Source: an uncultured Micavibrio sp.
GTDB lineage: Bacteria > Pseudomonadota > Alphaproteobacteria > Micavibrionales > Micavibrionaceae
Direction: 5' to 3'
Length of the DNA: 64,000 nucleotides
NCBI GenBank assembly: GCA_964445195.1
Contig: CAYUKA010000004.1
Coordinates: forward strand, 37,134-101,133
The notes beneath the pieces are model-generated. The model saw only the letters and a list, made by a program, of their open reading frames with translations. It made no database searches and was not told the DNA's origin. Positions 1-64,000 of the stretch are shown one piece after another. The number at the start of each line of letters is the position of its first letter. Position 1 is the first letter of the stretch. Made by a program: the position numbers and the translations under genes.

Positions 1-1655
1 ACCCGACGCTCCAGCAAATGGAAGACAGCGACCTCGATCTGGTTGTTGCCGGCACGCAGGAAGGCGTTCTGATGGTTGAATCAGAAGCGCAGGAACTGGA
101 CGAAGGCGTTATGCTCGATGCGGTTATGGAAGGATGGAAAGCCTTCCAGCCGGTTATCGGCGCAATTATCGACCTGGCCGAAATGTGTGCGAAAGAACCG
201 TGGGACGTTACCGAGACCCCGGCCGAGATCAAAGCCATGGCAGAAGAGCTTAAAGCCGGCTTCGCTGATGATGTGGCCAAAGCCTACACGATCAAGGACA
301 AGCTGGAGCGCCTGAACGCCGTCGGTGAAGCGCGCAAAGCCGCAATCGAGAAATTCCTCGACGAAGAAAAAGGATTGAACGAATCTGTCGTCACGTCCAA
401 ATTCAAGGAACTTGAATCCGACGTCGTCCGTGGCGATATCCTTAAAACCGGCAAGCGGATTGACGACCGCGATACGAAAACGGTCCGGCCGATCGTCGCC
501 GAAGTTGGCGTGTTGCCGCGCGCCCACGGCTCCGCCCTGTTTACCCGCGGCGAGACACAGGCACTGGTCGTCACGACACTGGGCACCGGCCAGGACGAGC
601 AGATCATTGACGCTCTTGCGGGCGAATACCGCGAGCGCTTCATGCTGCATTATAACTTCCCGCCCTACTCTGTCGGCGAAGCAGGCCGCATGGGCCCGCC
701 GGGCCGCCGCGAAGTCGGTCACGGCAAGCTCGCATGGCGCGCGATCCACCCGATGATGCCTGATGCCGAAGCGTTCCCGTACACGATGCGCGTTGTGTCG
801 GAGATTACAGAGTCCAACGGTTCAAGCTCCATGGCAACTGTCTGTGGCACCTCGCTGGCGCTGATGGATGCCGGTGTACCGCTGGCGAAACCGATTGCCG
901 GTATCGCCATGGGTCTGATCAAGGAAGGCGATGATTTCGCTGTCCTGTCCGATATTCTCGGCGATGAAGACCATCTCGGCGATATGGACTTCAAGGTTGC
1001 CGGTACGCAGGACGGTATCACCAGCCTGCAGATGGACATCAAGATTACTTCGATCACCGAGGAAATCATGAAGATCGCGCTGGACCAGGCCAAAGACGGC
1101 CGGATCCACATTCTCGGCGAAATGGCCAAGGCACTCGATACCGCCCGCGAAGAAACCAGTTCTTACGCGCCGCAAATCGTGACGCTGAAAATCCCGGTCG
1201 ACAAGATCCGTGATGTGATCGGCACGGGCGGCAAGGTCATCCGCGAGATCGTTGAAGAGACCGGCGCCAAGATCGACATTGATGATGACGGCACGGTCAA
1301 GGTCGCCGCCGTTAACCAGGAATCAATCGACCAGGCCGTTGACTGGATCAAGAGCCTGACTGAAGAGCCGGAGCTGAACGCTGTGTATACCGGCACCGTC
1401 GTTAAGGTCGTTGATTTCGGCTGCTTCGTAAACTTCATGGGCAGCCGCGACGGTCTTGTCCATATCTCGGAGCTTCAGGAAGCCCGCACCGCCAAAACTA
1501 CAGACGTTGTCAACGAAGGCGACGAGGTTAAGGTACAGGTTATCGGCTTTGACGAGCGCGGCAAGATCAAGCTGTCGATGAAGCGCGTCGACCAGGAAAC
1601 CGGCGAGCTTATCCCGCGCAAGGACAAAGGCGAGAAAAAAGAAGCCAACGGCTAG
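1..1655 (+). CDS. pnp: polyribonucleotide nucleotidyltransferase (PNPase), C-terminal ~550 aa; the 5' end lies outside the window
   Basis: ORF 18..1655 is open to the window edge. It shows the second RNase PH region, a KH motif ([15 protein letters not shown]) and an S1 motif ([23 protein letters not shown]). Confidence 0.95.
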
Positions 1656-1677
1656 ACCTTAATATCCTGCAGATAAC

Positions 1678-1712
1678 AAAAAGCCCGGCTGTTCATTCCT
1701 GCCGGGCTTTTT
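1678..1712. terminator. bidirectional rho-independent terminator between convergent genes
   Basis: aaaaAGCCCGGC-tgttcattcct-GCCGGGCTtttt. The 8-bp GC stem (1682..1689 / 1701..1708) is flanked by an A-run and a T-run. Confidence 0.65.
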
Positions 1713-1718
1713 ATATGC

Positions 1719-2642
1719 CTACCTGTTAAAAGCCACAGGCGCCAAAGGCAGCGCGCGGTAATCGGCCTCGTAATGGATCTTACCCAGATCATCAAAATGC
1801 CCGTCGGGTATTGTCCGGTTCCGCACCGGCGGCGGCTCCTCATCATCTCTTAATATATCGCTCATGCTTATAGCCCATGTATAATCACTCGCCAGTTCGC
1901 CCTCATCTATTAAAAGCTGGTAGATTTGACGCGCCGCCTGCCCGGACTCCGTCCACTCCGGATGGTGAGTTTGTATGACTTCCATCAAGCCCGCTGCAAC
2001 TTTCAGATCGCCTCTTGTTTCGGCAAACTGGCTCAAACAATTAAATGCGTCCTGATAAGGCACACTGGCATATAAAGGATCGGTCAATTGCGATGAAGCG
2101 GTGACCTGAATGGCATGGGCATCCAGTTCCAGTTCGATCTGGTAAGCAATTTCGTCTTCTATTACCAGATTACTCAGAGAGATATAACCACGGAAATATT
2201 GTTCCGCGTGATGCAGCTCCTGGTAATTCAATGAAACAAGGCAGCCCATGCTATGTTTTTCATTAAAAACCATGGTGTTTTCTGCCATATAAAAAGCAGC
2301 ATCCAATAATCCGTTTGAAAACCCGTTTTCTTCAGGGTTTATGATGCAGACCGTTACATTATTCTCCATACCTGTCTGCACCAGGCTCTGGCCGAGAGGC
2401 GTCCTGCCAGCGATTGCAAACAGGTCTTTAATTCTCTCGCTGCGTTGATTGTCAACGCTGCCGAGTTGTTGCAAAGGCACGCAATGATCATGGGCATACG
2501 GCACAAGCGCAATGACACCATCATTCAAAACGGGAATATGACTATTTTCCGTACCGGGCATAGTGTCATCACCCGCCGGTAACGCCACCAGCGAGGCAGC
2601 TATGCATAAAGTGCCCAAATATCTCATATAATCGTGCTTCAC
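1719..2642 (-). CDS. hypothetical exported protein (start GTG 2642 or ATG 2627)
   Basis: Long ORF with a signal-peptide-like N-terminus (MRYLGTLCIAASLVALPAG). No recognisable family motif. The gene body is more AT-rich than its neighbours. Confidence 0.55.
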   Translation of the reverse strand: MKHDYMRYLGTLCIAASLVALPAGDDTMPGTENSHIPVLNDGVIALVPYAHDHCVPLQQLGSVDNQRSERIKDLFAIAGRTPLGQSLVQTGMENNVTVCIINPEENGFSNGLLDAAFYMAENTMVFNEKHSMGCLVSLNYQELHHAEQYFRGYISLSNLVIEDEIAYQIELELDAHAIQVTASSQLTDPLYASVPYQDAFNCLSQFAETRGDLKVAAGLMEVIQTHHPEWTESGQAARQIYQLLIDEGELASDYTWAISMSDILRDDEEPPPVRNRTIPDGHFDDLGKIHYEADYRALPLAPVAFNR

Positions 2643-2763
2643 GTTTTTTATAATCCAGATTAAGCGTTATGTAATATCATAGGGTTGCAAAAAATGCAAA
2701 AACCAGCACCACCACCGCAATTCTCTATACCTTGTCTGGAAGACATGATAGGAAACAAGAATT

Positions 2764-3522
2764 ATGAGTTTAAAACTTCCCCAGATTATCGGCCATCGCG
2801 GCGCCTGCGCTTACGCGCCGGAAAATACTATTGAGTCGATCCAGACTGCTGCTGAAATGGGTGTGGAATGGGTCGAGCTTGACGTGAAACTGACACAGGA
2901 CAGCGTCCCGATCATCTTCCACGACGAGACGCTCGACCGCACCACCAACGGCCACGGCCCGGTCGCCCAGACGCTTTATGACGATATCAGGCAGCTTGAG
3001 GCCGGCAGCTGGTTTGCCGACAGCTTTACCGGCGCAGCTGTGCCGACACTGGAAGAGGCCTGTGAAGCCCTGATTGACCTTAATATGGGCCTGAACCTTG
3101 AAATCAAACCCTGCCCAGGCCGGGAGAAGGAAACCGCCGAAGTCGCCCTCGACTACCTGTCACGCATCTGGGACGATCACGACCGCCTGCTGATTTCCAG
3201 CTTCCAGCATGTCAGTCTGGAAACGGCACTGGACATTGCCGCCGACTGGCACCGCGGCCTTTTGCTTGGGGGCGATACACCGGACGATATGCCGGAGAAC
3301 TGGAAAGATCTGGTTGATTACCTTGAATGCGCTACGATCAATCTTGGCACCCGCCTCGTCACACGCGAAATCATTGAGGATATTATTGATTACGAGAAAG
3401 CCGTACTCGTCTACACGGTCAACGACCCTGCCGAGGCGCGCACATTACAAAGCTGGGGTGTGGATACGGTCTTTACCGATTCTCCGGACGTTATCCGCGA
3501 AAACCTGCTGTCGGTACATTAA
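2764..3522 (+). CDS. glycerophosphodiester phosphodiesterase (GDPD family)
   Basis: N-terminal IIGHRGACAYAPENT...WVELDVKLTQDSVPIIFHDETLDRTTNG is the typical GDPD catalytic region. Confidence 0.9.
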   Translation: MSLKLPQIIGHRGACAYAPENTIESIQTAAEMGVEWVELDVKLTQDSVPIIFHDETLDRTTNGHGPVAQTLYDDIRQLEAGSWFADSFTGAAVPTLEEACEALIDLNMGLNLEIKPCPGREKETAEVALDYLSRIWDDHDRLLISSFQHVSLETALDIAADWHRGLLLGGDTPDDMPENWKDLVDYLECATINLGTRLVTREIIEDIIDYEKAVLVYTVNDPAEARTLQSWGVDTVFTDSPDVIRENLLSVH

Positions 3523-3559
3523 ATAAAAAAAGCCCTGAAAAAACAAAGCGGGTGCATTT

Positions 3560-4375
3560 TTAAGGCGCATCTGCAGCCGCCTGCAGATTCTCGTGCGGCG
3601 GCATGCCAATCGCATTGAACCCGCAATCAACATAGTGGATTTCGCCGGTCACCGCCGATGACATGCCGGACAGTAGATAAAGCCCGGCCTGGCCTAATTC
3701 CTCCAGGCCGACATTACGACGCAGGGGTGCCGTCGCGCCATTATATTTGAAGGTCTGGCGGGCATTGCCGATCGCTGAACCGGCCAGCGTCCGCATCGGG
3801 CCGGCCGAAATCGCATTGACCCTGATATCACCCGGCCCCAAATCAGCGGCCAGATAGCGTACAGAGGCCTCCAGTGCCGCTTTGGCTACACCCATAACAT
3901 TGTAGTTCGGCATCACCTTTTCAGCACCGTAATAGCTCAGCGTCAGTGCCGTGCCGCCGTCTTTCATCAATCCGGCCGCGCGGCGCATGACGGAGGTGAA
4001 GGAATAACAGGAAATATGCATCGACATCAGGAAGTTATCGAGACTGGTATCGACATAACGCCCCTTCAGTTCCTCCTTATCGGAATAAGCCACGGCGTGA
4101 ACCAGAAAATCCAGCCCGCTCCACTCTTTTTCCAGTGTTTCGAAAACACTGTCGATTTCACTTTCCTGCTGCACATCACAGGGCAAGACCAACGTGCTGC
4201 CGGTGCTTTCCGCCAAGGGTTTCACACGCTTCAGAATCTGATCGCCCTGATAGGTATAGGCAAGCTGCGCCCCGGCCTTATGCAGCGCATCGGCAATGCC
4301 CCAGGCGATTGAGTGGTCGTTCGCCACCCCCATAATGAGGCCTTTTTTACCGTTCATCAGACTCGTGCTCGCCAT
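3560..4375 (-). CDS. fabI: enoyl-ACP reductase (NADH), FabI
   Basis: GKKGLIMGVANDHSIAWGIA dinucleotide fold and an SDR-type FabI layout. It sits next to fabB and fabA. Confidence 0.9.
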   Translation of the reverse strand: MASTSLMNGKKGLIMGVANDHSIAWGIADALHKAGAQLAYTYQGDQILKRVKPLAESTGSTLVLPCDVQQESEIDSVFETLEKEWSGLDFLVHAVAYSDKEELKGRYVDTSLDNFLMSMHISCYSFTSVMRRAAGLMKDGGTALTLSYYGAEKVMPNYNVMGVAKAALEASVRYLAADLGPGDIRVNAISAGPMRTLAGSAIGNARQTFKYNGATAPLRRNVGLEELGQAGLYLLSGMSSAVTGEIHYVDCGFNAIGMPPHENLQAAADAP

Positions 4376-4380
4376 CGCTA

Positions 4381-5628
4381 TCAGCCCTCATACCTTGAAA
4401 ACGCCAGCGAGCAATTGGTACCGCCAAAACCGAACGAGTTCGACAGCATCGTGTCATGATCAACATCATCAATTGTCTCGCGCGCGATCGGCATGTTGCC
4501 CGCGCCTTCATCCAGCGCTTCGATATTGATACTCGGCGCGACAAAGCGTTCTTTCATCATCAGCAGGCTGTAAATCGCTTCCTGCACACCCGTGCCACCA
4601 AGGGAATGGCCGGTCATCGACTTGGTCGCGCTGATATAGGGCATGTCTTTCTCTTCGCGATCAACAAAAACCTCGCGGATGGCATCCAGTTCGGTGATAT
4701 CGCCAACCGGCGTGCTGGTACCATGCGTATTGATATACGTCACCGGCTTCTCCACCGTGGCCAAAGCCTGCTGCATGCAGCGCACGGCACCCTCACCGCT
4801 TGGCGCAACCATATCGGCACCGTCCGAGGTTGCGCCGTAACCGGTCAGTTCGGCATAAATCTTCGCGCCGCGGGCCTTGGCATGTTCCAGTTCTTCCAGA
4901 ACCAGAACGCCGCCGCCGCCGGCAATCACAAAACCGTCGCGATCCTTGTCATAGGCGCGGGCAGCCCGCTCCGGCGTATCATTATATTTGCTGGACATCG
5001 CGCCCATCGCATCAAACAGAACAGACAAGGCCCAGTCCAGTTCTTCGCCGCCGCCGGCAAACATAACGTCCTGCTTGCCCCACTGGATCATCTCGGCCGC
5101 ATTGCCGATACAATGCGCAGAGGTCGAACAGGCTGAGGAAATCGAATAGTTTACGCCCTTAATCTTGAAATTAGTGGCAATATTCGCGGAATTCGTACTG
5201 CTCATGCATTTCGGGACAGCGAACGGCCCTACCCGTTTCGGCCCTTTTTCGCGGGTAATGTCAGCCGCCGCGACCTGCGCCTTGGTCGACGGGCCGCCGG
5301 AACCCATAACGATGCCCGTGCGCTCATGGCTGATTTCGCTGTCTTCAAGACCTGCATCGGCGATAGCCTGCTCCATCGCTATATGGTTATAAGCCGCGCC
5401 ATCTCCCATAAAGCGCAGCATACGCTTGTCGATGTGGTCCTCCAGAACAATATCAGGCCGGCCATAGACCTGGCTGCGGAAGCCCATTTCCGCATATTCA
5501 GGCGCAAAGGAAATGCCCGACTTTCCGGCTTTCAGAGAGTGCAGAACTTCCTGCACCGTATTACCGATACAGGACACAATCCCCATGCCGGTGACAACAA
5601 CACGCCGTAATTGCGGAACATTTCCCAT
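4381..5628 (-). CDS. fabB: beta-ketoacyl-ACP synthase I
   Basis: [27 protein letters not shown] resembles the E. coli FabB N-terminus. Active-site SSACSTS is present, as are the HGTSTP and FGFGGTN motifs. Confidence 0.9.
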
Positions 5629-5655
5629 GTCTGCCCAGCCTCTTTTTCTTAGGAC

Positions 5656-6207
5656 CTAAAGCGCGCGCGGATTATCGAACAGGCCGACCTTAAGATCCTT
5701 GGCCTCATAGATTTTTTCACCGTCAGCGTACATTGTGCCATCGCCAAGGCCCAGCACCAGCTTACGATTAATCACACGCTTGATATCAACGACATATTTG
5801 ACCAGTTTAACGTCCGGCAGGACCTGTCCGGTCAGCTTTAACTCGCCAAGCCCCAGCGCCCGGCCCGAACCCGGCGCGCCGGTCCAGCCCAGATAAAAGC
5901 CCAGCAGTTGCCACAACGCATCCAGCCCGAGGCAACCCGGCATCACCGGATCGCTTTCAAAGTGACATTCGAAAAACCACAGATCGGGTTTGATATCGAA
6001 CTCAGCCTCAATCAGCCCCTTATCATAGGCACCGCCCTCTTCCGCAACATTTGTAATGCGGTCGAACATAAGCATCGGCGGTAACGGTAAACGCGCATTA
6101 CCGGGGCCAAATAGCTCACCGTGCCCACAAGCAATAATATCCTCATAGGCATAGCTGGATTTTTTTTCGTGACTCATAGTGGTATTTAAAGCTGCCTGTG
6201 CTGTCAT
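5656..6207 (-). CDS. fabA: 3-hydroxydecanoyl-ACP dehydratase/isomerase
   Basis: [34 protein letters not shown] is nearly identical to the canonical FabA active-site block. Confidence 0.95.
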
Positions 6208-6237
6208 GACACCCCCTTATACGCCTTTAAAAACGGC

Positions 6238-7206
6238 CTAGCAAGAGAGGATTGCCTCATTCGTACACACAGACTTATAGGTATCGGTCATGGCCGCCAT
6301 CGCCAGCGGCTTGGCAATCACCGGCTCGATTTCCGGCACTTCACCGCCGGCCGCAACCGCCAGCATCCGCCCCGCCGCCTTAGCGCAGGCAACCGCCTGA
6401 TCGCAGTGATCTTCAAGCTTAATCGCCACAAAAAACCGGCGGCAAATCGGCGACAGGCTGTTGATTAACTCATAAGGCGCATTCACATGACAGTCATTCG
6501 CCGCCAACCCGAAACGCCAGTCGGTGCCGGCCGGAATCCCGAGGCGCACAGCTTCCTGCGTCATCACATAGGCCACCTGGTCGAGCTTGTCAGGCAGTGA
6601 CGGGGCCGCAAATAATTCACAAGCATTATGTGACAAGGCCAGTGACCGACCCGCACAGGCGCTCAATCCGCTGACACACTCACCCAGCGACCATGATTCA
6701 TCGCCGATTTTCTGGTCGATCACAATATCGCACAGCTCCTGCGCAGCGATTTCATAGGCCAGACAGCGGTTGGTACACTCGATAAACACTCTGAAAACCT
6801 CGCCGCGCGGCTGGCCGGCGCGCTCAAGACGCAAAAACACATTCTGCGTGACAAACAAAACCAGCTCATGGAACTCGTAAGCGCAGTCCAGCCAGTCTTC
6901 AAACAGGCATTTGGCCACGGTCCGCCCCTGCTCTGTCTCATAGTCGATAACATAAGGCGGCGGTAACACACCCGCGGCCAACGCCCCAAAATGAGGCTCG
7001 GTGCCCAGCATACAGGCAAGCCGGTCATAGCTGGCCATCAGCACCTGATCCGGCTCGTCGAATAACAGGCAGGTTTCGGTCATGATACCGGCCAGCAGCT
7101 GGAGCAATTTCATACCGTCAATATCATGCTCCGCCAACATGGCATGAGACATCAGATGACGATGGATGTGGGCCGCAAAATCGGCCTTGTCGACAAGAAT
7201 AGACAT
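6238..7206 (-). CDS. hypothetical Cys-rich cytoplasmic protein (322 aa from ATG 7206; the ORF extends to TTG 7278)
   Basis: Long ORF with no signal peptide and many Cys residues. No family motif recognised. Confidence 0.5.
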   Translation of the reverse strand: MSILVDKADFAAHIHRHLMSHAMLAEHDIDGMKLLQLLAGIMTETCLLFDEPDQVLMASYDRLACMLGTEPHFGALAAGVLPPPYVIDYETEQGRTVAKCLFEDWLDCAYEFHELVLFVTQNVFLRLERAGQPRGEVFRVFIECTNRCLAYEIAAQELCDIVIDQKIGDESWSLGECVSGLSACAGRSLALSHNACELFAAPSLPDKLDQVAYVMTQEAVRLGIPAGTDWRFGLAANDCHVNAPYELINSLSPICRRFFVAIKLEDHCDQAVACAKAAGRMLAVAAGGEVPEIEPVIAKPLAMAAMTDTYKSVCTNEAILSC

Positions 7207-7297
7207 ATAAGAATCCGAACGAAACCGGAACGGGGGATAAGTAAAAGGAGTGGATAAATCTGTGGAAAAAGGGCGCAACCGCCCTTACCTGTTCAGA

Positions 7298-7825
7298 CTA
7301 ATTCAAAAATTCGTCTTCGTAAATGCCCCAAAGGAATTTTCTTTCGACCCAGCCGCGATAACCGCCGGCGTCGATGCGGCACCATGCGCCGCTGCATTTC
7401 TCAACCCCGGCGACAACCAGAGGCTCCAGCCGGGCGGTCAGACGCGCTTCATCATGGCCGCGCTCGCGCATCGGCACAAGTTCCAGCGCCCCGTCCTGTA
7501 TAAGGACGCGCCTTTCACCGGACAGCAAAGACTGATGAATCCAGCCCTCCTCGCCGTCAACGCCGCGCACACGGCGCCAGTTCTCAAATTCCTGCACGAT
7601 TTCGACCGGCATGCCGTCACGACGGTAAATCCACTTGATCGGGTAGCGGAGCGCCGGACCGGAGCGGACATACACCTTATCCGACCGCAACGACACAAAA
7701 CGCGGCAGCGGCAGCCCCGTGCTGCGGAACCCCTGCACTGCCGCATCGTCTGCAGCAGCCGTTAAAGGCTGGGCACACAACACAGCGACAGAGAAAACAA
7801 ATAGTGATAACAAACGGAGCAGCAT
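7298..7825 (-). CDS. exported bacterial SH3-like domain protein (DUF1058-type)
   Basis: Signal peptide, then LPLPRFVSLRSDKVYVRSGP..YPIKWIY..GMPVEIV.EFENWRRV.D.EG.EGWIHQSLLSG and a second GWV block. Confidence 0.7.
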   Translation of the reverse strand: MLLRLLSLFVFSVAVLCAQPLTAAADDAAVQGFRSTGLPLPRFVSLRSDKVYVRSGPALRYPIKWIYRRDGMPVEIVQEFENWRRVRGVDGEEGWIHQSLLSGERRVLIQDGALELVPMRERGHDEARLTARLEPLVVAGVEKCSGAWCRIDAGGYRGWVERKFLWGIYEDEFLN

Positions 7826-7917
7826 GGAAAACTGGACTTTTTGGTTCTTGTTTAGGCATTATAGCGCTCTTTGTTATGAGAATAAAGAGTCTGGAAGACA
7901 AGAGCCACCAAAAGATT

Positions 7918-8889
7918 ATGCACAGCCAAACGACAGATATACAGCCTTACATCGCCGTCGCGCCGATGATGGACTGGACGGACAGGCACTGCCGCTATTT
8001 CCACCGGCTGCTCAGCCCGCATGTCAGGCTGTTTACCGAAATGGTGACAACCGGCGCGCTGATCCACGGCGACCGCGACCGTTTCCTGCGCTTTGACGAG
8101 GCGGAACACCCGGTCGCGCTGCAGCTGGGTGGTTCCGATCCGGCCGCCCTCGCCGCCTGCGCGAAGATGGGCGAGGATTACGGTTATGACGAGATTAACC
8201 TGAATTGCGGCTGTCCCAGCGACCGCGTACAGAATGGCCGCTTCGGCGCCTGCCTGATGAAAGAGCCGGCGCTGGTCGCCGATTGCGTCGCGGCCATGAT
8301 TGGTGCCGTCGCCACCCCCGTAACCGTCAAGTGCCGCATCGCCATTGATCATGAAGATGAATTTTCTTTTTTAAACAGCTTTATAGATCATATATCTAAA
8401 GCAGGATGTAAGAGTTTTATTGTTCATGCCCGCAAAGCCTGGCTCAAGGGCCTCAGCCCCAAAGAAAACCGGGAAGTCCCGCCACTGCGATATGATATTG
8501 TTAATAATATCAAACAGAAACATAATAATCTTCATATCATTTTAAACGGTGGTATTCAGGAAATTGATAATATTCAAAAATATCTCAAAATATTTGACGG
8601 CGTCATGATCGGCCGTGCCGCCTATCAAAACCCATACCTGTTGGCTAATATCGAACGTACGATCTATAAAAGCGGTAACATACTACCGCGTGAAGCCGTC
8701 GCGGAAGCGATGATCCCCTATATCGAGCGGCAGGCTGCCCAATACGGCACCCCGGCCAAGTCAATCACCCGGCATATGATTGGCCTGTTTCACGGCCAGC
8801 CCGGCGGCCGCAAATGGCGGCGGGCGTTGAGCGAACAACGCGCCGTTAAAGAAGCACTGTCTTTCGTGGAACACAGGCAAGCCGCTTAA
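7918..8889 (+). CDS. dusA: tRNA dihydrouridine synthase A
   Basis: YIAVAPMMDWTDRHCRYFHR, LNCGCP, and IVHARKAWLKGLSPKENREVPPLRY match DusA. I prefer ATG 7918 over the 38-codon extension at 7804. Confidence 0.9.
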   Translation: MHSQTTDIQPYIAVAPMMDWTDRHCRYFHRLLSPHVRLFTEMVTTGALIHGDRDRFLRFDEAEHPVALQLGGSDPAALAACAKMGEDYGYDEINLNCGCPSDRVQNGRFGACLMKEPALVADCVAAMIGAVATPVTVKCRIAIDHEDEFSFLNSFIDHISKAGCKSFIVHARKAWLKGLSPKENREVPPLRYDIVNNIKQKHNNLHIILNGGIQEIDNIQKYLKIFDGVMIGRAAYQNPYLLANIERTIYKSGNILPREAVAEAMIPYIERQAAQYGTPAKSITRHMIGLFHGQPGGRKWRRALSEQRAVKEALSFVEHRQAA

Positions 8890-10115
8890 AAGCCGACTGC
8901 AGGCCCTCCGGCGGCTTTTCTGGCAGCGACTTCTGCGTCCAAAGCCTGCCAGTCCAGATCAAGTGTCTGATCCTGCGCGACAATCCGCTCTACCATCAGG
9001 CGCAACACATCGCCGGGCTTAACGTTGTTGGCTGCAGTGCCTTCACCCAGACCGCTGGCTTGTGCAACAGCATCGGTATACAGCTGGACCATGCCCTTAT
9101 CGTCAAGGCCGTAATAATCCCGGACAACATCCCACGGATTATCGCCGGACCGGACTCTATAGGAAATCGCCCCTGCCGGCAGTTCATCTGTTGCCAGATC
9201 GGACCGGCGGTCATAATAATTATGGAGCTCAAGGAGCCTTTGATAAAAAGCCTCTTCATCCACACCGCGTGCCGCAAGTTCCTCAGCCATGTAAACCGGA
9301 ATCTCGATATTATAGTCATTGGCATGTGTCATATCGAAATAATGATCGGGCTTTTCCTCCGACACCGGCTGCTGGATATCCTGGTAAAGCAGTTTAACGG
9401 TTTGGTAAATCTGATTGCTGTCGCCATGACGCAACAGCTTTTCATCAGCCTCGCCCCTGTCGATACGGTCAAATAAATCCAGTATATACGCTACATTCGC
9501 GCGGGCTGCGTTACGCCGAATGTCGCGTAAATGCTCTATGGTCAGCGGTGGGCGCTGGAAAGCCGGATCATCCGGAAATCGCGCGGCCGCTTCCGCCATC
9601 TGTTTGTTGGCGTCCGCCAGGTCGTGATCACCTATTCTAAGGCGTTGGTTGGCAAACTGCGGATCTTGTTCATCGGCAGCGCTCAAAATCCGGGCATAAG
9701 CATATTCGACCCGGCTACTGAAAGCTTCATATTGAAGCGTTTCATACCGCGCGTCATCCAGACCAATGGCCGCCGCAAATTGATCCTGCGTCATACCGGT
9801 ATTGTCCGCCAACAACCTTATAACAAATATAAAGTTGGATGCGTCAAACCCTTCCAGATCAAGACTATGTTTTGCGACGTAGTCAGTCATGACGGCTATA
9901 GCCGCCTCTTTGTAACCGGGGTGGCCTTCCGGCGGAATTTTCACCTCGTAGGAGCGGCCGTTCTCATCCTTTAATTCGATAAAGGCAAATCCTTCTTGGC
10001 CGCCGCCTGACTGAGCCCCCAGACCAAATGCATTGGCCGCCGCCGGCATCATTGCGGCGGCTGCCAGCATGGCACTACCGGCAAATAATCTGCGTGTTTG
10101 TGTTGTTAAGCTCAT
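8886..10115 (-). CDS. exported protein with a C-terminal LysM-like segment; paralogue of 10125..11147
   Basis: AGGAG SD and a signal peptide (AMLAAAAMMPAAANA). The C-terminus YRVRSGDNPWDVVRDYYG...VKPGDVLRL is LysM-like. Confidence 0.7.
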   Translation of the reverse strand: MSLTTQTRRLFAGSAMLAAAAMMPAAANAFGLGAQSGGGQEGFAFIELKDENGRSYEVKIPPEGHPGYKEAAIAVMTDYVAKHSLDLEGFDASNFIFVIRLLADNTGMTQDQFAAAIGLDDARYETLQYEAFSSRVEYAYARILSAADEQDPQFANQRLRIGDHDLADANKQMAEAAARFPDDPAFQRPPLTIEHLRDIRRNAARANVAYILDLFDRIDRGEADEKLLRHGDSNQIYQTVKLLYQDIQQPVSEEKPDHYFDMTHANDYNIEIPVYMAEELAARGVDEEAFYQRLLELHNYYDRRSDLATDELPAGAISYRVRSGDNPWDVVRDYYGLDDKGMVQLYTDAVAQASGLGEGTAANNVKPGDVLRLMVERIVAQDQTLDLDWQALDAEVAARKAAGGPAVGF

Positions 10116-10124
10116 AGCTATCTC

Positions 10125-11147
10125 CTAATTTTGGTGCGGCGCCAGGGATGGTGCGCCGGCTTCAGCTGCAGATGTATCATTTGCCGAGATTTCGGGCGGC
10201 GTAACCGGAACAGGATCCCTTTTGTTATAAAAATTATAAATCTGGACAAGCCCCATATAGAAAATATCCCGCTGCTGCGCTGTCACGCCGTGCTCTTCTT
10301 CCAGAATACGGTCCATCATAGGAATAAGCTCGCGGTTATACTCATTACCGTTTGCGACTGAAAAATCATACTCAGCTTCAGAGGGGTCTTTGCCTATTTC
10401 TAAATAAAGAACACGCACCATTTCTTCCAGGCTACGCCGATCTTCCTGATTGAGTCCCAATCCCCGGGCAACACGATTATGCGCCCTTACGCCTAAATCC
10501 ACATAATCGCGTGCGATACGTTCACGAATGGCCGTAAGATCATCACTGTTGAGCGGACGGACTTTAAAAGCGTCTTCGTCAGGATATTGGCGGGCAGCCT
10601 CAGCAATTTTTTCATTGATAACCGCAATAGTTTCGTCATTTTGTTCCAGCCCGCCACTGATAGAGAACCAATGCGCTTTTTCAGCCATGCTCAATATAAA
10701 ATTATACTCTTGCAGAGTCTTGGAACGAAAACGCTTATATACGAAATCATCATAAATTTCCTGAGACAAGCCAATTTCCTGCATAAAATCCTCAGGCGTC
10801 ATCGCGGAATCTTCGGCCAGACTTTCAACCATATGTATAAATCTGGTGGCCTGACGGTCGGAAAATTCAAAATCAATATGAGCCAGATAGTCCCGTAAAA
10901 TGTCTATGGCCGATGTTTTAAATCTTTCAGGATCTGTGTCCGGCATGGGCAAACGGAAATAGGTTTGCTCGCCATCAGCGTCTTCCACCACAATTCTGGC
11001 GAACCTGTCACCCCCATGGCTTGAAGAGCCAGTGCCAAAAGCCTGCGCCATGTCCGGAAGTGCTGTCATCCCCCCCATAGCGGCGGCGGCCGTTACTCCC
11101 AAAGCGGTAAAAAGACCGCGCATACTTTGTCCTGCTGATAAACCCAT
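10125..11147 (-). CDS. exported protein, paralogue of 8886..10115 (no LysM-like tail)
   Basis: GGGAGG SD and a signal-like N-terminus. Blocks shared with its neighbour: MT.EDF...IGL, AEAAR.YPDEDAF, YNFYNKR. Confidence 0.7.
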   Translation of the reverse strand: MGLSAGQSMRGLFTALGVTAAAAMGGMTALPDMAQAFGTGSSSHGGDRFARIVVEDADGEQTYFRLPMPDTDPERFKTSAIDILRDYLAHIDFEFSDRQATRFIHMVESLAEDSAMTPEDFMQEIGLSQEIYDDFVYKRFRSKTLQEYNFILSMAEKAHWFSISGGLEQNDETIAVINEKIAEAARQYPDEDAFKVRPLNSDDLTAIRERIARDYVDLGVRAHNRVARGLGLNQEDRRSLEEMVRVLYLEIGKDPSEAEYDFSVANGNEYNRELIPMMDRILEEEHGVTAQQRDIFYMGLVQIYNFYNKRDPVPVTPPEISANDTSAAEAGAPSLAPHQN

Positions 11148-11258
11148 GTTGCCTCCCTTGGTTTGTCAGAAGAGGGAAGCTTAACAGGTACTTTTCAGAA
11201 GGCAAGCCTTTAACGTAAAAAATTTATTGTTTATCCTTAACGGAAAAACTCTCGCCGC

Positions 11259-11287
11259 TTGACAGAAGCCTGCGGCATTGATATTTA
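11259..11287 (+). promoter_or_regulatory. candidate sigma70-type promoter for the 11316 gene
   Basis: TTGACA (11259..11264), a 17-nt spacer, then TATTTA (11282..11287), about 30 nt upstream of the ATG. Confidence 0.35.
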
Positions 11288-11304
11288 TCGCAAATTGATA
11301 TTTA
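11277..11304 (+). repeat. 11-bp direct repeat ATTGATATTTA x2 (start-to-start 17 bp) overlapping the candidate -10
   Basis: Exact copies at 11277..11287 and 11294..11304. Confidence 0.6.
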
Positions 11305-11315
11305 GAGAGATTCCA

Positions 11316-11678
11316 ATGAAAATACTTTCAGCTAAGCACTTTAGTATAGCCGCCGGCCTTGCAATAAGCTTATTGGCCGCAACACCCGCTGTCGCAGAGT
11401 CAGAGCCGTCTCCACAAGATCAAACGGTTGCCAGTCTGATTGAGGCGTTCAATCGCATAAACCGCGAACTTTCAGGTCATGACTTAGGGCAGGACCAACA
11501 GGAAAAATGGGGCCGCCTGTTACCGTTGTATATTGGTACCCTGACGGAATTTGAAGAAGGTCAATGCTCGACGATTACTATGCAGCTGAACAACACAATC
11601 CCCAAATATGACGCCAACCTTTGTAAACAAGATGGCGTTATCGTCATTGGCCCTGAAGGCGTTGAGCCGAAACTGTAA
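11316..11678 (+). CDS. small exported hypothetical protein (120 aa)
   Basis: ATG 11316 is followed by a signal peptide (MKILSAKHFSIAAGLAISLLAATPAVA). The upstream ORF extension is just the promoter TTGACA read as a TTG start. Confidence 0.55.
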   Translation: MKILSAKHFSIAAGLAISLLAATPAVAESEPSPQDQTVASLIEAFNRINRELSGHDLGQDQQEKWGRLLPLYIGTLTEFEEGQCSTITMQLNNTIPKYDANLCKQDGVIVIGPEGVEPKL

Positions 11679-11691
11679 TAAAAAACGCTGA

Positions 11692-12027
11692 CTATTCTTT
11701 TTCTGGTTTGACGCTGAAGCTCTCGCCGCAGCCGCACATATTCTCGGCGTTTGGGTTATTGAAAACAAATGTCGCCGCCAGGTCGTCCTGTTTGTAATCC
11801 ACCTCTATGCCAAGGATAAACAGGATATGCGCCTTCGGCACATACAGCACAGCGCCATTATGCTCGAATTTATCGTCGTCCGCGCTTTCCTCCAGCACAT
11901 GCTCCATCTTGTAACTATGCCCGGAACAGCCGGTATTGGTTACGGACAGGCGCACGCCTAGCGCCTCCGGGTTCATCGCCGTGCGTTTTTTAAGCTCATC
12001 CGCCGCTATATCGGTAATCGTCAGCAT
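11692..12027 (-). CDS. sufA: Fe-S cluster insertion protein (A-type carrier, SufA/IscA/ErpA family)
   Basis: GCSGHSY...NPNAENMCGCGESF is the conserved three-Cys signature. It is the last gene of the suf operon. Confidence 0.9.
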   Translation of the reverse strand: MLTITDIAADELKKRTAMNPEALGVRLSVTNTGCSGHSYKMEHVLEESADDDKFEHNGAVLYVPKAHILFILGIEVDYKQDDLAATFVFNNPNAENMCGCGESFSVKPEKE

Positions 12028-12029
12028 CG

Positions 12030-12437
12030 TCAGGCCGCCTTCTCTAATACCTGCAAAGCCGTGCTAGCGATATCCTCGTCCTGGTCGGGCGCGCCGCCGC
12101 CAATGCCAATGGCGCCGATAACATCAGTACCGGACACAATCGGTACACCGCCTGTCGTCGGCAGGGCCTGCCCCTGAAGAACGCCGGTCACTTCCGTCCA
12201 GAACGGGTTCGCGTCACGCATTTTGACCAGCTCGGATGTCGGTTTGCCGAAGGCGGCAGCGGCCACAGCCTTGGCCTGGGACGTATCTGTTGTAAAAAAC
12301 CCAGCGCCATCGTCACGCAAGGTCAGAACGAGGCGACCCGACCGATCCACAATCGACACGGACACCTTGATTCCCAACTCGCGCGCTCTTGCCAGCGCGC
12401 GATTAGCCATAAGTTGTGCATTTTCCAAATCCAGCAT
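12030..12437 (-). CDS. GlcG/HbpS-like (DUF336) haem-binding family protein
   Basis: VSVSIVDRSGRLV...TSQAKAVAAAAFG...GGVPIV..G.VIGAIGIGGG..DQDE. ATG 12437 is preceded by a GAGGTG SD. Confidence 0.8.
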   Translation of the reverse strand: MLDLENAQLMANRALARARELGIKVSVSIVDRSGRLVLTLRDDGAGFFTTDTSQAKAVAAAAFGKPTSELVKMRDANPFWTEVTGVLQGQALPTTGGVPIVSGTDVIGAIGIGGGAPDQDEDIASTALQVLEKAA

Positions 12438-12445
12438 TGAACACC

Positions 12446-12865
12446 TCACATAAACATATTCAGTTGCAGTTTGGCGGTTTCAGCCATCATTGACGGGTCC
12501 CAGGGTGGGTCCCAGACAATATCGACATCAACCTCGCCAACACCGTCAACCGGGAACAGAGCGCCCTGAACCATACCCGGCATTTCCTGCGCCACCGGGC
12601 AGCCCGGCGAGGTCAGGGTCATCTCGACATACAGATCGTACTGCCCGTCTTTGGCCTCAGTAATTTCGATCTTGTAGATCAGCCCCAGCTCAAAGATGTT
12701 CACCGGGATTTCCGGGTCGTAAACTTCGCGCAGCGCCTTATCAAGCGCCGGCCATAATTTATGATCATGCGGCACCTCGGCATTCGGCGGCGCGGCGAGC
12801 TCGTCATACTCCTCCGTGCTCATCGAATCCTTTAGCATCTGTTCGCTGGCGATATGTTCCATCAT
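12446..12865 (-). CDS. sufT: SUF-system DUF59 protein (SufT/PaaD-like)
   Basis: VYDPEIPVNIFELGLIY...TLTSPGCP motif. Its ATGA overlaps the sufS stop. Confidence 0.85.
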   Translation of the reverse strand: MMEHIASEQMLKDSMSTEEYDELAAPPNAEVPHDHKLWPALDKALREVYDPEIPVNIFELGLIYKIEITEAKDGQYDLYVEMTLTSPGCPVAQEMPGMVQGALFPVDGVGEVDVDIVWDPPWDPSMMAETAKLQLNMFM

Positions 12866-14106
12866 CAGTTCTCCAGCAGCCCCCGCGCCTTTTCCAGCCC
12901 GGCGGCGAGGCGGTCAATATCATCGCGGTTCGAGTACAGCCCAAACGAGGCGCGTACGGTCGCGTCGACCCCGAACCGCTTCATCACAGGCTGGCAGCAA
13001 TGATGCCCCGTACGCACCGCCACGCCGCACTGGTCGAGAATCATGCCGATATCGCTGGCATGCCCCCAGCTGGCGGTGAAAGACAGGATACCGGCCTTGT
13101 CCGGTCCCGTACCGTAAAAGGTCAGCCCCGGCACGTCCGCCAGCCGCTCCATCGCATAGGCCAGCAAGTCGGCCTCATGCGCCATGATCTCATCCATACC
13201 GATCGCCTTGACATAGGCAATCGCCGCGCCCAGTCCAATGGCCTCGACAATCGCGGGCGTGCCGGCCTCAAACCGCGCCGGTGGCGGCTTATAGGTCACA
13301 TGGTCGAAGCCGGCCGTTTCGATCATATCGCCGCCGCCTTGGTAAGGCGGCATCGCCTCAAGCCATTCATACCGCCCCCACAGCACACCGATGCCGGTCG
13401 GACCGTACAGCTTATGACCGGTAAAGACATAAAAGTCACAATCAAGATCACGGACATCGACACGGCTGTGAACAACGGCCTGCGAGCCATCAATCAGAAC
13501 TTTAATTTCCGGATAAAAGTCGCGCGCTATCCCTATGATTTTTTTTATATCATTGACTATACCCAGTGCATTTGAAATATGCACAAGACTGATGAACCTG
13601 GTTTTATGGGTCAGCAGCGTTTCAAACGCCTCAAGGTCCAGCGTGCCGTCATCCAGCAGCGGAACAACCTTGATCACAATCCCTGTCTGTTCCCGCAGGA
13701 TATGCCACGGCACGATATTGGCGTGATGCTCCATCTCGCTGAGGATGATTTCATCACCGTCCCGCAGGAACGTCCGCGCCCAGCTCTGGGCGACAAGGTT
13801 AATCGCCTCGGTCGTGTTACGGGTGAAGACAATTTCCTGCGCTGACGGCGCGCCAATAAAGCCTGCGACAATCTCGCGCACAGCTTCATAATTCTCAGTT
13901 GTTACATAAGAAAACCTATATAAGCCCCTATGAATATTAGCATAATTAGATTCATAAACTTCTGTCATAGAATCAAGAACGGCGCGCGGCTTTTGCGCGC
14001 TGGCAGCGCTGTCGAGATACGCCACCCCGCTCTCGCGCAGGATCGGGAAATCGGCCCGGCACTCTGCTATATCAAACCGCTCTTTTGCCACGCTCAGCCC
14101 AGCCAC
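12865..14106 (-). CDS. sufS: cysteine desulfurase, SufS subfamily
   Basis: The class V aminotransferase layout, HISNALG, FTGHKLYGPTGIG (PLP Lys) and RTGHHCCQP active-site Cys loop are all present. Confidence 0.95.
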   Translation of the reverse strand: MAGLSVAKERFDIAECRADFPILRESGVAYLDSAASAQKPRAVLDSMTEVYESNYANIHRGLYRFSYVTTENYEAVREIVAGFIGAPSAQEIVFTRNTTEAINLVAQSWARTFLRDGDEIILSEMEHHANIVPWHILREQTGIVIKVVPLLDDGTLDLEAFETLLTHKTRFISLVHISNALGIVNDIKKIIGIARDFYPEIKVLIDGSQAVVHSRVDVRDLDCDFYVFTGHKLYGPTGIGVLWGRYEWLEAMPPYQGGGDMIETAGFDHVTYKPPPARFEAGTPAIVEAIGLGAAIAYVKAIGMDEIMAHEADLLAYAMERLADVPGLTFYGTGPDKAGILSFTASWGHASDIGMILDQCGVAVRTGHHCCQPVMKRFGVDATVRASFGLYSNRDDIDRLAAGLEKARGLLEN

Positions 14107-15347
14107 TTATTCACCTTATGCAACACGTCGTTTTTCACAGACTCATCCGCAAGCTCATCCACAACCTCGCCGATAAACGCCTCAATCAGCAATGCCCGCG
14201 CTTCGTCTTCGGAAAGGCCGCGGTTCCGCATATAAAACAGCGGCCCGTCATCCAGCTTGCCCGTCGTCGCGCCGTGCGAGCATTTGACCTCATCGGCGTA
14301 AATCTCAAGCTCCGGCTTGGTGTCCATCTCCGCGCCTTCCGAGAGAATCAGCGCGTTTGAAAGCTGGTAACCGTCGGTCTGGTCCGCGCCTTCATGGACG
14401 TAAACCTTGCCCTGGAACACCCCGCGCGCCTGATCATCAAGGACAGTGCGCACAAGCTGGTTCGAAGTACCGTGCCTGACCCGGTGCTCGACTTCGGCGG
14501 CAATCTCGCCATGCTGGCTGCCGCGCAGCAATGATGCGGCGGACAGGTTACAGGCCGCGTTCTCGCCCAGAAGCTCGGCATGCACCTGCTGACGGCTCAG
14601 CGCCGTGCCGGTGGTAAAATAGAACCCCTCATACGTGCCGTCCCGCTGGATCTGTATGTGCGTGTTGCCCGTATTCACGGCCTCATGTGAATCCTCGCAA
14701 AGCCTGTAGTGGCGCAGCCTGGCATTCGGGCCGACAATAATCTGCGCCACACTGTTGCGCCAGAAATAACCCTCACCGGTGTATGTTTCGATAACCGTCA
14801 TTTCAACGCCTTCATCAAGACGAATCACCAGCCGCGGGCAGTAAAATTCGCCGGCCGCCCCGCCATGCTCAATACGCACCGGCTGCGCTATATCGTGGTG
14901 CGTTTTCGCATCAATCACCAGTCCGTCCTGCAGGAAGCCGTTCGCCAAATGCCATAACATCATGTCATGGTAGCGTTCCTCGGCCACCGGGCGTCGCGCC
15001 AGCAAGTGAGACAACCATTCCGGTGTTTTTTCAGAGAGTTGCGGGAGGCTACGTACAAGCTTATCCCCTGCTTTGTACACAGACTCCGACTCATGATATG
15101 CCAGCGCCACGTTTTTCAGCAGCGGCGACAGGTTTGTATATTTCCAGCGCTCCAGCTTCGGCGTTGGTAAACCATTAGCCAGTAAGGCGTCCTGACCGGC
15201 ACGGCGCACGTCGTCCAGCCACGGCGCGGGCGCCGGCGGCAGACTGCCAAAATCAAAGCCGGACGCAGTCCCGGGCTTATAGCGCCGCGCCGCCGGCATG
15301 CGTATAACGGGAGAAGCAACGGGTTTCAACGGAGCAGTGACTGTCAT
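14094..15347 (-). CDS. sufD: Fe-S cluster assembly protein SufD
   Basis: C-terminal PELEIYADEVKCSHGATTG..D...LFY...RGL block. It lies between sufC and sufS. Confidence 0.9.
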   Translation of the reverse strand: MTVTAPLKPVASPVIRMPAARRYKPGTASGFDFGSLPPAPAPWLDDVRRAGQDALLANGLPTPKLERWKYTNLSPLLKNVALAYHESESVYKAGDKLVRSLPQLSEKTPEWLSHLLARRPVAEERYHDMMLWHLANGFLQDGLVIDAKTHHDIAQPVRIEHGGAAGEFYCPRLVIRLDEGVEMTVIETYTGEGYFWRNSVAQIIVGPNARLRHYRLCEDSHEAVNTGNTHIQIQRDGTYEGFYFTTGTALSRQQVHAELLGENAACNLSAASLLRGSQHGEIAAEVEHRVRHGTSNQLVRTVLDDQARGVFQGKVYVHEGADQTDGYQLSNALILSEGAEMDTKPELEIYADEVKCSHGATTGKLDDGPLFYMRNRGLSEDEARALLIEAFIGEVVDELADESVKNDVLHKVNKWLG

Positions 15348-15359
15348 GATCGTTCCTCT

Positions 15360-16106
15360 TTACGCCGCGTCGACAAAGCCGGCATAGCCGTCTTTTTCCA
15401 GTTCCAGCGCCAGCTCCGGGCCGCCGGATTTAACGATCCGGCCGTTCGCGAGCACATGGACGAAATCCGGCTTCACGTAATCCAAAAGGCGCTGGTAATG
15501 GGTGATCACCAGGAAGGTCCGCTCCGGGCCGCGCAGCTGATTGATGCCCTCGGCGACAACGCGCAGCGCGTCAATATCAAGCCCGCTGTCGGTTTCATCC
15601 ATCACCGCAAAGACCGGCTCCAGCAGCGTCATCTGCAAAACCTCGTTCCGCTTCTTCTCGCCGCCCGAGGCGCCGAAATTGACCGGGCGCTTGAGCATCT
15701 CTTCACTAACGCCCAGCGCTTTCATCTTGCTTTTTGCCAGCTTGAGAAAATCAAGCGCGTCAAGCTCCTCCTGCCCCCGCTGTTTGCGCAGCGCATTCAG
15801 GGCCGTACGCAGGAAATTGCTCATCTGCACGCCCGGAATCTCGACCGGGTACTGGAACGCCAGAAACAACCCGGCGGCGGCGCGCTCCTCCGGCTCCATC
15901 TCCAGCAGATCCTCGCCGTTGAACGTCACGCTGCCATCACTGACCTCATAACCGTCGCGGCCGCCGAGAACGTAGGACAGGGTCGATTTGCCCGACCCGT
16001 TCGGCCCCATAATCGCATGGACCTCGCCCTTGCCTAGCGACAGGTCAATGCCCTTGAGAATATCCTTACCGTCCACAGCGGCATGTAAGTTCTTAATGTC
16101 GATCAT
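15360..16106 (-). CDS. sufC: Fe-S cluster assembly ATPase SufC
   Basis: Walker A GPNGSGKST, ABC signature-like GASGGEKKR, and Walker B FAVMDETDSGLD. Confidence 0.95.
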   Translation of the reverse strand: MIDIKNLHAAVDGKDILKGIDLSLGKGEVHAIMGPNGSGKSTLSYVLGGRDGYEVSDGSVTFNGEDLLEMEPEERAAAGLFLAFQYPVEIPGVQMSNFLRTALNALRKQRGQEELDALDFLKLAKSKMKALGVSEEMLKRPVNFGASGGEKKRNEVLQMTLLEPVFAVMDETDSGLDIDALRVVAEGINQLRGPERTFLVITHYQRLLDYVKPDFVHVLANGRIVKSGGPELALELEKDGYAGFVDAA

Positions 16107-16222
16107 TGTTTACTTTCCTTTACCGTCATGAGGCAGCTTGTTCGCGTAGCCCATTCACTTTATTCCAAAGATCCGTCCAGTCCGGATTATCTTGTTCAAT
16201 CAAGTTAACTTTCCACTGCCAT

Positions 16223-16396
16223 GGATTGCACAGACAAGCCGTGCAATGACGGTTGAGAGGCGTTTTCAATCTTGATCATTTGCCCAGCACCCTCCTCCAA
16301 ATGACCCAAAAACGTCATTGCGAGCAAAGCGAAGCAATCCAGACTCGTATCTAACATGGCATGGATTGCCGCGTCACTACGCTCCTCGCAATGACG
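16223..16396. repeat. three copies of a small palindromic repeat unit (GGATTGC...GCAATGACG) in the sufB-sufC spacer
   Basis: Units at 16223..16251, 16313..16340 (inverted) and 16364..16396. Units 2 and 3 form a larger inverted repeat with 12-bp perfect ends (CGTCATTGCGAG / CTCGCAATGACG). Confidence 0.75.
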
Positions 16397-16407
16397 AATG
16401 TGATGTC

Positions 16408-17862
16408 TCATCCTACACTCCCCTCCAGGCTAATACCCACCAGCTTCTGCGCCTCGACGGCGAATTCCATCGGCAGGTGCTGCATCACTTCGCGGCAGAA
16501 GCCGTTAACGATCAGCGCCACAGCCTCTTCTTCATCCAGCCCACGCTGCAGGCAGTAAAAAAGCTGGTCTTCGCCGATCCGGCTGGTCGTCGCCTCGTGC
16601 TCCAGCATCGCGCCGGGATTGCGGCTCTCGATATAAGGCACCGTATGCGCACCGCAGGTCTTGCCAATGAGCAGCGAGTCGCACTGGGTAAAGTTCCGGG
16701 CCCCTTCGGCCTTCGGCATAATCTTGACCACGCCGCGATAGGTCTGGTCAGAGCGCCCGGCGCTGATGCCCTTGGCGATGATCCGGCTTTTGGTGTTGCG
16801 GCCGATATGGATCATCTTGGTGCCGGTATCGGCCTGCTGGCGGTTATTGGTGATCGCGACCGAATAAAATTCACCCACAGAGTTATCCCCTTTCAGGATG
16901 CAGGACGGATATTTCCATGTGATCGCCGATCCGGTTTCCACCTGCGTCCAGCTGATCTTGCTGTTCCGGCCTTCGCAGATACCGCGCTTGGTCACGAAAT
17001 TGTAAATTCCGCCCTTGCCGTCTTCATCGCCCGGATACCAGTTCTGCACGGTCGAGTACTTGATCTCGGCATCGTCATGGGCAATCAATTCCACCACCGC
17101 GGCGTGAAGCTGGTTTTCATCGCGCATCGGTGCGGTGCAGCCCTCAAGGTACGACACGTACGCGCCTTTATCGGCGATAATCAGCGTCCGCTCAAACTGG
17201 CCGGTATTCAGCTCGTTAATCCGGAAGTAGGTCGACAGCTCCATCGGGCAGCGCACCCCCGGCGGCACGTACACAAACGAACCGTCGGTAAAGACCGCAC
17301 TGTTCAGACAGGCGTGCTTGTTATCATGGTACGGCACCACCGTGCCGAGATATTTTTTCACCAGTTCCGGGTGCTTTTGTACCGCTTCACTTATAGAACA
17401 AAAGATTACACCGGCTTCTTCAAGTGTTTTCTTAAAGGTGGTCGCCACCGAGACGGAATCAAACACCGCGTCAACGGCCACGCCCGCCAGCATTTCCTGC
17501 TCCCGCAACGGAATACCCAGCTTTTCATAGGTTTCCAGCAGCTTCGGATCAACCTCGTCCAATGACTTGGGCCGGTCCTCAAACGATTTCGGGGCTGCGT
17601 AATAGTGGTATTGCTGGTAATCAATCGGCGGGAAATCAACCTTGGCCCAGTCGGGCTCCGGCATTTCAAGCCAGCGCTGATAAGCTTTCAGCCGCCATTC
17701 AAGCAGCCATTCCGGCTCTTCTTTCTTCGCCGAGATAAAACGGATGATGTCCTCGTTCAGGCCCTTGGGCGCTTTTTCAACCTCAATATCCGTGACAAAG
17801 CCTGCTTTGTAGGAGCCAAGCTCTGCAACCTGACGAATCGTATCTTCAGCAATATCACTCAT
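16408..17862 (-). CDS. sufB: Fe-S cluster assembly scaffold SufB
   Basis: 484 aa with the highly conserved SufB blocks [23 protein letters not shown] and [15 protein letters not shown]...RGL. Confidence 0.95.
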
Positions 17863-18316
17863 AGGCTCTTACACTTTCTTCTTCTGCATGGCTTTTAACG
17901 GTTTTGGCGGCTGCCGGCGGCAAAATATCGGCCAGCGTCACATTTTCCAGCGCTGTTTTAATCGCGGCATTCACAACGTTCCAGCGCCCGTTCATCGCGC
18001 ACAGTCCCTGAATGGCGCATTGCTCGTCGCTGCCGTCAACGCACGATGTCAGGGCGATCGGCCCCTCCATGACGGTAATAATCTCGCTTACCCTGATCTC
18101 GTGCGGCTGTTTATGCAGGGCATAGCCGCCCTTTGCACCCCGCACCGACGTCAGGATATCGCCGCGCGCCAGTATCTTCAGAACCTTTGCCACTGTCGGC
18201 TCCGGCAGGGCCGTACGCGCCGCAAGATCCGCAGCGCTGTATCGCTCGTCGTTGGCATTCACGAGCGCCGCCAGAATAACCACGGCATAATCTGTGAGCT
18301 TTGATAACTTAATCAT
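17855..18316 (-). CDS. Rrf2-family transcriptional regulator (IscR/RirA-like) heading the suf operon
   Basis: [15 protein letters not shown]..., a wHTH ([27 protein letters not shown]), and a Cys cluster (C..DGSDEQC...GLC). Confidence 0.85.
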
Positions 18317-18325
18317 TTTTAAAAC

Positions 18326-18340
18326 GTACTATTTCAGTAC
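18326..18340. promoter_or_regulatory. candidate operator, inverted repeat GTACT-N5-AGTAC
   Basis: gtactatttcagtac lies 10 nt upstream of the Rrf2 regulator start codon. Confidence 0.3.
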
Positions 18341-18400
18341 CCATTAAATGTCATTATATGCCCTGCGTTTCAAGTCTTTTTACAGACATTCATATAATTA

Positions 18401-18415
18401 GTACTAAAATTGTAC
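18401..18415. promoter_or_regulatory. second related site, GTACT-N5-TGTAC
   Basis: gtactaaaattgtac shares GTACTA....GTAC with the first site and sits in the same divergent promoter region. Confidence 0.3.
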
Positions 18416-18498
18416 CATATATGGAAAAGTTTTGGAATATCATGTCATTCGTTTAAGCTTGTAGGCAGATAGAATCACTTCTCCGGTCCGCCAATCCT

Positions 18499-20808
18499 AT
18501 GACTGCTTCATACCGTCTTTATATTCCCATATACGCCGTCACACTGCTGCTGAGCGCGTTCCTGCTGTTCCTGATCCAGCCTTTGTTCGGCAAGATGTTG
18601 CTGCCCTTGCTTGGCGGCGCCCCATCGGTCTGGAACACGGCGATGTTGTTTTTCCAGTCATTGCTGCTGGCCGGCTATGCCTATGCACACGGCACCGCGC
18701 GCTGGCTGAATATCAGGGTTCAGGCGCTCGTCCATATTGCGTTGCTGGTCCTGTTTGTCGGCGTGCTGCCGATCGCCATCCCCGACGGGTGGGCGCCCCC
18801 GGCAACAGGCAATCCGAGCTTCTGGCAACTCGGGCTGATGGCCGTAGTTGTCGGCGGTCCGTTCTTCGTCCTGTCCGGCAGTGCGCCTATGCTGCAGCAC
18901 TGGTTCGCCCATACAGAGCATAAGGACTCTCATAATCCCTATTTCCTTTATGCCGCCAGTAATCTGGGCAGCGTCACAGCCCTGCTCGCTTATCCCGTGC
19001 TGATCGAACCGGTCTTCGGCCTGACAGAGCAAACGACGCAGTGGGCCTGGGGCTACGGCGCGCTGATCGTGCTGGTGGTCCTGTCGGCCTGGCTGGCCTG
19101 GAGCCATCATGAAGCCAAACCCAGCGTCAAAGAAGCAACCGGCACGGATGATGAAACCATCACATGGCGCCGCCGCGGCCACTGGTTACTTCTGGCCTTT
19201 GTCCCCTCCAGCCTGATGCTTGGGATTACAACTTACATCACAACGGATCTCGCCTCAGCCCCCCTGCTCTGGATCGTGCCGCTGACGCTTTACATTTCGA
19301 CCTTTATCATTGTGTTCGCCAGAAAGCCGATTATCGGCATTGAACGCACCCATTACATCCAGGGCCTGCTGCTTATTTTTATGGTCAGCTTTTTAGGGGC
19401 CGCCACCGCCCTGCCGAAAATATTCACACTGGTAATACACTTATTACTGTTCTTCTTCTCGGCCCTGATGTGTCATCACGAACTGGCGAAAATCAGGCCG
19501 CATGCGGGTCACCTGACACAATTCTACCTGATCATGTCATTCGGCGGCGCATTGGGCGGGGTCTTTAACGCCCTGATTGCCCCCAACCTGTTTATCCTGC
19601 CGTTTGAATATGCGCTGGTGCTGGCGCTGGCCGCCTTTATGCGCAACAGCACAGAGCCTGACAGCACGTTCAGATCATGGTGGCTGCAATTAAACCAGGC
19701 ATGGCAGGATGGTAAAGGCTGGCTTACCAAATCCGGCATCGTCCAGATTGTACTGATCGTGGCCGCCTGTATGGCCGCGCACCACTATTCCGACTTTCTG
19801 GCCGTACGGCTGTCTGTGATCGGCGGTTTACTCATTTTGATGACCATGACGCTCGAACGGCGCTGGATCTTCGCGCTGTGTGTTGCAACGGTCCTGTTCA
19901 TCAGACCCCCGGGATTCAGTTGGGGCGCGACTTCCAGCTTCGATGCCATGCCCCATATCAGCCGTAACTTTTTCGGTGTTGTGCGTGTCGGCGATTACCA
20001 CGACTCCGGCCTCAGGCTGCTGTTACACGGCACAACTATTCATGGCAGCCAGGCGCTGGCCGCTGAGCATAAGCACCTCAAACTATCCTATTACAGCGAA
20101 AACAGCGGTATTAGTGATGCCTTTGGCATACTTGATGATCGCCCCGTGCCGCAAAAGATCGCTGTACTCGGTCTTGGTATCGGCGTAGCCGCCTGTTATC
20201 AGAAAGATGGACGCCATTTCGACTTTTTTGAAATTGATCCGCAGATTGTAGAAGTTGCTGAAGACCGCAGCCTGTTCACATACCTCTCTGATTGCGGCAG
20301 TCCTTATAACATCATCGTTGGTGATGCGCGCCTGCGGCTCGCCGATAAGGACGATCACAGCTATGACATTATTGTCGCCGACGCTTTCAGCTCCGACAGC
20401 ATACCGGTCCACCTGGTTACGCTCGAAGCCTTTCAGCTTTATCACAGCAAGCTGAAAGAGAACGGCTTGATCGTGGTCAATATCTCCAATCGCTATCTTG
20501 ACCTGCTGCCGATCATGTCAGAGGCGGCTGAACAGATTGGCCTGAATGCCTATCACAAAAGTGCAGAAGGCGGCGAAATTGAAGGGTTAAGGTATAATCC
20601 CGCGCACTTTGTAATCCTGACAGAAGACGAAACACTGACAGAGTCGCTTCTGGAACAGGACTGGAAAACTGTGCCCCGTTATCCGGACTTCCGTTTATGG
20701 ACCGATCAATATTCGAATATCCTGTCTGTGATGAAGACGTTAAACCCGCCTCTGGCGGAAGCGGCTGAAGATCATGACAAAAACGGACAGCAAGACACCC
20801 CGAATTAA
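18499..20808 (+). CDS. fused polytopic membrane protein / spermidine-synthase-like domain protein
   Basis: About 450 aa of hydrophobic helices, then LLHGTTIHGSQ..KIAVLGLGIGVAACY..FFEIDPQIV..IIVADAFSSDSIPVHL, a class I SAM/spermidine synthase fold. Confidence 0.8.
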   Translation: MTASYRLYIPIYAVTLLLSAFLLFLIQPLFGKMLLPLLGGAPSVWNTAMLFFQSLLLAGYAYAHGTARWLNIRVQALVHIALLVLFVGVLPIAIPDGWAPPATGNPSFWQLGLMAVVVGGPFFVLSGSAPMLQHWFAHTEHKDSHNPYFLYAASNLGSVTALLAYPVLIEPVFGLTEQTTQWAWGYGALIVLVVLSAWLAWSHHEAKPSVKEATGTDDETITWRRRGHWLLLAFVPSSLMLGITTYITTDLASAPLLWIVPLTLYISTFIIVFARKPIIGIERTHYIQGLLLIFMVSFLGAATALPKIFTLVIHLLLFFFSALMCHHELAKIRPHAGHLTQFYLIMSFGGALGGVFNALIAPNLFILPFEYALVLALAAFMRNSTEPDSTFRSWWLQLNQAWQDGKGWLTKSGIVQIVLIVAACMAAHHYSDFLAVRLSVIGGLLILMTMTLERRWIFALCVATVLFIRPPGFSWGATSSFDAMPHISRNFFGVVRVGDYHDSGLRLLLHGTTIHGSQALAAEHKHLKLSYYSENSGISDAFGILDDRPVPQKIAVLGLGIGVAACYQKDGRHFDFFEIDPQIVEVAEDRSLFTYLSDCGSPYNIIVGDARLRLADKDDHSYDIIVADAFSSDSIPVHLVTLEAFQLYHSKLKENGLIVVNISNRYLDLLPIMSEAAEQIGLNAYHKSAEGGEIEGLRYNPAHFVILTEDETLTESLLEQDWKTVPRYPDFRLWTDQYSNILSVMKTLNPPLAEAAEDHDKNGQQDTPN

Positions 20809-20887
20809 CCGTTTTTAAACCATTGCCCGGCCACAATTGGCTCATACACACATAGCTATGCTATGATAATAACTAGGGAAAACGGTT

Positions 20888-21157
20888 ATGAACTTTAACT
20901 TTCTCAAATATTTCGCCAGAAAAGCCGGCAGCGAGACCGCCCGCCTTGAAAACACGGCTGATCCACAGGCCGAAGAAGTGGCGGCCATGTCAAGGCTGAT
21001 TACAGCCGCTTACGGGACGCAAGGTATCAAGATTGCCAGCCGTATGCCGGACGACTCTCATACCCCTGTCAGCGCTAAGGTCGCCGCAACGCAAAGACCA
21101 GGGAATCCCGAGTTGGCAGCCCGTATGGCCGAAGCCAGCCTGGATCTTGCACGCTAA
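20888..21157 (+). CDS. hypothetical small protein (89 aa)
   Basis: ORF with a weak SD and no recognisable motif. Confidence 0.35.
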   Translation: MNFNFLKYFARKAGSETARLENTADPQAEEVAAMSRLITAAYGTQGIKIASRMPDDSHTPVSAKVAATQRPGNPELAARMAEASLDLAR

Positions 21158-21159
21158 GC

Positions 21160-22740
21160 TTACTTCGTTGCCGTAAACCTGATGGCCGGATGCTTGTCTT
21201 CCGCATCGCTAAGATGCCAGGCATTGCGGGCCAGGAACACAGGATCGCCATCGTGATCATTCGCGATGGCGCTTTGATTCCCATCTGTAAATTGTTTCAA
21301 CACAGCATGATCTTCGGCCGACAGCCAGCGCGCCGTGTAAAGCGCCGCTTCCTCGAACCGCACCGGTATTTCATATTCCGTTCTGATCCGGTCGGCCAGC
21401 ACATCGAACTGCAACGGGCCGACAACCCCGACAATCCAGCCCGCATCCATGGTCGGTTTGAAGACCCGGGCCGCCCCCTCTTCAGCCAGCTGCACCAGCG
21501 CATTTTCAAGATGCTTCGCCTTCATCGGGTCTTCCGGCCGCACACGCTGCAAATATTCGGGAGCAAAGCTCGGAATGCCGGTAAAATGAAGCTCTTCATT
21601 GCTCTCAACCAGCGCGTCACCGATCCGTAAATTACCGTAATTCGGAATACCGAGAATATCGCCGGGGAATGCTTCTTCCGCTGTCTCGCGGTCCTGTGCC
21701 AGGAACATTTGCGGATTGTGGATGGTCAGGACCTTACCGCTGCGCACATGCTTTAGCTTCATCCCTTTTCTAAATTTACCGCTACAAACCCTTGTAAAGG
21801 CAATACGATCCCGATGCTTGGGGTCCATATTCGCCTGGATCTTGAAAACAAACGCCGTCACCTTGCTTTCATCAGGCTCGACAGCCCGCTCCTGCGCCGG
21901 CTGGGGCTGCGGCGGCGGCGCAAAGGCACCAACGCCCTGCAGTAATTCATTCACGCCGAAATTGTTGATCGCGCTCCCGAAAAAGACCGGCGTCATGTGA
22001 CCTTCCAGGTAGGCCTGCCTGTCGAACGGTTTGCAAAGGCCGCGCACCATCTCGACATCCTCACGCAGTTTTTCCGCCAGATGCGCCGGCAACAGCTCGT
22101 CAATCTGCGGATCGTCCAGACCACTGCACTCCAGGCCGTCCTTAATCTCTTCGCCCTTGCTGCGCTCAAACAAAATCAGGCGGTCGTTCAGCAAATCGTA
22201 GCACCCCTTGAAGTCCCGGCCCATGCCGATCGGCCAGCTGGCCGGCGAAACATCCAGCTGTAACTGGTCTTCGACCTCATCAAGCAGATCAAACGGGTCG
22301 CGGCCGTCACGATCCATTTTGTTAATAAAAGTCATAATGGGCATATCGCGCAGACGGCACACTTCGAACAGCTTACGCGTTTGCGGCTCGATCCCCTTGG
22401 CCGAGTCCAGCACCATCACGGCACTGTCAACAGCGGTGAGCGTCCGATAGGTGTCCTCGCTGAAATCCTCGTGGCCCGGTGTGTCGAGCAGGTTATAGGT
22501 AATCCCGCCATTGTCAAAGGTCATGACCGCCGAGGTCACGGAAATGCCGCGCTCCTGCTCAACCTTCATCCAGTCGGACCGCGCCCGGCGCCGTTCACCG
22601 CGCGCCTTAACCATGCCGGCCATCTGGATCGCACCGCCAAACAACAAGAGCTTTTCCGTCAGCGTCGTTTTACCGGCATCGGGATGCGAGATAATGGCGA
22701 ATGTCCGCCTGTTAGCGATTTTTTCCTGCAGCGCAGTCAA
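21160..22740 (-). CDS. prfC: peptide chain release factor 3
   Basis: RRTFAIISHPDAGKTTLTEKLLLFGGAI, DTPGHEDF and NKMDR GTPase motifs, with RF3 length. Confidence 0.95.
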   Translation of the reverse strand: MTALQEKIANRRTFAIISHPDAGKTTLTEKLLLFGGAIQMAGMVKARGERRRARSDWMKVEQERGISVTSAVMTFDNGGITYNLLDTPGHEDFSEDTYRTLTAVDSAVMVLDSAKGIEPQTRKLFEVCRLRDMPIMTFINKMDRDGRDPFDLLDEVEDQLQLDVSPASWPIGMGRDFKGCYDLLNDRLILFERSKGEEIKDGLECSGLDDPQIDELLPAHLAEKLREDVEMVRGLCKPFDRQAYLEGHMTPVFFGSAINNFGVNELLQGVGAFAPPPQPQPAQERAVEPDESKVTAFVFKIQANMDPKHRDRIAFTRVCSGKFRKGMKLKHVRSGKVLTIHNPQMFLAQDRETAEEAFPGDILGIPNYGNLRIGDALVESNEELHFTGIPSFAPEYLQRVRPEDPMKAKHLENALVQLAEEGAARVFKPTMDAGWIVGVVGPLQFDVLADRIRTEYEIPVRFEEAALYTARWLSAEDHAVLKQFTDGNQSAIANDHDGDPVFLARNAWHLSDAEDKHPAIRFTATK

Positions 22741-23078
22741 AACTCTTTCCCTTCGAACGGGTTGTTTAATTCCTTATCCTCGACCTCGACCACCCATAAA
22801 TCGGGATCACGATCAACGGCCCGGCGAATATACTCATCCGCCTCGCTTTCCGCAACGGTTTCCCCTTTAAATAAGGCCATCCAGCCCATCTCGCCGTCAA
22901 GGTTGCGCTGCTGCTGCAAGACGCGGCACCCCTGCCCCGGCGCATAGAGCTTGACCATCACGGTGCCGGATGCGTGATTACCGGTATTGACGATATAATA
23001 AGGGATACCCTGCAGCGTGAGGGTTTTCAGATGGGCGTCTATCCAGAGTCTGGTCGGCAGGCGGTCATCGTCAGTCAT
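22737..23078 (-). CDS. DUF1491 family protein
   Basis: LPTRLWIDAHLKTL...GIPYYIVNTG...GTVMVKL pattern. It is translationally coupled to prfC (4-nt overlap). Confidence 0.75.
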   Translation of the reverse strand: MTDDDRLPTRLWIDAHLKTLTLQGIPYYIVNTGNHASGTVMVKLYAPGQGCRVLQQQRNLDGEMGWMALFKGETVAESEADEYIRRAVDRDPDLWVVEVEDKELNNPFEGKEF

Positions 23079-23089
23079 AAAGGATATGG

Positions 23090-23563
23090 TTACATGCCGC
23101 GCTCGAACGGTACAAGCTTCTGTACTAATTCCCGTCCTTCCGGCCTTTCGGAATAACCGACGGCAGCCCTCTTCACAGCGGCAACAGCTAGCGTTTCAGC
23201 ATACGGCGCAACCGTGTTAAACGCCTCCTGCACCACGGGCAGAATATCTTCAGGCTTCACAGATACAGGCATTCCGGAAACACCATAAAGCGTACCAGGA
23301 GCCAGCTCGTCCGTCGGCAAGCCATAAACATCCAACGAATTAGAAACTGCGCTATCAACAGTACGGCCAATTTGATAACGCAAATCGCTATGTAAAATAT
23401 CAAACCACTTCGCACCCGACAAGGCATTCAAAAGTATACTCACCGGCACAGGCATATCCTGAATACCTTCAAATACACTTTCAATTATTTCAATATCCCG
23501 GGTATCTTCGGTATCTTCGGCAATTTCGGTGCCTTCAGTATCCTCAAAATAATCAAAACTCAT
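23090..23563 (-). CDS. hypothetical acidic protein (157 aa)
   Basis: ORF with a GAGAGG SD. The acidic N-terminus is encoded by a short ggtatcttcg x2 repeat. Confidence 0.5.
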   Translation of the reverse strand: MSFDYFEDTEGTEIAEDTEDTRDIEIIESVFEGIQDMPVPVSILLNALSGAKWFDILHSDLRYQIGRTVDSAVSNSLDVYGLPTDELAPGTLYGVSGMPVSVKPEDILPVVQEAFNTVAPYAETLAVAAVKRAAVGYSERPEGRELVQKLVPFERGM

Positions 23564-23646
23564 GAAAGCCTCTCTTTTATAAACGTAAATGCATGAGTGA
23601 ACGCCAGTTTACGCCCACCTTAGCATTATGTCAAATTTATAAGGGG

Positions 23647-24051
23647 TTAATGTTTGATTTTCTTGCCGTAAAGCTCAAGCCGGCACTCAACCAACTCATA
23701 GCCAAGCTTACGGGCTATATCGGCTTTCATATCCTCGATTTCCTGGTTCTGGAACTCGATAACCTCGCCGTTCTCAATATCAATCAAATGATGGTGATGC
23801 TCGGTATTCAGCTCATAACGCGCAAAATTCTCTTTAAATTCATGCCGGACAACAACGCCCATTTCATCAAGCATATTCAGCGTCCGGTAAACAGTCGCCA
23901 TGCTGATTGACGGATCAGCCGCCTTGGCACGTTCATAAACATCCTCAACAGACGGATGATCCTCTGCCTCATCGAGTACTTTCAAAATTGTGCGGCGCGG
24001 GGCCGTCATTTTCAGGCCAGCCTCTATGCAACGCTGTTCAAGATTGGTCAT
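23647..24051 (-). CDS. Fur-family transcriptional regulator, Irr-like
   Basis: Fur wHTH (LKMTAPRRTILKVL..HPSVEDVYERA...ISMATVYRTLN) and an HHHH motif before LIDIENGEVIEF. No CxxC pairs are present. Confidence 0.85.
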   Translation of the reverse strand: MTNLEQRCIEAGLKMTAPRRTILKVLDEAEDHPSVEDVYERAKAADPSISMATVYRTLNMLDEMGVVVRHEFKENFARYELNTEHHHHLIDIENGEVIEFQNQEIEDMKADIARKLGYELVECRLELYGKKIKH

Positions 24052-24101
24052 ACTTAATTAGCCATTGTTAGAATCATACGTATCGTTGCCATAGGTTAAA
24101 T

Positions 24102-25676
24102 TTATTCGGCACTTCCGGCAAGCTCAACTTCGTTTCCATCATTTGTCTGGCGGAACGGCGCTAAGGGCGAGCCTCTTTGCTCCTTATTTTTCGGCTGCAG
24201 GCGTGCCGCGGGAAATATGACGGTCACTGTTGTGCCCTTCCCCTCATCCGACTCCAGCTGCAGCATGCCGTCATGCAGTTCAGCCATCGCTTTAGCAAGT
24301 GGCAGGCCCAGACCCGTTCCCTGCATCTTGTTGTCCTCATGGGGAATACTAACCTGTCCGAAAGGCTCCAGCGCATCTTTGATGCGTTCCCTGGGAATGC
24401 CGATCCCCATATCCTGCACAATCAGTTCCAGCGACTGATCTTTTGCCTTGCGCGCTATAATGTCAATTGTACCGTCCGTGCGTGAATACTTCACTGCATT
24501 GCCGACCAGGTTGATCAGAATCTGGCGCACCAGACGCGGGTCAGCATATAAGGGCGGCAAGTCTTCTTCAACATGCTCTTCGATCTTCAAACCACTACTG
24601 AAAGCCCGCGAGGCCATCATCCGGGAAACCGACGCAACCAGATCAGCAACACTAAGATACTCTTCATCAAGTTCAACACGGCCGGCTTCGATTTTCGACA
24701 TATCAAGGACTTCATTGATGATTTCCAGTAAATGCCGCGCGCTCAGGTGAATATCCGCAAGGTATTCCTTGTATTTTTCATTCCCCAGTTCGCCGAACGT
24801 TTCCTTCATCATCATCTCTGAAAAGCCGATAATCGCGTTTAACGGCGTGCGTAACTCATGGCTCATATTCGCAAGGAAAGCCGATTTCGTCTGATTAGCG
24901 GTATCAGCCTGTTCCTTGGCCAGTCGCAACGATAGCTCCATCTGCTTACGCAGGGTAATATCCATGATCGTCGTGACCTGAAAGCGCCGCCCCTGGCTTA
25001 ATTCCAGCGCCGCCGTAGTAAACAGGGCATTGGCGATATTCCCGTCTTTCCGTACAACTTTCATCTCGCCGGAGCTACGGATACCGCTGCGGATAAATTC
25101 GTCGTGGTTTCGCCGGGCCAGTTCGCGCTCGTCCTCTGCGATAAGATGAAGGAAATCATGACCGATCAGGTCATCACGGCCCCAACCATAGATACGCACA
25201 AAACTGTCATTCACGCGGACAATACGCTGATCCTGATCCGTCACAACAATCCCGACCTCACTGACATCAAAGATCGAAGTAAGCATGGAAATCGCATCAT
25301 CGCGTTCGCGCTGCAGGCTGTCAGCTTGTTGATCAACCGGTACGGACGTTACCAAAAACAAATCATCGGCAGCCGGACTGATGACCAGGCTGCCAATAAC
25401 CAGTCCTTCGTTAACAGTTAAATGTGTATTCAGCGTTACAGGCCGCCTGTCTTTACCGGCTTTTTCCAACGCTTCAACAAGCGGTACCGCTACAGAGCCC
25501 TTAAGCAGCTCCTGCAACGGCATATCCTGTTTCACTTCTTCGGATAACAACGTTTTGCGCGCACCGGGATTCGCATCCAACAATACAAAGGCACCGGCAT
25601 TATTTTTTCCGACAACCAAGGCCGGCATCGGTGTTGTTTCAAAAAACAGTTTATGATCAATAACTTGTTTATTCAC
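24102..25676 (-). CDS. cytoplasmic PAS-domain sensor histidine kinase (GTG start)
   Basis: H-box FLANMSHELRTPLNAIIGF, N-box LINLVGNAVKY, G-boxes DMGIGIP / GTGLGLPLAK, and a PAS region (VRVNDSFVRIYGW). No TM segments. Confidence 0.9.
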   Translation of the reverse strand: MNKQVIDHKLFFETTPMPALVVGKNNAGAFVLLDANPGARKTLLSEEVKQDMPLQELLKGSVAVPLVEALEKAGKDRRPVTLNTHLTVNEGLVIGSLVISPAADDLFLVTSVPVDQQADSLQRERDDAISMLTSIFDVSEVGIVVTDQDQRIVRVNDSFVRIYGWGRDDLIGHDFLHLIAEDERELARRNHDEFIRSGIRSSGEMKVVRKDGNIANALFTTAALELSQGRRFQVTTIMDITLRKQMELSLRLAKEQADTANQTKSAFLANMSHELRTPLNAIIGFSEMMMKETFGELGNEKYKEYLADIHLSARHLLEIINEVLDMSKIEAGRVELDEEYLSVADLVASVSRMMASRAFSSGLKIEEHVEEDLPPLYADPRLVRQILINLVGNAVKYSRTDGTIDIIARKAKDQSLELIVQDMGIGIPRERIKDALEPFGQVSIPHEDNKMQGTGLGLPLAKAMAELHDGMLQLESDEGKGTTVTVIFPAARLQPKNKEQRGSPLAPFRQTNDGNEVELAGSAE

Positions 25677-25767
25677 TACAGGTAGCCCCAGCGCTTTATG
25701 CGCTATCCTTTATAATCGAATAAAAACCTTATGATTCCGTTACTTATTTAATTTTCATAAACTTGCA

Positions 25768-26424
25768 TCAGGCGTGCTTGGTGCCAAACAAACGGTCCCC
25801 CGCATCACCCAGACCCGGTATAATATAAGCATTCTCGTTCAGCCGCTCATCAAGGGCAGCCACATAAACCGGGATTTGCGGATAGGAATCCAGCAAGACC
25901 CTGACTCCCTCCGGTGCGGCTACCAAAGCCATAAAACGGATTTTATCAGGGTCTGCGCCGTTTTTCACAAGGACATCAATCGCGTATTTGGACGAGTTGC
26001 CGGTCGCCAGCATCGGATCGACCAGAATAATCACACGCCCGGCCGGGTCGGGCATCTTGACCAGATATTCAACCGGCTGTTTTGTCCTTTCATCGCGATA
26101 AAGACCCACATGGCCAATACGCGCCGCCGGCATTAGCTCTTCCAGCCCTTCGGCCATTCCCAGTCCCGCGCGTAATATAGGTACGATCACCGGCTTACGC
26201 CCTTTAATAACCGGCGCCTCCATCGCCGCCATCGGCGTTTCAATTTCAGTCGTCGTCAAGGGTAACGGCCGGGTCAGCTCATAGCCCATCAAAAGCGAGA
26301 TTTCCTTCAGCAGGAGTTTAAACATGACCTTGTTACAGCCAACATCACGCATCAGCGATAATTTATGCAGGATCAACGGATGATCCGCGACATGCAGATT
26401 GGGAAACTCTGGGTGTTGTCTCAT
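25768..26424 (-). CDS. upp: uracil phosphoribosyltransferase
   Basis: PILRAGLGM, the PRPP loop [12 protein letters not shown], and the C-terminal [16 protein letters not shown]. Confidence 0.95.
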
Positions 26425-26514
26425 GTCCGGCGCTCTTCTGTTTTAATAGAATTTGCCGGAGAGTACCCGATTTTCCATGAAAAACAAACGGATTCTGTGT
26501 CTTTGTAGCCGAGG

Positions 26515-27423
26515 CTAGGAATCAGTATCAATGAAGCGCTGCAACGGGCTTTGCTCGTGATACTCCAAGGCCGTATCGCCTTCTTCATCCCATTTGTCGA
26601 GATCCTGTCGCATATTCGACAACAGATCATGCAGCGTATCGCCGGGAATCGGCTCAGCGACACAGTAAGACATAGTCAGGGGTATTTCACGGCTATCAGT
26701 ACGGATAACAATATTCTCATCCGCCAGAAAACTGCGCAGACGGTTCACCGCCGCGGTACCGCCAACAGCCTCGGCGTGTTTCAGGTTCATCACAAATTCG
26801 CAATCGCCGGAGCGGTAACCGTCGTCGAACGAACGGATACATTTTTTAATCATGCGGCCCAGCGTCGCCATAATCTGCTTGTGCTGGGCCTGATCGATCA
26901 GTGGCCGGAAATCCTCGTAATTATCGACCCGCGCCAGCGCCAATGTAAACGGGTTACCCCGCCGTGCCCGGCGCTCCAGCTCCCGGCCGATATCAATTTC
27001 CATGGCGTGGCGGCTCCGCAAACCCGTCTCAAGATCAAGACCGCTATCGACCAGTGCGCAATCCTGCTCCAGACGACGCAGTTTAAAAATAAAGCTCTCA
27101 TAAAGGCTGGTGAAGTTATCATATTCCGGAAATGTGATCTCATCATCAGTATAGGCCCTTTTGTCCATCAGGCCCGTTGCAACAATATGAAGCTCTTCGA
27201 ACAGGCGTTTGAGGTCATTCAGTGTGACCGTCTCCATGAAATCATAGCCTTCCGCCTCAGTCGCCCATTTTTGAAAACTCTCCGGCACGCCCGGCTTATC
27301 GGCACCTTTAAATACATCGGGAAACATGATGCGTTTATTAACACGGCCGAGCCATTCCGCATGCTCATCGATAACCGGCGCTAACGCCTTGAGTTTACTA
27401 TCAGCTTCGTAATTCAGAACCAT
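26515..27423 (-). CDS. degenerate GGDEF-domain protein with an unknown N-terminal domain
   Basis: C-terminal GGDEF-fold blocks (D.ETGL.SRHAM...FTLALARVDNYEDF...YRSGDCEFVMNL). The GG[DE]EF motif is replaced by SGDCEF. Confidence 0.7.
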   Translation of the reverse strand: MVLNYEADSKLKALAPVIDEHAEWLGRVNKRIMFPDVFKGADKPGVPESFQKWATEAEGYDFMETVTLNDLKRLFEELHIVATGLMDKRAYTDDEITFPEYDNFTSLYESFIFKLRRLEQDCALVDSGLDLETGLRSRHAMEIDIGRELERRARRGNPFTLALARVDNYEDFRPLIDQAQHKQIMATLGRMIKKCIRSFDDGYRSGDCEFVMNLKHAEAVGGTAAVNRLRSFLADENIVIRTDSREIPLTMSYCVAEPIPGDTLHDLLSNMRQDLDKWDEEGDTALEYHEQSPLQRFIDTDS

Positions 27424-27487
27424 ATGAAAAAGCGCCCGTTAAGGTTTTCCCTCTATACAATACAACGGAAATCTATGCGAAAGGTTA

Positions 27488-27521
27488 ACAAGAAAAGGAA
27501 AGGTGTCTGCGCAGAAACACC
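27488..27521 (-). terminator. rho-independent terminator after tgt
   Basis: The minus-strand RNA reads GGUGUUUCUGCGCAGACACC followed by UUUCCUUUUCUUGUU. Confidence 0.5.
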
Positions 27522-27537
27522 GATACCAAATAATATA

Positions 27538-28776
27538 TTATGCGCCCAGCCATTCTTTTTCAAGCTGATCGAGCGTCCCGGCCTGAATAGCGTCCCGCAC
27601 CTCGCGCATCAAAAGGTTGATCGTTGCGACATTGTGCTGGGCGACAAGCTGCATACCCAGCATTTCACCGGATTTGAGGAGATGATGGATGTACGCTTTA
27701 GAAAAATCACGTGAAGCCGGAATACCAAGCCGGGGATCGAGTGGCGCTTTATCATCACGGAACCGTGCGTTCATCAGGTTAATGCGCTCACCCGGATGCC
27801 CTTTAATCAGGGCCATACCGTGCCGGGCGATTCGCGTCGGGGTCACGCAATCAAACGTATCGATACCGAGCCGTACAAAATTAAACACGTCTTCAACACG
27901 CCCAATACCGAGCAAATGTGTAGGCCGGTCTTCACGCAGACGCTGCATACACATATTCACCACATCGTACATCTCCGCCACGCTGCCGCCCAGCGACCCG
28001 CCGACGGCCGCCCCGAAGAACGGACGATCATTGACATAGGCGCAGCTCAGATCGCGCAAATCTTCGTAAACCCCGCCCTGGACGATACCAAACAACCCCT
28101 GCCGTCCGTCATGAGTTTCGGCAAACGCGGCCAGACTGCGATCGCCCCAGCGGTGGCTGCGCTCCATTGACGCTGCGGTGTAATCCTTATCAACATGGTA
28201 CGCGGTGCACTCATCAAGCTGATAGATCAGGTCAGCACCCAGCTTGCGCTGGATTTCCATTGACAGCTCAGGCGTCAGGGTCAGCATCTCACCGTCCCAA
28301 TACGACTTGAACCGGGCGCCCTCCTCGGTGATTTTCAACATCGTCTTGTTGCGACCGCCCTTGTTGCGGCCCTTGATCTCGTCAGCGACAGAACCGTGCC
28401 CCATTGAGAAGATCTGGAAACCGCCGGAATCGGTCATCATCGGTCCGTCCCACTGCATAAAATCATGCAGCCCACCCATTTTTTCGACCAAATCGGCGCC
28501 CGGCTGGATCATGACATGATAGGTATTGGCGAGAATAATATCGGTCTGCGCCTCACGCATCGCCGCCGGCGAAAGGTTCTTGATCGACGCCTTGGTGCCG
28601 CAAAAAATATAGTTGGGAGTCTCAATCGTGCCATGCGGTGTTTGCAAACGGCCTACCCGCGCCTGCCCGCCGGATGGGTCTTTGTGCACGATATCAAAGG
28701 CAAAACCCGGATAGTCCAGCGTCTCCGGCGGCGTTACGCGGATTTCCGGTTCTTTTTTGCGGCGGGGACGAGCCAT
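27538..28776 (-). CDS. tgt: tRNA-guanine(34) transglycosylase
   Basis: TPHG.IETP.Y, MMTDSGGFQ, LFGIVQGG, and the FDCVTPTR region. Confidence 0.95.
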   Translation of the reverse strand: MARPRRKKEPEIRVTPPETLDYPGFAFDIVHKDPSGGQARVGRLQTPHGTIETPNYIFCGTKASIKNLSPAAMREAQTDIILANTYHVMIQPGADLVEKMGGLHDFMQWDGPMMTDSGGFQIFSMGHGSVADEIKGRNKGGRNKTMLKITEEGARFKSYWDGEMLTLTPELSMEIQRKLGADLIYQLDECTAYHVDKDYTAASMERSHRWGDRSLAAFAETHDGRQGLFGIVQGGVYEDLRDLSCAYVNDRPFFGAAVGGSLGGSVAEMYDVVNMCMQRLREDRPTHLLGIGRVEDVFNFVRLGIDTFDCVTPTRIARHGMALIKGHPGERINLMNARFRDDKAPLDPRLGIPASRDFSKAYIHHLLKSGEMLGMQLVAQHNVATINLLMREVRDAIQAGTLDQLEKEWLGA

Positions 28777-28789
28777 AACGCTATCCTTA

Positions 28790-28816
28790 TAAAAGTCACC
28801 CCCGCACAGGCGGGGG
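28790..28816 (-). terminator. possible terminator hairpin after rpmB
   Basis: CCCCCGC-acag-GCGGGGG (28799..28816). On the minus strand it is followed by gugacUUUUau. Confidence 0.4.
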
Positions 28817-28845
28817 CCGACAAATTGTTCAGCGATGAACAGTCC

Positions 28846-29136
28846 TTACTTCGCTGCAGCCTGTGCCTTTTCGATCTGTTTGCGGACCGGGCGCATGGCC
28901 GGGTCGAGCTTGGTCGGCGCTGTTCCCAGCAACCAGGCGTCAAGGCCGCCCTTGTGTTCAATCGTGCGCAAACCGGCGGCAGAAGCGCGGATTTTCACAT
29001 TACGCTTCAGCGTTTCGCTGTAAACGCTGGTGTCCTGAATGTTCGGCAGGAACTGGCGCCGCGTCTTGTTTTGCGCGTGCGATACATTGTTCCCGGTCAT
29101 CATGGCTTTACCTGTTACCATACAACGGCGGCTCAT
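28846..29136 (-). CDS. rpmB: 50S ribosomal protein L28
   Basis: MSRRCMVTGKAMMTGNNVSHAQNKTRRQFLPN is the canonical L28 N-terminus. Confidence 0.95.
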   Translation of the reverse strand: MSRRCMVTGKAMMTGNNVSHAQNKTRRQFLPNIQDTSVYSETLKRNVKIRASAAGLRTIEHKGGLDAWLLGTAPTKLDPAMRPVRKQIEKAQAAAK

Positions 29137-29217
29137 GGTCTTTATCCTTGTTGTCTATCGTTTCTCAGAAACAGATGCGGAAAATAAGCGATGAAGGCCC
29201 TGTAAGTCAAGCTTTAT

Positions 29218-30246
29218 TCAAAAGAGCCACCCTGCCCACAGCAGGCTGCCCATCAGCGAGGCCATAAACAGCAGATGCGCCATCAGGCTGATATAAATGG
29301 CCCGGCGCAAGTGGCTTTGTTCCAGCCGGGCCGTCGCGCCGTCCGGACCGGTCCAGCCGCGCCTGATCGCACTCCCGTCCAGATCAGTCGATGGGCCGCC
29401 CAGACTGACATCCAGCGAATAAGCCATCGCCGTCAGCGGCAGACCGCCCTCATCATACGCGGCTTTGTTCCTGCCGAACAACTGCCCGGTAAAGGCACGG
29501 GTCATGCCCCCGGTCGGCGTGAACAGCCCTGCCAGCGCCATGATAAAGCCGGCCAGCATGTGCGGCACAATCCCCATAAGCTTCTCCAGCGCCAGCGCCG
29601 TACGGCCAAAGCCCTTGGTAAAGCCGTCCCGCCCGAAACGCCAGGCGCAGAAAGACAGTCCGGCATAAAGATAAGCCCCCGGCAAACCAAACAGTAAGTA
29701 CCACAGCAGCGGCGCCACCAGCCCTTTGTCGAAGCTGCGCGCCGCCAGCGCCATACCGGTGCGGGTCATGGCGTAGTCGTCAGTGCCGGAAAAATCAGTG
29801 CGCGTGGAGCGCGCAATTGTGAGGTATGCGCCCTTGCTGACCTTTTTATCGCGCATCGCGAAATAAAGCTGTAACAGCGCAAACCAGACTGTACCGCCGG
29901 TTACAACCAGCGCAAGCAGCAGGATTTCGGTTAGATCGTAATACGCAGCACGTACAGCCGCATCTTCGGCAAACAGCCCAATTCCGAATGACGCGACAAC
30001 CATCATCATTGTAAAAACAAAGCCCCGGAAAAACAGGTCGGCCGCCGCACGGTCCCGGTTATCGAGCCGCCCGCCAATCCGGCCGAATGTCTTGTCGAAT
30101 ACCAGCCAGACAAAAGAATAGGCATGACCGTGCATCGGCCCGGTAATCATACCGACAATCCCGGCGAGCAACCACGCCGCCATCGCCACCGGAATCCGGT
30201 CCGGATCAAGCAACTGGCTATGAATTTCTATAAAAACATGTTCCAT
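29218..30246 (-). CDS. CobD/CbiB-family membrane protein (divergent)
   Basis: Polytopic membrane protein whose C-terminal block LTAMAYSLDVSLGGP resembles the CbiB AMAGALGVRLGGP. No other cob genes are nearby. Confidence 0.55.
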   Translation of the reverse strand: MEHVFIEIHSQLLDPDRIPVAMAAWLLAGIVGMITGPMHGHAYSFVWLVFDKTFGRIGGRLDNRDRAAADLFFRGFVFTMMMVVASFGIGLFAEDAAVRAAYYDLTEILLLALVVTGGTVWFALLQLYFAMRDKKVSKGAYLTIARSTRTDFSGTDDYAMTRTGMALAARSFDKGLVAPLLWYLLFGLPGAYLYAGLSFCAWRFGRDGFTKGFGRTALALEKLMGIVPHMLAGFIMALAGLFTPTGGMTRAFTGQLFGRNKAAYDEGGLPLTAMAYSLDVSLGGPSTDLDGSAIRRGWTGPDGATARLEQSHLRRAIYISLMAHLLFMASLMGSLLWAGWLF

Positions 30247-30399
30247 TACAGATGGTTACCACCGTATCGTTATCACAGGCAGGATATAGCAATACGGCCT
30301 TTATGCACAGGAGGTCACCGGAAAAAAGATTGCTGCGCTGCCAAAGGCCGTTTATTTAGGATATAATATTAGATAATAACAATAAATGGATAACGGATT

Positions 30400-31761
30400 G
30401 TGATTTATCATTTATATGAAATGCAACACGCGGCCCTGACCCCTGCCCGCCTTGCGGCCGAGTTGACACGTACAGTCTACAGCCATCCGTATAACCCGCT
30501 GTCCTACACGCAGGTTGGCAGGACAATGGCCGCCAATGCTGAGTTGTTCGAGCGCATAACCAAGCGATTCGGTAAACCTGAGTTCGGCCTGATCGACACA
30601 ACAATCGACGGCAAGGCTGTGCCGGTCATCGAAGACATCATAGTGGAAAAGCCGTTCTGTCACTTGCTGCGTTTCAGGCGCGAAACGCGGCGCAAAGATC
30701 CAAAAGTCCTGGTCGTCGCCCCGCTGTCCGGGCACTTCTCCACATTGCTGCGCGGAACGGTCAAAGCCCTGCTGCCACATCATGACGTTTACATCACCGA
30801 CTGGATCGACGCGCGCCTGGTGCCGCAGAATGAAGGCCGATTCAATCTCGACGACTATATCGCCTATATTATCGATTTCCTGCATGAGCTCGGCCCCGAC
30901 ACGCATGTGATCGGCGTCTGCCAGCCAGCCGTACCGGTCTTTGCCGCCGTGGCGGTGATGGAGTCGCAGAACGACCCGTACTGCCCGCGCAGCATGACCC
31001 TGATGGGCGGGCCGATCGACCCGCGCGTCTCGAAAACCCAGGTGACGGAACTGGCAGAAACAAGGCCGCTGGAGTGGTTCGAGAATAATGTCATTTCCAC
31101 CGTACCGATGTATTACCCCGGCGCAAGCCGTAAGGTTTATCCCGGCTTCATCCAGCTGGGCGGCTTTATGTCAATGAATCTGGATCGTCATGTCGGCTCT
31201 CACATGCAGTTCTATCACCACCTTGTCATCGGCGATGGCGACTCCGCCGCCGCGCACCGCAGATTCTACGACGAATATCTGTCTGTCATGGATATCGCGG
31301 CGGAGTTTTACCTGCAAACCGTGGAAACCGTTTTCCAGAAGCATTCCCTGCCGCTTGGTAAAATGGTCTGGACCGATCCGGAAACGGGGAAAAAGGTTCC
31401 CGTCGACCCGAAGCGGATAAAGAAGACCGCCTTGTTAACTGTCGAGGGCGAGCGCGATGATATCTCCGCCCACGGCCAGACTGCCGCCGCGCATGGCCTT
31501 TGTACAAACCTGCCGGCCAGCCGCCAGTATCACCATTTCCAGATGAGCGTCGGCCATTACGGTATCTTTAACGGGCGGCGCTGGCGTGGCGAAATCATGC
31601 CGCGTATCCGCCATTTCATTCGCAAGTTCGATAGTAAAGCCTCTGCTATATCTTCAAAGGACCTTGATAAGGTACCGGACATTGCACCCGAGAAATGGGA
31701 TGAATCCAAGCACGGCATCAAAGCGTTGCGTAAACGCCTGAACATCAAGACCAAATCTTAG
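30400..31761 (+). CDS. phaZ: intracellular polyhydroxyalkanoate depolymerase (PhaZ, GTG start)
   Basis: The N-terminus MIYHLYEMQHAALTPAR is typical of intracellular PHB depolymerases. VLVVAPLSGHFSTLLR, GVCQP and LTVEGERDDIS blocks are present. Confidence 0.85.
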   Translation: MIYHLYEMQHAALTPARLAAELTRTVYSHPYNPLSYTQVGRTMAANAELFERITKRFGKPEFGLIDTTIDGKAVPVIEDIIVEKPFCHLLRFRRETRRKDPKVLVVAPLSGHFSTLLRGTVKALLPHHDVYITDWIDARLVPQNEGRFNLDDYIAYIIDFLHELGPDTHVIGVCQPAVPVFAAVAVMESQNDPYCPRSMTLMGGPIDPRVSKTQVTELAETRPLEWFENNVISTVPMYYPGASRKVYPGFIQLGGFMSMNLDRHVGSHMQFYHHLVIGDGDSAAAHRRFYDEYLSVMDIAAEFYLQTVETVFQKHSLPLGKMVWTDPETGKKVPVDPKRIKKTALLTVEGERDDISAHGQTAAAHGLCTNLPASRQYHHFQMSVGHYGIFNGRRWRGEIMPRIRHFIRKFDSKASAISSKDLDKVPDIAPEKWDESKHGIKALRKRLNIKTKS

Positions 31762-31890
31762 AGTCTGTTTCAAAACTCTCTCTCATTGCTTTTCCCGCGT
31801 AAGCGGGAATCTTTTAAAATCAACTCTAAAAGATCCCCGCTTACGCGGGGAAAGCAGTTTTGGTTATTTTCAGAGTTTTGAAACGGACTC
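31761..31890. repeat. 130-bp nested palindromic element (MITE/REP-like) between the two phaZ-like genes
   Basis: Outer arms gagtctgtttcaaaactct / agagttttgaaacggactc match 18/19. Inner arms at 31791..31816 / 31827..31853 each contain their own hairpin (cccgcgtaagcggg). Confidence 0.8.
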
Positions 31891-31991
31891 TTAACTTTAT
31901 CCAGGCCCCGGAGGCCCTGCCTTGCAATTCCGTAAATGGATTTGTAAGATGCCCCTAATTACAAAAAATAAAAAAACAGGGAGTTTAGCCA

Positions 31992-33911
31992 GTGCCCATC
32001 TTTGACGCCTTCATGCGCGACCCGGCCAGCCTTGCCGCCAACCTTATGGCTTCGACCGCTTATCTTTATGCCAGAGGCGTAGAAAGCGCATGGCGCGTAG
32101 CTGCCGCCACAAACCCTATCGCCGCTGCGCTTCTGGAACATTACGAACAAAATCCGAATGGCTGGCGGATTAACGGCATCCGCAAAGAGACTGCCAAAGG
32201 CCCGTTCGCGAAACTTGCCGGCAGAATGCCGGATTCGATCGGCTTCCAATTTGGTCATGGGACGCCGGAAGAGGACCCAGAGAAATCACAGCGCCCCCGC
32301 CCGACAACCGCAGAACTGACGGCAAAGCGTCATAAGGCGATAGACTCCGAAGCCGTCATGCGAAACGTTCTTGAGCGGAACTACAGTGACGACAGGCTGC
32401 CGCGCGATTTCCGCAGCGCCGTGTTTAAGGCCAGCGTCACCGCGCCATGGCGCAATATCGAAGGCGCGGCGTTCCTGACCGAACTGACAGCGCGCGACCA
32501 CGCCAAAGCCGAGTTCACTGACCTGATGGAGAGCCACAGCACGATATTGGGCGAGCGGTACGATCTGCGCATGGAAACAGTTGAAACACTGGCCCGACCA
32601 CATGCCGGCATGCTGCGTTTTTCAACAGCCTATTCGGATGCACAGCCTACTGACAGCAATAACGTTATATACCTGAAAGCGCCAATGTCCGGGCATTACG
32701 CGACACTTATTTATAATGCGATCCAGAATTATATCGACGCCGGCTTTACGGTTTATGTCGAGGATAAGACCGATGCCGCCGACGTGCCGTGGCACGAAGA
32801 AGATCACGGTATTGAAGCACAGGCCGATTATGATTGCGAAACCCTTGCCTATATTCACAAGCGCGAAGGCACGCGCGCGCAGCTCACGGCGATCTGCCAG
32901 GCCGCCATCCCGGCCGTGATTGCCAGCGCCGCCCTGGCGCAGCAGCAGGCAGAGCATCGCCCCGGTAAGCTCTGCATCATGTCTGCGCCTATTGATGTAT
33001 CGATCAACCCGTCACTGGTCAATCAGTATGCCGAGATCATGCCGGACTTCCTGATAAAATTCCGCGAGCTGGAGATTGTACCGCCATGGCGGCCGGGCTT
33101 CCTGCGCACAGTGCGGTCCGGCAGTACACAGGTAAGCGGCTTTGAATCCGGGAATATGGGCCGCTTCATGCAGTATTATGCTTCGATCTTCAACTACATC
33201 ACTACCGGTGGTAACGAATGGGACAAGCATAAGCCGTTGCTGCAGGCCGAGATTATGGACGCGTTGCAAAACCCCGACCTGTCGGACAAGGAGCGTGATT
33301 TCCTTGAACTCATGACCTTTATTGTCGAATATAAAACCCATATGGATATGGATGGCCGGGCCTATATCGACGCGTGGTTCAAGAATTTCGGCGCAAACTA
33401 CATCGCCAACGATGACGTGACCTATCACCGCCAGAAACTTGATTTCAGCGCCATCGATTTCCCGGTCCTGACAGTAGACGCCACTGACGACGATATCTCT
33501 TCAATAGGACAGACAGTCTCTTTCCTGCGCAAAGAGTTCGGCGCCGACAAGCGTGCACTGATCGTCCCCGGCAAAGGCCATTTCTGGTGGTCGGGCCAAA
33601 CGGCAAAAGACGTACAATGGCCTGCCATCTTTGCCTGGCATAAGGCGGGAATCGAGGACGGCGCCGTACAGGAATTCAGGGGCGCCGTACTGGACGCGGA
33701 AGGGAACGAACAAACTGACCCGGCCGTGCCGCAGCCCTGTACAAACCCGGAACCGCTGATTACATTAGCGGGCGACGTTCACGAAAAGAACCTGGAACTG
33801 GAACGGCGTAAAGTCGAAACCGGCCAGGATCTAAGCCTAACCCTGATGATTAATGGCACCGCGCACAATATTCCCCTTATCTCTCTCTCGCCCCAGGTCG
33901 GCCACGCCTGA
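31992..33911 (+). CDS. divergent PhaZ-like alpha/beta-fold protein with N- and C-terminal extensions (GTG start, GGGAG SD)
   Basis: It aligns with the upstream PhaZ by eye: VIYLKAPMSGHYATLI / VLVVAPLSGHFSTLL, AICQAAIPA / GVCQPAVPV, MSAPIDVS / MGGPIDPR, LTVDATDDDIS / LTVEGERDDIS. Confidence 0.65.
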   Translation: MPIFDAFMRDPASLAANLMASTAYLYARGVESAWRVAAATNPIAAALLEHYEQNPNGWRINGIRKETAKGPFAKLAGRMPDSIGFQFGHGTPEEDPEKSQRPRPTTAELTAKRHKAIDSEAVMRNVLERNYSDDRLPRDFRSAVFKASVTAPWRNIEGAAFLTELTARDHAKAEFTDLMESHSTILGERYDLRMETVETLARPHAGMLRFSTAYSDAQPTDSNNVIYLKAPMSGHYATLIYNAIQNYIDAGFTVYVEDKTDAADVPWHEEDHGIEAQADYDCETLAYIHKREGTRAQLTAICQAAIPAVIASAALAQQQAEHRPGKLCIMSAPIDVSINPSLVNQYAEIMPDFLIKFRELEIVPPWRPGFLRTVRSGSTQVSGFESGNMGRFMQYYASIFNYITTGGNEWDKHKPLLQAEIMDALQNPDLSDKERDFLELMTFIVEYKTHMDMDGRAYIDAWFKNFGANYIANDDVTYHRQKLDFSAIDFPVLTVDATDDDISSIGQTVSFLRKEFGADKRALIVPGKGHFWWSGQTAKDVQWPAIFAWHKAGIEDGAVQEFRGAVLDAEGNEQTDPAVPQPCTNPEPLITLAGDVHEKNLELERRKVETGQDLSLTLMINGTAHNIPLISLSPQVGHA

Positions 33912-34620
33912 TCGCCGGCAGGAAGAGCTACAGGACCGCATCAACCGGCTTGGCCTGCCGGTACGTGTGCGCGTCAGCCCGCGTGCGAAGCGCATTGCCC
34001 TCAGGCTCGATAATGCGCACCATGTTATGCATTTGGTCGTACCGCCGCGATTCACCCCCGGCAAAGCCGAACAGTTTGTAGAGGAGCACCGCCACTGGAT
34101 CAGGCAGAAGCTTGCCGAATTGCCAGAGCCAATTGCCTTCGTTGACGGTGCCGTTATCCCCGTATTGGGGCGACAGCGTACTCTTGCCATTTTCTATGAC
34201 AAAACTTTAAAGACAACCTCTATAGATATGAAAGATAATGAAATACTTATCTCGACTAACAAGACCGACCCAGCGGCGCGGCTCACCCGGTTCCTGAAAA
34301 ACGAGGCCCGCGCCACACTGGACAACCTGACCCGGGAGAAAGCGGCGCTTATCGACAAACCGGTGAAAGCGGTCCAGATTCGCGATACAAAAAGCCGCTG
34401 GGGCAGCTGCGGGCCGGACGGGCGTATCTCACTGTCCTGGCGGCTGATCTTCGCACCGTGGGAGGCCATGGATTACGTCGTGGCCCACGAAGTCGCTCAT
34501 CTTGTGCACATGGATCATAGCCAACGCTTCTGGGCACTTTGCACAGAACTATCCACAGACTTTGCCACGGGTAAAGGGTGGATGCGGCGCCACGGTCACG
34601 AACTTATGCGTTATGGATAA
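33853..34620 (+). CDS. YgjP-like (DUF45/M48-related) metal-dependent hydrolase
   Basis: HEVAHLVHMDHSQRFW zinc motif and SRWGSC block. The only ATG start overlaps the upstream gene by 59 nt, so the start is uncertain. Confidence 0.8.
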   Translation: MAPRTIFPLSLSRPRSATPDRRQEELQDRINRLGLPVRVRVSPRAKRIALRLDNAHHVMHLVVPPRFTPGKAEQFVEEHRHWIRQKLAELPEPIAFVDGAVIPVLGRQRTLAIFYDKTLKTTSIDMKDNEILISTNKTDPAARLTRFLKNEARATLDNLTREKAALIDKPVKAVQIRDTKSRWGSCGPDGRISLSWRLIFAPWEAMDYVVAHEVAHLVHMDHSQRFWALCTELSTDFATGKGWMRRHGHELMRYG

Positions 34621-34658
34621 TTATTGCATCCCTGTACTTTTTCCTATAAAACTCCGTC

Positions 34659-35534
34659 ATGCCCGCAACCGACAAACAAGCCATTTTGTATCCAGCCCCC
34701 TTCCGGGATTATTTCCGGGAGAAAATCGCGCAATTTATCGAACATCGTGATCTGCTGCAGGAACAGGCCGGGAATGTGGAACAGTTTCTGGCAGATCATA
34801 ATAATGATGCCATCGTGACAGTGCCTGAACTACAGGATCAATTGCTCGATATCCACGCGGCTTTGGTCCAATACATGGACGACACGCTGGATGCGCTTAA
34901 TTACTTCCTGACAATGGAAGATCACCTGCCTGCAATTCTGGACACATTGCGCGGCCAGCTTGGCGTATTCAGCAGCGAAATCGCCATGCTCTATGATCCC
35001 GATGCGCTGCGGCAGGACGTTGAAGACACGATTGATACGGCATTCAATAATCTTGGTATTGTGCGTAATTTCTTCAATGCGCAAACAAAGCAGGATCGCC
35101 GGAAACTGGCCATGGCCGACCCTTATGCCGAAGAAATTCTGGGCGAACCCCGGGAAATGGAGCGTGAAGACGTTTACGGACGCATGGAATATACGTTCTG
35201 GTTCAACTATGGTCGCCGTCTTTACCTGTATGATATCGACGACGATCTCGCAGAGTGGCTTGACCGCGAAGAAAACGACCCGGAAAGCCGCCATGAGCGC
35301 ATTGCTGCCATCTTGTCCGGCGAGACAGCGACCAGATTTCCGCCCCCTTTCGTGACACTTGCCGGGTTCTCTGATGAAGAAATTGAAATGTCCCGCCATA
35401 TCATGGCGCGCGAAGTAGAAGAACTGGCGGAAGATGCACAGGTAGAACCGCCGGGCGGGATCGAAGATCCGGAAGACGATCAAATCCCGGAAGGGGGCGC
35501 TATAATCCTGCCATTTCCCAAACTCCGCCGGTAA
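34659..35534 (+). CDS. hypothetical acidic protein (291 aa)
   Basis: Long ORF on the sense strand. The antisense 253-aa ORF looks like a shadow. No motif recognised. Confidence 0.5.
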   Translation: MPATDKQAILYPAPFRDYFREKIAQFIEHRDLLQEQAGNVEQFLADHNNDAIVTVPELQDQLLDIHAALVQYMDDTLDALNYFLTMEDHLPAILDTLRGQLGVFSSEIAMLYDPDALRQDVEDTIDTAFNNLGIVRNFFNAQTKQDRRKLAMADPYAEEILGEPREMEREDVYGRMEYTFWFNYGRRLYLYDIDDDLAEWLDREENDPESRHERIAAILSGETATRFPPPFVTLAGFSDEEIEMSRHIMAREVEELAEDAQVEPPGGIEDPEDDQIPEGGAIILPFPKLRR

Positions 35535-35583
35535 CCACGCCAGACCCTCTTGACGCCGCCCTGTACGCCGCGTAAGAGACATT

Positions 35584-36228
35584 ATGGCCAAAACATATGA
35601 CAGTGGCGCCCTGCCCCGCGCTATCCACGCGCGCGCAAAATTTGATGATATTTATGCGCCTGATATACAGGCCATGATCCCCAAACAGGGCGTCGTGATG
35701 GATATCGGTACCGGTGTCGGCCGTGACGCCGTTGCGATTCACAACCGCGGCGGCGGCCGTCTGCTGGTGATCGGTATCGATCCCGACGAAGCAAATTACC
35801 ATGAAGCTGTCGCTACCTATCCGGATAATGAATTCGTATTGTGCCGTACCTGGGACGATGTGGCAAAGGTACAACCCGGCCGCCAGATCGCCTATCTGGT
35901 CAGGGAAGTGCAGGATCTCGAAGAGCCGCCTTCAAAACTGAAAGCCGACTTCATAAACTGTTTTGCCGTGCTGATGTTCATTCCCGCTGAAGAACAAGAG
36001 ATATTCTTACGCAAACTGCACACCTTATCACAGCCGGCCCGTGACACGCTGATGCGCTACCGCACGGTCAAGCTCAAAGAGGGCATGGTTAAAATTGACG
36101 AGACAGGGTTCCGTCAGCAGGCACAAGCCGCCGACTTTGTTCTCGAAGACCTGCCGGATGTTCCCGATCCGCCTCCCTTCAACCGGGGCTTTCAATGGAA
36201 GCAATACAGGCTTACCGCGTCTGCCTGA
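35584..36228 (+). CDS. putative class I SAM-dependent methyltransferase
   Basis: Motif I-like VVMDIGTGVGRDAV, followed by an acidic loop (IGIDPDE). Confidence 0.5.
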   Translation: MAKTYDSGALPRAIHARAKFDDIYAPDIQAMIPKQGVVMDIGTGVGRDAVAIHNRGGGRLLVIGIDPDEANYHEAVATYPDNEFVLCRTWDDVAKVQPGRQIAYLVREVQDLEEPPSKLKADFINCFAVLMFIPAEEQEIFLRKLHTLSQPARDTLMRYRTVKLKEGMVKIDETGFRQQAQAADFVLEDLPDVPDPPPFNRGFQWKQYRLTASA

Positions 36229-36237
36229 CTGATAATG

Positions 36238-36600
36238 TTACCGCCGGTTATTATAAGCCGTTGTCGTCAGGTAGGCTGAAACAATCATGCCGATAAAGGC
36301 GCTTAAACTGCCAAGTAGCGCGGCCAGCAAAACAGCCATAACGCCCGCGGTACGGGTTGCCCCTTTATGCCACACAATGACGTAGGCCATGACGGCACAA
36401 TAGAGCGGCCCCAGCACCCATCCCACAACCTTGCCGTTCTGGTAAGCCTCCTCGGCCGTTTCCCCCAGCAGCCCGGTAGCGCCCAGTATGCCGCCGGTAA
36501 CGGCAATAATCAAAAATCCCAGCGCCGCATAGGCGAGATAAAAGCCAAATGCCTCGGTCCGGCTGCGAATATATCTGAAATCGGAAAGATTTTTAAACAC
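36238..36600 (-). CDS. small integral membrane protein (3-4 TM, GTG start)
   Basis: The hydrophobic helices span most of the 120 aa. Confidence 0.5.
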   Translation of the reverse strand: MFKNLSDFRYIRSRTEAFGFYLAYAALGFLIIAVTGGILGATGLLGETAEEAYQNGKVVGWVLGPLYCAVMAYVIVWHKGATRTAGVMAVLLAALLGSLSAFIGMIVSAYLTTTAYNNRR

Positions 36601-36633
36601 GGTTACGTTCCACTGTTACATGACAGATCATAA

Positions 36634-37119
36634 TTACGTTGCGGCCTGTATAAAATCCAGCGCGCCTTGCAAAATATGCTGCGCGGCCAGCTTATCCACC
36701 ACCTGTTTTCTTTTTGTTCTTGACATATCCACAGATTCAATCAGAAAGTCTTCCACCGAAACGGTGGATAACCTCTCATCCCACAAAGCTATCCACGGAT
36801 CTGTCCCCACGATCTGGGGATAGTTTTCCAGCTCGTCGGCAAAGGAACGCACCGCATCGCAGCGCGGCCCGGCGCTGCCATCCATGTTAAGCGGCAATCC
36901 CAGCACATAGCCGCCGATCTCATAATCCCTGATCACAGCAGCCAGATCCCCGATATCACGGGAAAACTTTGTCCTGTTGATTGTTTTCAGCGGCGTTGCA
37001 ATCGCCTGCGCCGCATCCGACACCGCCAGGCCGATTGTTTTCGCCCCCAGATCAAGGCCGAGCAGCCGCGTCTCCATCGGCCGCCGGTCAATGATATCTT
37101 TTAATAATCCTGTCGGCAT
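36634..37119 (-). CDS. ruvX: Holliday junction resolvase-like RNase RuvX (YqgF)
   Basis: LLGLDLGAKTIGLAVSD, GYVLGLPLNMDGS, and DERLST motifs. ATG 37119 is preferred. Confidence 0.85.
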   Translation of the reverse strand: MPTGLLKDIIDRRPMETRLLGLDLGAKTIGLAVSDAAQAIATPLKTINRTKFSRDIGDLAAVIRDYEIGGYVLGLPLNMDGSAGPRCDAVRSFADELENYPQIVGTDPWIALWDERLSTVSVEDFLIESVDMSRTKRKQVVDKLAAQHILQGALDFIQAAT

Positions 37120-37184
37120 CCCCACTTGCGCGCCTTTCACCGCGATGCTACAAAATCTAGGCATTTAAACGGGGGAATACAAGC

Positions 37185-37472
37185 ATGTCTCTTGACCGCG
37201 AAACTGTCCGCAAGGTCGCCGGCCTCGCCCGCATCCGCATGAGCGACGAGGAACTGGATAAATACGGGCCACAACTGAACAATATCATTGGCTGGGTCGA
37301 GCAACTCGGTGAAGTTGACACCGGCAATGTCGAACCACTGCCCAGCCCTGTGGATATCAAACTGCGCCTGCGTACCGATGAGGTTACAGATGGCGGCTAT
37401 GCCGCCGACGTTCTGGCCAACGCGCCGGAAGAACTCGAAGATTTTTACGTTGTCGCAAAGGTGGTCGAGTGA
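37185..37472 (+). CDS. gatC: Asp/Glu-tRNA amidotransferase subunit C
   Basis: VRKVAGLARIRMSDEELDKY..QLNNIIGWVEQL.EVDT..VEP. Confidence 0.95.
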   Translation: MSLDRETVRKVAGLARIRMSDEELDKYGPQLNNIIGWVEQLGEVDTGNVEPLPSPVDIKLRLRTDEVTDGGYAADVLANAPEELEDFYVVAKVVE

Positions 37473-37487
37473 ATGAGTTCCAAGATG

Positions 37488-37545
37488 CAAGTTACAGGTT
37501 GCAAGATAACCGCTGCGAAACCCTATGCTTGTAACTTGTAACTTG
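37488..37545 (+). repeat. 58-nt hairpin-forming palindromic element in the gatC-gatA spacer
   Basis: caagttacaggttgcaag (37488..37505) pairs with cttgtaacttgtaacttg (37528..37545). 16/18 positions are complementary, with a 22-nt loop. Confidence 0.65.
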
Positions 37546-37580
37546 AACCTCGTAACTCCCAGGTAAAACATGGAAACAAA

Positions 37581-39062
37581 ATGACACAGTTAACACACCT
37601 GACCATAGCCGAGGCGCTTAAAGGCCTTGAAAACAAGGATTTTACGGCAACCGAGTTAACGCAGGCACATCTGGACGCGATGGCGGCAGCCAAACATTTA
37701 AATGCCTTCATCGTCGAAACGCCTGACATCGCCCTCAAGCAGGCAGAAGAGTCCGATAAGCGCCGCGCTGCCGGTGACGCCGGGCTGCTTGACGGTATCC
37801 CGCTGGCGATCAAGGACCTGTTCTGTACCAGGGGCGTGCAGACAACAGCCTCCAGCCATATTCTGGAAGGCTTCATCCCGCCCTATGAATCAACAGTCAC
37901 CGCGAATTTATTCCGCGACGGCGCTATCATGCTCGGCAAGACAGCGCTTGATGAATTCGCAATGGGGTCTTCAAACACCACCAGCTATTTCGGCAATGTG
38001 ATCAACCCGTGGAAAAAAGCCGACGGCGCTGACCTTGTACCCGGCGGCTCATCCGGCGGTAGCGCCTCTGCCCTGGCCGCACGGCTGTGTATGGGCGCGA
38101 CCGGCACTGACACCGGCGGCTCGATCCGCCAGCCGGCGAGCTTCTGCGGCATTACCGGTATTAAACCCACATACGGGCGCTGCTCACGCTGGGGTATCAT
38201 TGCCTTCGCCAGCTCTCTCGACCAGGCCGGCGCATTCGGCCGCACGGTTGAGGATTCGGCGATCCTGCTCCAATCCATGGCCGGGTTCGATCCAAAGGAC
38301 AGCACCTCCGCGGATAAAGAAGTGCCGAACTGGCCGTCACTGCTGGACGGCGCGGTCAAGGGGCTGAAAGTCGGCATCCCGCAAGAGTACCGCATGGACG
38401 GCATGCCTGCCGAGATTGAAACACTGTGGCAACAGGGAATCGAATGGCTAAAAGCCGAAGGCGCCGAAATTGTCGATGTCAGCCTGCCGCATACCAAATA
38501 CGCCCTGCCGACCTACTATATCATCGCGCCGGCGGAAGCCTCTTCGAACCTCGCGCGTTATGACGGCGTGCGTTACGGCCTGCGGGTCGAAGGCGACGAC
38601 CTTAAAGAGACATACGAGAAAACGCGGGCCGAAGGCTTCGGTGACGAGGTGAAACGCCGTATCATGATCGGTACATACGTTCTGTCCGCCGGGTATTATG
38701 ATGCGTACTACGTCAAGGCGCAGAAAGTCCGCCGCCTGATCCTGCAGGACTTTGAGAAGGCGTACGAACAATGCGACGTCCTGCTGACGCCGACCGCACC
38801 CTCTGCCGCTTTCGCGATTGGCGAAAATGAAGATGACCCGATCAAAATGTATCTCAATGATATCTTCACCGTCCCGGCTTCGCTCGCCGGACTGCCGGGC
38901 ATCTCGGTACCGGCCGGTCTGGATAAGGACGGCCTGCCGCTCGGCCTTCAGATTATCGGCCGGGCATGGGACGAAGAAACAGTCCTGCGCACTGCTTATC
39001 ATATTGAACGCGCAGCGAACTTCACCGCCCTGCCCGCCACATTAGTCAGCAAAGCGGCATAA
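37581..39062 (+). CDS. gatA: Asp/Glu-tRNA amidotransferase subunit A
   Basis: Amidase signature [13 protein letters not shown]...[12 protein letters not shown]. Confidence 0.95.
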
Positions 39063-39115
39063 TTCATGATCAGCGCCTTTTGGACATCCGGCCTGATTTT
39101 AAGGATAATAGAGAG

Positions 39116-39664
39116 ATGAGATATTTTATCGCGCTAGCGATTCTGATCATGGTTCTGCCCGTCTCCGCTGCCGCGCAGACAGCGATCTCGGAAGAGATGG
39201 CCAACGCCTATTATGAGAATTGCAAAAACCGGCCCGATCCCCGTATGAAACCGGAGACACAGGACGCACTATGTGCTTGTACATCTGTCATGATGATGGA
39301 GCATATGAGCGTCGAGGATGTCCAGACAATGAAGGGAAATGATCAGGCTGGCCGTAACGCGCTGAATAAGATGATGCTTGAAGTGTACGCGCCCTGCATG
39401 AACTACCCGGTTCAGGACCTGGTGGGTTCACAGTGTATGGAGAACCCCCAGATCGCCCGGACTGCCGGCGTTTCAAAGAAAGCACTGTGCGAATGTATGG
39501 CGAAAAAGACAGCCACATGGTTCACCGATGAAGGCCGCGCCCTGATTGCCCGCGTTATCCGGGAAAACCCGAATGTCTACGACCCGATCGGCCCTGTCAT
39601 GGAATCGAGCACGTTCAAATCAAAATCATACAGCCACATGATGGCCTGTATGAGCGGACGATAA
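39116..39664 (+). CDS. exported 8-Cys protein, paralogue A
   Basis: Signal peptide MRYFIALAILIMVLPVSAAA. Cys pattern C, CxC, C, C, CxC, C. Confidence 0.6.
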   Translation: MRYFIALAILIMVLPVSAAAQTAISEEMANAYYENCKNRPDPRMKPETQDALCACTSVMMMEHMSVEDVQTMKGNDQAGRNALNKMMLEVYAPCMNYPVQDLVGSQCMENPQIARTAGVSKKALCECMAKKTATWFTDEGRALIARVIRENPNVYDPIGPVMESSTFKSKSYSHMMACMSGR

Positions 39665-39671
39665 ACCGACA

Positions 39672-40334
39672 ATGCGCATTGAAAGAATAACCCTTCTTCT
39701 TCTGGCCTTTATCAGCACGGCGATGATTTTCTCTTCTTACGCCGCTGCACAATCTTTGTTCGACAACAGTGAGTCGCTAGCGCAAAGTGCCGAAACGCAG
39801 GCGGCAGAGTTTTTCAATGGTTGCGTGAAAGCGCCGGTTATCCCGACCTATGAAGAGACGGATCTGGCTTTTTGCGCCTGTGCTGCAGCCAATATGCAGG
39901 TCTGGCTCGAAACACCACTGACACAAAGGACCGACCGTGAATTTTTTGAAAGCATAAACGTCAGAGAGCTTGATGCAGAGACGTATCTTACGAAAATATA
40001 CGGGCCGTGCCTGCATATACCTGTCTATGACCTGCGTTATGATGAATGTATGACCGACCGGACCGACCTGCGTTTTACGCGGCACCCGCGCTTTTTCAAG
40101 GCGATGTGTACTTGTATGGCCGAAGGCGACTCGGACTATTTCAAAGAATTCGCAGCGCCGTTCCTTGAAATGAAATTCGCTGAAGGCGACGGCGATAAGA
40201 TTACCGATCCGATCCGTGAGGTCCGAAACGATATAAACTATCACTCAGCCTTTCACCGTATTGATCAACGATGCTATAGACGGTATGCAAATAAGTTAAG
40301 CGAACATATGAAACAGCAACGAGACAGACGATAA
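39672..40334 (+). CDS. exported 8-Cys protein, paralogue B
   Basis: Signal peptide MRIERITLLLLAFISTAMIFSSYAAA. It has the same ordered Cys pattern, and YGPCLHIPVYDL matches YAPCMNYPVQDL in paralogue A. Confidence 0.6.
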   Translation: MRIERITLLLLAFISTAMIFSSYAAAQSLFDNSESLAQSAETQAAEFFNGCVKAPVIPTYEETDLAFCACAAANMQVWLETPLTQRTDREFFESINVRELDAETYLTKIYGPCLHIPVYDLRYDECMTDRTDLRFTRHPRFFKAMCTCMAEGDSDYFKEFAAPFLEMKFAEGDGDKITDPIREVRNDINYHSAFHRIDQRCYRRYANKLSEHMKQQRDRR

Positions 40335-40354
40335 CAAAACAGGACTGATAAACG

Positions 40355-41806
40355 ATGGCGCAGCTTTTACAAGGCGAGACCGGTGAATGGGAAATAGTGA
40401 TCGGCATGGAAGTCCATGCCCAGGTCATTGCGCACTCAAAATTGTTTTCCGGTGCGTCGACAGCGTTTGGCGCTGAACCGAACAGCCAGGTCAGCCTGGT
40501 GGACGCCGCAATGCCGGGTATGCTGCCGGTCCTGAACGACCATGTCGTTGAACAGGCCGTGCGCACTGGCCTCGGTCTGAATGCCAGGATCAATAACGTG
40601 TCGGTGTTTGAGCGTAAAAACTATTTCTATCCCGACCTGCCGCAAGGGTATCAGATTTCGCAATACGCCCACCCGATTGTCGGCGAAGGCGAAATTGAGA
40701 TTGACCTTGAAGATGGCACCGCCAAGAATATCGGCATCACGCGCCTGCACCTGGAGCAGGACGCCGGCAAGTCCCTGCACGACCAGCATCCGTCAAAAAG
40801 TTTCGTTGACCTTAACCGTTCCGGCTGTGCGCTGATGGAAATCGTCTCGGAGCCGGATATCCGCGGTCCGGAAGAGGCCGCAGCCTATCTGTCAAAGCTG
40901 CGCATGATACTGCGTTATCTCGGCACCTGCGACGGCAACATGGAAGAAGGCTCGATGCGCGCCGATGTGAATATCTCTGTGCGTAAACCGGGGGATGAGT
41001 ACGGCACGCGCTGCGAAGTCAAGAACGTCAACTCGGTCAAAGCCGTGCAACAGGCGATTGAATACGAGGCCCGCCGCCAGATCGAACTGATCGAAGACGG
41101 CGGCACGGTTGATCAGGAAACCCGGCTCTGGGACCCGGCCAAGATGGAGACCCGCTCCATGCGCTCCAAGGAAGAAGCGCACGACTACCGCTATTTCCCC
41201 GACCCGGACCTGCTGCCGCTGGAGGTCGCGAATGACCGGATCGAAGATATCCGCAAAACCCTGCCCGAACTGCCGGATGAGAAAAAGCACCGCTTTATGG
41301 ATGAATACGGGCTGGGACTTTACGACGCTTCGGTCCTGATTGCCGAACGCGCCCGCGCCGATTATTTTGAAACCGTTGCCAGCGGCCGCGATGCTAAAAC
41401 CGCCGCCAACTGGGTGGTTAACGAACTGCTGGGCATCCTGAACAAGAACGGCAAACCTCTTTCGGAGAGCCCGATCGCTGCCGGGCAACTCGGCGGATTG
41501 ATCGCGCTGATAGAAGACAACACGATTTCCGGCAAAATCGCCAAGGACGTCTTCGCCGAGATGTATGAAACCGGTAAAGACGCCGCCGCGATTGTCGAGG
41601 AGAAGGGCCTGAAGCAGGTCACCGACACCGGCGCGATCGAGGCGCTTGTCGATGAGGTCATTGCCGAAAATCCGGACAATGTCGCAGCCTATAAAGGCGG
41701 CAAGGACAAGCTGTTCGGCTTTTTCGTCGGCCAGGTGATGAAGAAATCACAAGGCAAAGCCAACCCGGCGGTCGTCAACGACCTGCTGAAACAAAAGCTG
41801 TCATGA
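40355..41806 (+). CDS. gatB: Asp/Glu-tRNA amidotransferase subunit B
   Basis: [38 protein letters not shown], and a C-terminal YqeY-like tail. Confidence 0.95.
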
Positions 41807-42568
41807 CGGCACAGGCCCGTAGGTCTGTTTGTATTCATCCGGCTGGATACCGTATACGTCCTGCGGGCCGCTATAGACGAGTACCCCGCCGGTCCGGATG
41901 AGCATCTCTTCGCCCCACGGCGCGGTAAAGGCAACATTCTCGCCCACAGTAACGACTTTGCGCGGATCGGGCCTGGGCTGGAACATCCCCTGCTCTCCCG
42001 CAGGCTCATAGATCGACTCGAATTTGGCTATATCGACCAGATACTGCTCTCCGGTCGGGTTGGTAACCTTATAGCCGCCATCTGGCCCGGCGGTCTTGGA
42101 TGTCTCGACATGACCGTCAGCCATGATGGTTTCAACCTTAGTGCCCGGCGGCACCTTTTCAGCCTTCACTTTCGCCGTTTTCTGAGCCAGAAAATACTCT
42201 GTCCAGTCCACATCACCGGCGGGCTGAATAACCCTGAACTTTTCACCGTCAGATGTGACAGAATAAAGATGGTCAGCAAGATCCGGCGGCGGGTCCATCG
42301 GTGTGCCGCGCACGCCTTTTTGCACATCTGCAATGGCCTCACCGGCGATACTGTACTCAAGATACGTGTCTTCATCACCTGCTGCCAGAGCCGCCTGCTC
42401 ACGATCATGAATCTGTTCAAGCGAGAGTAACTCATAATATCGGGAATATGCTGAATCTTCTTCCATTGGGCCTGCCCCTGCCGAGGCGTGAAACATGACT
42501 ACGAACGCAGCCAGCCAGGCATGTTTTGCAGGATCGAAACGGAATCCGACATTATGGATCAGTGACAT
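41801..42568 (-). CDS. hypothetical exported protein (255 aa)
   Basis: GGGAG SD and a hydrophobic N-terminus. The C-terminal half has two loosely similar beta-rich segments ([15 protein letters not shown] / [15 protein letters not shown]). Its stop overlaps the gatB stop (tcatga). Confidence 0.55.
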
Positions 42569-42741
42569 TTTTTACTCCCTTATCTTGATAGTTAATTTTT
42601 TAATAAATAGACCTTATCATTTTTCGTAACAGAAAATCAAGCATATTAATGTCTCTCTTCCATGTTTTATTGACATATCAATCTCCTCCCTCTAAAACCG
42701 TGACATATTCATGCCATTTCCAGTGAGAGAGGATTGCATAT

Positions 42742-44796
42742 ATGCCTGAGCTTCAAATTCCCCTGACACCCGATTTACGTGCCGCACTGAAAATTCATCT
42801 GGACAGCCCTGCCATTGATGAGACTCTGGCGCAGGCCACGAAAACTATGCGCGCACTGGTGGATACGAACAATGGCGCCCTCATGAAACGGGCAAAAAAG
42901 AGAAGTAATTTTCATGAAATCAGCGCCTCACTGAACGAGACTATGGCCGGCAAAATCCAGTATATCATTGAAGCCGCCTATGCGATGCAGCTGGCTTTGT
43001 TGGAAACAGCAATCAAAAACACTGTATTCACTGGTGACTTCGGCCAAAAACTGGACGCCGGTCAGCAAAAGAAAAAACGTGACCGCTTTTTAGAAAAGCT
43101 TTTCGAAGATCGTTTTGAGAACCAGGATTTCAAAAACCGGTTTAATACAGAGACCCATCGCCATTCGGTGAAAGATATAGAAAAGATTGCCGCCACACTG
43201 GCAGAGTCAGGCTTTGACCCCGAAACAATGGGCGTAAGCTGCTGCCGTACTTCAGAATATCGCGATTACGAGACACTTGCTGCGGCAGCAGATGGCGAAA
43301 AAATCAAGGCATGGGGCCTTCATTATGGCGCAGATATGCTAATCCAGCTGCAACGCGCCACCCGGTTTCTTGCCATAATTGATCCGGCGCAAATCCTGCC
43401 GAAAAACACACCCCCGGAAGCCGCTGCAAGCTATGGCGTTTTGAAGGCAACAGCACTGCAACTGGTCGACGCCTTTGGCATGACTGACAATGCCGAAGAC
43501 TGGTCATTCCTCCAGGCGATCACGACGGCTGAAGATGATATCCGGACCGAAGACCTATACCGTCAATATGTTCTGCAACCAGAAAACAAGAACCCGCTGA
43601 ACGGTGAAGACTACGAATATTTCAAACCGGGCGCAAGCTGGGCCGGTGACGTCTTATCTTACCGCGCCGCGGCGTTAAAACTCTCACAAATCGAACGTGG
43701 GGAGATTGACGGCGATATTGAAACCGCCAAAGCCGAAGTCGAAACGCTGCGCGCGGCAATCGAACCACTTTTCGACGAAATGGCTGCCGCTGAAACCATC
43801 CGCAACCAGCTTTATGACGGTAACGATAAAGTGACCTTGTCTTATCCAATAGAGACAGAGGAAGCTATTCGCAATATCGAAAGAATAGCGCCTGATCTCC
43901 AAAAGACCTGTTATTATAACTATCTCGTCCGCACACTCGGGACTTACACGAAGAACGAAGGAACATTAGCGCTATTATTTGGCAATGTGGCCGAGATCAC
44001 GGGGGAGATCGCAGCAGAGCTGGGGCTCGACCTGAGTGAGGCCCGGACAGATGGCACCGCCAAAGTGATCGTCATCAATGATCAAACTTCATATGCCATG
44101 GACGACCGCATCGGTAGAATTGAGTCATACCTGATGGCGCACGGCTGGGACAGCCAGCTACCAGCCAACTTCCCGAAAGCCATTGTCTTGAATACAACAG
44201 ATGAAAACGACTACGGCGCAAAGGCCGTATTCTCGTTTTATAACGGCAACGAGAAATACGAGCCGGCGACAACCCCGCGTTTGCTCACAGAAGATATTGA
44301 TCACCGTATTGCCGTCGCAGGGAGAATCTGTAGTTATCTTCGTGAAGTCAGCAAACACATGACCGGCTTGCAGGCGGATGATCTCACTCCTCTGCGTGAA
44401 GGCTTTGGCACAAATGGCCTGATCGGCAGACTCGATGGCTTGTTACAGAGTTTAAAAACCGGGTTTGGCGAACGCCTTTGCCCGCAACATACTGGCGAAC
44501 GCCTTCACCCACAACATAGAAGCACAATCAGTTTTCGCCTTAATATCAACCTGACGCTGGAAGCGGCCCGCGCCTTCCTGACTGAGCTTCAGGAAACCGA
44601 GGGCGTTGAAGCCGTTGTGCGGCGCCCGGACAATAGCTACCTGGTTGAGGTCACCGAACAAACGGATGCCATGCATATCTTTATTACTTCTGTTTCCGGC
44701 CGTTCTCAGGTAGAATCATCCGCTATAACGCCAGCGAGCAATCACGAGATCCGCGCAAAAAATGCAGCAGAATTAGGATGTACATATAGGCCATGA
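42742..44796 (+). CDS. large hypothetical protein (684 aa)
   Basis: Long ORF after an AT-rich promoter region. No motif recognised. It contains a 27-bp in-frame tandem duplication. Confidence 0.6.
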   Translation: MPELQIPLTPDLRAALKIHLDSPAIDETLAQATKTMRALVDTNNGALMKRAKKRSNFHEISASLNETMAGKIQYIIEAAYAMQLALLETAIKNTVFTGDFGQKLDAGQQKKKRDRFLEKLFEDRFENQDFKNRFNTETHRHSVKDIEKIAATLAESGFDPETMGVSCCRTSEYRDYETLAAAADGEKIKAWGLHYGADMLIQLQRATRFLAIIDPAQILPKNTPPEAAASYGVLKATALQLVDAFGMTDNAEDWSFLQAITTAEDDIRTEDLYRQYVLQPENKNPLNGEDYEYFKPGASWAGDVLSYRAAALKLSQIERGEIDGDIETAKAEVETLRAAIEPLFDEMAAAETIRNQLYDGNDKVTLSYPIETEEAIRNIERIAPDLQKTCYYNYLVRTLGTYTKNEGTLALLFGNVAEITGEIAAELGLDLSEARTDGTAKVIVINDQTSYAMDDRIGRIESYLMAHGWDSQLPANFPKAIVLNTTDENDYGAKAVFSFYNGNEKYEPATTPRLLTEDIDHRIAVAGRICSYLREVSKHMTGLQADDLTPLREGFGTNGLIGRLDGLLQSLKTGFGERLCPQHTGERLHPQHRSTISFRLNINLTLEAARAFLTELQETEGVEAVVRRPDNSYLVEVTEQTDAMHIFITSVSGRSQVESSAITPASNHEIRAKNAAELGCTYRP
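44467..44520 (+). repeat. 27-bp tandem duplication (2 copies) inside the 684-aa gene
   Basis: ggcgaacgcctttgcccgcaacatact / ggcgaacgccttcacccacaacataga encode GERLCPQHT / GERLHPQHR. Confidence 0.8.
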
Positions 44797-45017
44797 CGCA
44801 GAAATACGAATATAAAGTCACGCTTTACCGTGAACCGCTGCTTGGCTCTATCTTTCTCGGCGGCTCGCGTGTTGACCCGAAGCGTTATACGGAATTCCTG
44901 AATAAGAACGCTGAAGAGGGCTGGAAGGTCGTGACTATGGACCGGGAAAGCCGCCGTGAGTTACTGTTTTTCAAACGCGAGGCCTTTATAACGATCCTTG
45001 AACGCGAGATCGGGTAA
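44793..45017 (+). CDS. DUF4177-like small protein
   Basis: YEYKV........LNKNAEEGWKVV......LFFKRE pattern. Its ATGA overlaps the upstream stop. Confidence 0.6.
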   Translation: MTQKYEYKVTLYREPLLGSIFLGGSRVDPKRYTEFLNKNAEEGWKVVTMDRESRRELLFFKREAFITILEREIG

Positions 45018-45024
45018 CGCCGCG

Positions 45025-45429
45025 ATGCTGAAGGGCAAAATCCTCTTTTCATCACTGATCCTGATGGGTGGCCTCGCCGCCATTCTCGGCCTCGGGCAGC
45101 TTTGGCTCAACCTCATGCCGTGGGTGGAGTTCACTAAAACCATGGCGACGATCGTCATTCTCGGTACGCTGGTCTCATTTATTATTGCCGTCGACTATGA
45201 TTTACCGGGTACCAAGGGCAAGGCCCTGCTGGCCATCATGGCGGTGCTATTAGTGACTCTCACCGCCCTGGTGCTGGTCCAGATATGTTGGCTGGCCTTT
45301 GATACGGCACTATTTATAAAGCTGGTAGCCACTGTCGGTATCTTATTGGGCCTTGTGTCTTTTATTATGGCCGTGTCGGAAGATTTCGGCGGCAACAAAG
45401 CCCTGCGCGACGAAAACTATATCGACTAA
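45025..45429 (+). CDS. small integral membrane protein (about 4 TM)
   Basis: ATG 45025 lies 8 nt after the DUF4177 stop. The protein is hydrophobic throughout. Confidence 0.55.
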   Translation: MLKGKILFSSLILMGGLAAILGLGQLWLNLMPWVEFTKTMATIVILGTLVSFIIAVDYDLPGTKGKALLAIMAVLLVTLTALVLVQICWLAFDTALFIKLVATVGILLGLVSFIMAVSEDFGGNKALRDENYID

Positions 45430-45519
45430 AAAAACGGTGCCCCCCCTTTCCCGCTTCAGGTAAATACCGTTACAATAGCTGTTCATAATTGTTCCGATTC
45501 ACAAGAAAGAACATCCGAC

Positions 45520-46746
45520 ATGGCCATGGAAAATCTGGGATTAAATAAGGGCGAAGAAATCCTGCTCGATATCGGGGATAGCGCCCGGCGCCGCATTGTC
45601 TGCGGCCTGTGCTGGGACCCGATGAGCGGTGAGGCTGTACCCGTTGATAAAACCACTTCACAGCGCACCGGGGCAACCGATGTCTTCGATCTTGACCTGT
45701 TATGCCTGGTGTATGACAAATACGGCCGGTTCATGGCTGCCGTTACCGGCGATGAGGGTCATCGCACAGGTGACTCAGGCAATATCTATCACACGGGTGA
45801 TGTTGTTGACGGCGAAGATACGCTTGATGACGAGCAAATCTCGCTGGAACTGTTCAACCTGTCCAGCAAGATCGACCAGATCATCTTTATTGCCGAGGTC
45901 CAAAGCCAGCATGACTTTAAAGGCGTGGCCAATCCCGAGATCCGCATTGCCAATGCAATTGACGACCGTAACATGGCCCATGCCGATTTAAGCCAGGCTG
46001 ACGAAGGCGAAGACTCTTACGTCTTTGGCCGCCTGTTTCGCGGGCCTAAAGGCTGGATGTTCGAGTTCATTGGCGATTATTTCAACTCTGATGATATTCA
46101 GGACTGGACTGAAAGCGCGGCGCGCTATGTGAAAAAAGCCGCTCCGGTTGCCTCGGCCGGCGGCAGCACGGGTATGTCGATCCCGTCCAAGGGCGAAACC
46201 GTGCCCCTCTTCTACAGCCGTCAGGCGCGCCATCGCGTTATTGTCGGTCTGAACTGGGACCCCGCCGAAGATCCCGCCGCCGAGAGCGTTGACATGGACC
46301 TCGCCTGCGTCATCTATAACGAGGCAAAGGAGCCGATTGACGGCGTCTCCGCCAAGCCGGAAGAAGCAATCGATGAATCCGGGCGTATCTATCACTCCGG
46401 CGACGATACGGGCGGTGAAGGCGACAAGACGGATGATGAGGCTATATCTGTTGAACTCAAGGATATGCCCGACCACATCCATCATATCGTTTTTCTTGCC
46501 GAAATTCAGAGCAACCATGTTTTCAAAACAATCCTAAACCCAACCTTGCGCGTCGCCGACGCCAAAACCCATGACGAACAACTTCTGGTCTCTATGGACG
46601 GACCGGACGCCGCCAGCAAGACGGCCTGCATCTTCGCGCGCATCTCCCGCCGCGGCGAAGCGTGGACATTGACCAACATCAATGAATATGTGAAAGGTGA
46701 AGCCGTCGAGGACTGGATCGGCTTTCTTCAGCGCTATGTCGGATAG
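45520..46746 (+). CDS. tandem TerD-domain protein (two TerD/CAP-like Ca-binding domains)
   Basis: Each half carries DLD(L/A)xC(L/V)..., IYH(T/S)GD..G(E)..DDE.IS(L/V)EL and I(I/V)F(I/L)AE(V/I)QS blocks, which are typical of the TerD family. Confidence 0.8.
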   Translation: MAMENLGLNKGEEILLDIGDSARRRIVCGLCWDPMSGEAVPVDKTTSQRTGATDVFDLDLLCLVYDKYGRFMAAVTGDEGHRTGDSGNIYHTGDVVDGEDTLDDEQISLELFNLSSKIDQIIFIAEVQSQHDFKGVANPEIRIANAIDDRNMAHADLSQADEGEDSYVFGRLFRGPKGWMFEFIGDYFNSDDIQDWTESAARYVKKAAPVASAGGSTGMSIPSKGETVPLFYSRQARHRVIVGLNWDPAEDPAAESVDMDLACVIYNEAKEPIDGVSAKPEEAIDESGRIYHSGDDTGGEGDKTDDEAISVELKDMPDHIHHIVFLAEIQSNHVFKTILNPTLRVADAKTHDEQLLVSMDGPDAASKTACIFARISRRGEAWTLTNINEYVKGEAVEDWIGFLQRYVG

Positions 46747-46878
46747 TCTTGCCTTGGTTCATTTCGGTTGACCTGCCCGCCGTTACCCGCTAACTGTAAA
46801 CGGTTCTTAGGCACGTGGCCCTGATGGCGCAAGCCGTCAATCGTTTGAAACGAACGAGGCCCGTGGACGAGCAAGCGA

Positions 46879-46971
46879 GGACACGTGGCCGAGCGGCTGA
46901 AGGCGCTCCCCTGCTAAGGGAGTATGGGGTTCATAGCCTCATCGAGGGTTCGAATCCCTCCGTGTCCGCCA
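46879..46971 (+). tRNA. tRNA-Ser (anticodon GCU), class II with a long variable arm and encoded CCA
   Basis: Acceptor GGACACG/CGTGTCC, D-arm GCC..GGC, anticodon stem CTCCC/GGGAG with loop CTGCTAA, T-arm GAGGG-TTCGAAT-CCCTC, and a G-CCA end. Confidence 0.93.
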
Positions 46972-47121
46972 TTTCTTAGCAAGACATCCTTATTATCAAA
47001 TCAAATACCTACCTAAAGGATTCATAAGGTGACCTTCGCCCGGGTATGGCAACAGCTCCATGATACAGATAAATTCAGTCTCCCGGTTTACGGCGAACTG
47101 AAGGATTCAGGCAGGTTCTGA

Positions 47122-48609
47122 CTACGGAGCGCTCTCTTCAAGGGGCCCGGCGCGTTGCGGAACATCAGGCGTTCCCGGAGAGCTCTGCACTTCAGCTATA
47201 CTGGCGTGATACCTTTCAATGCTCTCCGGCAAACCACCAAGCCCATCATCAAAAACACGGACTGAGACAACGCCATCCTGCTGCTCTGCCGGCCATGCCT
47301 CATCGATCATCAACGGCAAGTCTGACTGCATGACCAAATCGATATTGTTCTCAATCTCTGATAATTTAGCCGGACCCAGCTCAATACCATGATTACCCGC
47401 TATCCGCAGCAAGCTATATGTATTCATAACCACATGATCCGTCAGCGAAAGCGGATGAAATTCCATACCGCCGATTTCGGTATGCAAAGAAGGATCTTCC
47501 GAAAAAATCTCCATTATCCTGTCATTCGCTTCCGCGAAACCGGCATCTTCATAAGCACTCACGGGAACAAGGTATCTCTCCGCGCCTTTAATGTCATCGT
47601 AGGCCACGCCGCTTAAAACCGCGGTCACTATTTCCAAATTCTCTGCAATCTCGGGATGGGCCGCCGCCCTTTGGGCATAGTCCGCCGCCATTCCTGAAAC
47701 TTCCAGACTTTGATCAAGAGCCTTATTGCAAGCCTCTTCCAACATCTCACGGACCTCATCCTCAGAGACACCCCAGCCGGCATATACATCGCCATCAGTG
47801 CTAACGAAAGGCTCACCGTTTCTGAAGTCTTCGAACGTATGATCAATGTGTAAGGAGTTCAGGTATCCCCTGCCACCGGAAACGACATACAAACCAGAAG
47901 TCGCTTCAATCATACCCCCGGTTCTCATCGATCCCGCGAATGCGTGATTCATGACTGTTATATCCGCACTGCCGAGGCTGCTGAGATACGCACGCGCACT
48001 AATATACGTGTAGTCCTGCGGATTCTTCAATCCTGGCTCTTGTCCTTCAGGCGCAGACTCCAGAATTCTTTGTTCCACCATGGTTGCAATAACACCCATC
48101 ACAGCAGTCTGGCGCTCGCAATCCCATTCGACTTCAAGCGTGCCGTTTTCAATGTCCGTCGAAAGCGCATGCAAACTGTCATGCCTTGTGACGTCCGGAC
48201 TACCGAAAGGCTCTCCGTTGTCCCTCACAAAATAGGAGTGTCTGTAATTTTCACTGGATAGTGCAGGTATTTCATCAAGCCTGTTTTGAATTTCTCTGAA
48301 TAATGTTGCTTCATACTCGCGGGCCAGACGCAAATCCCAGTCCTGTTCGAGAAGTTCGTTTAATACCGTGCCTTCCATTTGCGCCTCAAGTGCGACCTCA
48401 TCGACAATATGACCAATTACCTGGTTCAGCGCATCATCGACTTGCGGATCATACGTTGTTTTCCAGATACCGCGCTGGATCGTCCCGCCGTCCGCAAGGT
48501 CTTTCAGGCTGAAGATCGCCATATCAGGCGTAGACGCAAGCTGATGGACCCTGTCATCAGGCCCGGTGCCCTGATCCGCTCTGCTATTAAAAGCCCCTTT
48601 TAAACTCAT
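47122..48609 (-). CDS. hypothetical protein (495 aa), no signal peptide
   Basis: Long ORF in a lower-GC stretch. No family motif recognised. Confidence 0.6.
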   Translation of the reverse strand: MSLKGAFNSRADQGTGPDDRVHQLASTPDMAIFSLKDLADGGTIQRGIWKTTYDPQVDDALNQVIGHIVDEVALEAQMEGTVLNELLEQDWDLRLAREYEATLFREIQNRLDEIPALSSENYRHSYFVRDNGEPFGSPDVTRHDSLHALSTDIENGTLEVEWDCERQTAVMGVIATMVEQRILESAPEGQEPGLKNPQDYTYISARAYLSSLGSADITVMNHAFAGSMRTGGMIEATSGLYVVSGGRGYLNSLHIDHTFEDFRNGEPFVSTDGDVYAGWGVSEDEVREMLEEACNKALDQSLEVSGMAADYAQRAAAHPEIAENLEIVTAVLSGVAYDDIKGAERYLVPVSAYEDAGFAEANDRIMEIFSEDPSLHTEIGGMEFHPLSLTDHVVMNTYSLLRIAGNHGIELGPAKLSEIENNIDLVMQSDLPLMIDEAWPAEQQDGVVSVRVFDDGLGGLPESIERYHASIAEVQSSPGTPDVPQRAGPLEESAP

Positions 48610-48780
48610 GATCTTGCAAGCCTATTGTTTATTGCAAAGATTATACAAAAAATTGATAAAATTATGTTTAATCTCTCGCCTTTAGGAACACTAGTCACGC
48701 CATAAAAAATTTTATTGAAAATGTATCCCTCATCGTATTACATATTCATAATTCAATAAGCAAAGACCGTGAGGAGCATA

Positions 48781-49077
48781 ATGAGCATACCGCAAACGTG
48801 GCAGGAAAAAAGACAGTGGCTTAAAGACAATTTCGGAGGGGTCGTTACAAAGTGGATTGATCCAGATTGTTATGTCACAAGGGCTGACGTTTCAACGTCG
48901 GATGGAATTATTTCAAGCCCTGTCATAGGACACGGCACAACCGGACCAGCCAGCATTGAGGAGTTATTTAAAACGCTCACTAGCCTCGAAGCAGGCACTC
49001 ACTTAATTGGACGCGGGGGCCAAAGATCTACTGTCGACCCTGAAACTTGCCAACTTAGAGACTTCCATCCTTTCTAG
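48781..49077 (+). CDS. hypothetical small protein (98 aa)
   Basis: ATG 48781 is preceded by a GAGGAG SD at 48771..48776. Confidence 0.4.
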   Translation: MSIPQTWQEKRQWLKDNFGGVVTKWIDPDCYVTRADVSTSDGIISSPVIGHGTTGPASIEELFKTLTSLEAGTHLIGRGGQRSTVDPETCQLRDFHPF

Positions 49078-49079
49078 GC

Positions 49080-49970
49080 TCAGAAGACAGGCGATTCCGC
49101 GCATAGATCATCGATGACCCGCCGCTTCCGAAGCGCCTCGGCACTGTCATAATCATCCAGAGGAACCAATGTAATCAGCGCTTTCCACAAAGCCCACCCG
49201 CGCGCCCGCGCCCATGTTTCATGATCGAGAGTGATATGCGCTTTAAATATCTCGCGGCTTTGCCCCGTCAGAAACGTCCAGGCCAGCACAAGGTCACAAG
49301 CCGGATCACCAACCCCCATACCGCCAAAATCAATAACCGCCGCCAGGCTACCGTCTTTGACGAGAATATTCCCGGCACTGAAATCGCCATGTATCCATGC
49401 CGGTTCGCCACGCCATTTGCTGCTGATGGCCGTTTCCCACACCGCCATGGCGCTATCGCCGTCGATAATGTCTTTAAGCGCAGCTATCGCGTCTGTTGTT
49501 TCGTCACTGTAAACAGACGGGCAAGCGCCCCGGTAAAAGTTATGAGACCCGGCCGCCGGGCCGCCGGGCAAATCAATCGTATGCAATTCGTTCAGAAAAC
49601 GCGCACTATCTGCAGCAAACCACTCCAGCGCAATGTTTTCCAGAGTATCTGCGTTTTTGCCCTCTAGCCATCGATAGACCGACCAATACCAAGGATAGTC
49701 ATTTGAGGGCTGGCCCATAGCCAAAGGTTCAGGAATCCGGACAGACAAACGCGGTGCCAGCCGGGGCAACCATTCCTGTTCTATACGCACTTTCCGGGCA
49801 TACCGTTCCGCGCTCGGCAGCCGGACAGACATCTCATCGCCAAGGTGGAACGTCCTGTTATCCCATCCGCTTAATTCAACCGGCCTGACCGGCAAATGGC
49901 TCCATTGCGGGAATTGCTCTGACACAAGCGCCCTGACAAGGGGTACATCAATTTTAATAGGCTCTGACAT
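49080..49970 (-). CDS. APH/choline-kinase-fold phosphotransferase family protein
   Basis: Catalytic loop WIHGDFSAGNILV and metal-binding VIDFGGMGVGDPACDL. The substrate cannot be inferred. Confidence 0.85.
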   Translation of the reverse strand: MSEPIKIDVPLVRALVSEQFPQWSHLPVRPVELSGWDNRTFHLGDEMSVRLPSAERYARKVRIEQEWLPRLAPRLSVRIPEPLAMGQPSNDYPWYWSVYRWLEGKNADTLENIALEWFAADSARFLNELHTIDLPGGPAAGSHNFYRGACPSVYSDETTDAIAALKDIIDGDSAMAVWETAISSKWRGEPAWIHGDFSAGNILVKDGSLAAVIDFGGMGVGDPACDLVLAWTFLTGQSREIFKAHITLDHETWARARGWALWKALITLVPLDDYDSAEALRKRRVIDDLCAESPVF

Positions 49971-50122
49971 CCTGCTGCAAAAACCCGTCTTTCCGTTGAA
50001 GCGATCCTGTAGACGCTAGCACTCAGAACGTTCCGGCACCACCATAACAATACACGCCTGCCACCTTTCCCCTTTTCAGGGTCCGGGTGGCAGACGGTTT
50101 CCCGGCCGGGCGCGCGCGGTCG

Positions 50123-51007
50123 TCAGGACGGCGCCATACCGGGTTGTACAGTCGCAGGCGCCGCTGGCGCAGGAGCCACGGGAGCGACGATTTCCTGAAC
50201 ATCCACATCGACATCACCCGGCGTTACCGCATCGCCAAGAGGATTGCCGTTCATATCGACACGCGTACAGGAAATATCAAGCAGTTCCGGGTAAATTTCG
50301 AAGTTCTGCATGGCTTTCTCGTAAACGGTACCGTAAATCGTGACATCGCACTGATTGTTTGAATCGGGCGACACCGTACCAACGAGCTTTTTCGGAATAT
50401 GCAGTGACCCGTCATTGAACAGGCTGTAGAGATGCCGTGCAAAACTCTTCTCAACATTGTAATACACGGCATCCTCCGTACCGCAATCGCCAAGCGTATC
50501 GCACCCTTTCACTGAGTAGGTGTTGTCACCGTGCGAAACGACTGTGTGCAGGTAAACGGTATCATCCCGAATAGTCGACGCCATGATCCCTCCTTCAACC
50601 GCAAGATTGAACGTAGGGACGACAGCCATCGCCGCCGCCGCGGTAAATGCCAGAACCAGCCCTGCTTTACGGGGCGCAAAGCGCCGTTCACCATCATCGC
50701 CATCCTTATAGGCGAAACGGCTCCAGACCTTGTCCATATACTGGCGATAACCCCAGGCGAAAGGCGGACTGACGGCGTTCCAGACCGGCCGGCCCACCGT
50801 ATCCCACGCCTGTTTCGCCACCGATACGGCGTTGTAGGTAAAATTACCTAACCAGCGCAACCCCTGCAAAGTCTGTTTTAAGCCCTGGACAGCGTTATCG
50901 TTCGGGTTGTCCAGTGCGGTTTCGGCCCGTTCAGACCCCTGATCGGCCTCCCTGTCCAGCTTCGCCAGTCTCTTCAGTAGCAGGTCTTCTTTTCCCTGTT
51001 TAGCCAT
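50123..51007 (-). CDS. single-pass membrane protein with a Cys-containing extracytoplasmic domain and Pro/Ala tail; last gene of the ClpB-like cluster
   Basis: GGGAGG SD 11 nt after the ATPase stop. One TM helix (AGLVLAFTAAAAMAVVPTF). Four Cys residues lie in the C-terminal domain. Confidence 0.6.
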   Translation of the reverse strand: MAKQGKEDLLLKRLAKLDREADQGSERAETALDNPNDNAVQGLKQTLQGLRWLGNFTYNAVSVAKQAWDTVGRPVWNAVSPPFAWGYRQYMDKVWSRFAYKDGDDGERRFAPRKAGLVLAFTAAAAMAVVPTFNLAVEGGIMASTIRDDTVYLHTVVSHGDNTYSVKGCDTLGDCGTEDAVYYNVEKSFARHLYSLFNDGSLHIPKKLVGTVSPDSNNQCDVTIYGTVYEKAMQNFEIYPELLDISCTRVDMNGNPLGDAVTPGDVDVDVQEIVAPVAPAPAAPATVQPGMAPS

Positions 51008-51018
51008 TTTGTCCTCCC

Positions 51019-53364
51019 TTAGCTTGGCATGAATTGTCTGTTTGCAACGTCCCGGGCAGAGTCAGCGCCCGGCGCGTGCCCAGCATCGGCTTTGGCCGCC
51101 GGATGAACCGTGACCTGACCTTTGCTTTCGTCATAGTCGATCTTGATCGTGCCTTCGGCGCTGTCATCGAACAGCAGCGTTCTGGCAATCGCGGGTTTGA
51201 TCGTGCTCTTGATATGGCCGACGATCCCCCGTGCACCCTGTACCGGGTCGTAGTGGTCGCGGCACATCGCAGCGATATCGCTATCGTCGATCGTCACCTC
51301 AAGACCGGGACGGCTGGCTTCAACCATCCGATTCAGCTTGTTGATATCGCGGGCGGCAATTTTCTCAATCACCGGCAGTCCCAGCTTGTCAAAGCACACG
51401 ATATTGCGCCGGCCGTTAAAACGGTTCAGCAACTCCGGCGGCAGTTCCTTGTCGAGGTCATCAAGAGCCTGTTCCTTGGCGAGATCAAAGTCACTTTCAT
51501 TAAGGAAATGCTCCTTACCAACGTTAGAGGTCATGATGATGATCGAGTCGCTGAACGATACGGTCAGGCCCCGGTTATCGGTCAGGCGCCCGTCATCCAG
51601 AACCTGCAGCAGGATCAGGAAGATATCCGGATGTGCCTTTTCGATTTCATCGAACAGGATAATCCGGCGCGGATTTCGCCGCATTTCATTGGTCAGGATA
51701 CCGCCGGCCTCGTAACCCTCGTAGCCCGGAGGCGCCCCGATCAGCTTCGCCAGCGCGTGCTTCTCCTGATATTCCGACATATCGAAACGCAGCAAAGCTT
51801 TCTCATCATCCAGAAGTTCGGACGCCAGCGCCTTGGCCAGTTCGGTCTTACCAACACCTGACGGGCCCAGATACAGGAACGCGCTCTGCGGTTTATCAGG
51901 ATCCTGAAGACCGGCCTTGGCGATCAACACCTCATCGGCCAGCTTCGCCACGGCTTCATCCTGGCCCCAGACCCGGTTGCCGAGATTGGCTTCCAGATTC
52001 TGCAGCTTCGCCTTCTCGTTCTGGGTCAGCTTGCTAACCGGAACGCCCGATATCGCGCTGAACTCGCCGAGCACGTGCTCTTTGGAAAGCTCCAGACCGT
52101 CATTAATTTCGGCTGTCAGACCTTCGAACTTTGCTTTGGTTTCCCCGGCAATGCCCTGGTAAGTCCGTATTTTGTCGCGGATCGCATTGACCTCATCCGA
52201 ACCGAAATTGCCCTGCTGCATGGCGCTGGACATCCGGCTCAGGAACGCCTGTCTTTCACTCGCTGTCGCCGGCACAACATCATCATCGTCATTGCCTGCC
52301 GCTTCGGCGGCTTTACGCTGTTCCTCTTCAGCAGCAAGCTGGGCCTGCAACTCGTCTTCAAGATCACGGATCATTTCCTCTGCCTTGCGCAGGTCTTTAT
52401 AGATGCCCTTGATCTCTTTCTGGCGCGTAGCCCATTCCGTCTCGATCCCGTCAATATCCTGCGCGAGCGACTCCCTGAGAGCCTCCAGCTCAGAGCGTGA
52501 TTTCCCGCCCTGCTCCTCGGAGTAATCCGGATCTTCAAGCGCCGTTGTCACTGAAGCCAGGCGCTGATCCAGTTCATCCAGACGCGGGTCACGGCCATGA
52601 GCCGCCATCCGGTACGAAGTCAGCGCCCGGTCAAGCAGCGTCAGTGACCGCTCCGGCTGTGCCCGACTCAGGCCCAGATCGCGGACCCGGTACTTGTTCG
52701 TCAGCTCAAGCGCCGCGGACACTGCTTCATCTGAAATGGCAATGTGATGGTGACTTTGCAGCCGCTTGGCCGCGGTCTTCACGATCTCTTCAAGGGACTC
52801 CGCATCCGGCTCCTGAATATCGAGCAGCGTGTAGTTCTCTTTCATATCTGAGTGACATTTCAGAACCAGCTCCAGATCTTCGTCCCGCGTTTCAAACACG
52901 GCCTGGAATTTCTTCTGCTTGATTTCCCGCATCAGGCTGTTGATCAGGTTACTGCAGCCGTTATTGCGGGCGCCCTCGATAAAGTCGCGCATATCATCAA
53001 TAATCAGGACCGTGTCCGGGTAGCGCGACAGAGTCTTTAGCATCCGCTGAAAACCCTTATTGATTTCCGAAGGATCACCGGAGGCAAACAGCCCGTCCGT
53101 ATCAAGGAAATAGAAGCGCTTGCTGACCAGGTCGTAAGGCGCATCAGGCTGATCCTTGCTGGCCTGCAGACCCATGCAGATCGCGGAACAGCCAACCCCG
53201 CCGGCCCCGACCAGCAGCACACTGTTGGCCCGCTTTCTCATCAAAACCTTGGTCAGCCTGTCGAGGTCTTTTTCCCGCCCGACCAGCTCGAACTCGGGCA
53301 TTTTGTCCAGGTAATCCCGGCCTCTGACCAGGTAATCCTGTGTATTTGCAATTGCGTCAGTCAT
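51019..53364 (-). CDS. ClpB-derived Hsp100/AAA+ protein lacking the N-domain, with a degenerate NBD1 and an intact NBD2
   Basis: NBD2 motifs are intact ([56 protein letters not shown]). NBD1 reads GAGGVGCSAI and VLIIDDMRDF. A coiled-coil middle region is present. Confidence 0.9.
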   Translation of the reverse strand: MTDAIANTQDYLVRGRDYLDKMPEFELVGREKDLDRLTKVLMRKRANSVLLVGAGGVGCSAICMGLQASKDQPDAPYDLVSKRFYFLDTDGLFASGDPSEINKGFQRMLKTLSRYPDTVLIIDDMRDFIEGARNNGCSNLINSLMREIKQKKFQAVFETRDEDLELVLKCHSDMKENYTLLDIQEPDAESLEEIVKTAAKRLQSHHHIAISDEAVSAALELTNKYRVRDLGLSRAQPERSLTLLDRALTSYRMAAHGRDPRLDELDQRLASVTTALEDPDYSEEQGGKSRSELEALRESLAQDIDGIETEWATRQKEIKGIYKDLRKAEEMIRDLEDELQAQLAAEEEQRKAAEAAGNDDDDVVPATASERQAFLSRMSSAMQQGNFGSDEVNAIRDKIRTYQGIAGETKAKFEGLTAEINDGLELSKEHVLGEFSAISGVPVSKLTQNEKAKLQNLEANLGNRVWGQDEAVAKLADEVLIAKAGLQDPDKPQSAFLYLGPSGVGKTELAKALASELLDDEKALLRFDMSEYQEKHALAKLIGAPPGYEGYEAGGILTNEMRRNPRRIILFDEIEKAHPDIFLILLQVLDDGRLTDNRGLTVSFSDSIIIMTSNVGKEHFLNESDFDLAKEQALDDLDKELPPELLNRFNGRRNIVCFDKLGLPVIEKIAARDINKLNRMVEASRPGLEVTIDDSDIAAMCRDHYDPVQGARGIVGHIKSTIKPAIARTLLFDDSAEGTIKIDYDESKGQVTVHPAAKADAGHAPGADSARDVANRQFMPS

Positions 53365-53445
53365 TTTAGGTACCTCCCCTAATGGCGGGCTGTCGCCTGC
53401 CGTTAAAATTCCTGTAAGTGTTTTGTGTTAACGTTTTGCGGCGCC

Positions 53446-53473
53446 GGGGGAGGCGGTTTACAGCCCCTCCCCC
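53446..53473 (-). other. GC-rich intercistronic hairpin between the coiled-coil gene and the ATPase gene
   Basis: GGGGGAGG (53446..53453) pairs with CCTCCCCC (53466..53473), with a 12-nt loop and no clear U-tract. Confidence 0.45.
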
Positions 53474-53486
53474 TTTGCCTGTCGGT

Positions 53487-55196
53487 TTAAAGGTTCAGGC
53501 CGGCGAACTTGGCAGCGGCACCAGCCGTACCTCCCGCATTGTCCTGTTCCTTCGCCGGTTTCCCGCGGCTATCGCCCGCACCATCATGCATGACATCAGC
53601 CGTCGCGCCCTTCAGCTCCTTGATCGACTGTTCAAGATCACGGGCGGTCTGCTCCATCTGGCCTTGCAGGACCTTGTTCTCCTCGATCGCAGCACGCGTG
53701 ATCTCGGTCGCCTGGTCGCTGATGTCCTTGAAGCCGGCCAGCTTTTCGATCGCCTGTGCGAACTCGTCGTTCTGGATGTGCAGATTAGTGGCGTTCTTGA
53801 TCGCTTCGCTCTGCGCAATCTCCTGCGTGATCCGGTTCATACCCTTAAGCGTGTTCTGGGTCGTGGTCCGGGCCTCGTTCAGGGCGGCAGACGATACCGC
53901 GGTCAGAACGGTGCTCAGGCGGCTTGCAACACCGGCAGTACCGCTGGAGTGCATCTTGCGCGTGCTGTTGATCTGCTGCCTGTTGGTTTCCCGCATGGAA
54001 CGGATGTTCAGGGCTTCTTCCTGAAGCTCGCCCAGCGTGCCGAGCGTGTCGACTTTCGACGAAGTCAGGCTCTCAACGTGCTCGTCAACGGCAACGCCCT
54101 TCTCTTCGCGGTCAAGACGATCAAGCGTGCTCTCGTCCTCGGCCTCGACCTTGAACTTTTCAGAGAGCGTACGGTTGACATTCTCGGCATCTTTAATGCC
54201 GTCGGAAATCACGGCGAAGATCTTGCTCATCTGGCCGTTTACACTGCCGACATTGCCGATCTGGCCCCTGATCCCTTCCATATGTGTCAGAACGGATGCC
54301 GTCCGGTCGTCCATCGTATTGACGAAATTCAGCGCGGCCGAAACGAGTTGCTCCTGCCTTTCCTTATGCTCTTCCGAAGTCAGGTCCAGCAGCTCACGCA
54401 GCTTGTCCTTTTCGGCGGCAAATTCGGCGTACTTACTCTCCCGTTCTACAACCGTGCTTGTGATTTCGGTCTGCAAATCCCGGATGTCGCCGCGGATCCC
54501 GCGGATTTCTTCTTCTTTACGGGCGATGTCCTGCAGGGCGCTCTTTGTAATCCCGCCCATGCCGAACCACCCCTTCTCCTCACGCAGGGCAGCGATATCA
54601 CCATTCAGGCGGCGAATATCCCGCTGATAGCCGTCAATCTTGCCTTCCTGCTCTTCACGCAGCTTGGCAATACGCTCTTCTTCAGCCTTATCCTCCTGGA
54701 TTTCCTTGAAGATATCGTACATCGCACCGTCACTGGCCATGTTCAGCTTGTTCACGGCCTCGATAATTTCGACCAGCGGCGTAATCATGCTCTCGAAATC
54801 AAGAAGCGACTGGTTCATATCCTCGAAGACCTTCTGCAGCTCACCGAATGTTTCGGTATCGGACAGGCGGATGATCTCCTTGGACATTTCCTTACGGTAT
54901 GCCATCAGGAACTCTTTGAACTGCTCGAACGATGCCAGCTTGGCCGCATTCTCTTCCTTGGACAGCGTCTCGTCATAAGCCAGCGCCTGTGCGACCGCCT
55001 TCTGTTTTTCTTCGGGCGCCGCATCAGATTGCATGACAATCTGGTGGAAGGGATTTGCCTCGATATCGGCAAACTTCTCGGTTAGCGGCGTCTCCTTCGC
55101 CTCCTCTTGTGCGGTTGCACGTGTTTTGCTTTTGCGGCCGTACTTCTCGACCGCCTCTTCGGCATAAGTTTTTGCTACTTTTGCACTTGTAGACAT
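53487..55196 (-). CDS. 569-aa predicted coiled-coil protein of unknown function
   Basis: AGGAGG SD. E/K/Q/L/A-rich heptad-like sequence runs along the whole length. No TM segment or signal peptide. Confidence 0.7.
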   Translation of the reverse strand: MSTSAKVAKTYAEEAVEKYGRKSKTRATAQEEAKETPLTEKFADIEANPFHQIVMQSDAAPEEKQKAVAQALAYDETLSKEENAAKLASFEQFKEFLMAYRKEMSKEIIRLSDTETFGELQKVFEDMNQSLLDFESMITPLVEIIEAVNKLNMASDGAMYDIFKEIQEDKAEEERIAKLREEQEGKIDGYQRDIRRLNGDIAALREEKGWFGMGGITKSALQDIARKEEEIRGIRGDIRDLQTEITSTVVERESKYAEFAAEKDKLRELLDLTSEEHKERQEQLVSAALNFVNTMDDRTASVLTHMEGIRGQIGNVGSVNGQMSKIFAVISDGIKDAENVNRTLSEKFKVEAEDESTLDRLDREEKGVAVDEHVESLTSSKVDTLGTLGELQEEALNIRSMRETNRQQINSTRKMHSSGTAGVASRLSTVLTAVSSAALNEARTTTQNTLKGMNRITQEIAQSEAIKNATNLHIQNDEFAQAIEKLAGFKDISDQATEITRAAIEENKVLQGQMEQTARDLEQSIKELKGATADVMHDGAGDSRGKPAKEQDNAGGTAGAAAKFAGLNL

Positions 55197-55239
55197 GAAA
55201 GCCTCCTCTTTGCTTTTTTCAAGTAATAAAAATCTTTTA

Positions 55240-55258
55240 CTGATAAAAACTTTATCAG
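55240..55258. promoter_or_regulatory. perfect 8-3-8 palindrome CTGATAAA-AAC-TTTATCAG, candidate operator
   Basis: Exact inverted repeat about 45 nt upstream of the 569-aa gene start. Confidence 0.4.
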
Positions 55259-55370
55259 CACTTAAATTTTACTTTAGTTTAGATACAACTCTCCCGCCCC
55301 CGGCTTGCGCCGCGGCTTCAGGCAGGATCACGCCTGCACATTGTCTATGGCGGGAAAAACACGATCAGCT

Positions 55371-55400
55371 TTACGAGCTGTCGAAGATAAATACGATCAT
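55371..55400 (-). other. 9-codon mini-ORF (MIVFIFDSS) with a strong SD in the long spacer
   Basis: The minus strand reads GGGAGGttacttATGATCGTATTTATCTTCGACAGCTCGTAA. Confidence 0.2.
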
Positions 55401-55768
55401 AAGTAACCTCCCTGTTTCATTTTTATTAGACACAAAACATCCCTTGCCACCGGCACAAGCACCGGAGATCAAAAGAAACCTTTTCAAAGCTGATGGAGAA
55501 AAACCTGAGATAACAAGCTGTTAAAGCGCAGGATTAAACCCCCGTGCGGCGCAAGGCCGACGCGTTAGCTTGTTCGTCGTTTATCTTGAGATTGTATAGC
55601 AGCCGCCGCAGGCGAGCCTGGTATGTAACGAAGCATCAAATCTCTCCCTTTTAAGTCCTTCACAAATGCGAAAGCACCGGTTTCCCTACGCCTTCACACC
55701 TATAAAAACCGAAAGGAATGGGGTTTACTGCAATCTGCGTCCCGCTTCATTTTCGTATTTATACTTAT

Positions 55769-55797
55769 TTTTTATTTGTTTTTTTACTTAGTGTCAA
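55769..55797 (-). promoter_or_regulatory. candidate sigma70-type promoter at the upstream end of the spacer
   Basis: On the minus strand: TTGACA (55797..55792), a 17-nt spacer, then TAAAAA (55774..55769), within an AT-rich tract. Confidence 0.3.
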
Positions 55798-55860
55798 CAA
55801 AATAAATTCGAAAGTGGTTTTTTCGAGACAGACTGTGACGAAAGATGTGATGAAAACGGC

Positions 55861-57270
55861 TTATTCACCCGGTGCAGGAGCAGCTGCAGGATCTTGCGGC
55901 GGCTGCTCTGGGGCTGGTGCCGGCGAATCGCCAGCAGGCGCGGCCGGACCGCCGCTTTGCTGGTCACCCTGTGGCGAAAGCACGCCGGACAATGATGTGC
56001 CGAACGCTTCCATAATCTCATTGAGTTGCGGCAGAAATTGCTGGATGAATCCGAGAAAAGCCTCAACAAGGCCGGACACCATCTGTCCGAACTCCGGCCC
56101 GAGAAGTTGAGTCGCAACCTCAGTCATGCCGTTACTGACGGTCATAAAGCGTGAAAACATATCAAGCTGGGCAACGGCCTCGTTCGGATTTTCGCGGAAC
56201 TGCGTTACAAACGTATCAACCAGCCCCGGCTTCGTGTGAATGGCATCGGCAGCCGCGCTAAAGAAATTATCGTTCTGCATTGCCTGTGAATGTACAGCAT
56301 CGAGAAATGCGATGCTCTGCTGCGGCGCCTGATCGAAGCTACCGAGCATATCCTGAAAGACCTCGCGCAAGCCCTCGTGATCACCAGCCGCCTGCAGAAA
56401 CTCGGTATAGCCGGGGCGATCAATGATCTGGTTCATCTTGAGGAAAAAGTCCGGGTCCTGCGCGGCCAGCCCTTCAAGTTGTGCCAGTTTCTGCGCCAGA
56501 AAGTCCGGATCTGGATCAGCCGCGCCGCCCGCCATAATATCCATGAACGCAGTGCCTAACGTTTCATTTGTCGCCAGCCTGCCAACAAACTCCTCAAATC
56601 CGGCCGGCAATTCCGGCTCGGGCGCTGCGGGTGTTGCGGCGTCATCCGGGGCTGGCGGTTGCTCGGCCTCGGCCTCAACCTCAACATCGTCCCCGGCCGT
56701 AACATCCGCACCGCCGGCACTCTCATCGACCGCCGCGCTTTCATCAGCGACTGGCGTTTCAGGCACCGGCGCTCCCTCATCTACAACAGCCTCATCACCG
56801 GTCGCTTCTGATGTTTCCGGTGTCTCATCATCCGCTACAACATCTTCTACCGCTGCCGGAGGTTCTGGTTCTGATTCTGGCTGCGGTTCCGGCTCAGGCT
56901 CTGACACAGCGGCTGGCGCGGCTTCTGCGCCAACACCCAATATAGAGGCAATGTCCTGCGGACTTTGCCCGATCGTATCGATATTATCGATCAGTGCCTG
57001 CGGATCGGCTATTACCGCGGCTGAAATGCCGTCCAAGGACTCTTGCTCCATACCCGCGAGCACTGTCATAACTTCCGGGTTGGCCCTTATCGCCGCCTTG
57101 ATCTCGTCAGACGCGCTTTTCAAAGTTTCGTTACCGCTAGCCTGCTGCTGCAGGTCTATAAACCACCTTTCCAGATGAGGCGTTTCTATCAGTTCCTGGG
57201 CCGCTTCCGCGCCCACAAATTCTTCATAAAGAGGCTGTTTCATCCATACCGGGAAGTTACTGATATCCAT
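55861..57270 (-). CDS. 469-aa acidic two-lobed protein with a Pro/Glu/Ala-rich linker
   Basis: Long ORF. It starts 3 nt after the stop of the 133-aa gene. The linker reads EPEPEPQPESEPEPP... Confidence 0.65.
   Translation of the reverse strand: MDISNFPVWMKQPLYEEFVGAEAAQELIETPHLERWFIDLQQQASGNETLKSASDEIKAAIRANPEVMTVLAGMEQESLDGISAAVIADPQALIDNIDTIGQSPQDIASILGVGAEAAPAAVSEPEPEPQPESEPEPPAAVEDVVADDETPETSEATGDEAVVDEGAPVPETPVADESAAVDESAGGADVTAGDDVEVEAEAEQPPAPDDAATPAAPEPELPAGFEEFVGRLATNETLGTAFMDIMAGGAADPDPDFLAQKLAQLEGLAAQDPDFFLKMNQIIDRPGYTEFLQAAGDHEGLREVFQDMLGSFDQAPQQSIAFLDAVHSQAMQNDNFFSAAADAIHTKPGLVDTFVTQFRENPNEAVAQLDMFSRFMTVSNGMTEVATQLLGPEFGQMVSGLVEAFLGFIQQFLPQLNEIMEAFGTSLSGVLSPQGDQQSGGPAAPAGDSPAPAPEQPPQDPAAAPAPGE
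56861..56902. repeat. imperfect hexanucleotide repeat (7 units, GGYTCN) encoding the (E/S)P linker
   Basis: ggttct ggttct gattct ggctgc ggttcc ggctca ggctct. Confidence 0.7.
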
Positions 57271-57273
57271 AAT

Positions 57274-57675
57274 CTATACCTCCCCCGTCTCTTGATACGA
57301 CATGTCGTCCGTTGTTCGTACAACGAGCGGCACGATGTACAGGTCTTTCATGACCTCATCAACCTGATAAATGACATTGCCCTGCGAAGCCTGACGCATG
57401 TGTCCGGCAATCACCGGATCGACCGTCATGCCCAGATCAAGCATTGTGCCGTCATGACGGATAAAATCGAGCGTCGCCGCGCCCGGGTCGAATTCCATCC
57501 ATTTAAGCTGCCCCGGAAACGGCCGGTCATGCATAACCCATACCTGCCCCTTGGCATTGGCGACAAGGTCGACATTCATGCCCGCCGTCAGGCTCGTTAC
57601 ATTCTCAGGAAAGACCGGCGTCTCTTCCGCCGTTTTGATGATACTGCGCCTATTAAAGGCTTTTATAAAATTCAT
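57274..57675 (-). CDS. 133-aa hypothetical protein, first gene of the cluster
   Basis: ORF with an AAGGTG SD-like sequence. No motif recognised. Confidence 0.55.
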   Translation of the reverse strand: MNFIKAFNRRSIIKTAEETPVFPENVTSLTAGMNVDLVANAKGQVWVMHDRPFPGQLKWMEFDPGAATLDFIRHDGTMLDLGMTVDPVIAGHMRQASQGNVIYQVDEVMKDLYIVPLVVRTTDDMSYQETGEV

Positions 57676-57812
57676 CTATGACACACCTTTATTACACACC
57701 ACCGTACAGTCGCACTTTTTATATTTTTGGCTTACTGTGGTTATATAATAACATCGTTAACATAAAATTAAAAATTTGCGTTTTCCTCCCGCTATCCAAG
57801 CGTCTGGCATGA

Positions 57813-57821
57813 TGTTATAAT
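57813..57821 (+). promoter_or_regulatory. extended -10 promoter element TGtTATAAT for the M17 peptidase gene
   Basis: Exact TGnTATAAT about 35 nt upstream of ATG 57856. Confidence 0.4.
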
Positions 57822-57855
57822 CGTCTTTCTTTTTAACGGCTTACCGGAAATAACC

Positions 57856-59268
57856 ATGCCTTCGAAATTTATTCGCCCGCCCGCCTGTTTTCTGACGCGC
57901 AAGCGTAAAACTGATATCGCGTTGCGGGCTATGCATGAAACAGAATTCAAAAAATGGATTGAAAAACAAAAGGATAGCGTAAAATCAGCAATTACAGAAT
58001 CGGGATTCAAAGCAACGCCCGGCCAGGTTTACCCGCTGCGCAACGATAAAGGACAACTGACAGAAGTGCTGTGCGGCGTTAGCAAGCCCATTGAACTCTA
58101 TGACTTTGCCAAAATTGTCAAAGCGCTGGGAAATGCGTTTTCTGAAAAAATGCTGGCAGACGCCAGCTTTTCACTGAGAGGTAAAACCGGGCTGGAAAAT
58201 GCCTGTATCGGCTGGGCGCTTGCCTGCTATCGCTTTGATATTTATAAAGAAAGTGACAAGCCATTACCACGGCTTGTCCTGCCCGCAGGCGTCGACAAGA
58301 CACATATCCACAGCATGATCGAAGGGCTGTGCCTTGTCCGCGACCTGATCAACACACCCGCGAATGATATGGGACCGGCGGAACTGGAAAAGGCCGCGAA
58401 AGAGCTGGCCGGGCACCATGATGCCGAGGTCAGGGTCATCGGCGAAAAAGTCCTGAAAAAGGACTTCCCGCTGGTTTATGCCGTTGGCATGGCCAGCCCG
58501 CGCCGCCCGCGCCTGATTGACCTGACGTGGGGCAATGCCAAAGCCCCCAGGATCACAATTGTTGGCAAAGGCGTCTGCTTTGACACGGGCGGGCTGGACC
58601 TGAAACCCTCGCAATATATGGCGCTGATGAAAAAGGATATGGGCGGGGCGGCCCATGCGCTGGGACTGGCGCGGCTGATCATGGGCGCAAAACTGCCGGT
58701 GCGGCTGCGCGTTCTAATCCCCGCTGTTGAGAACGCGGTCGCCGGCGAATCCTTCCGCCCCGGTGATGTGTTCACAAGCCGTAAAGGCCTGACAGTCGAG
58801 AATACGAATACCGATGCTGAAGGCCGCCTGATCCTCGCGGACGCGCTAACCTATGCCTGCGAGGAGAAACCGGAGCTGGTGATTGATTTCTGTACCCTGA
58901 CCGGTTCCGCCCGCGCCGCCCTCGGCGCCGATATCCCGGCAATGTTCTGTAATAACGACAAGCTTGGCGCAGAGCTGCAAAAACTGTCTATGGCCGCTGA
59001 TGATCCGATCTGGCAAATGCCGCTCTGGAAACCCTACAAAAAGCTGATAGAGAGCGATATTGCCGATCTGGTGAACAGCGCCGCAACCCCCGGCGATCTG
59101 ATCTACAGCTCCCTGTTCCTCGAAAGTTTCCTGCTGCACGACACTGACTGGATCCATCTGGATGTCTTCGCCTGGGAAAAGTCGGGCAAACCCGGCCGGC
59201 CAAAGGGCGGTGCCGATACAGGGCTGCGCGCCGTCTATGCATTATTGGAAAAACGCTACGGCAAGTAA
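57856..59268 (+). CDS. M17 (leucyl aminopeptidase) family peptidase
   Basis: NTDAEGRLILADAL signature, VGKGVCFDTGGLDLKP, and MKKDMGGAA. Confidence 0.9.
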   Translation: MPSKFIRPPACFLTRKRKTDIALRAMHETEFKKWIEKQKDSVKSAITESGFKATPGQVYPLRNDKGQLTEVLCGVSKPIELYDFAKIVKALGNAFSEKMLADASFSLRGKTGLENACIGWALACYRFDIYKESDKPLPRLVLPAGVDKTHIHSMIEGLCLVRDLINTPANDMGPAELEKAAKELAGHHDAEVRVIGEKVLKKDFPLVYAVGMASPRRPRLIDLTWGNAKAPRITIVGKGVCFDTGGLDLKPSQYMALMKKDMGGAAHALGLARLIMGAKLPVRLRVLIPAVENAVAGESFRPGDVFTSRKGLTVENTNTDAEGRLILADALTYACEEKPELVIDFCTLTGSARAALGADIPAMFCNNDKLGAELQKLSMAADDPIWQMPLWKPYKKLIESDIADLVNSAATPGDLIYSSLFLESFLLHDTDWIHLDVFAWEKSGKPGRPKGGADTGLRAVYALLEKRYGK

Positions 59269-59282
59269 GTACAGTAAGAGTT

Positions 59283-60623
59283 TCAGGCCGCTTTTTGCCG
59301 CAGTGAACTAAGAACAGCCTGCGCAAAATCGGTCAATGTGTCGTCCCGGGCGCCCATAATCACTATATAATCGCCCGGCTGCGCCGTTTCGGCCAGATAG
59401 GGCACGATATCGGCGCGCCGTTCAAAGTACCGTGCCGTTCGGCCCTGCGCGGCAACAGCTTCGATAATATCGCGTGATGAAATGCTCTTATCCGCCGTAC
59501 CCCCGGCATAATAGATCTCCGGCATGACCAGGTGATCGGCCGCCGCCAGATACGTGGTAAACGTCGCGATCAGATCATCCTTTAGCATCTTCGTCGGACC
59601 GAAACCGTGCGGCTGGAAGATCGCGATCACCCGGCCACCGGATTCTGTAACCGTTTTCAGGGTCGCCGCGATCTTATCAGGGTTATGGGCGAAATCATCG
59701 ATGACAGTGATATCATTGGCCACCCCGACAATGTCATAGCGCCGCCTGATGCCTCTAAAGCCCTGAAGGGCCGTCAGCGCTTCCGCCTGCGGTACACCGA
59801 CCACCTGCGCGGCCGCAAGCGCGGCCAGAGCATTGGCAATATTGTGCTCACCCGGCACCTGCAACGACAGGTCCAGTGCCCGCGCCGTCATATCCGCCGC
59901 TTCATTCTCCAGTGAGAAGGTCATGGCATTAGGGTGAATATCCGCCAGTGCCGCGGCTTCCGGATCGTCGAGATTGATCACCGCGGCCTCACGCGCCCGG
60001 CCGAGAAAATCACGGAACAGCGGTCGCAACTCTTCCAGCGGCTTATGGTCCAGCGCAATATTATTCAGCACGGCGACCGCCGGTTCGAACAGCGCGATCG
60101 ACCCGTCACTTTCGTCCGTTTCGGCAACGAAAAGATCGCCCGCCCCGACCAGCGCATTGCCGCCGCCCAGTCCCGCCGCGGCAAAATTCGTCACCTGTCC
60201 GCCGCACATCACCGTCGGATCGCGGCCCGTTCCATAAAGAATATGGCCGATCATGCCGGTCACTGTGGTCTTACCACTGGTACCGCCGACAGCGATCCCG
60301 CGCGCGCCGTTAAAGAGCGCTGCCAGGATCTCCGCCCGCTTCTGTATCGGAATCCCCAGCGCCTGCGCCTGCCTTACGTCCGGTATATCGCTCTCCACCG
60401 CCGAAGAAACAACCAGTACATCAACCGTATCGGTTACGCCGCTGCCATCCTGCGGATACAACATGATACCGGCCTCTTTCAGTCCGGCAAATTTTTCCGG
60501 TGACTCGCCTTTATCGTGGCTGCGGTCTGACCCGTAGACCCGGTGCCCCTGCTTTGCCAAAATAAGCGCCAGCGGCATCATGCCACTGCCGCCGATGCCG
60601 CAGAAAAAGAATGTCTGATTCAT
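59283..60623 (-). CDS. Mur ligase family protein, MurC/Mpl-like (ATG 60623 preferred)
   Basis: N-terminal FFFCGIGGSGMMPLALILAKQGHRVYGSD (MurC-type Rossmann) and the ATP site GGTSGKTTVTGMI. The Mur ligase middle and C-terminal domains are present. Confidence 0.8.
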   Translation of the reverse strand: MNQTFFFCGIGGSGMMPLALILAKQGHRVYGSDRSHDKGESPEKFAGLKEAGIMLYPQDGSGVTDTVDVLVVSSAVESDIPDVRQAQALGIPIQKRAEILAALFNGARGIAVGGTSGKTTVTGMIGHILYGTGRDPTVMCGGQVTNFAAAGLGGGNALVGAGDLFVAETDESDGSIALFEPAVAVLNNIALDHKPLEELRPLFRDFLGRAREAAVINLDDPEAAALADIHPNAMTFSLENEAADMTARALDLSLQVPGEHNIANALAALAAAQVVGVPQAEALTALQGFRGIRRRYDIVGVANDITVIDDFAHNPDKIAATLKTVTESGGRVIAIFQPHGFGPTKMLKDDLIATFTTYLAAADHLVMPEIYYAGGTADKSISSRDIIEAVAAQGRTARYFERRADIVPYLAETAQPGDYIVIMGARDDTLTDFAQAVLSSLRQKAA

Positions 60624-60636
60624 ATGAAAAAACCCA

Positions 60637-61431
60637 CTATTGCGGGGGATACAGGCTAACAGGGGCATCATTCCCCGGGACCGGCGCCGTACCACTGGTA
60701 AAACCGTCATCACCAGACTCACCGCCTTCGGCAGTTGTCGTCCCAAAGACCTTCGGATTCATGCGCCGCGTCAGGTCCGACACCATATCACTATCGGGAT
60801 TATCAACCGGGTCGGCACTGATGGCCGGTACGCTGGCGTCAACTTCGGTCAGAGCCTCAACAGGTGCTGCACCGCTTTCCCCAACCGCAACACTTGTATT
60901 CAGTCCCGGGATTTCACGCCGGCGCAGAACCGGCGTGGTTGCATATTTATCGCTGATCAGCGCCGCCCGCCCGGCCCGGAACTCTTCCATACCGAACATG
61001 TGCGGGTTTTGTTCAAGATGTTTTTCGTAGTGCGGCTTAGCCTGCGCCTTTACCGGCATATCCCTAAAGTCGACCGTAATGACATCCGGGTAGGTAAACA
61101 TCGCACCGGTCTGGGAATCGATGAACATGCCCGGAATAAAACCGTTCAGCGCATTGGCCAGCACCACCGGCTCATGCCCCGGATCAATCGTAATCGACTT
61201 TTCCCGGTTGCCGTCAGCCAGGCAGTGCACTTCCAGATCGTGCGATGTCTTGGTCATCGTAATCGTTTTGGGTGTAATGATCCGGTAAATCACTTCACCG
61301 TTATCAGCATAACAGAACGCATCATTTGCACCCGGCGTTTCAAACCGGACTTCCTGCGTTGAGCGGCCCATAGCGCTACTACAGGCGGTTAACAGGATCA
61401 ATAAAGACGCCAGACAAAAGAAACGAAACAT
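60637..61431 (-). CDS. lipoprotein of unknown function
   Basis: Lipobox LLTAC after a hydrophobic leader (MFRFFCLASLLILLTACSS). Confidence 0.65.
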   Translation of the reverse strand: MFRFFCLASLLILLTACSSAMGRSTQEVRFETPGANDAFCYADNGEVIYRIITPKTITMTKTSHDLEVHCLADGNREKSITIDPGHEPVVLANALNGFIPGMFIDSQTGAMFTYPDVITVDFRDMPVKAQAKPHYEKHLEQNPHMFGMEEFRAGRAALISDKYATTPVLRRREIPGLNTSVAVGESGAAPVEALTEVDASVPAISADPVDNPDSDMVSDLTRRMNPKVFGTTTAEGGESGDDGFTSGTAPVPGNDAPVSLYPPQ

Positions 61432-61530
61432 AAGCAGGTTACCGGCAGAGCTGTGACAAAATATGCGCAGATTCGCGCAATTCCCTTACTTATAGGGATA
61501 GCGGAAAAGCAGGGTTGTGACAATAAAACG

Positions 61531-64000
61531 TTAGGCCGCGGAGCGGTTTTTCCCGTTCTTTCGGCCGGCCTTGACGGCAAAAGTCAGGGCACCGGTCTTC
61601 ACAGACACGCTGACATCCGCGTTATCGGCAATCTCGCCCTTGAGAATTAACTCGGCCAGCCGGTTTTGCAGCTCGGTCTGGATCACCCTCTTCAGCGGCC
61701 GGGCACCATAGGCCGGGTCATAGCCCTTGTCTGCCAGCCACTGTTTAGACTTCTCATCAAGGCTGAGGGTAATCTGCCGGTCATCCAGCAGGCTATGAAG
61801 ATAGGCAAGCTGGATATCGACAATACCGGTCATCTGCTCCCGCCCCAGACGCTTGAACAGCAGGATATCGTCCAGACGGTTCAGGAATTCCGGCCGGAAC
61901 GCGCCGCGCACGACGTTCATAACATCGTCCCGCACCGCCTCAACATCTTCGCCCTCTTTCTGGTTGACGAGATACTCCGCCCCAAGATTAGAGGTCATGA
62001 TCAGCACTGTATTGGAGAAATCGACCGTCCGCCCCTGCCCGTCTGTCAGGCGGCCGTCATCGAGAACCTGAAGCAGGATATTAAACACATCCGGATGCGC
62101 CTTCTCAACTTCATCAAATAAAACAACCTGGTATGGCCGCCTTCTAACAGACTCGGTGAGCGCGCCACCTTCTTCATAACCAACATAGCCCGGCGGTGCG
62201 CCAATCATTCGCGCAACAGCATGCTTCTCCATATATTCGGACATATCAATCCGGACCATCGCGCTGTCATCATCGAACATGAATTCGGCCAGCGCCTTGG
62301 TCAGTTCGGTCTTGCCGACACCTGTCGGGCCGAGGAACAGGAAGGAGCCGATCGGCCGGCGCGGGTCCTGTAACCCGGCACGGGAACGGCGGATTGCATT
62401 GGCCACCGCATGCACAGCATCGTCCTGGCCGACGACGCGCTGGCGAATCTTGTCCTCCATCGCCAGCAGTTTCTCACGCTCCCCTTCCATCATCTTATCG
62501 ACAGGAATACCGGTCCAGCGGCTAACGATGCTGGCGATTTCATCGGCCGTGACTTCTTCCTTGATCAGGTTCTGGCCCTCGGCTTTGGCAGCATCTTCCA
62601 ATTTCTGCTCCAGACCGGGAATCCTCGCATGCATCAGCTCGCCCGCCTTGGTCCAGTCGCCCTCGCGCTGTGCCTTTTCAAGCTCCATGCGCGCATGGTC
62701 CAGCTTTTCGGTCAGCTTCTGGCCCGATTGCAGCTTTTCTTTCTCGGCCTGCCACTGGCTGGTCATATCCGCCGATTGCTGCTCCAGTTCATCAAGCTCG
62801 GTCTCAAGCTTGTCGAGCCGGTCTTTTGTCGCGTTGTCGTCCTTTTCTTTCTTCAGCGCTTCGCGCTCGATCTTGAGCTGCATAATCCGCCGGTCCAGCT
62901 CATCGACATCCTCAGGCTTGGAATCGACCTGCATCCGCAGCCGTGACGAGGCTTCGTCCATCAGATCAATCGCCTTGTCGGGCAGGAAACGGTCGGTAAT
63001 ATAACGGTTAGACAGCGTCGCCGCCGACACGATCGCCGAGTCGGTAATCCGGACGCCGTGATGGACCTCGTATTTTTCCTTCAGCCCGCGCAGAATCGAA
63101 ATCGTATCCTCAACCGTCGGCTCGGCGATAAAGACCGGCTGGAACCGCCGCGCCAGCGCCGCGTCCTTTTCAATATGCTTGCGGTACTCATCAAGCGTTG
63201 TCGCTCCAACCATATGCAGCTCGCCCCGCGCCAGTGCGGGTTTGAGCATATTCGAAGCATCCATTGCCCCGTCGGCCTTGCCCGCGCCAACGACTGTGTG
63301 CATTTCATCGAGAAACAGGACGATTTCACCGGCATGGGCGCCGATTTCATCAAGCACGGCTTTCAGGCGTTCCTCAAACTCGCCGCGGAACTTGGCCCCG
63401 GCAATCATCGCTCCCAGATCAAGCGCCATCAGCCGCTTGTTCTTGAGACTTTCCGGCACGTCACCATTGACGATCCGCAGCGCCAGCCCTTCAACGATTG
63501 CCGTTTTGCCGACCCCCGGCTCACCGATCAGCACCGGATTATTCTTGGTGCGGCGTGACAGCACCTGGATCGTACGGCGAATCTCCTCATCCCGGCCAAT
63601 GACCGGGTCAAGCCTGCCCTCCCGCGCCGCATCCGTCAGGTCACGGGCGAAACGGTTCAGCGCGTCAAACTGGCCTTCAGCCGTCGGCGAGTCGGCCGTA
63701 CGTCCCTTGCGCATGTCATTGATCGCCTGGTTCAGCGTTGCCGGCGTAACCCGCGCACCGTCCAGGATCCCCTCAATATCGGTCGCCTTGGCCATCGCCA
63801 TCGCCTGCACGATACGCTCGCCAGTCACATATTTATCACCGGCTTTTTCGGCCAAATTCAAAGCACTATCGAGTATCTTTGCCAAATCAGTTGAAATACG
63901 CAGGCCGCTGCCGCCGCCGGTTACCTCGGGAAATTTTGCCAGCGCGACGTCGATATCCTTACTCAGGCGCTCCAGATCACCGCCCGCAGCCTGCACCAGC
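61531..64000 (-). CDS. clpB: canonical chaperone ClpB (N-terminal ~45 aa outside the window)
   Basis: [66 protein letters not shown], and [15 protein letters not shown]. It is close to E. coli ClpB throughout. Confidence 0.95.

Follow-up and report, generated by a model that had tools for sequence, protein, structure and literature searches.

Class-I Hsp100 ATPases of the ClpB/Hsp104 type (TIGR03346) have two AAA+ modules, an M-domain coiled coil inserted in D1, and a D2 ring with Walker A and B motifs, a pore-loop Tyr, an Arg finger, sensor 2, a D2-small domain, and no ClpP-docking loop. ClpV/TssH is an Hsp100 paralogue that coexists with ClpB and serves a single structural substrate, to which it is genetically linked; it binds VipB through its N-domain and both its rings are active. 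The Plasmodium PTEX (HSP101-PTEX150-EXP2) is a three-part Hsp100 machine with helical and membrane subunits at a membrane, the Hsp100 being seated on the ClyA-like EXP2 pore. Skd3 (human CLPB) is Hsp100-derived and lacks ClpP, with a single active D2-type ring and ankyrin repeats in place of D1. The Vps4-ESCRT-III/CdvABC and PspF-PspA-PspBC systems likewise combine an AAA+ ATPase with a helical protein that forms polymers and with small anchor or sensor proteins in the membrane; their ATPases belong to the meiotic/Vps4 and bEBP clades.

The window analyzed here, a 64,000-nucleotide stretch of DNA from an uncultured Micavibrio sp., encodes a 781-aa ATPase sharing all the ClpB/Hsp104 features listed above. 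It matches AAA_2, AAA_lid_9, and ClpB_D2-small, and its best PDB and NCBIfam matches are ClpB, with 424 bits on TIGR03346 (cut-off 1232) and 356 bits on TIGR03345 (cut-off 885). Unlike ClpB and Hsp104, its clade is without the N-domain (Clp_N is absent), has a dead D1, an M-domain about 40 residues longer, and a D2 pore loop reading GYEG rather than GYVG. As a preliminary description of the locus had indicated, the first ATPase module is degenerate, with GAGGVGCS as the D1 Walker A and DD instead of DE in Walker B. The Walker-A Lys of D1 is replaced in all 117 scorable orthologues, mostly by Cys and otherwise by Gly, Ala, Asn, or Ser; the D1 pore-loop Tyr is gone and ring 1 has lost all catalytic residues. 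D2 retains Walker A and B, the GYEG loop, the Arg finger, and GAR, with GPSGVGKT and DEIEKA each found in 118 of 120 orthologues and PPGYEGY in 117. No conserved loop with the ClpP-docking tripeptide [ILVM]G[FL] was found among them. The death of D1 and the integrity of D2 are family-wide in this clade. They set it apart from HSP101, which has two active rings, and from ClpV, whose N-domain it also lacks. The D2 matches Skd3 in sequence (E ~1e-44), but the ATPase still has an M-domain and a full-length, though inactive, D1, and its genomic partners are different ones. The window also encodes a true ClpB about 8.2 kb away, near the 8 kb given earlier, which scores 1332 bits on the ClpB profile, over the cut-off.

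Unlike those of ClpB/Hsp104, genes of the 781-aa type are always linked to two dedicated partners. The order and orientation of the trio (helical protein, ClpB-derived ATPase, membrane protein) are constant in about 30 loci from Gammaproteobacteria, Alphaproteobacteria, and Desulfobacterota, with flanks that vary among loci. Among loci seeded with the helical protein (L008-L032), 24 were informative and 23 of these had the ATPase gene directly 3' of it; in 21 of 22 the ATPase was in turn followed by a homologue of the 294-aa protein. In L032 the helical protein occurs without an ATPase, and in the distant locus L030 the place of gene 3 is taken by a gene for a 69-aa membrane protein. The same trio was recovered with the ATPase or the third protein as the seed. 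Gene 3 starts -4 to +28 nt from the ATPase stop in all loci; in the window the distance is 11 nt and gene 3 has its own GGGAGG SD (taaGGGAGGacaaaATG), both as described before. The flanks of 27 loci, with 133 proteins in all, contained no universal neighbor of the trio. The three genes stay together as a conserved block across diverse Gram-negative lineages despite unrelated flanks, and their clustering is far beyond chance. We found no published description of it in the literature. We regard it as an undescribed conserved operon of many Gram-negative bacteria and, as to function, a real and fairly interesting candidate. In the window the unit likely ends at a GC-rich hairpin past gene 3 that may act as a terminator, though a simple terminator scan did not flag it.

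Table 1. Features of the locus, in positions of the window.
Feature	Position	Strand	Remarks
Housekeeping clpB	61531-63996	minus	
133-aa gene	57274-57675	minus	
469-aa gene	55861-57270	minus	
Three-gene operon	50056-55797	minus	own putative promoter and leader of ~560 nt
Promoter-like box	55769..55797	minus	TTGACA-N17-TAAAAA, then conserved TAAGTATAAAT; 64 nt past the 469-aa stop
Leader RNA hairpin R1	55628..55710	minus	interrupted 19-bp stem, 3' strand is the near-invariant GGAUUUGURAA; RNAalifold consensus, 7 loci
uORF1	55565..55636	minus	23 codons, MLRYIPGSPAAAAIQSQDKRRTS; SD AAGGGAGAG just 3' of R1
Second leader hairpin	55433..55465	minus	CCGG...CCGG, then conserved purine-rich box AGGGAtGTTTTG; by eye
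uORF2	55371..55400	minus	exactly 9 codons (MIVFIFDSS-stop); strong SD CAGGGAGG
Gene-proximal hairpin	55240..55258	minus	CUGAUAAAG...UUUAUCAG, then UAAAAG and U-rich tract; attenuator-like
Gene 1, all-helical protein	53487..55196	minus	569 aa; founding member here of an unannotated family
Intercistronic hairpin	53446..53473	minus	GC-rich, in the 122-nt gene 1/ATPase spacer; GGGGGAGGGG...CCGCCUCCCCC
Gene 2, class-I Hsp100 ATPase	51019..53364	minus	781 aa; no N-domain, dead D1, long M-domain, intact D2
Gene 3, bitopic membrane protein (N-in)	50123..51007	minus	294 aa
Hairpin at likely 3' end of unit	50056..50095	minus	GC-rich, 10 bp, 28 nt past gene 3 stop; CUGCCACC...GGUGGCAG then GCGUGUAUUGUUAU; fold

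The preliminary description had proposed a cluster of five genes. All five co-oriented ORFs are on the minus strand with the lengths claimed (133, 469, 569, 781, and 294 aa), as are the 3 nt between the first two and the 664 nt (55197-55860) before the 569-aa gene. The 469-aa protein is acidic as reported (pI 4.05, 87 D+E versus 13 K+R), with a linker rich in Pro and Glu at about residues 115-225. In a five-gene system the 133-aa and 469-aa proteins would be extra subunits or clients co-transcribed with the trio. Their genes adjoin it in the same orientation, and both are orphans with no assigned function. The 64 nt from the 469-aa stop to the promoter box also show no evident hairpin terminator, so that read-through is possible. 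When conservation of the neighborhood was checked, however, only the 569-aa and 294-aa proteins co-occurred with the ATPase. Homologues of the 133-aa and 469-aa proteins were missing from all of the approximately 30 trio loci, the closest relatives included, and no relatives were found in metagenome scans. The trio, in turn, has a promoter box and leader of its own in each place where it is found. Synteny largely refutes the five-gene system, which we consider highly improbable. The two upstream genes, linked to the trio by co-orientation only, appear to be lineage-specific orphans and a separate unit, and we are confident that the operon consists of three genes.

The distribution of the trio is patchy and its phylogeny discordant, the module sitting at different chromosomal sites. 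The helical protein of the window is 64-66% identical to Halopseudomonas versions and 35-38% to those of Rhodospirillales. Within the window's own clade, proteins 1 and 2 stay 65-75% identical while the outer domain of protein 3 has strongly diverged. A horizontally mobile, self-contained module of three genes could be a conflict system, directed against phage or working by abortive infection, whose effector acts on the membrane under the control of the ATPase. Consistent with this, the D2 region matches the PADLOC candidates PDC-M37B (E 2e-35) and DolB (E 2e-24), and an AAA_13/AriA-like gene adjoins the trio in locus L002. The PADLOC matches, however, are limited to the shared AAA_2 domain and the partners match nothing; a nuclease or toxin domain is absent. 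Sequence and length are also conserved to a degree unusual for defense genes, and the great majority of flanking genes are housekeeping, no defense gene recurring among them. We therefore think a role in defense improbable.

The helical-protein family gave 252 word-index matches and 335 clusters at 50% identity, with nearly all members 530-615 aa long and matched over their full length. Sixty members had no consistent match in Pfam, and a PDB profile search with the helical protein was negative. The four partner proteins described earlier as unplaced all remain without a match in Pfam, NCBIfam, PADLOC, or PHROGs, and the families of proteins 1 and 3 matched nothing in the PDB either. The AF2 model of the 569-aa protein (pLDDT 73) is all helix and shows very long helices, in line with the earlier assignment, with both the N- and C-terminal ends disordered. 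Conserved features are the hydrophobic C-terminal end F-x-x-[LF]-[NK]-[LI], a loop KSWFGxGG, and a small-residue-rich segment (405-470) that is modeled at low confidence. Neither a TM segment nor a signal peptide was predicted (maximum Kyte-Doolittle 1.24), and the protein is taken to be cytoplasmic.

Foldseek returned weak matches of the helical protein to ClyA-family alpha-pore-forming toxins (AhlC, probability 0.99, TMt 0.51; YaxAB; SmhB), at E-values of 0.07-0.18 comparable to those of many unrelated coiled coils, and no PDB hit at E < 1e-3. The matches are those of long helices in general and therefore do not demonstrate a filament or lattice. There was no ESCRT-III or PspA structure among the top Foldseek matches and no Pfam match to PspA or Snf7, and the ATPase of the trio, an Hsp100, belongs to another AAA+ clade than those of the Vps4 and Psp systems. 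The ClyA-like matches, together with the hydrophobic KSWFGxGG loop, the conserved 405-470 segment, the closely spaced ATPase and membrane-protein genes, and the precedent of PTEX, bring to mind an Hsp100 translocon. The ATPase would unfold the helical protein or another cargo and drive it into the inner membrane or to its other side, by way of protein 3 or next to it, with the helical protein perhaps a membrane-inserting subunit like ClyA or EXP2. Against such a device, the E-values are those of unrelated coiled coils, no segment of the helical protein is hydrophobic enough to span a membrane, protein 3 has one TM segment only, and no outer-membrane or secretin-like partner is conserved in the flanks. 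The partners of the ATPase show no detectable homology to those in PTEX, and the host is bacterial. The translocon appears to us to have little likelihood.

In the 27 loci with an ORF in the position of gene 3, this ORF follows the ATPase stop and codes for 236-304 aa. The main-family HMM matches the window's 294-aa protein (E 3.5e-9), which had no Pfam match and whose outer domain had none in the PDB. Conserved in this protein are an N-terminal helix with D-x-L-L-x-R and an FSxKR motif just before the TM segment (positive inside). As the preliminary description stated, it looks single-pass, residues 115-133 being its one strongly hydrophobic segment (Kyte-Doolittle 1.94), and has a Cys-containing outer domain, with four conserved Cys C-terminal of the segment (three invariant and one near-invariant in alignment A5). 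Because the structure model is poor (pLDDT 41), its topology was derived from hydropathy, the positive-inside rule, and the Cys pattern. The protein is predicted to cross the inner membrane once, its conserved N-terminal helix lying in the cytoplasm and its four-cysteine domain in the periplasm.

Our best guess is that the trio encodes an unfoldase, tethered to the membrane and powered by D2, whose task is to remodel or recycle an assembly formed by the helical protein, much as ClpV does with the T6SS sheath. Protein 3 would anchor the ATPase hexamer to the inner membrane through its cytoplasmic part, and the D2 ring alone would power threading, starting at one of the disordered, conserved tails of the helical protein. 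Threading would disassemble, recycle, or reset a higher-order helical-protein assembly, in the way that ClpV treats its sheath substrate and Vps4 treats ESCRT-III, and the periplasmic Cys domain may couple the machine to the envelope. Protein contacts, oligomerization of the helical protein, and threading are inferred, as are the "filament-like" and "assembly machine" readings of the preliminary description. Its proposal of a dedicated undescribed system of specialized ClpB-derived ATPase, coiled-coil protein, and membrane anchor is borne out by synteny for three genes. T6SS genes are absent from the window neighborhood, as noted before, and from the flanks of the 27 loci. The mechanism is put forward tentatively; operon and mechanism taken together have, in our estimate, somewhat less than an even chance of being the right explanation.

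The same architecture could serve quality control near the membrane, the ATPase being a specialized disaggregase or dislocase that acts on damaged proteins of the envelope or membrane. The helical protein would then be an adaptor or co-chaperone instead of a substrate, replacing the N-domain and DnaK coupling, and protein 3 an anchor or stress sensor. The D2 ring is ClpB-like and complete and the ClpP loop is absent, so the ATPase would remodel and not degrade; with the N-domain lost and the M-domain changed, another route of substrate recruitment would be needed. The periplasmic Cys domain on the membrane anchor and the housekeeping character of the flanks, with SPFH/NfeD membrane-scaffold genes beside the trio in one clade, also fit. 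However, a canonical ClpB is encoded as well, and a search for a heat-shock promoter found none. The helical protein, conserved as strongly as the ATPase, of fixed length, and apparently made in excess, fits a structural subunit better than an adaptor. Quality control is for these reasons unlikely.

Under the unfoldase mechanism we favor, the hairpin after gene 1 would cause an excess of helical protein over the other two. Of 25 distinct loci, 13 have a stable hairpin there (z -2.5 to -6.3), partly terminator-like and in some followed by a T-run. It is absent from loci of the Woeseiaceae/Wenzhouxiangellaceae type (gaps 5-65 nt) and so is not universal in the system.

The interval 55197-55860, described earlier as an intra-operon spacer, is the trio's own conserved putative promoter and leader; both are kept in loci lacking the 133-aa and 469-aa genes. 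Alignments show TTGAC[ATG]-N17-TAAAA[GA]-TTAA[GA]TATA[AG]AT in the window and in L033, L035, L037, L039, and L001, with 124-140 nt from the box to the leader hairpin in every case. A generic sigma-70 scan did not flag the box, which probably functions as a promoter. In hairpin R1, 96.2% of cells pair, versus 37-55% with partners slid. Five pairs show compensatory changes, and the covariation score was reached by none of 500 shuffles. The R1 covariance model has a single match in the window (66.7 bits) and, outside the training set, matches upstream of the helical-protein gene in L007 (E 5e-6) and in the Micavibrio locus L016 (E 0.002). Rfam has no family matching R1. The structured leader is confined to the window's clade and is thus not universal in the system.

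An SD-preceded ORF begins at the 3' edge of R1 in all nine loci carrying the element. These ORFs have 14-50 codons and most start M-[LF]-R, the remaining peptide being unconserved. The second hairpin varies in its stems and keeps its box, as judged by eye, in the window, L033, L035, L036, and L037. A 9-codon ORF with a strong SD lies 142-213 nt before the helical-protein ATG in five loci, encoding MIVFIFDSS, MSIAVFDTS, MILSVFDTS, MNQYFNNTS, and MTYKIFAPP; its Ser and stop codons show synonymous variation, and its 3' end is within a small hairpin followed by a T-run. The leaders of cat86 and cmlA, which are short leader-peptide attenuators, likewise have a 9-codon uORF with a strong SD upstream of a structure before the regulated gene. 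Their peptides are unrelated, the trio leader has in addition another uORF and, on its 5' side, a long hairpin, and the likeness is one of layout. Expression of the trio may be gated after transcription start, through uORF translation in the leader. A CUGAnn...nnUCAG hairpin is found at the same gene-proximal place in the window, L033, L035, L036, and L037, and is also seen in the single-sequence fold (z = -2.6).

An ORF listing of the window returned all five of the minus-strand genes that the preliminary description had read as one AAA+ system. The 3-nt gap between the genes for p133 and p469, two orphan proteins encoded upstream of the other three, and the 664-nt spacer that follows them both agree with the ORF coordinates, and the 11-nt gap with a GGGAGG Shine-Dalgarno (SD) sequence ahead of the 294-aa gene is seen in the sequence. 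As a system, the grouping holds in part. The genes for the 569-aa helical protein (gene 1), the 781-aa ATPase (gene 2) and the 294-aa membrane protein (gene 3) form a conserved block, here called the trio, while the 133- and 469-aa genes are in none of the other loci searched. Likewise, a neighbourhood search from the ATPase recovered homologues of the 569- and 294-aa proteins but not of the other two. The neighbourhoods of five ATPase orthologues had unrelated flanks around an identical three-gene block, consisting of an unannotated protein of ~565-585 aa, the ATPase, and an unannotated protein of ~236-279 aa, in that order. The upstream proteins of these blocks are clear homologues of the 569-aa protein (38% and 66% identity), and the downstream ones show a weak yet significant relationship to the 294-aa protein.

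Features of the trio, its leader and the two upstream orphan genes in the window
Feature	Position	Strand	Source or location
p133 gene, 133 aa	57274-57675	-	ORF listing
p469 gene, 469 aa	55861-57270	-	ORF listing
Promoter-like box TTGAC[ATG]-N17-TAAAA[GA], then TTAAGTATAAAT	55797-55758	-	Upstream-region alignment
Long hairpin R1, near-invariant 3' strand GGAUUUGURAA	55628-55710	-	124-140 nt past promoter-like box
Gene 1, helical protein, 569 aa	53487-55196	-	ORF listing
GC-rich intercistronic hairpin	53446-53473	-	Spacer between helical-protein and ATPase genes
Gene 2, Hsp100 ATPase, 781 aa	51019-53364	-	ORF listing
Gene 3, membrane protein, 294 aa	50123-51007	-	ORF listing

We scanned one genome per species with an alignment of the helical protein as seed and found 25 loci, a lower bound from a scan that relied on two peptide patterns; every locus was then searched by tblastn with all window proteins. 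The ATPase gene lies directly 3' of the helical-protein gene in 23 of the 24 informative loci. The exception is a Pseudomonadales MAG (L032:6935-8734, plus strand), where the helical-protein gene has no adjacent ATPase. An ORF of 236-304 aa begins -4 to +28 nt from the ATPase stop in all loci apart from a distant one in Rhodospirillales, in which a 69-aa Gly/Ala-rich membrane protein replaces the third gene (L030:12402-12611, plus strand). An HMM of the main third-gene family matched the 294-aa protein (E 3.5e-9) and nothing else in the window. In the closest relatives, with helical proteins 64-75% and third proteins 51-57% identical, the trio is present again, and the genes upstream of it are very different: Fe-ADH, ThiF/Pmp3, or MlaA-MlaC. 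In no locus did tblastn find a relative of the 133-aa, 469-aa, 495-aa or APH proteins, and pattern scans of metagenome contigs, sensitive to close relatives only, found none of p469 or p133. The five-gene reading has the shared orientation and adjacency of the two orphan genes to recommend it; because relatives conserve the trio without p133 and p469, the unit is three genes rather than five, and we regard the larger system as very improbable.

The 469-aa protein had been described as acidic, and it has a pI of 4.05 and a Pro/Glu-rich linker; sequence and profile searches of the PDB gave nothing meaningful for it. Together with a 495-aa protein on the other side (pI 4.29; 47122-48609, minus strand) it makes a pair of acidic orphans flanking the trio, each a singleton cluster with no family match. 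Residues 12-58 of p133 have a marginal phmmer match to lambda Cro (E 0.005) that includes a ...G.V...PFP... stretch and is probably due to chance.

The window ATPase has the class-I Hsp100/Clp architecture, with matches to PF07724 AAA_2 (D2, E 1.9e-55), PF17871 AAA_lid_9 (D1 lid, 4.4e-11) and PF10431 ClpB_D2-small (1.6e-7), and it matches ClpB, ClpC and ClpA in the PDB at E 1e-85 to 1e-101. Its full-length orthologues number more than 120 (54-73% identity, 707-797 aa) and include proteins from Rhodospirillales, Woeseiaceae, Thiodiazotropha, Pseudomonas neustonica and Halopseudomonas. Databases name the proteins of the trio only as "AAA family ATPase", "ClpB" or "hypothetical protein". Pfam found no Clp_N substrate-binding domain in the window ATPase, and in the alignment D1 starts ~30 residues from the N-terminus in all family members. 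The first ATPase module had been called degenerate, and indeed the position of the D1 Walker-A Lys is never Lys in 117 scorable orthologues (Cys in 97, Gly in 14, Ala in 4, Asn and Ser in 1 each); the D1 Walker B is DD and the pore-loop tyrosine is lost. By contrast with D1, D2 is intact, with GPSGVGKT and DEIEKA each in 118 of 120 members, the pore loop PPGYEGY in 117 of 120, and the Arg finger and GAR also kept. With no N-domain, a dead D1 and a complete D2, the family thus forms an Hsp100 clade of its own, in which ring 2 alone can supply the drive. At residue 59 of the window ATPase, the D1 Walker-A Lys site, the Cys shared by most orthologues sits in the context GGVGCSA. So strong a conservation of the replacement suggests that the site has kept a function, for instance as a redox switch or in binding nucleotide without hydrolysing it, and has not simply decayed.

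Compared with known Hsp100 proteins, the trio ATPase shares with ClpB an M-domain coiled coil in D1 (~40 residues longer than that of ClpB), the D2-small domain and the lack of a ClpP loop, but it has neither an N-domain nor two competent rings. Its 423.7 bits on the ClpB equivalog TIGR03346 fall below the cut-off of 1232.1, which the separate housekeeping clpB of the preliminary description, at 61531-63996, passes with 1331.7 bits. On the ClpV/TssH model TIGR03345 it scores 356 bits (cut-off 884.95) and it has no linkage to T6SS genes. Unlike ClpA, ClpC and ClpX it has no conserved IGF/LGF ClpP-docking loop, the tripeptide [ILVM]G[FL] being found in only 25 of 120 members, and clpP and clpS are missing from the flanks of the trio, as had been claimed. 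Judged by these profiles and motifs, it is a member of the class-I Hsp100 superfamily outside ClpB, ClpV and ClpA/C. The recently named ClpI, from Actinomycetota, belongs to another family and keeps its modules intact. A rival reading of the trio is an adaptor-assisted disaggregase for membrane quality control, which we consider unlikely.

None of the four partner proteins, which had been said to fit no known family, has a match in Pfam, NCBIfam, PADLOC or PHROGs. The 569-aa protein was modelled as all-helical, in line with its earlier description as all coiled coil, with helices of up to 114 residues in a model of medium confidence (pLDDT 73, pTM 0.49). Its family is compact (335 clusters at 50% identity, E ≤ 1e-3), and the members, almost all of 530-615 aa, match end to end. 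A disordered N-terminus is followed by a conserved KFAxIExNPF motif, a conserved KSWFGxGG loop joins two long helices, small residues abound in a very conserved stretch at 405-470, and an acidic disordered tail ends in F-x-x-[LF]-[NK]-[LI]. We found no signal peptide, no TM segment and no hydrophobic segment of TM grade in this protein; it is predicted to be cytoplasmic, and its disordered tails are conserved.

Profile and structure searches link the helical protein to no known family. Sequence and profile searches of the PDB gave nothing meaningful, and family scans of 60 further members gave scattered sub-threshold matches only. DUF1040/YihD, a lead from a JGI name, and DUF7753 were set aside as their matches were inconsistent across members. 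The best Foldseek E-value for the model in the PDB was 5e-3; across PDB and BFVD, the matches to ClyA-family toxins, chemoreceptors, SMC coiled coils and TelA-like phage proteins were at the level of generic coiled coils only. Within the ClyA family the matches were weak (AhlC with probability 0.99, TMt 0.51 and E 0.12; YaxAB with E 0.07), as was the resemblance to TelA-like BFVD structures (TMt 0.29-0.35); both were retained as weak leads. Neither the window protein nor the 60 members matched the TelA profile PF05816. ESCRT-III/PspA was not among the top 50 Foldseek PDB matches, and Pfam showed no Snf7/PspA. A 408-aa protein with two TerD domains (E 9e-45) is encoded at 45520-46746 on the plus strand, ~3.4 kb beyond the trio; given the weak TelA-like Foldseek matches the gene is a curiosity, and it is not adjacent to the trio elsewhere.

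The 294-aa protein has a single strong hydrophobic segment at residues 115-133; basic residues precede this segment and four cysteines follow it. Among the genome loci, the third protein nearest to that of the window is in a Micavibrio locus (L016). Joint alignment of the third proteins gave a common architecture: an N-terminal D-x-L-L-x-R helix, FSxKR, the TM segment and a four-Cys outer domain. Hydropathy, the four conserved cysteines and the positive-inside rule lead us to infer a bitopic protein whose cytoplasmic motifs are conserved and whose outer domain is of the disulfide type. AF2 with a 4-sequence alignment reached a pLDDT of only 41, and the PDB matches were limited to designed helical proteins that match the N-terminal helix.

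A conserved trio, a ring-2-only Hsp100 without the protease-docking loop and a structured leader with uORFs are the base for a possible mechanism, which we put forward tentatively from the combined analyses. A membrane-tethered ATPase hexamer would thread the helical protein, starting at a tail, and would thereby disassemble or reset a helical-protein assembly at the inner membrane, by the same logic as ClpV and its sheath or Vps4 and ESCRT-III; translation of the uORFs would gate expression of the trio. A bolder version, which we think distinctly unlikely, has the trio as an unrecognised bacterial membrane machine with a one-engine Hsp100. If ESCRT/Vps4-like, a novel helical polymer would assemble on the inner membrane and be stripped off by the ATPase; if PTEX-like, the device would feed the helical protein into the membrane or move it across. 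In both cases the machine would be turned on via the new structured leader and its sensor peptide of nine codons. Taken alone, a PTEX-like translocon is improbable.

Hsp100 proteins are the textbook general disaggregases. To our knowledge, ClpV is the only well-studied case in bacteria of an Hsp100 paralogue that serves a single linked structural client. Literature searches found no published description of this ATPase clade or module. The trio is a candidate for a dedicated Hsp100 machine whose two partner families are unannotated and whose leader element is new. If threading of the helical protein by the tethered hexamer is right, it would be a second, independent dedicated Hsp100 after ClpV, and unusual in kind: the first ring is dead clade-wide, mostly with a conserved Cys, the N-domain is gone, and two partners of unannotated families are obligatory. 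The module offers a natural single-ring Hsp100 for mechanistic work along with a pair of new protein families, of which one supplies a putative new periplasmic four-Cys domain. Genetics should be feasible, because cultured Halopseudomonas species carry the system.

The spacer ahead of gene 1 (55197-55860, minus strand) is a conserved leader. When the window and its relatives were aligned over the sequence 5' of the helical-protein gene, noncoding blocks emerged that are also present in L001, L007, L016, L033, L035, L036, L037 and L039, conserved though the proteins of the aligned loci are only 38-75% identical. RNAalifold placed 19 pairs in the hairpin R1, in which 96% of cells pair (37-55% in slid controls). 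Seven sequences provide the covariation evidence for R1: compensatory changes occur at five pairs, and none of 500 shuffles reached the covariation score. A covariance model of R1 had one match in the 64-kb window, 55628-55710 (-), and also matched two loci outside its training set, L007 (E 5e-6) and the Micavibrio locus L016 (E 0.002), each on the right strand and upstream of the helical-protein gene. No gammaproteobacterial locus matched the model, which makes the leader specific to a single clade. Rfam had no family for it, returning only a chance-level sR30 (E 0.75).

An SD and a uORF (uORF1) of 14-50 codons, usually starting M-L/F-R, lie at the 3' edge of R1 in all nine loci. A second leader hairpin and a purine-rich box separate it from uORF2, which in five loci has a strong SD and exactly nine codons (MIVFIFDSS, MSIAVFDTS, MILSVFDTS, MNQYFNNTS, MTYKIFAPP). 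These follow the pattern M-x-x-x-[VIF]-F-[DNA]-x-[SP]-stop, with synonymous variation at the Ser and stop codons. About 40 nt ahead of the helical-protein ATG is a CUGA...UCAG hairpin, then a U-rich tract; from uORF2 to the ATG, the MAFFT alignment was too poor to yield a consensus fold. Covariation and the conserved 9-codon uORF support a new cis-regulatory leader. The promoter-like box and leader accompany the trio even in loci without the 133- and 469-aa genes, which gives it a control region of its own; some read-through of upstream genes is possible. Regex scans of all loci for sigma-32, sigma-54, sigma-E and sigma-70 promoters gave no shared special promoter upstream of the trio, and nothing informative came from a generic scan of the region for promoters and terminators.

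Within the trio, the ATPase and membrane-protein genes are tightly spaced in every locus. A very stable hairpin (z -2.5 to -6.3) occupies the spacer between gene 1 and the ATPase gene in 13 of the 25 distinct loci: the window, L001, L002, L007, L008, L009, L011-L014, L019, L029 and L030. It is missing in a clade with short spacers of 5-65 nt. Its sequences are unrelated between loci, and some carry T-runs typical of intrinsic terminators. Such recurrence of unrelated hairpins after the helical-protein gene points to selection for more helical protein than ATPase, and spacing and hairpins together suggest unequal expression of the trio genes. A 10-bp GC hairpin lies 3' of the third gene.

The 25 loci of the scan are from Gammaproteobacteria (Halopseudomonas, Arenicellales, Cellvibrionaceae, Wenzhouxiangellaceae, Woeseiaceae and Pseudohongiella), Alphaproteobacteria (Micavibrio and Rhodospirillales) and Desulfobacterota (Desulfuromonadales and Geopsychrobacteraceae). 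The window proteins are closer to the Halopseudomonas versions than to those of Rhodospirillales, and this conflict between trio phylogeny and taxonomy indicates horizontal transfer. Among 133 flanking proteins from 27 loci there is no universal neighbour; methyltransferases (9) are the commonest, and Band_7/SPFH with NfeD (4 each) is seen in one related group of loci. The T6SS genes, reported as lacking near the ATPase, are found neither among the window neighbours nor among the 133 proteins.

A conflict system is a further reading of the trio. PADLOC matched the D2 region of the ATPase alone to PDC-M37B and DolB, with no match for the partners, so that PDC-M37 and Dol were rejected, and it found no recurrent defence genes in the flanks, on whose content a defence island was also rejected. 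We judge a conflict system to be quite improbable. Having no universal neighbour and no recurrent defence genes, the module is therefore self-contained and inserted at different sites, which is atypical of defence islands.

Some neighbours recur locally. A divergent NfeD and Band_7/SPFH pair lies beside the trio at ~6.0-7.8 kb on the minus strand of four loci of Wenzhouxiangellaceae type (L020, L021, L023, L024); this adjacency fits a membrane theme and could be mere inherited synteny. MlaA-MlaC directly upstream of the trio (L039:168-1686) and an ABC-F (Uup-like) gene 69 nt 3' of it (L035:10948-12789) each occur once. Just 3' of the trio, a DUF4402 gene and then a very large gene follow on the minus strand in three related loci (L001:13171-17883, L005:5899-9194 and L036:5788-9497), a pair that the window does not have; the large gene in L001 encodes an RTX/HemolysinCabind protein.

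Follow-up and report, generated by a model that had tools for sequence, protein, structure and literature searches.

A ClpB-like Hsp100 with a degenerate but conserved first ring is encoded in a three-gene cassette of Gram-negative bacteria and jumbo phages

Hsp100 motors are two-engine machines, and how labour is divided between their two rings is still debated. In other two-ring AAA+ machines, such as PEX1/PEX6 (D1) and NSF (D2), an inert ring is kept for assembly or docking while the other ring works, although these machines are eukaryotic, belong to a different AAA+ clade and are homologous to the Hsp100 described here, B, only by the AAA+ fold. The three-gene unit to which B belongs, A-B-C, has the same kinds of parts as Vps4/ESCRT-III and as the Psp system, which consists of the AAA+ protein PspF, the coiled-coil protein PspA and the bitopic PspB/C: an AAA+ ATPase, a long coiled-coil protein whose tail bears a motif, and a small membrane protein of bitopic topology. 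Canonical ClpB/Hsp104 (TIGR03346; PDB 6oax, 1qvr) is built in two tiers, in which NBD1 with AAA_lid_9, its lid interrupted by a middle region, is followed by NBD2 and D2-small, and has no ClpP-binding loop; AAA2 has been named as the main threading motor of ClpB (PMC6593972). ClpV/TssH is an Hsp100 dedicated to a specific co-encoded helical assembly, as is the ClpB of Francisella, which acts on the T6SS sheath and takes part in disassembling this specific polymer (PMC7182274). In Skd3/human CLPB (PMC7343390; PDB 7ttr), an NBD2-type ring works alone behind a different substrate-selecting module. DolB, of the Dodola defence system, and the PADLOC model PDC-M37B are ClpB-like ATPases outside proteostasis, and ClpI of Actinomycetota is an extra class of double-ring Clp unfoldases that was defined bioinformatically (PMC10149685).

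Gene B (51019..53364, minus strand) of the window, by which we mean the whole 64,000-nucleotide stretch of uncultured Micavibrio sp. DNA analyzed, encodes an intact 781-residue ClpB-like Hsp100 that has no N-domain. It shares the two-tier architecture of canonical ClpB/Hsp104 and the lack of a ClpP-binding loop, and its NBD2 is 52% identical to that of the ClpB encoded in the window; unlike canonical ClpB, it lacks Clp_N and the NBD1 catalytic residues, has a longer, variable middle region and resides in an operon with two specific partners. B would resemble ClpV in being dedicated to a co-encoded assembly, but in ClpV both rings are active and an N-domain is retained that binds the sheath subunit, and no T6SS genes were found among the conserved or flanking genes of the B loci. 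Skd3 differs in carrying ankyrin repeats and in having dispensed with NBD1, a ring that is still complete, though dead, in B. DolB and PDC-M37B match B at E = 2e-24 to 2e-35, but only within residues 441-732 (NBD2), and their partners differ from A and C, neither of which has a PADLOC match. ClpI, as described in PMC10149685, differs from the B family in having intact ATPase modules and an N-domain, in that some members bind ClpP, and in being found in Actinomycetota only. Finally, unlike the components of Vps4/ESCRT-III and Psp, A has no detectable similarity to PspA_IM30, Snf7 or TelA, and B is an Hsp100 rather than an MIT-domain Vps4 or a sigma-54 activator.

The ATG start codon of B is preceded by GGAGG, and the ORF begins directly after an intergenic hairpin and this ribosome-binding site, only 26 residues ahead of the VGR(E/D) linker. 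As a Pfam scan also gave no match to Clp_N (PF02861), the absence of the Clp N-domain, first proposed in a preliminary description of this DNA made by eye, holds. The same scan identified AAA_2 (residues 491-650, 1.9e-55), ClpB_D2-small and AAA_lid_9, while within NBD1 it returned no AAA match and AAA_16 on residues 26-67 only. With AAA_lid_9, AAA_2 and ClpB_D2-small in order, and with NBD2 motifs intact in 54 of 54 homologues, B belongs to the Hsp100/Clp class-1 superfamily, and its best PDB ClpB matches reach E = 4e-101. Its best NCBIfam match is ClpB; however, B reached none of the curated equivalog cut-offs for (i) ClpB (TIGR03346, 423.7 versus 1232.1 bits; NF008118, 353.5 versus 1417); (ii) ClpA/ClpC (TIGR02639, 380.9 versus 993.15 bits); (iii) ClpV/TssH (TIGR03345, 356 versus 884.95 bits); or (iv) ClpK and ClpG (NF033606 and NF033607, 326 and 316 bits versus 1900). 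By inspection, NBD2 contains neither an IGF/IGL ClpP-docking loop nor an insertion between sensor-1 and the Arg finger. In the tree, a long branch separates B from ClpB, and branching within the B family ignores taxonomy. A literature search found no paper describing the B clade or the A-B-C module, the function of which appears to have been described by nobody; together with the missed cut-offs, this speaks against B belonging to an already characterised Hsp100 subfamily.

It had also been proposed that NBD1 has lost its Walker A Lys, its pore-loop aromatic residue and its catalytic Glu. When the register of the B motifs was set by HMMER alignment to E. coli ClpB (PDB 6oax), the register chosen by eye proved correct and all three losses were confirmed. 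In the predicted pseudo-ATPase NBD1 (residues 27-250, comprising the large subdomain and AAA_lid_9; 52615..53286, minus strand), delimited by alignment and family conservation, the Walker A sequence GEPGVGKT of E. coli ClpB is replaced by GAGGVGCS (K212 to C59), part of a degenerate motif, GAGGVGCSAI (residues 53-62; 53179..53208, minus strand), in which Cys59 aligns with the catalytic Lys. The pore loop AGAKYRGEFEE becomes ASGD-PSEINK, Y251 being absent, and Walker B changes from FIDELH to IIDDMR, the loss of Glu being, precisely, a replacement by Asp (E279 to D124). In addition to what the preliminary description had listed, the Arg fingers are gone (ALERRFQ to DMKENYT; R331/R332 to E/N, at E176/N177). 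Loss of the Walker Lys predicts that this ring no longer binds nucleotide.

More than 500 homologues of 720-785 residues share the NBD1 substitutions of B, and these occur without exception in 54 homologues from bacteria and 11 from viruses. Among the bacterial proteins, Lys never occupies the Walker A position (Cys in 42/54), Glu never the catalytic position (Asp in 53/54), and Arg never that of the first Arg finger (Glu in 52/54). NBD1 also has motifs specific to the family (GxGGVG[C]S/T, LF[AS]SG[DN]..IN..F, [DE]DM[RK]DF and RAQPER), and pairwise identity within the family is 58% in NBD1, compared to 66% in NBD2 and 33% in the middle region. By these measures NBD1 is under purifying selection, and the alignments show B as a member of a large, old Hsp100 subfamily whose NBD1 is fixed as an apparently non-catalytic yet strongly conserved ring. 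The view that B is a derived, sub-functionalised Hsp100 rather than a decaying copy of clpB is, thus, strongly supported.

NBD2 and D2-small (residues 436-745; 51130..52059, minus strand) are canonical, with Walker A K506, Walker B D572/E573, pore-loop Y551 and the sensor-2 Arg intact. The alignment bears out the reported conservation of Walker A, pore loop and Walker B in this ring (GPSGVGKT, GYEGYEAGG and LFDEIEKAH), as well as retaining MTSN, NRF and GAR, and the Walker K, D and E and the sensor-2 R are found in 54/54 bacterial homologues. Between the two rings lies an extended, poorly conserved middle region (residues 251-435; 52060..52614, minus strand), approximately 45 residues longer than the ClpB M-domain and containing an acidic insert. 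As had been stated, this region is retained: it aligns to M-domain residues, part of it to ClpB residues 400-472, although it is only 5-18% identical to ClpB. The B family would accordingly represent a natural one-engine ClpB, fixed across phyla and viruses, in which one can ask what a silent NBD1 ring adds, be it assembly, gating or client choice.

A canonical clpB, likewise noted previously, is indeed present in the window (61531-63996, minus strand), scoring 1331.7 bits against TIGR03346. B is 31% identical to its product overall, with 24% identity in NBD1 and 52% in NBD2. Because clpB is absent near the cassette at all of the other 60-odd loci, and because the branch to ClpB is long, a local duplication of the adjacent clpB as the source of B can be ruled out; the proximity of the two genes is coincidental.

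The preliminary description overlooked that B is the middle gene of a conserved three-gene cassette, in the order A-B-C, and that this cassette also occurs in jumbo phages. The loci share no gene clusters other than A, B and C, found in 61, 59 and 51 of them, respectively, while the next most frequent neighbour is found in seven, so that A-B-C is the sole conserved neighbourhood across 61 genomes of five phyla. Wherever the contig extends, A is followed by B and then by an ORF of 225-300 residues at -3 to +29 nucleotides from the B stop codon, and the same A and C flanks were recovered when the search was started from B. One locus, L061, has A and no B. The pairwise identities of A and B correlate (rho = 0.87) and show that, at this level, the two proteins co-diverge. 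We considered an extended operon, but the window's upstream ORFs (469 and 133 aa), APH kinase, 495-aa ORF and TerD gene are not conserved at other loci. No plasmid copy was found, and signs of a genomic island are lacking: the GC content of the cassette (55-58%) matches that of its surroundings, and no integrase was found. Metabolic or housekeeping functions predominate among the 127 flanking genes from 35 diverse loci, which also include one AbiE pair, a few isolated matches to defence models (SoFic, DrmC and mad2), and three IS110 transposases. Cultured carriers, namely Halopseudomonas bauzanensis, H. laoshanensis, Pokkaliibacter plantistimulans, Mameliella alba, Sagittula sp., Plastoroseomonas hellenica and phage Atu_ph07, make the module testable.

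Gene A (53487..55196, minus strand), directly upstream of B, encodes an acidic (net -30), all-alpha-helical protein of about 570 residues. From 61 sequences, we identified the following conserved features: (i) a disordered basic tail at the N-terminal end, with an FAxIxxNxF motif at residues 42-50; (ii) a (W)FGxGG loop (residues 210-215); (iii) a small-residue helix (residues 418-441); and (iv) a disordered C-terminal tail in which F564 is at least 90% conserved, usually as (N/D)PF, and as K-F in the window copy. The family comprises 330 clusters at 50% identity, all of 530-615 residues. An AF2 model based on a 26-sequence alignment (pLDDT 70.9) consists of long helical hairpins. No match was found to Pfam, NCBIfam, PADLOC, PHROG or PDB families, searching PDB sequences with profiles of A and C yielded only noise, and fold matches of A are weak (best PDB E-value 0.04). 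Foldseek detected a faint resemblance to two phage TelA models (E = 4e-3 and 2e-2; TM 0.27 and 0.32), but TelA (PF05816) is absent from the hit table of the window A, from the 25 families most frequently matched by 61 A proteins at E <= 1, and from the matches of 10 distant A representatives. Similarly, PspA_IM30 and ESCRT-III (Snf7) have no Pfam match in A, nor is either structure among the 50 top-ranked PDB matches listed by Foldseek.

The start codon of gene C (50123..51007, minus strand) lies 11 nucleotides after the B stop codon. C is predicted to be a 294-residue bitopic inner-membrane protein with a helical, cytoplasmic N-terminal part containing a DxLLxR motif, a single transmembrane helix at about residues 115-135 (mean KD19 1.95), and a C-terminal domain in which alignments reveal four invariant cysteines (C169, C175, C220 and C247). 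The K+R counts, 3.8 before versus 0.7 after the helix, predict an N-in/C-out topology that would place the four-Cys domain in the periplasm. An AF2 model from four homologues reached a pLDDT of only 41, and no match to Pfam, NCBIfam, PHROG, PADLOC or PDB families was found. The cassette exposes, therefore, two unannotated protein families, A (approximately 330 clusters) and C, that travel with the motor.

The A-B-C module is present in complete form in the Agrobacterium jumbo phage Atu_ph07, and likewise in 10 large viral contigs. A relaxed tblastn search of A against phages returned only Atu_ph07 and coiled-coil noise. The phage copies of B have 661-678 residues and a shorter middle region, and one viral subclade has lost the NBD2 pore-loop Tyr. 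In lytic jumbo phages, the neighbours of the module are NAD-salvage and other host-support genes, and its presence there suggests that it benefits the Gram-negative cell envelope or proteome in a way that repays a virus for carrying it.

We infer, with about even confidence, that B is the motor of a self-contained A-B-C module, a remodeller with a single motor ring that is dedicated to A at the inner membrane; its link to A and C is drawn from gene order and co-divergence. The B hexamer would have one working ring and act as an unfoldase or remodeller, with threading carried out by NBD2, while the dead NBD1 ring, in which the LF[AS]SG[DN]..IN..F loop replaces the pore Tyr, may have taken over substrate selection from the missing N-domain. 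Its dedicated client would be A, a long coiled-coil protein with tail motifs that seem suited to engagement by an AAA+ pore, and the action of B on A assemblies would be to disassemble, unfold or reset them. C would serve as the inner-membrane tether of the machine and, via its disulfide-type four-Cys domain, as its connection to the periplasm. The likeliest role, which is also the weakest step of this proposal, would be membrane or envelope maintenance or remodelling, by analogy with the logic of Vps4/ESCRT-III, PspF/PspA-BC or ClpV and its sheath; such a role would make sense in free-living Gram-negatives as well as in jumbo phages that must keep the host intact through a long infection. Against the proposal stand the lack of any detectable sequence relationship of A to PspA, ESCRT-III or TelA, the weakness of its fold matches and the locus that has A but no B, and the loss of the pore-loop Tyr in the viral subclade sits badly with obligatory threading. 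More tentatively, A-B-C might constitute an unrecognised membrane-associated remodelling system of diverse Gram-negatives and jumbo phages, in which a dead-ring Hsp100 cyclically assembles and disassembles a new coiled-coil family, a functional analogue of Vps4/ESCRT-III made from unrelated parts.

A compact cassette, patchily distributed across five phyla and with a tree that does not follow taxonomy, would also fit a conflict system, used in anti-phage defence or in superinfection exclusion by phages, in which A or B senses an invader and C, a membrane protein, serves as effector or barrier. Jumbo phages, which carry the module, often encode exclusion modules, in light of which Ter/TelA have been discussed (PMC7824862), and the ClpB-like ATPases of DolB and PDC-M37B match the B NBD2. 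However, there is no defence-island enrichment among the 127 flanking genes of 35 loci, A and C lack PADLOC matches, no plasmid copy was found, none of the three proteins has a nuclease, protease or other obvious effector domain, and A is more conserved than is usual in a conflict protein (64% identity between the copies of the window and of Halopseudomonas); we regard this explanation as doubtful. That B is instead another general disaggregase, a ClpB paralogue for stress that acts with DnaK on aggregates, with A and C as incidental neighbours or adaptors, is how the authors of the Atu_ph07 study interpreted gp492 (PMC6102473), and is in line with the best NCBIfam match and the retained middle region. 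We consider it improbable: B has neither an N-domain nor, in NBD1, an ATPase or a pore Tyr, its middle region is the least conserved part of the protein (33%) and is truncated in phage copies, a canonical clpB is already in the genome, and strict co-occurrence and co-divergence with A and C are not expected of a generalist.

A slightly less probable reading still is an export or insertion device resembling PTEX HSP101-EXP2, in which A is an alpha-helical pore former or effector, kept latent, that B unfolds and delivers, at C, into the inner membrane or to its far side. PTEX HSP101 is among the PDB relatives of B, C is a membrane partner with a predicted periplasmic domain, A has the conserved small-residue helix, and Foldseek weakly matched A to the alpha-pore-forming toxins AhlC (probability 0.97), SmhB, YaxB and PaxB. 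None of these matches reaches significance (E >= 0.27; TM <= 0.5 on the target), and we rejected both toxin and TelA folds for A, as such weak resemblances are typical of long helical proteins; moreover, A has no hydrophobic segment (maximum KD19 1.24) and no signal peptide, C has a single transmembrane helix, and there is no outer-membrane component. As to B being a decaying, non-functional clpB copy, the loss of the NBD1 catalytic residues is what one would expect, but the ORF is intact, NBD2 is perfect, NBD1 retains 58% identity within the family, and the conservation of the same substitutions in 54 bacterial and 11 viral homologues refutes this idea, to which we attach virtually no weight.

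Returning to the dedicated A-B-C remodeller, we searched for signs of its regulation. A promoter and terminator scan of the window did not rise above background, and an Rfam search found one tRNA and nothing else. No sigma-32, sigma-E, sigma-54 or strong sigma-70 consensus was present upstream of A in 65 loci, and membership of a stress regulon is therefore unsupported. Folding of the A-B spacer revealed a GC-rich stem-loop (GGGGGAGGGG...CCGCCUCCCCC; 53446..53473, minus strand), without a U-tract, directly after the A stop codon. Where the A-B spacer is long, in about 40% of loci, comparably strong hairpins follow A. We infer that this hairpin may set the expression of A above that of B and C, which fits a structural protein made in excess over its enzyme.

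The gene under study, B (51019–53364, minus strand), is an intact ORF of 781 aa that begins with an ATG nine bases downstream of a GGAGG. Its Pfam matches were AAA_2 (aa 491–650, E = 1.9e-55), ClpB_D2-small and AAA_lid_9, with no Clp_N and no AAA match on the first ATPase ring (NBD1); the canonical clpB of the window (61531–64000, minus strand, ORF listed as 61531–63996; TIGR03346, 1331.7 bits) matched all of these domains, including Clp_N and the NBD1 AAA. The register of B was fixed by aligning it with HMMER to ClpB of E. coli (PDB 6oax), an alignment that recovered the known K212, Y251, E279 and R331/R332 numbering. From E. coli ClpB to B, the NBD1 Walker A changes from GEPGVGKT to GAGGVGCS, the pore loop from AGAKYRGEFEE to ASGD-PSEINK, the Walker B from FIDELH to IIDDMR, and the Arg fingers from ALERRFQ to DMKENYT; thus, in NBD1 of B the Walker A Lys, the pore Tyr and both Arg fingers are lost, and Asp has replaced the catalytic Glu. 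In the second ring (NBD2), Walker A, pore loop, Walker B, sensor-1, Arg finger and sensor-2 are intact. B is 31% identical to the canonical ClpB of the window (NBD1: 24%, NBD2: 52%) and has no ClpP-docking loop. The preliminary description, made by eye, had already called the loss of the Walker A Lys, the pore-loop aromatic and the Walker B Glu, the conservation of NBD2 and the absence of the Clp N-domain, all of which the profile alignment and Pfam matches bear out; it did not report the Arg-finger loss and missed the gene context of B.

More than 500 B homologues were found by protein search, and the best 120 of these, labeled only 'AAA family ATPase' or 'ClpB', are 54–73% identical and mostly 720–797 aa long. 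Among 54 bacterial members drawn from genome loci, none has Lys at the NBD1 Walker A position (Cys in 42), Glu at the NBD1 catalytic position (Asp in 53) or Arg at the first NBD1 finger (Glu in 52), while the NBD2 Walker Lys, Asp and Glu and the sensor-2 Arg are each present in all 54; the NBD2 pore aromatic is Tyr in 49 and Phe in 5. Pairwise identity within the family is 58% in NBD1, 66% in NBD2 and 33% in the middle region, and NBD1 has invariant motifs of its own: LF[AS]SG[DN]..IN..F, which replaces the pore loop, [DE]DM[RK]DF and RAQPER. Conservation of a dead ring with such motifs means that NBD1 is under purifying selection for a presumably non-catalytic role. Pseudogene decay is excluded: the intact ORF, the family-wide substitutions and the conserved NBD1 strongly support the initial view of B as a derived Hsp100 rather than a decaying copy. 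Scores of B against the curated Hsp100 equivalogs (ClpB, ClpA, ClpV, ClpK, ClpG) all fall far short of the cut-offs, and B is a new, distinctive Hsp100 variant with a fixed pseudo-NBD1.

B is the central member of a three-gene cassette, flanked upstream by gene A (53487–55196, minus strand, 569 aa) and downstream, 11 nt past its stop codon, by gene C (50123–51007, minus strand, 294 aa). Both flanks were also found around two distant B homologues, in Pseudomonas neustonica and a Rhodospirillales MAG, and again in three further look-ups begun from B. An A profile, run against a single genome from each species, identified 61 A-bearing loci, in Gammaproteobacteria (Halopseudomonas, Woeseiaceae, Wenzhouxiangellaceae, Pseudohongiella, Arenicellales, Alcanivorax, Pokkaliibacter), Alphaproteobacteria (Micavibrio, Dongia, Maritalea, Mameliella, Sagittula, Plastoroseomonas), Desulfuromonadales, Bdellovibrionota and Verrucomicrobiota. 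Except in one locus (L061), A is followed by B and then by an ORF of 225–300 aa at −3 to +29 nt on all contigs that run on far enough. When all flanking ORFs were clustered, no genes other than A, B and C proved to be shared: A was common to 61 loci, B to 59 and C to 51; the next cluster reached 7. Pairwise identities of A and B are correlated (rho = 0.87), indicating that the two are inherited together.

In the exceptional locus (L061, 6935–8734), on a MAG contig that may be misassembled, the gene after A is instead a 2OG-Fe(II) oxygenase encoded on the opposite strand. A is split into two ORFs in L076 (2272–3982), as is B in L045 (5051–6765); these are probably frameshift errors of long-read or MAG assembly, not real pseudogenes.

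Protein A is acidic (net charge −30) and is predicted to be fully helical, with very long hairpins (AF2, pLDDT 70.9). A conserved FAxIxxNxF motif comes after a disordered, basic N-tail; the protein also has an FGxGG loop, a conserved small-residue-rich helix (aa 418–441) and a disordered C-tail, whose F564 is kept by at least 90% of sequences, usually within (N/D)PF. An exhaustive profile search yielded 330 clusters at 50% identity, and the best 150 matches listed are mostly full-length (530–615 aa), with some truncated fragments. No family member matches Pfam; protein A had no match in NCBIfam or PADLOC and only sub-threshold PHROG matches (E about 0.05). Foldseek found nothing significant in the PDB, only a weak resemblance to alpha-pore-forming toxins and two phage TelA models. 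Directly 3' of the A stop codon lies a GC-rich 10-bp hairpin without a U-tract (53446–53473, minus strand); a similar hairpin occurs in about 40% of loci, all with a long A-B spacer, and might favor expression of A over that of B and C.

Protein C, which matches nothing known, has one conserved TM helix preceded by 3.8 Lys+Arg in 15 residues and followed by 0.7, a bias that predicts an N-in/C-out topology. The four invariant Cys in its C-terminal domain are consistent with putative periplasmic disulfides. What the data show is an Hsp100 with one active and one conserved inert ring, tied obligately to the coiled-coil protein A and the bitopic membrane protein C. Neither the module nor the A and C families appear to have been described in Pfam (2025), NCBIfam (June 2026), PADLOC, PHROGs or the searchable literature.

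When A was compared with GenBank phages by tblastn, it matched the lytic Agrobacterium jumbo phage Atu_ph07 (490 kb), whose A-B-C module occupies 7932–13980 of MF403008.1. The match lies immediately upstream of an annotated 'ClpB protein' (gp492, AUZ95251.1) that is 44% identical to B, with GPGGVGCS, the same pseudo-pore loop and a shorter middle region; after three more small ORFs comes a C homologue (AUZ95247.1), which matches the C profile at E = 9e-64. Ten IMG/VR contigs (L066–L075, 24–519 kb) carry A and B, and all except the truncated L074 carry C. Genes flanking the module on these contigs match phage families (NadV/NatV, PnuC, Dda helicase, RNA and DNA ligases). NAD-salvage and nucleic-acid-enzyme genes surround the viral modules, some of which have extra small ORFs inserted on either side of B, separating it from A or from C. 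In a neighbor-joining tree, B does not follow taxonomy and the viral proteins group with the Dongia and Plastoroseomonas copies; the module is thus horizontally mobile, and its transfers include those between cells and large phages.

One viral subclade (B at about 9620–11840 in L070, L073, L074 and L075, and at about 3020–5160 in L071) has the NBD2 pore loop GYEGSERGG, in which the threading Tyr is Ser, and EKAD in place of EKAH. B of L066 has Arg at the NBD1 Walker A Lys position.

AAA2 of ClpB has been described as its main motor (PMC6593972). We propose that NBD2 of B would be the threading motor, that the NBD1 ring would stand in for the missing N-domain as a client-selecting platform, that A, with its motif-bearing disordered tails, would be the client, taken apart or reset by B, and that C would fix the complex at the inner membrane, connecting it to the periplasm. 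We give this mechanism about an even chance of being correct; a physiological role in envelope or membrane maintenance is a more tentative suggestion. Vps4/ESCRT-III, PspF/PspA/PspBC and ClpV/sheath follow a similar logic in their parts lists but are of different ancestry.

A conflict or exclusion system would fit the patchy, mobile and phage-borne distribution of the cassette, but we consider it unlikely, as the 127 flanking genes gave no defense-island signal, no plasmid copies were found and no effector domain is visible. The similarity to ClpB would fit a generalist second disaggregase; however, B has lost the N-domain and a working NBD1, its M region is not conserved and its linkage to A and C is strict, none of which fits, making this reading improbable. 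Also improbable is a PTEX-like export of A, for which the sole support is the insignificant fold matches of A.

The canonical clpB of the window, 8 kb away from the cassette, is not a conserved neighbor in other loci; it runs past the window end, with its first ~45 residues outside. Upstream of A, a 664-bp non-coding gap is followed by orphan ORFs of 469 and 133 aa (55197–57675 including the gap, minus strand), which are absent from other loci and match nothing in Pfam, NCBIfam, PADLOC or PHROG. On the other side, 152 nt past C and in the same orientation, begins an APH-family phosphotransferase (296 aa, E = 6e-41); this gene and the 495-aa orphan ORF after it (together 47122–49970, minus strand) are likewise not conserved with the cassette in other loci. 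A TerD-type gene (45520–46746, plus strand), whose 408-aa product has two stretches of TerD domain (E = 9e-45), is located 3 kb from the cassette and is not conserved beside it in other genomes; a 90-nt tRNA gene (46879–46968, plus strand) adjoins it.
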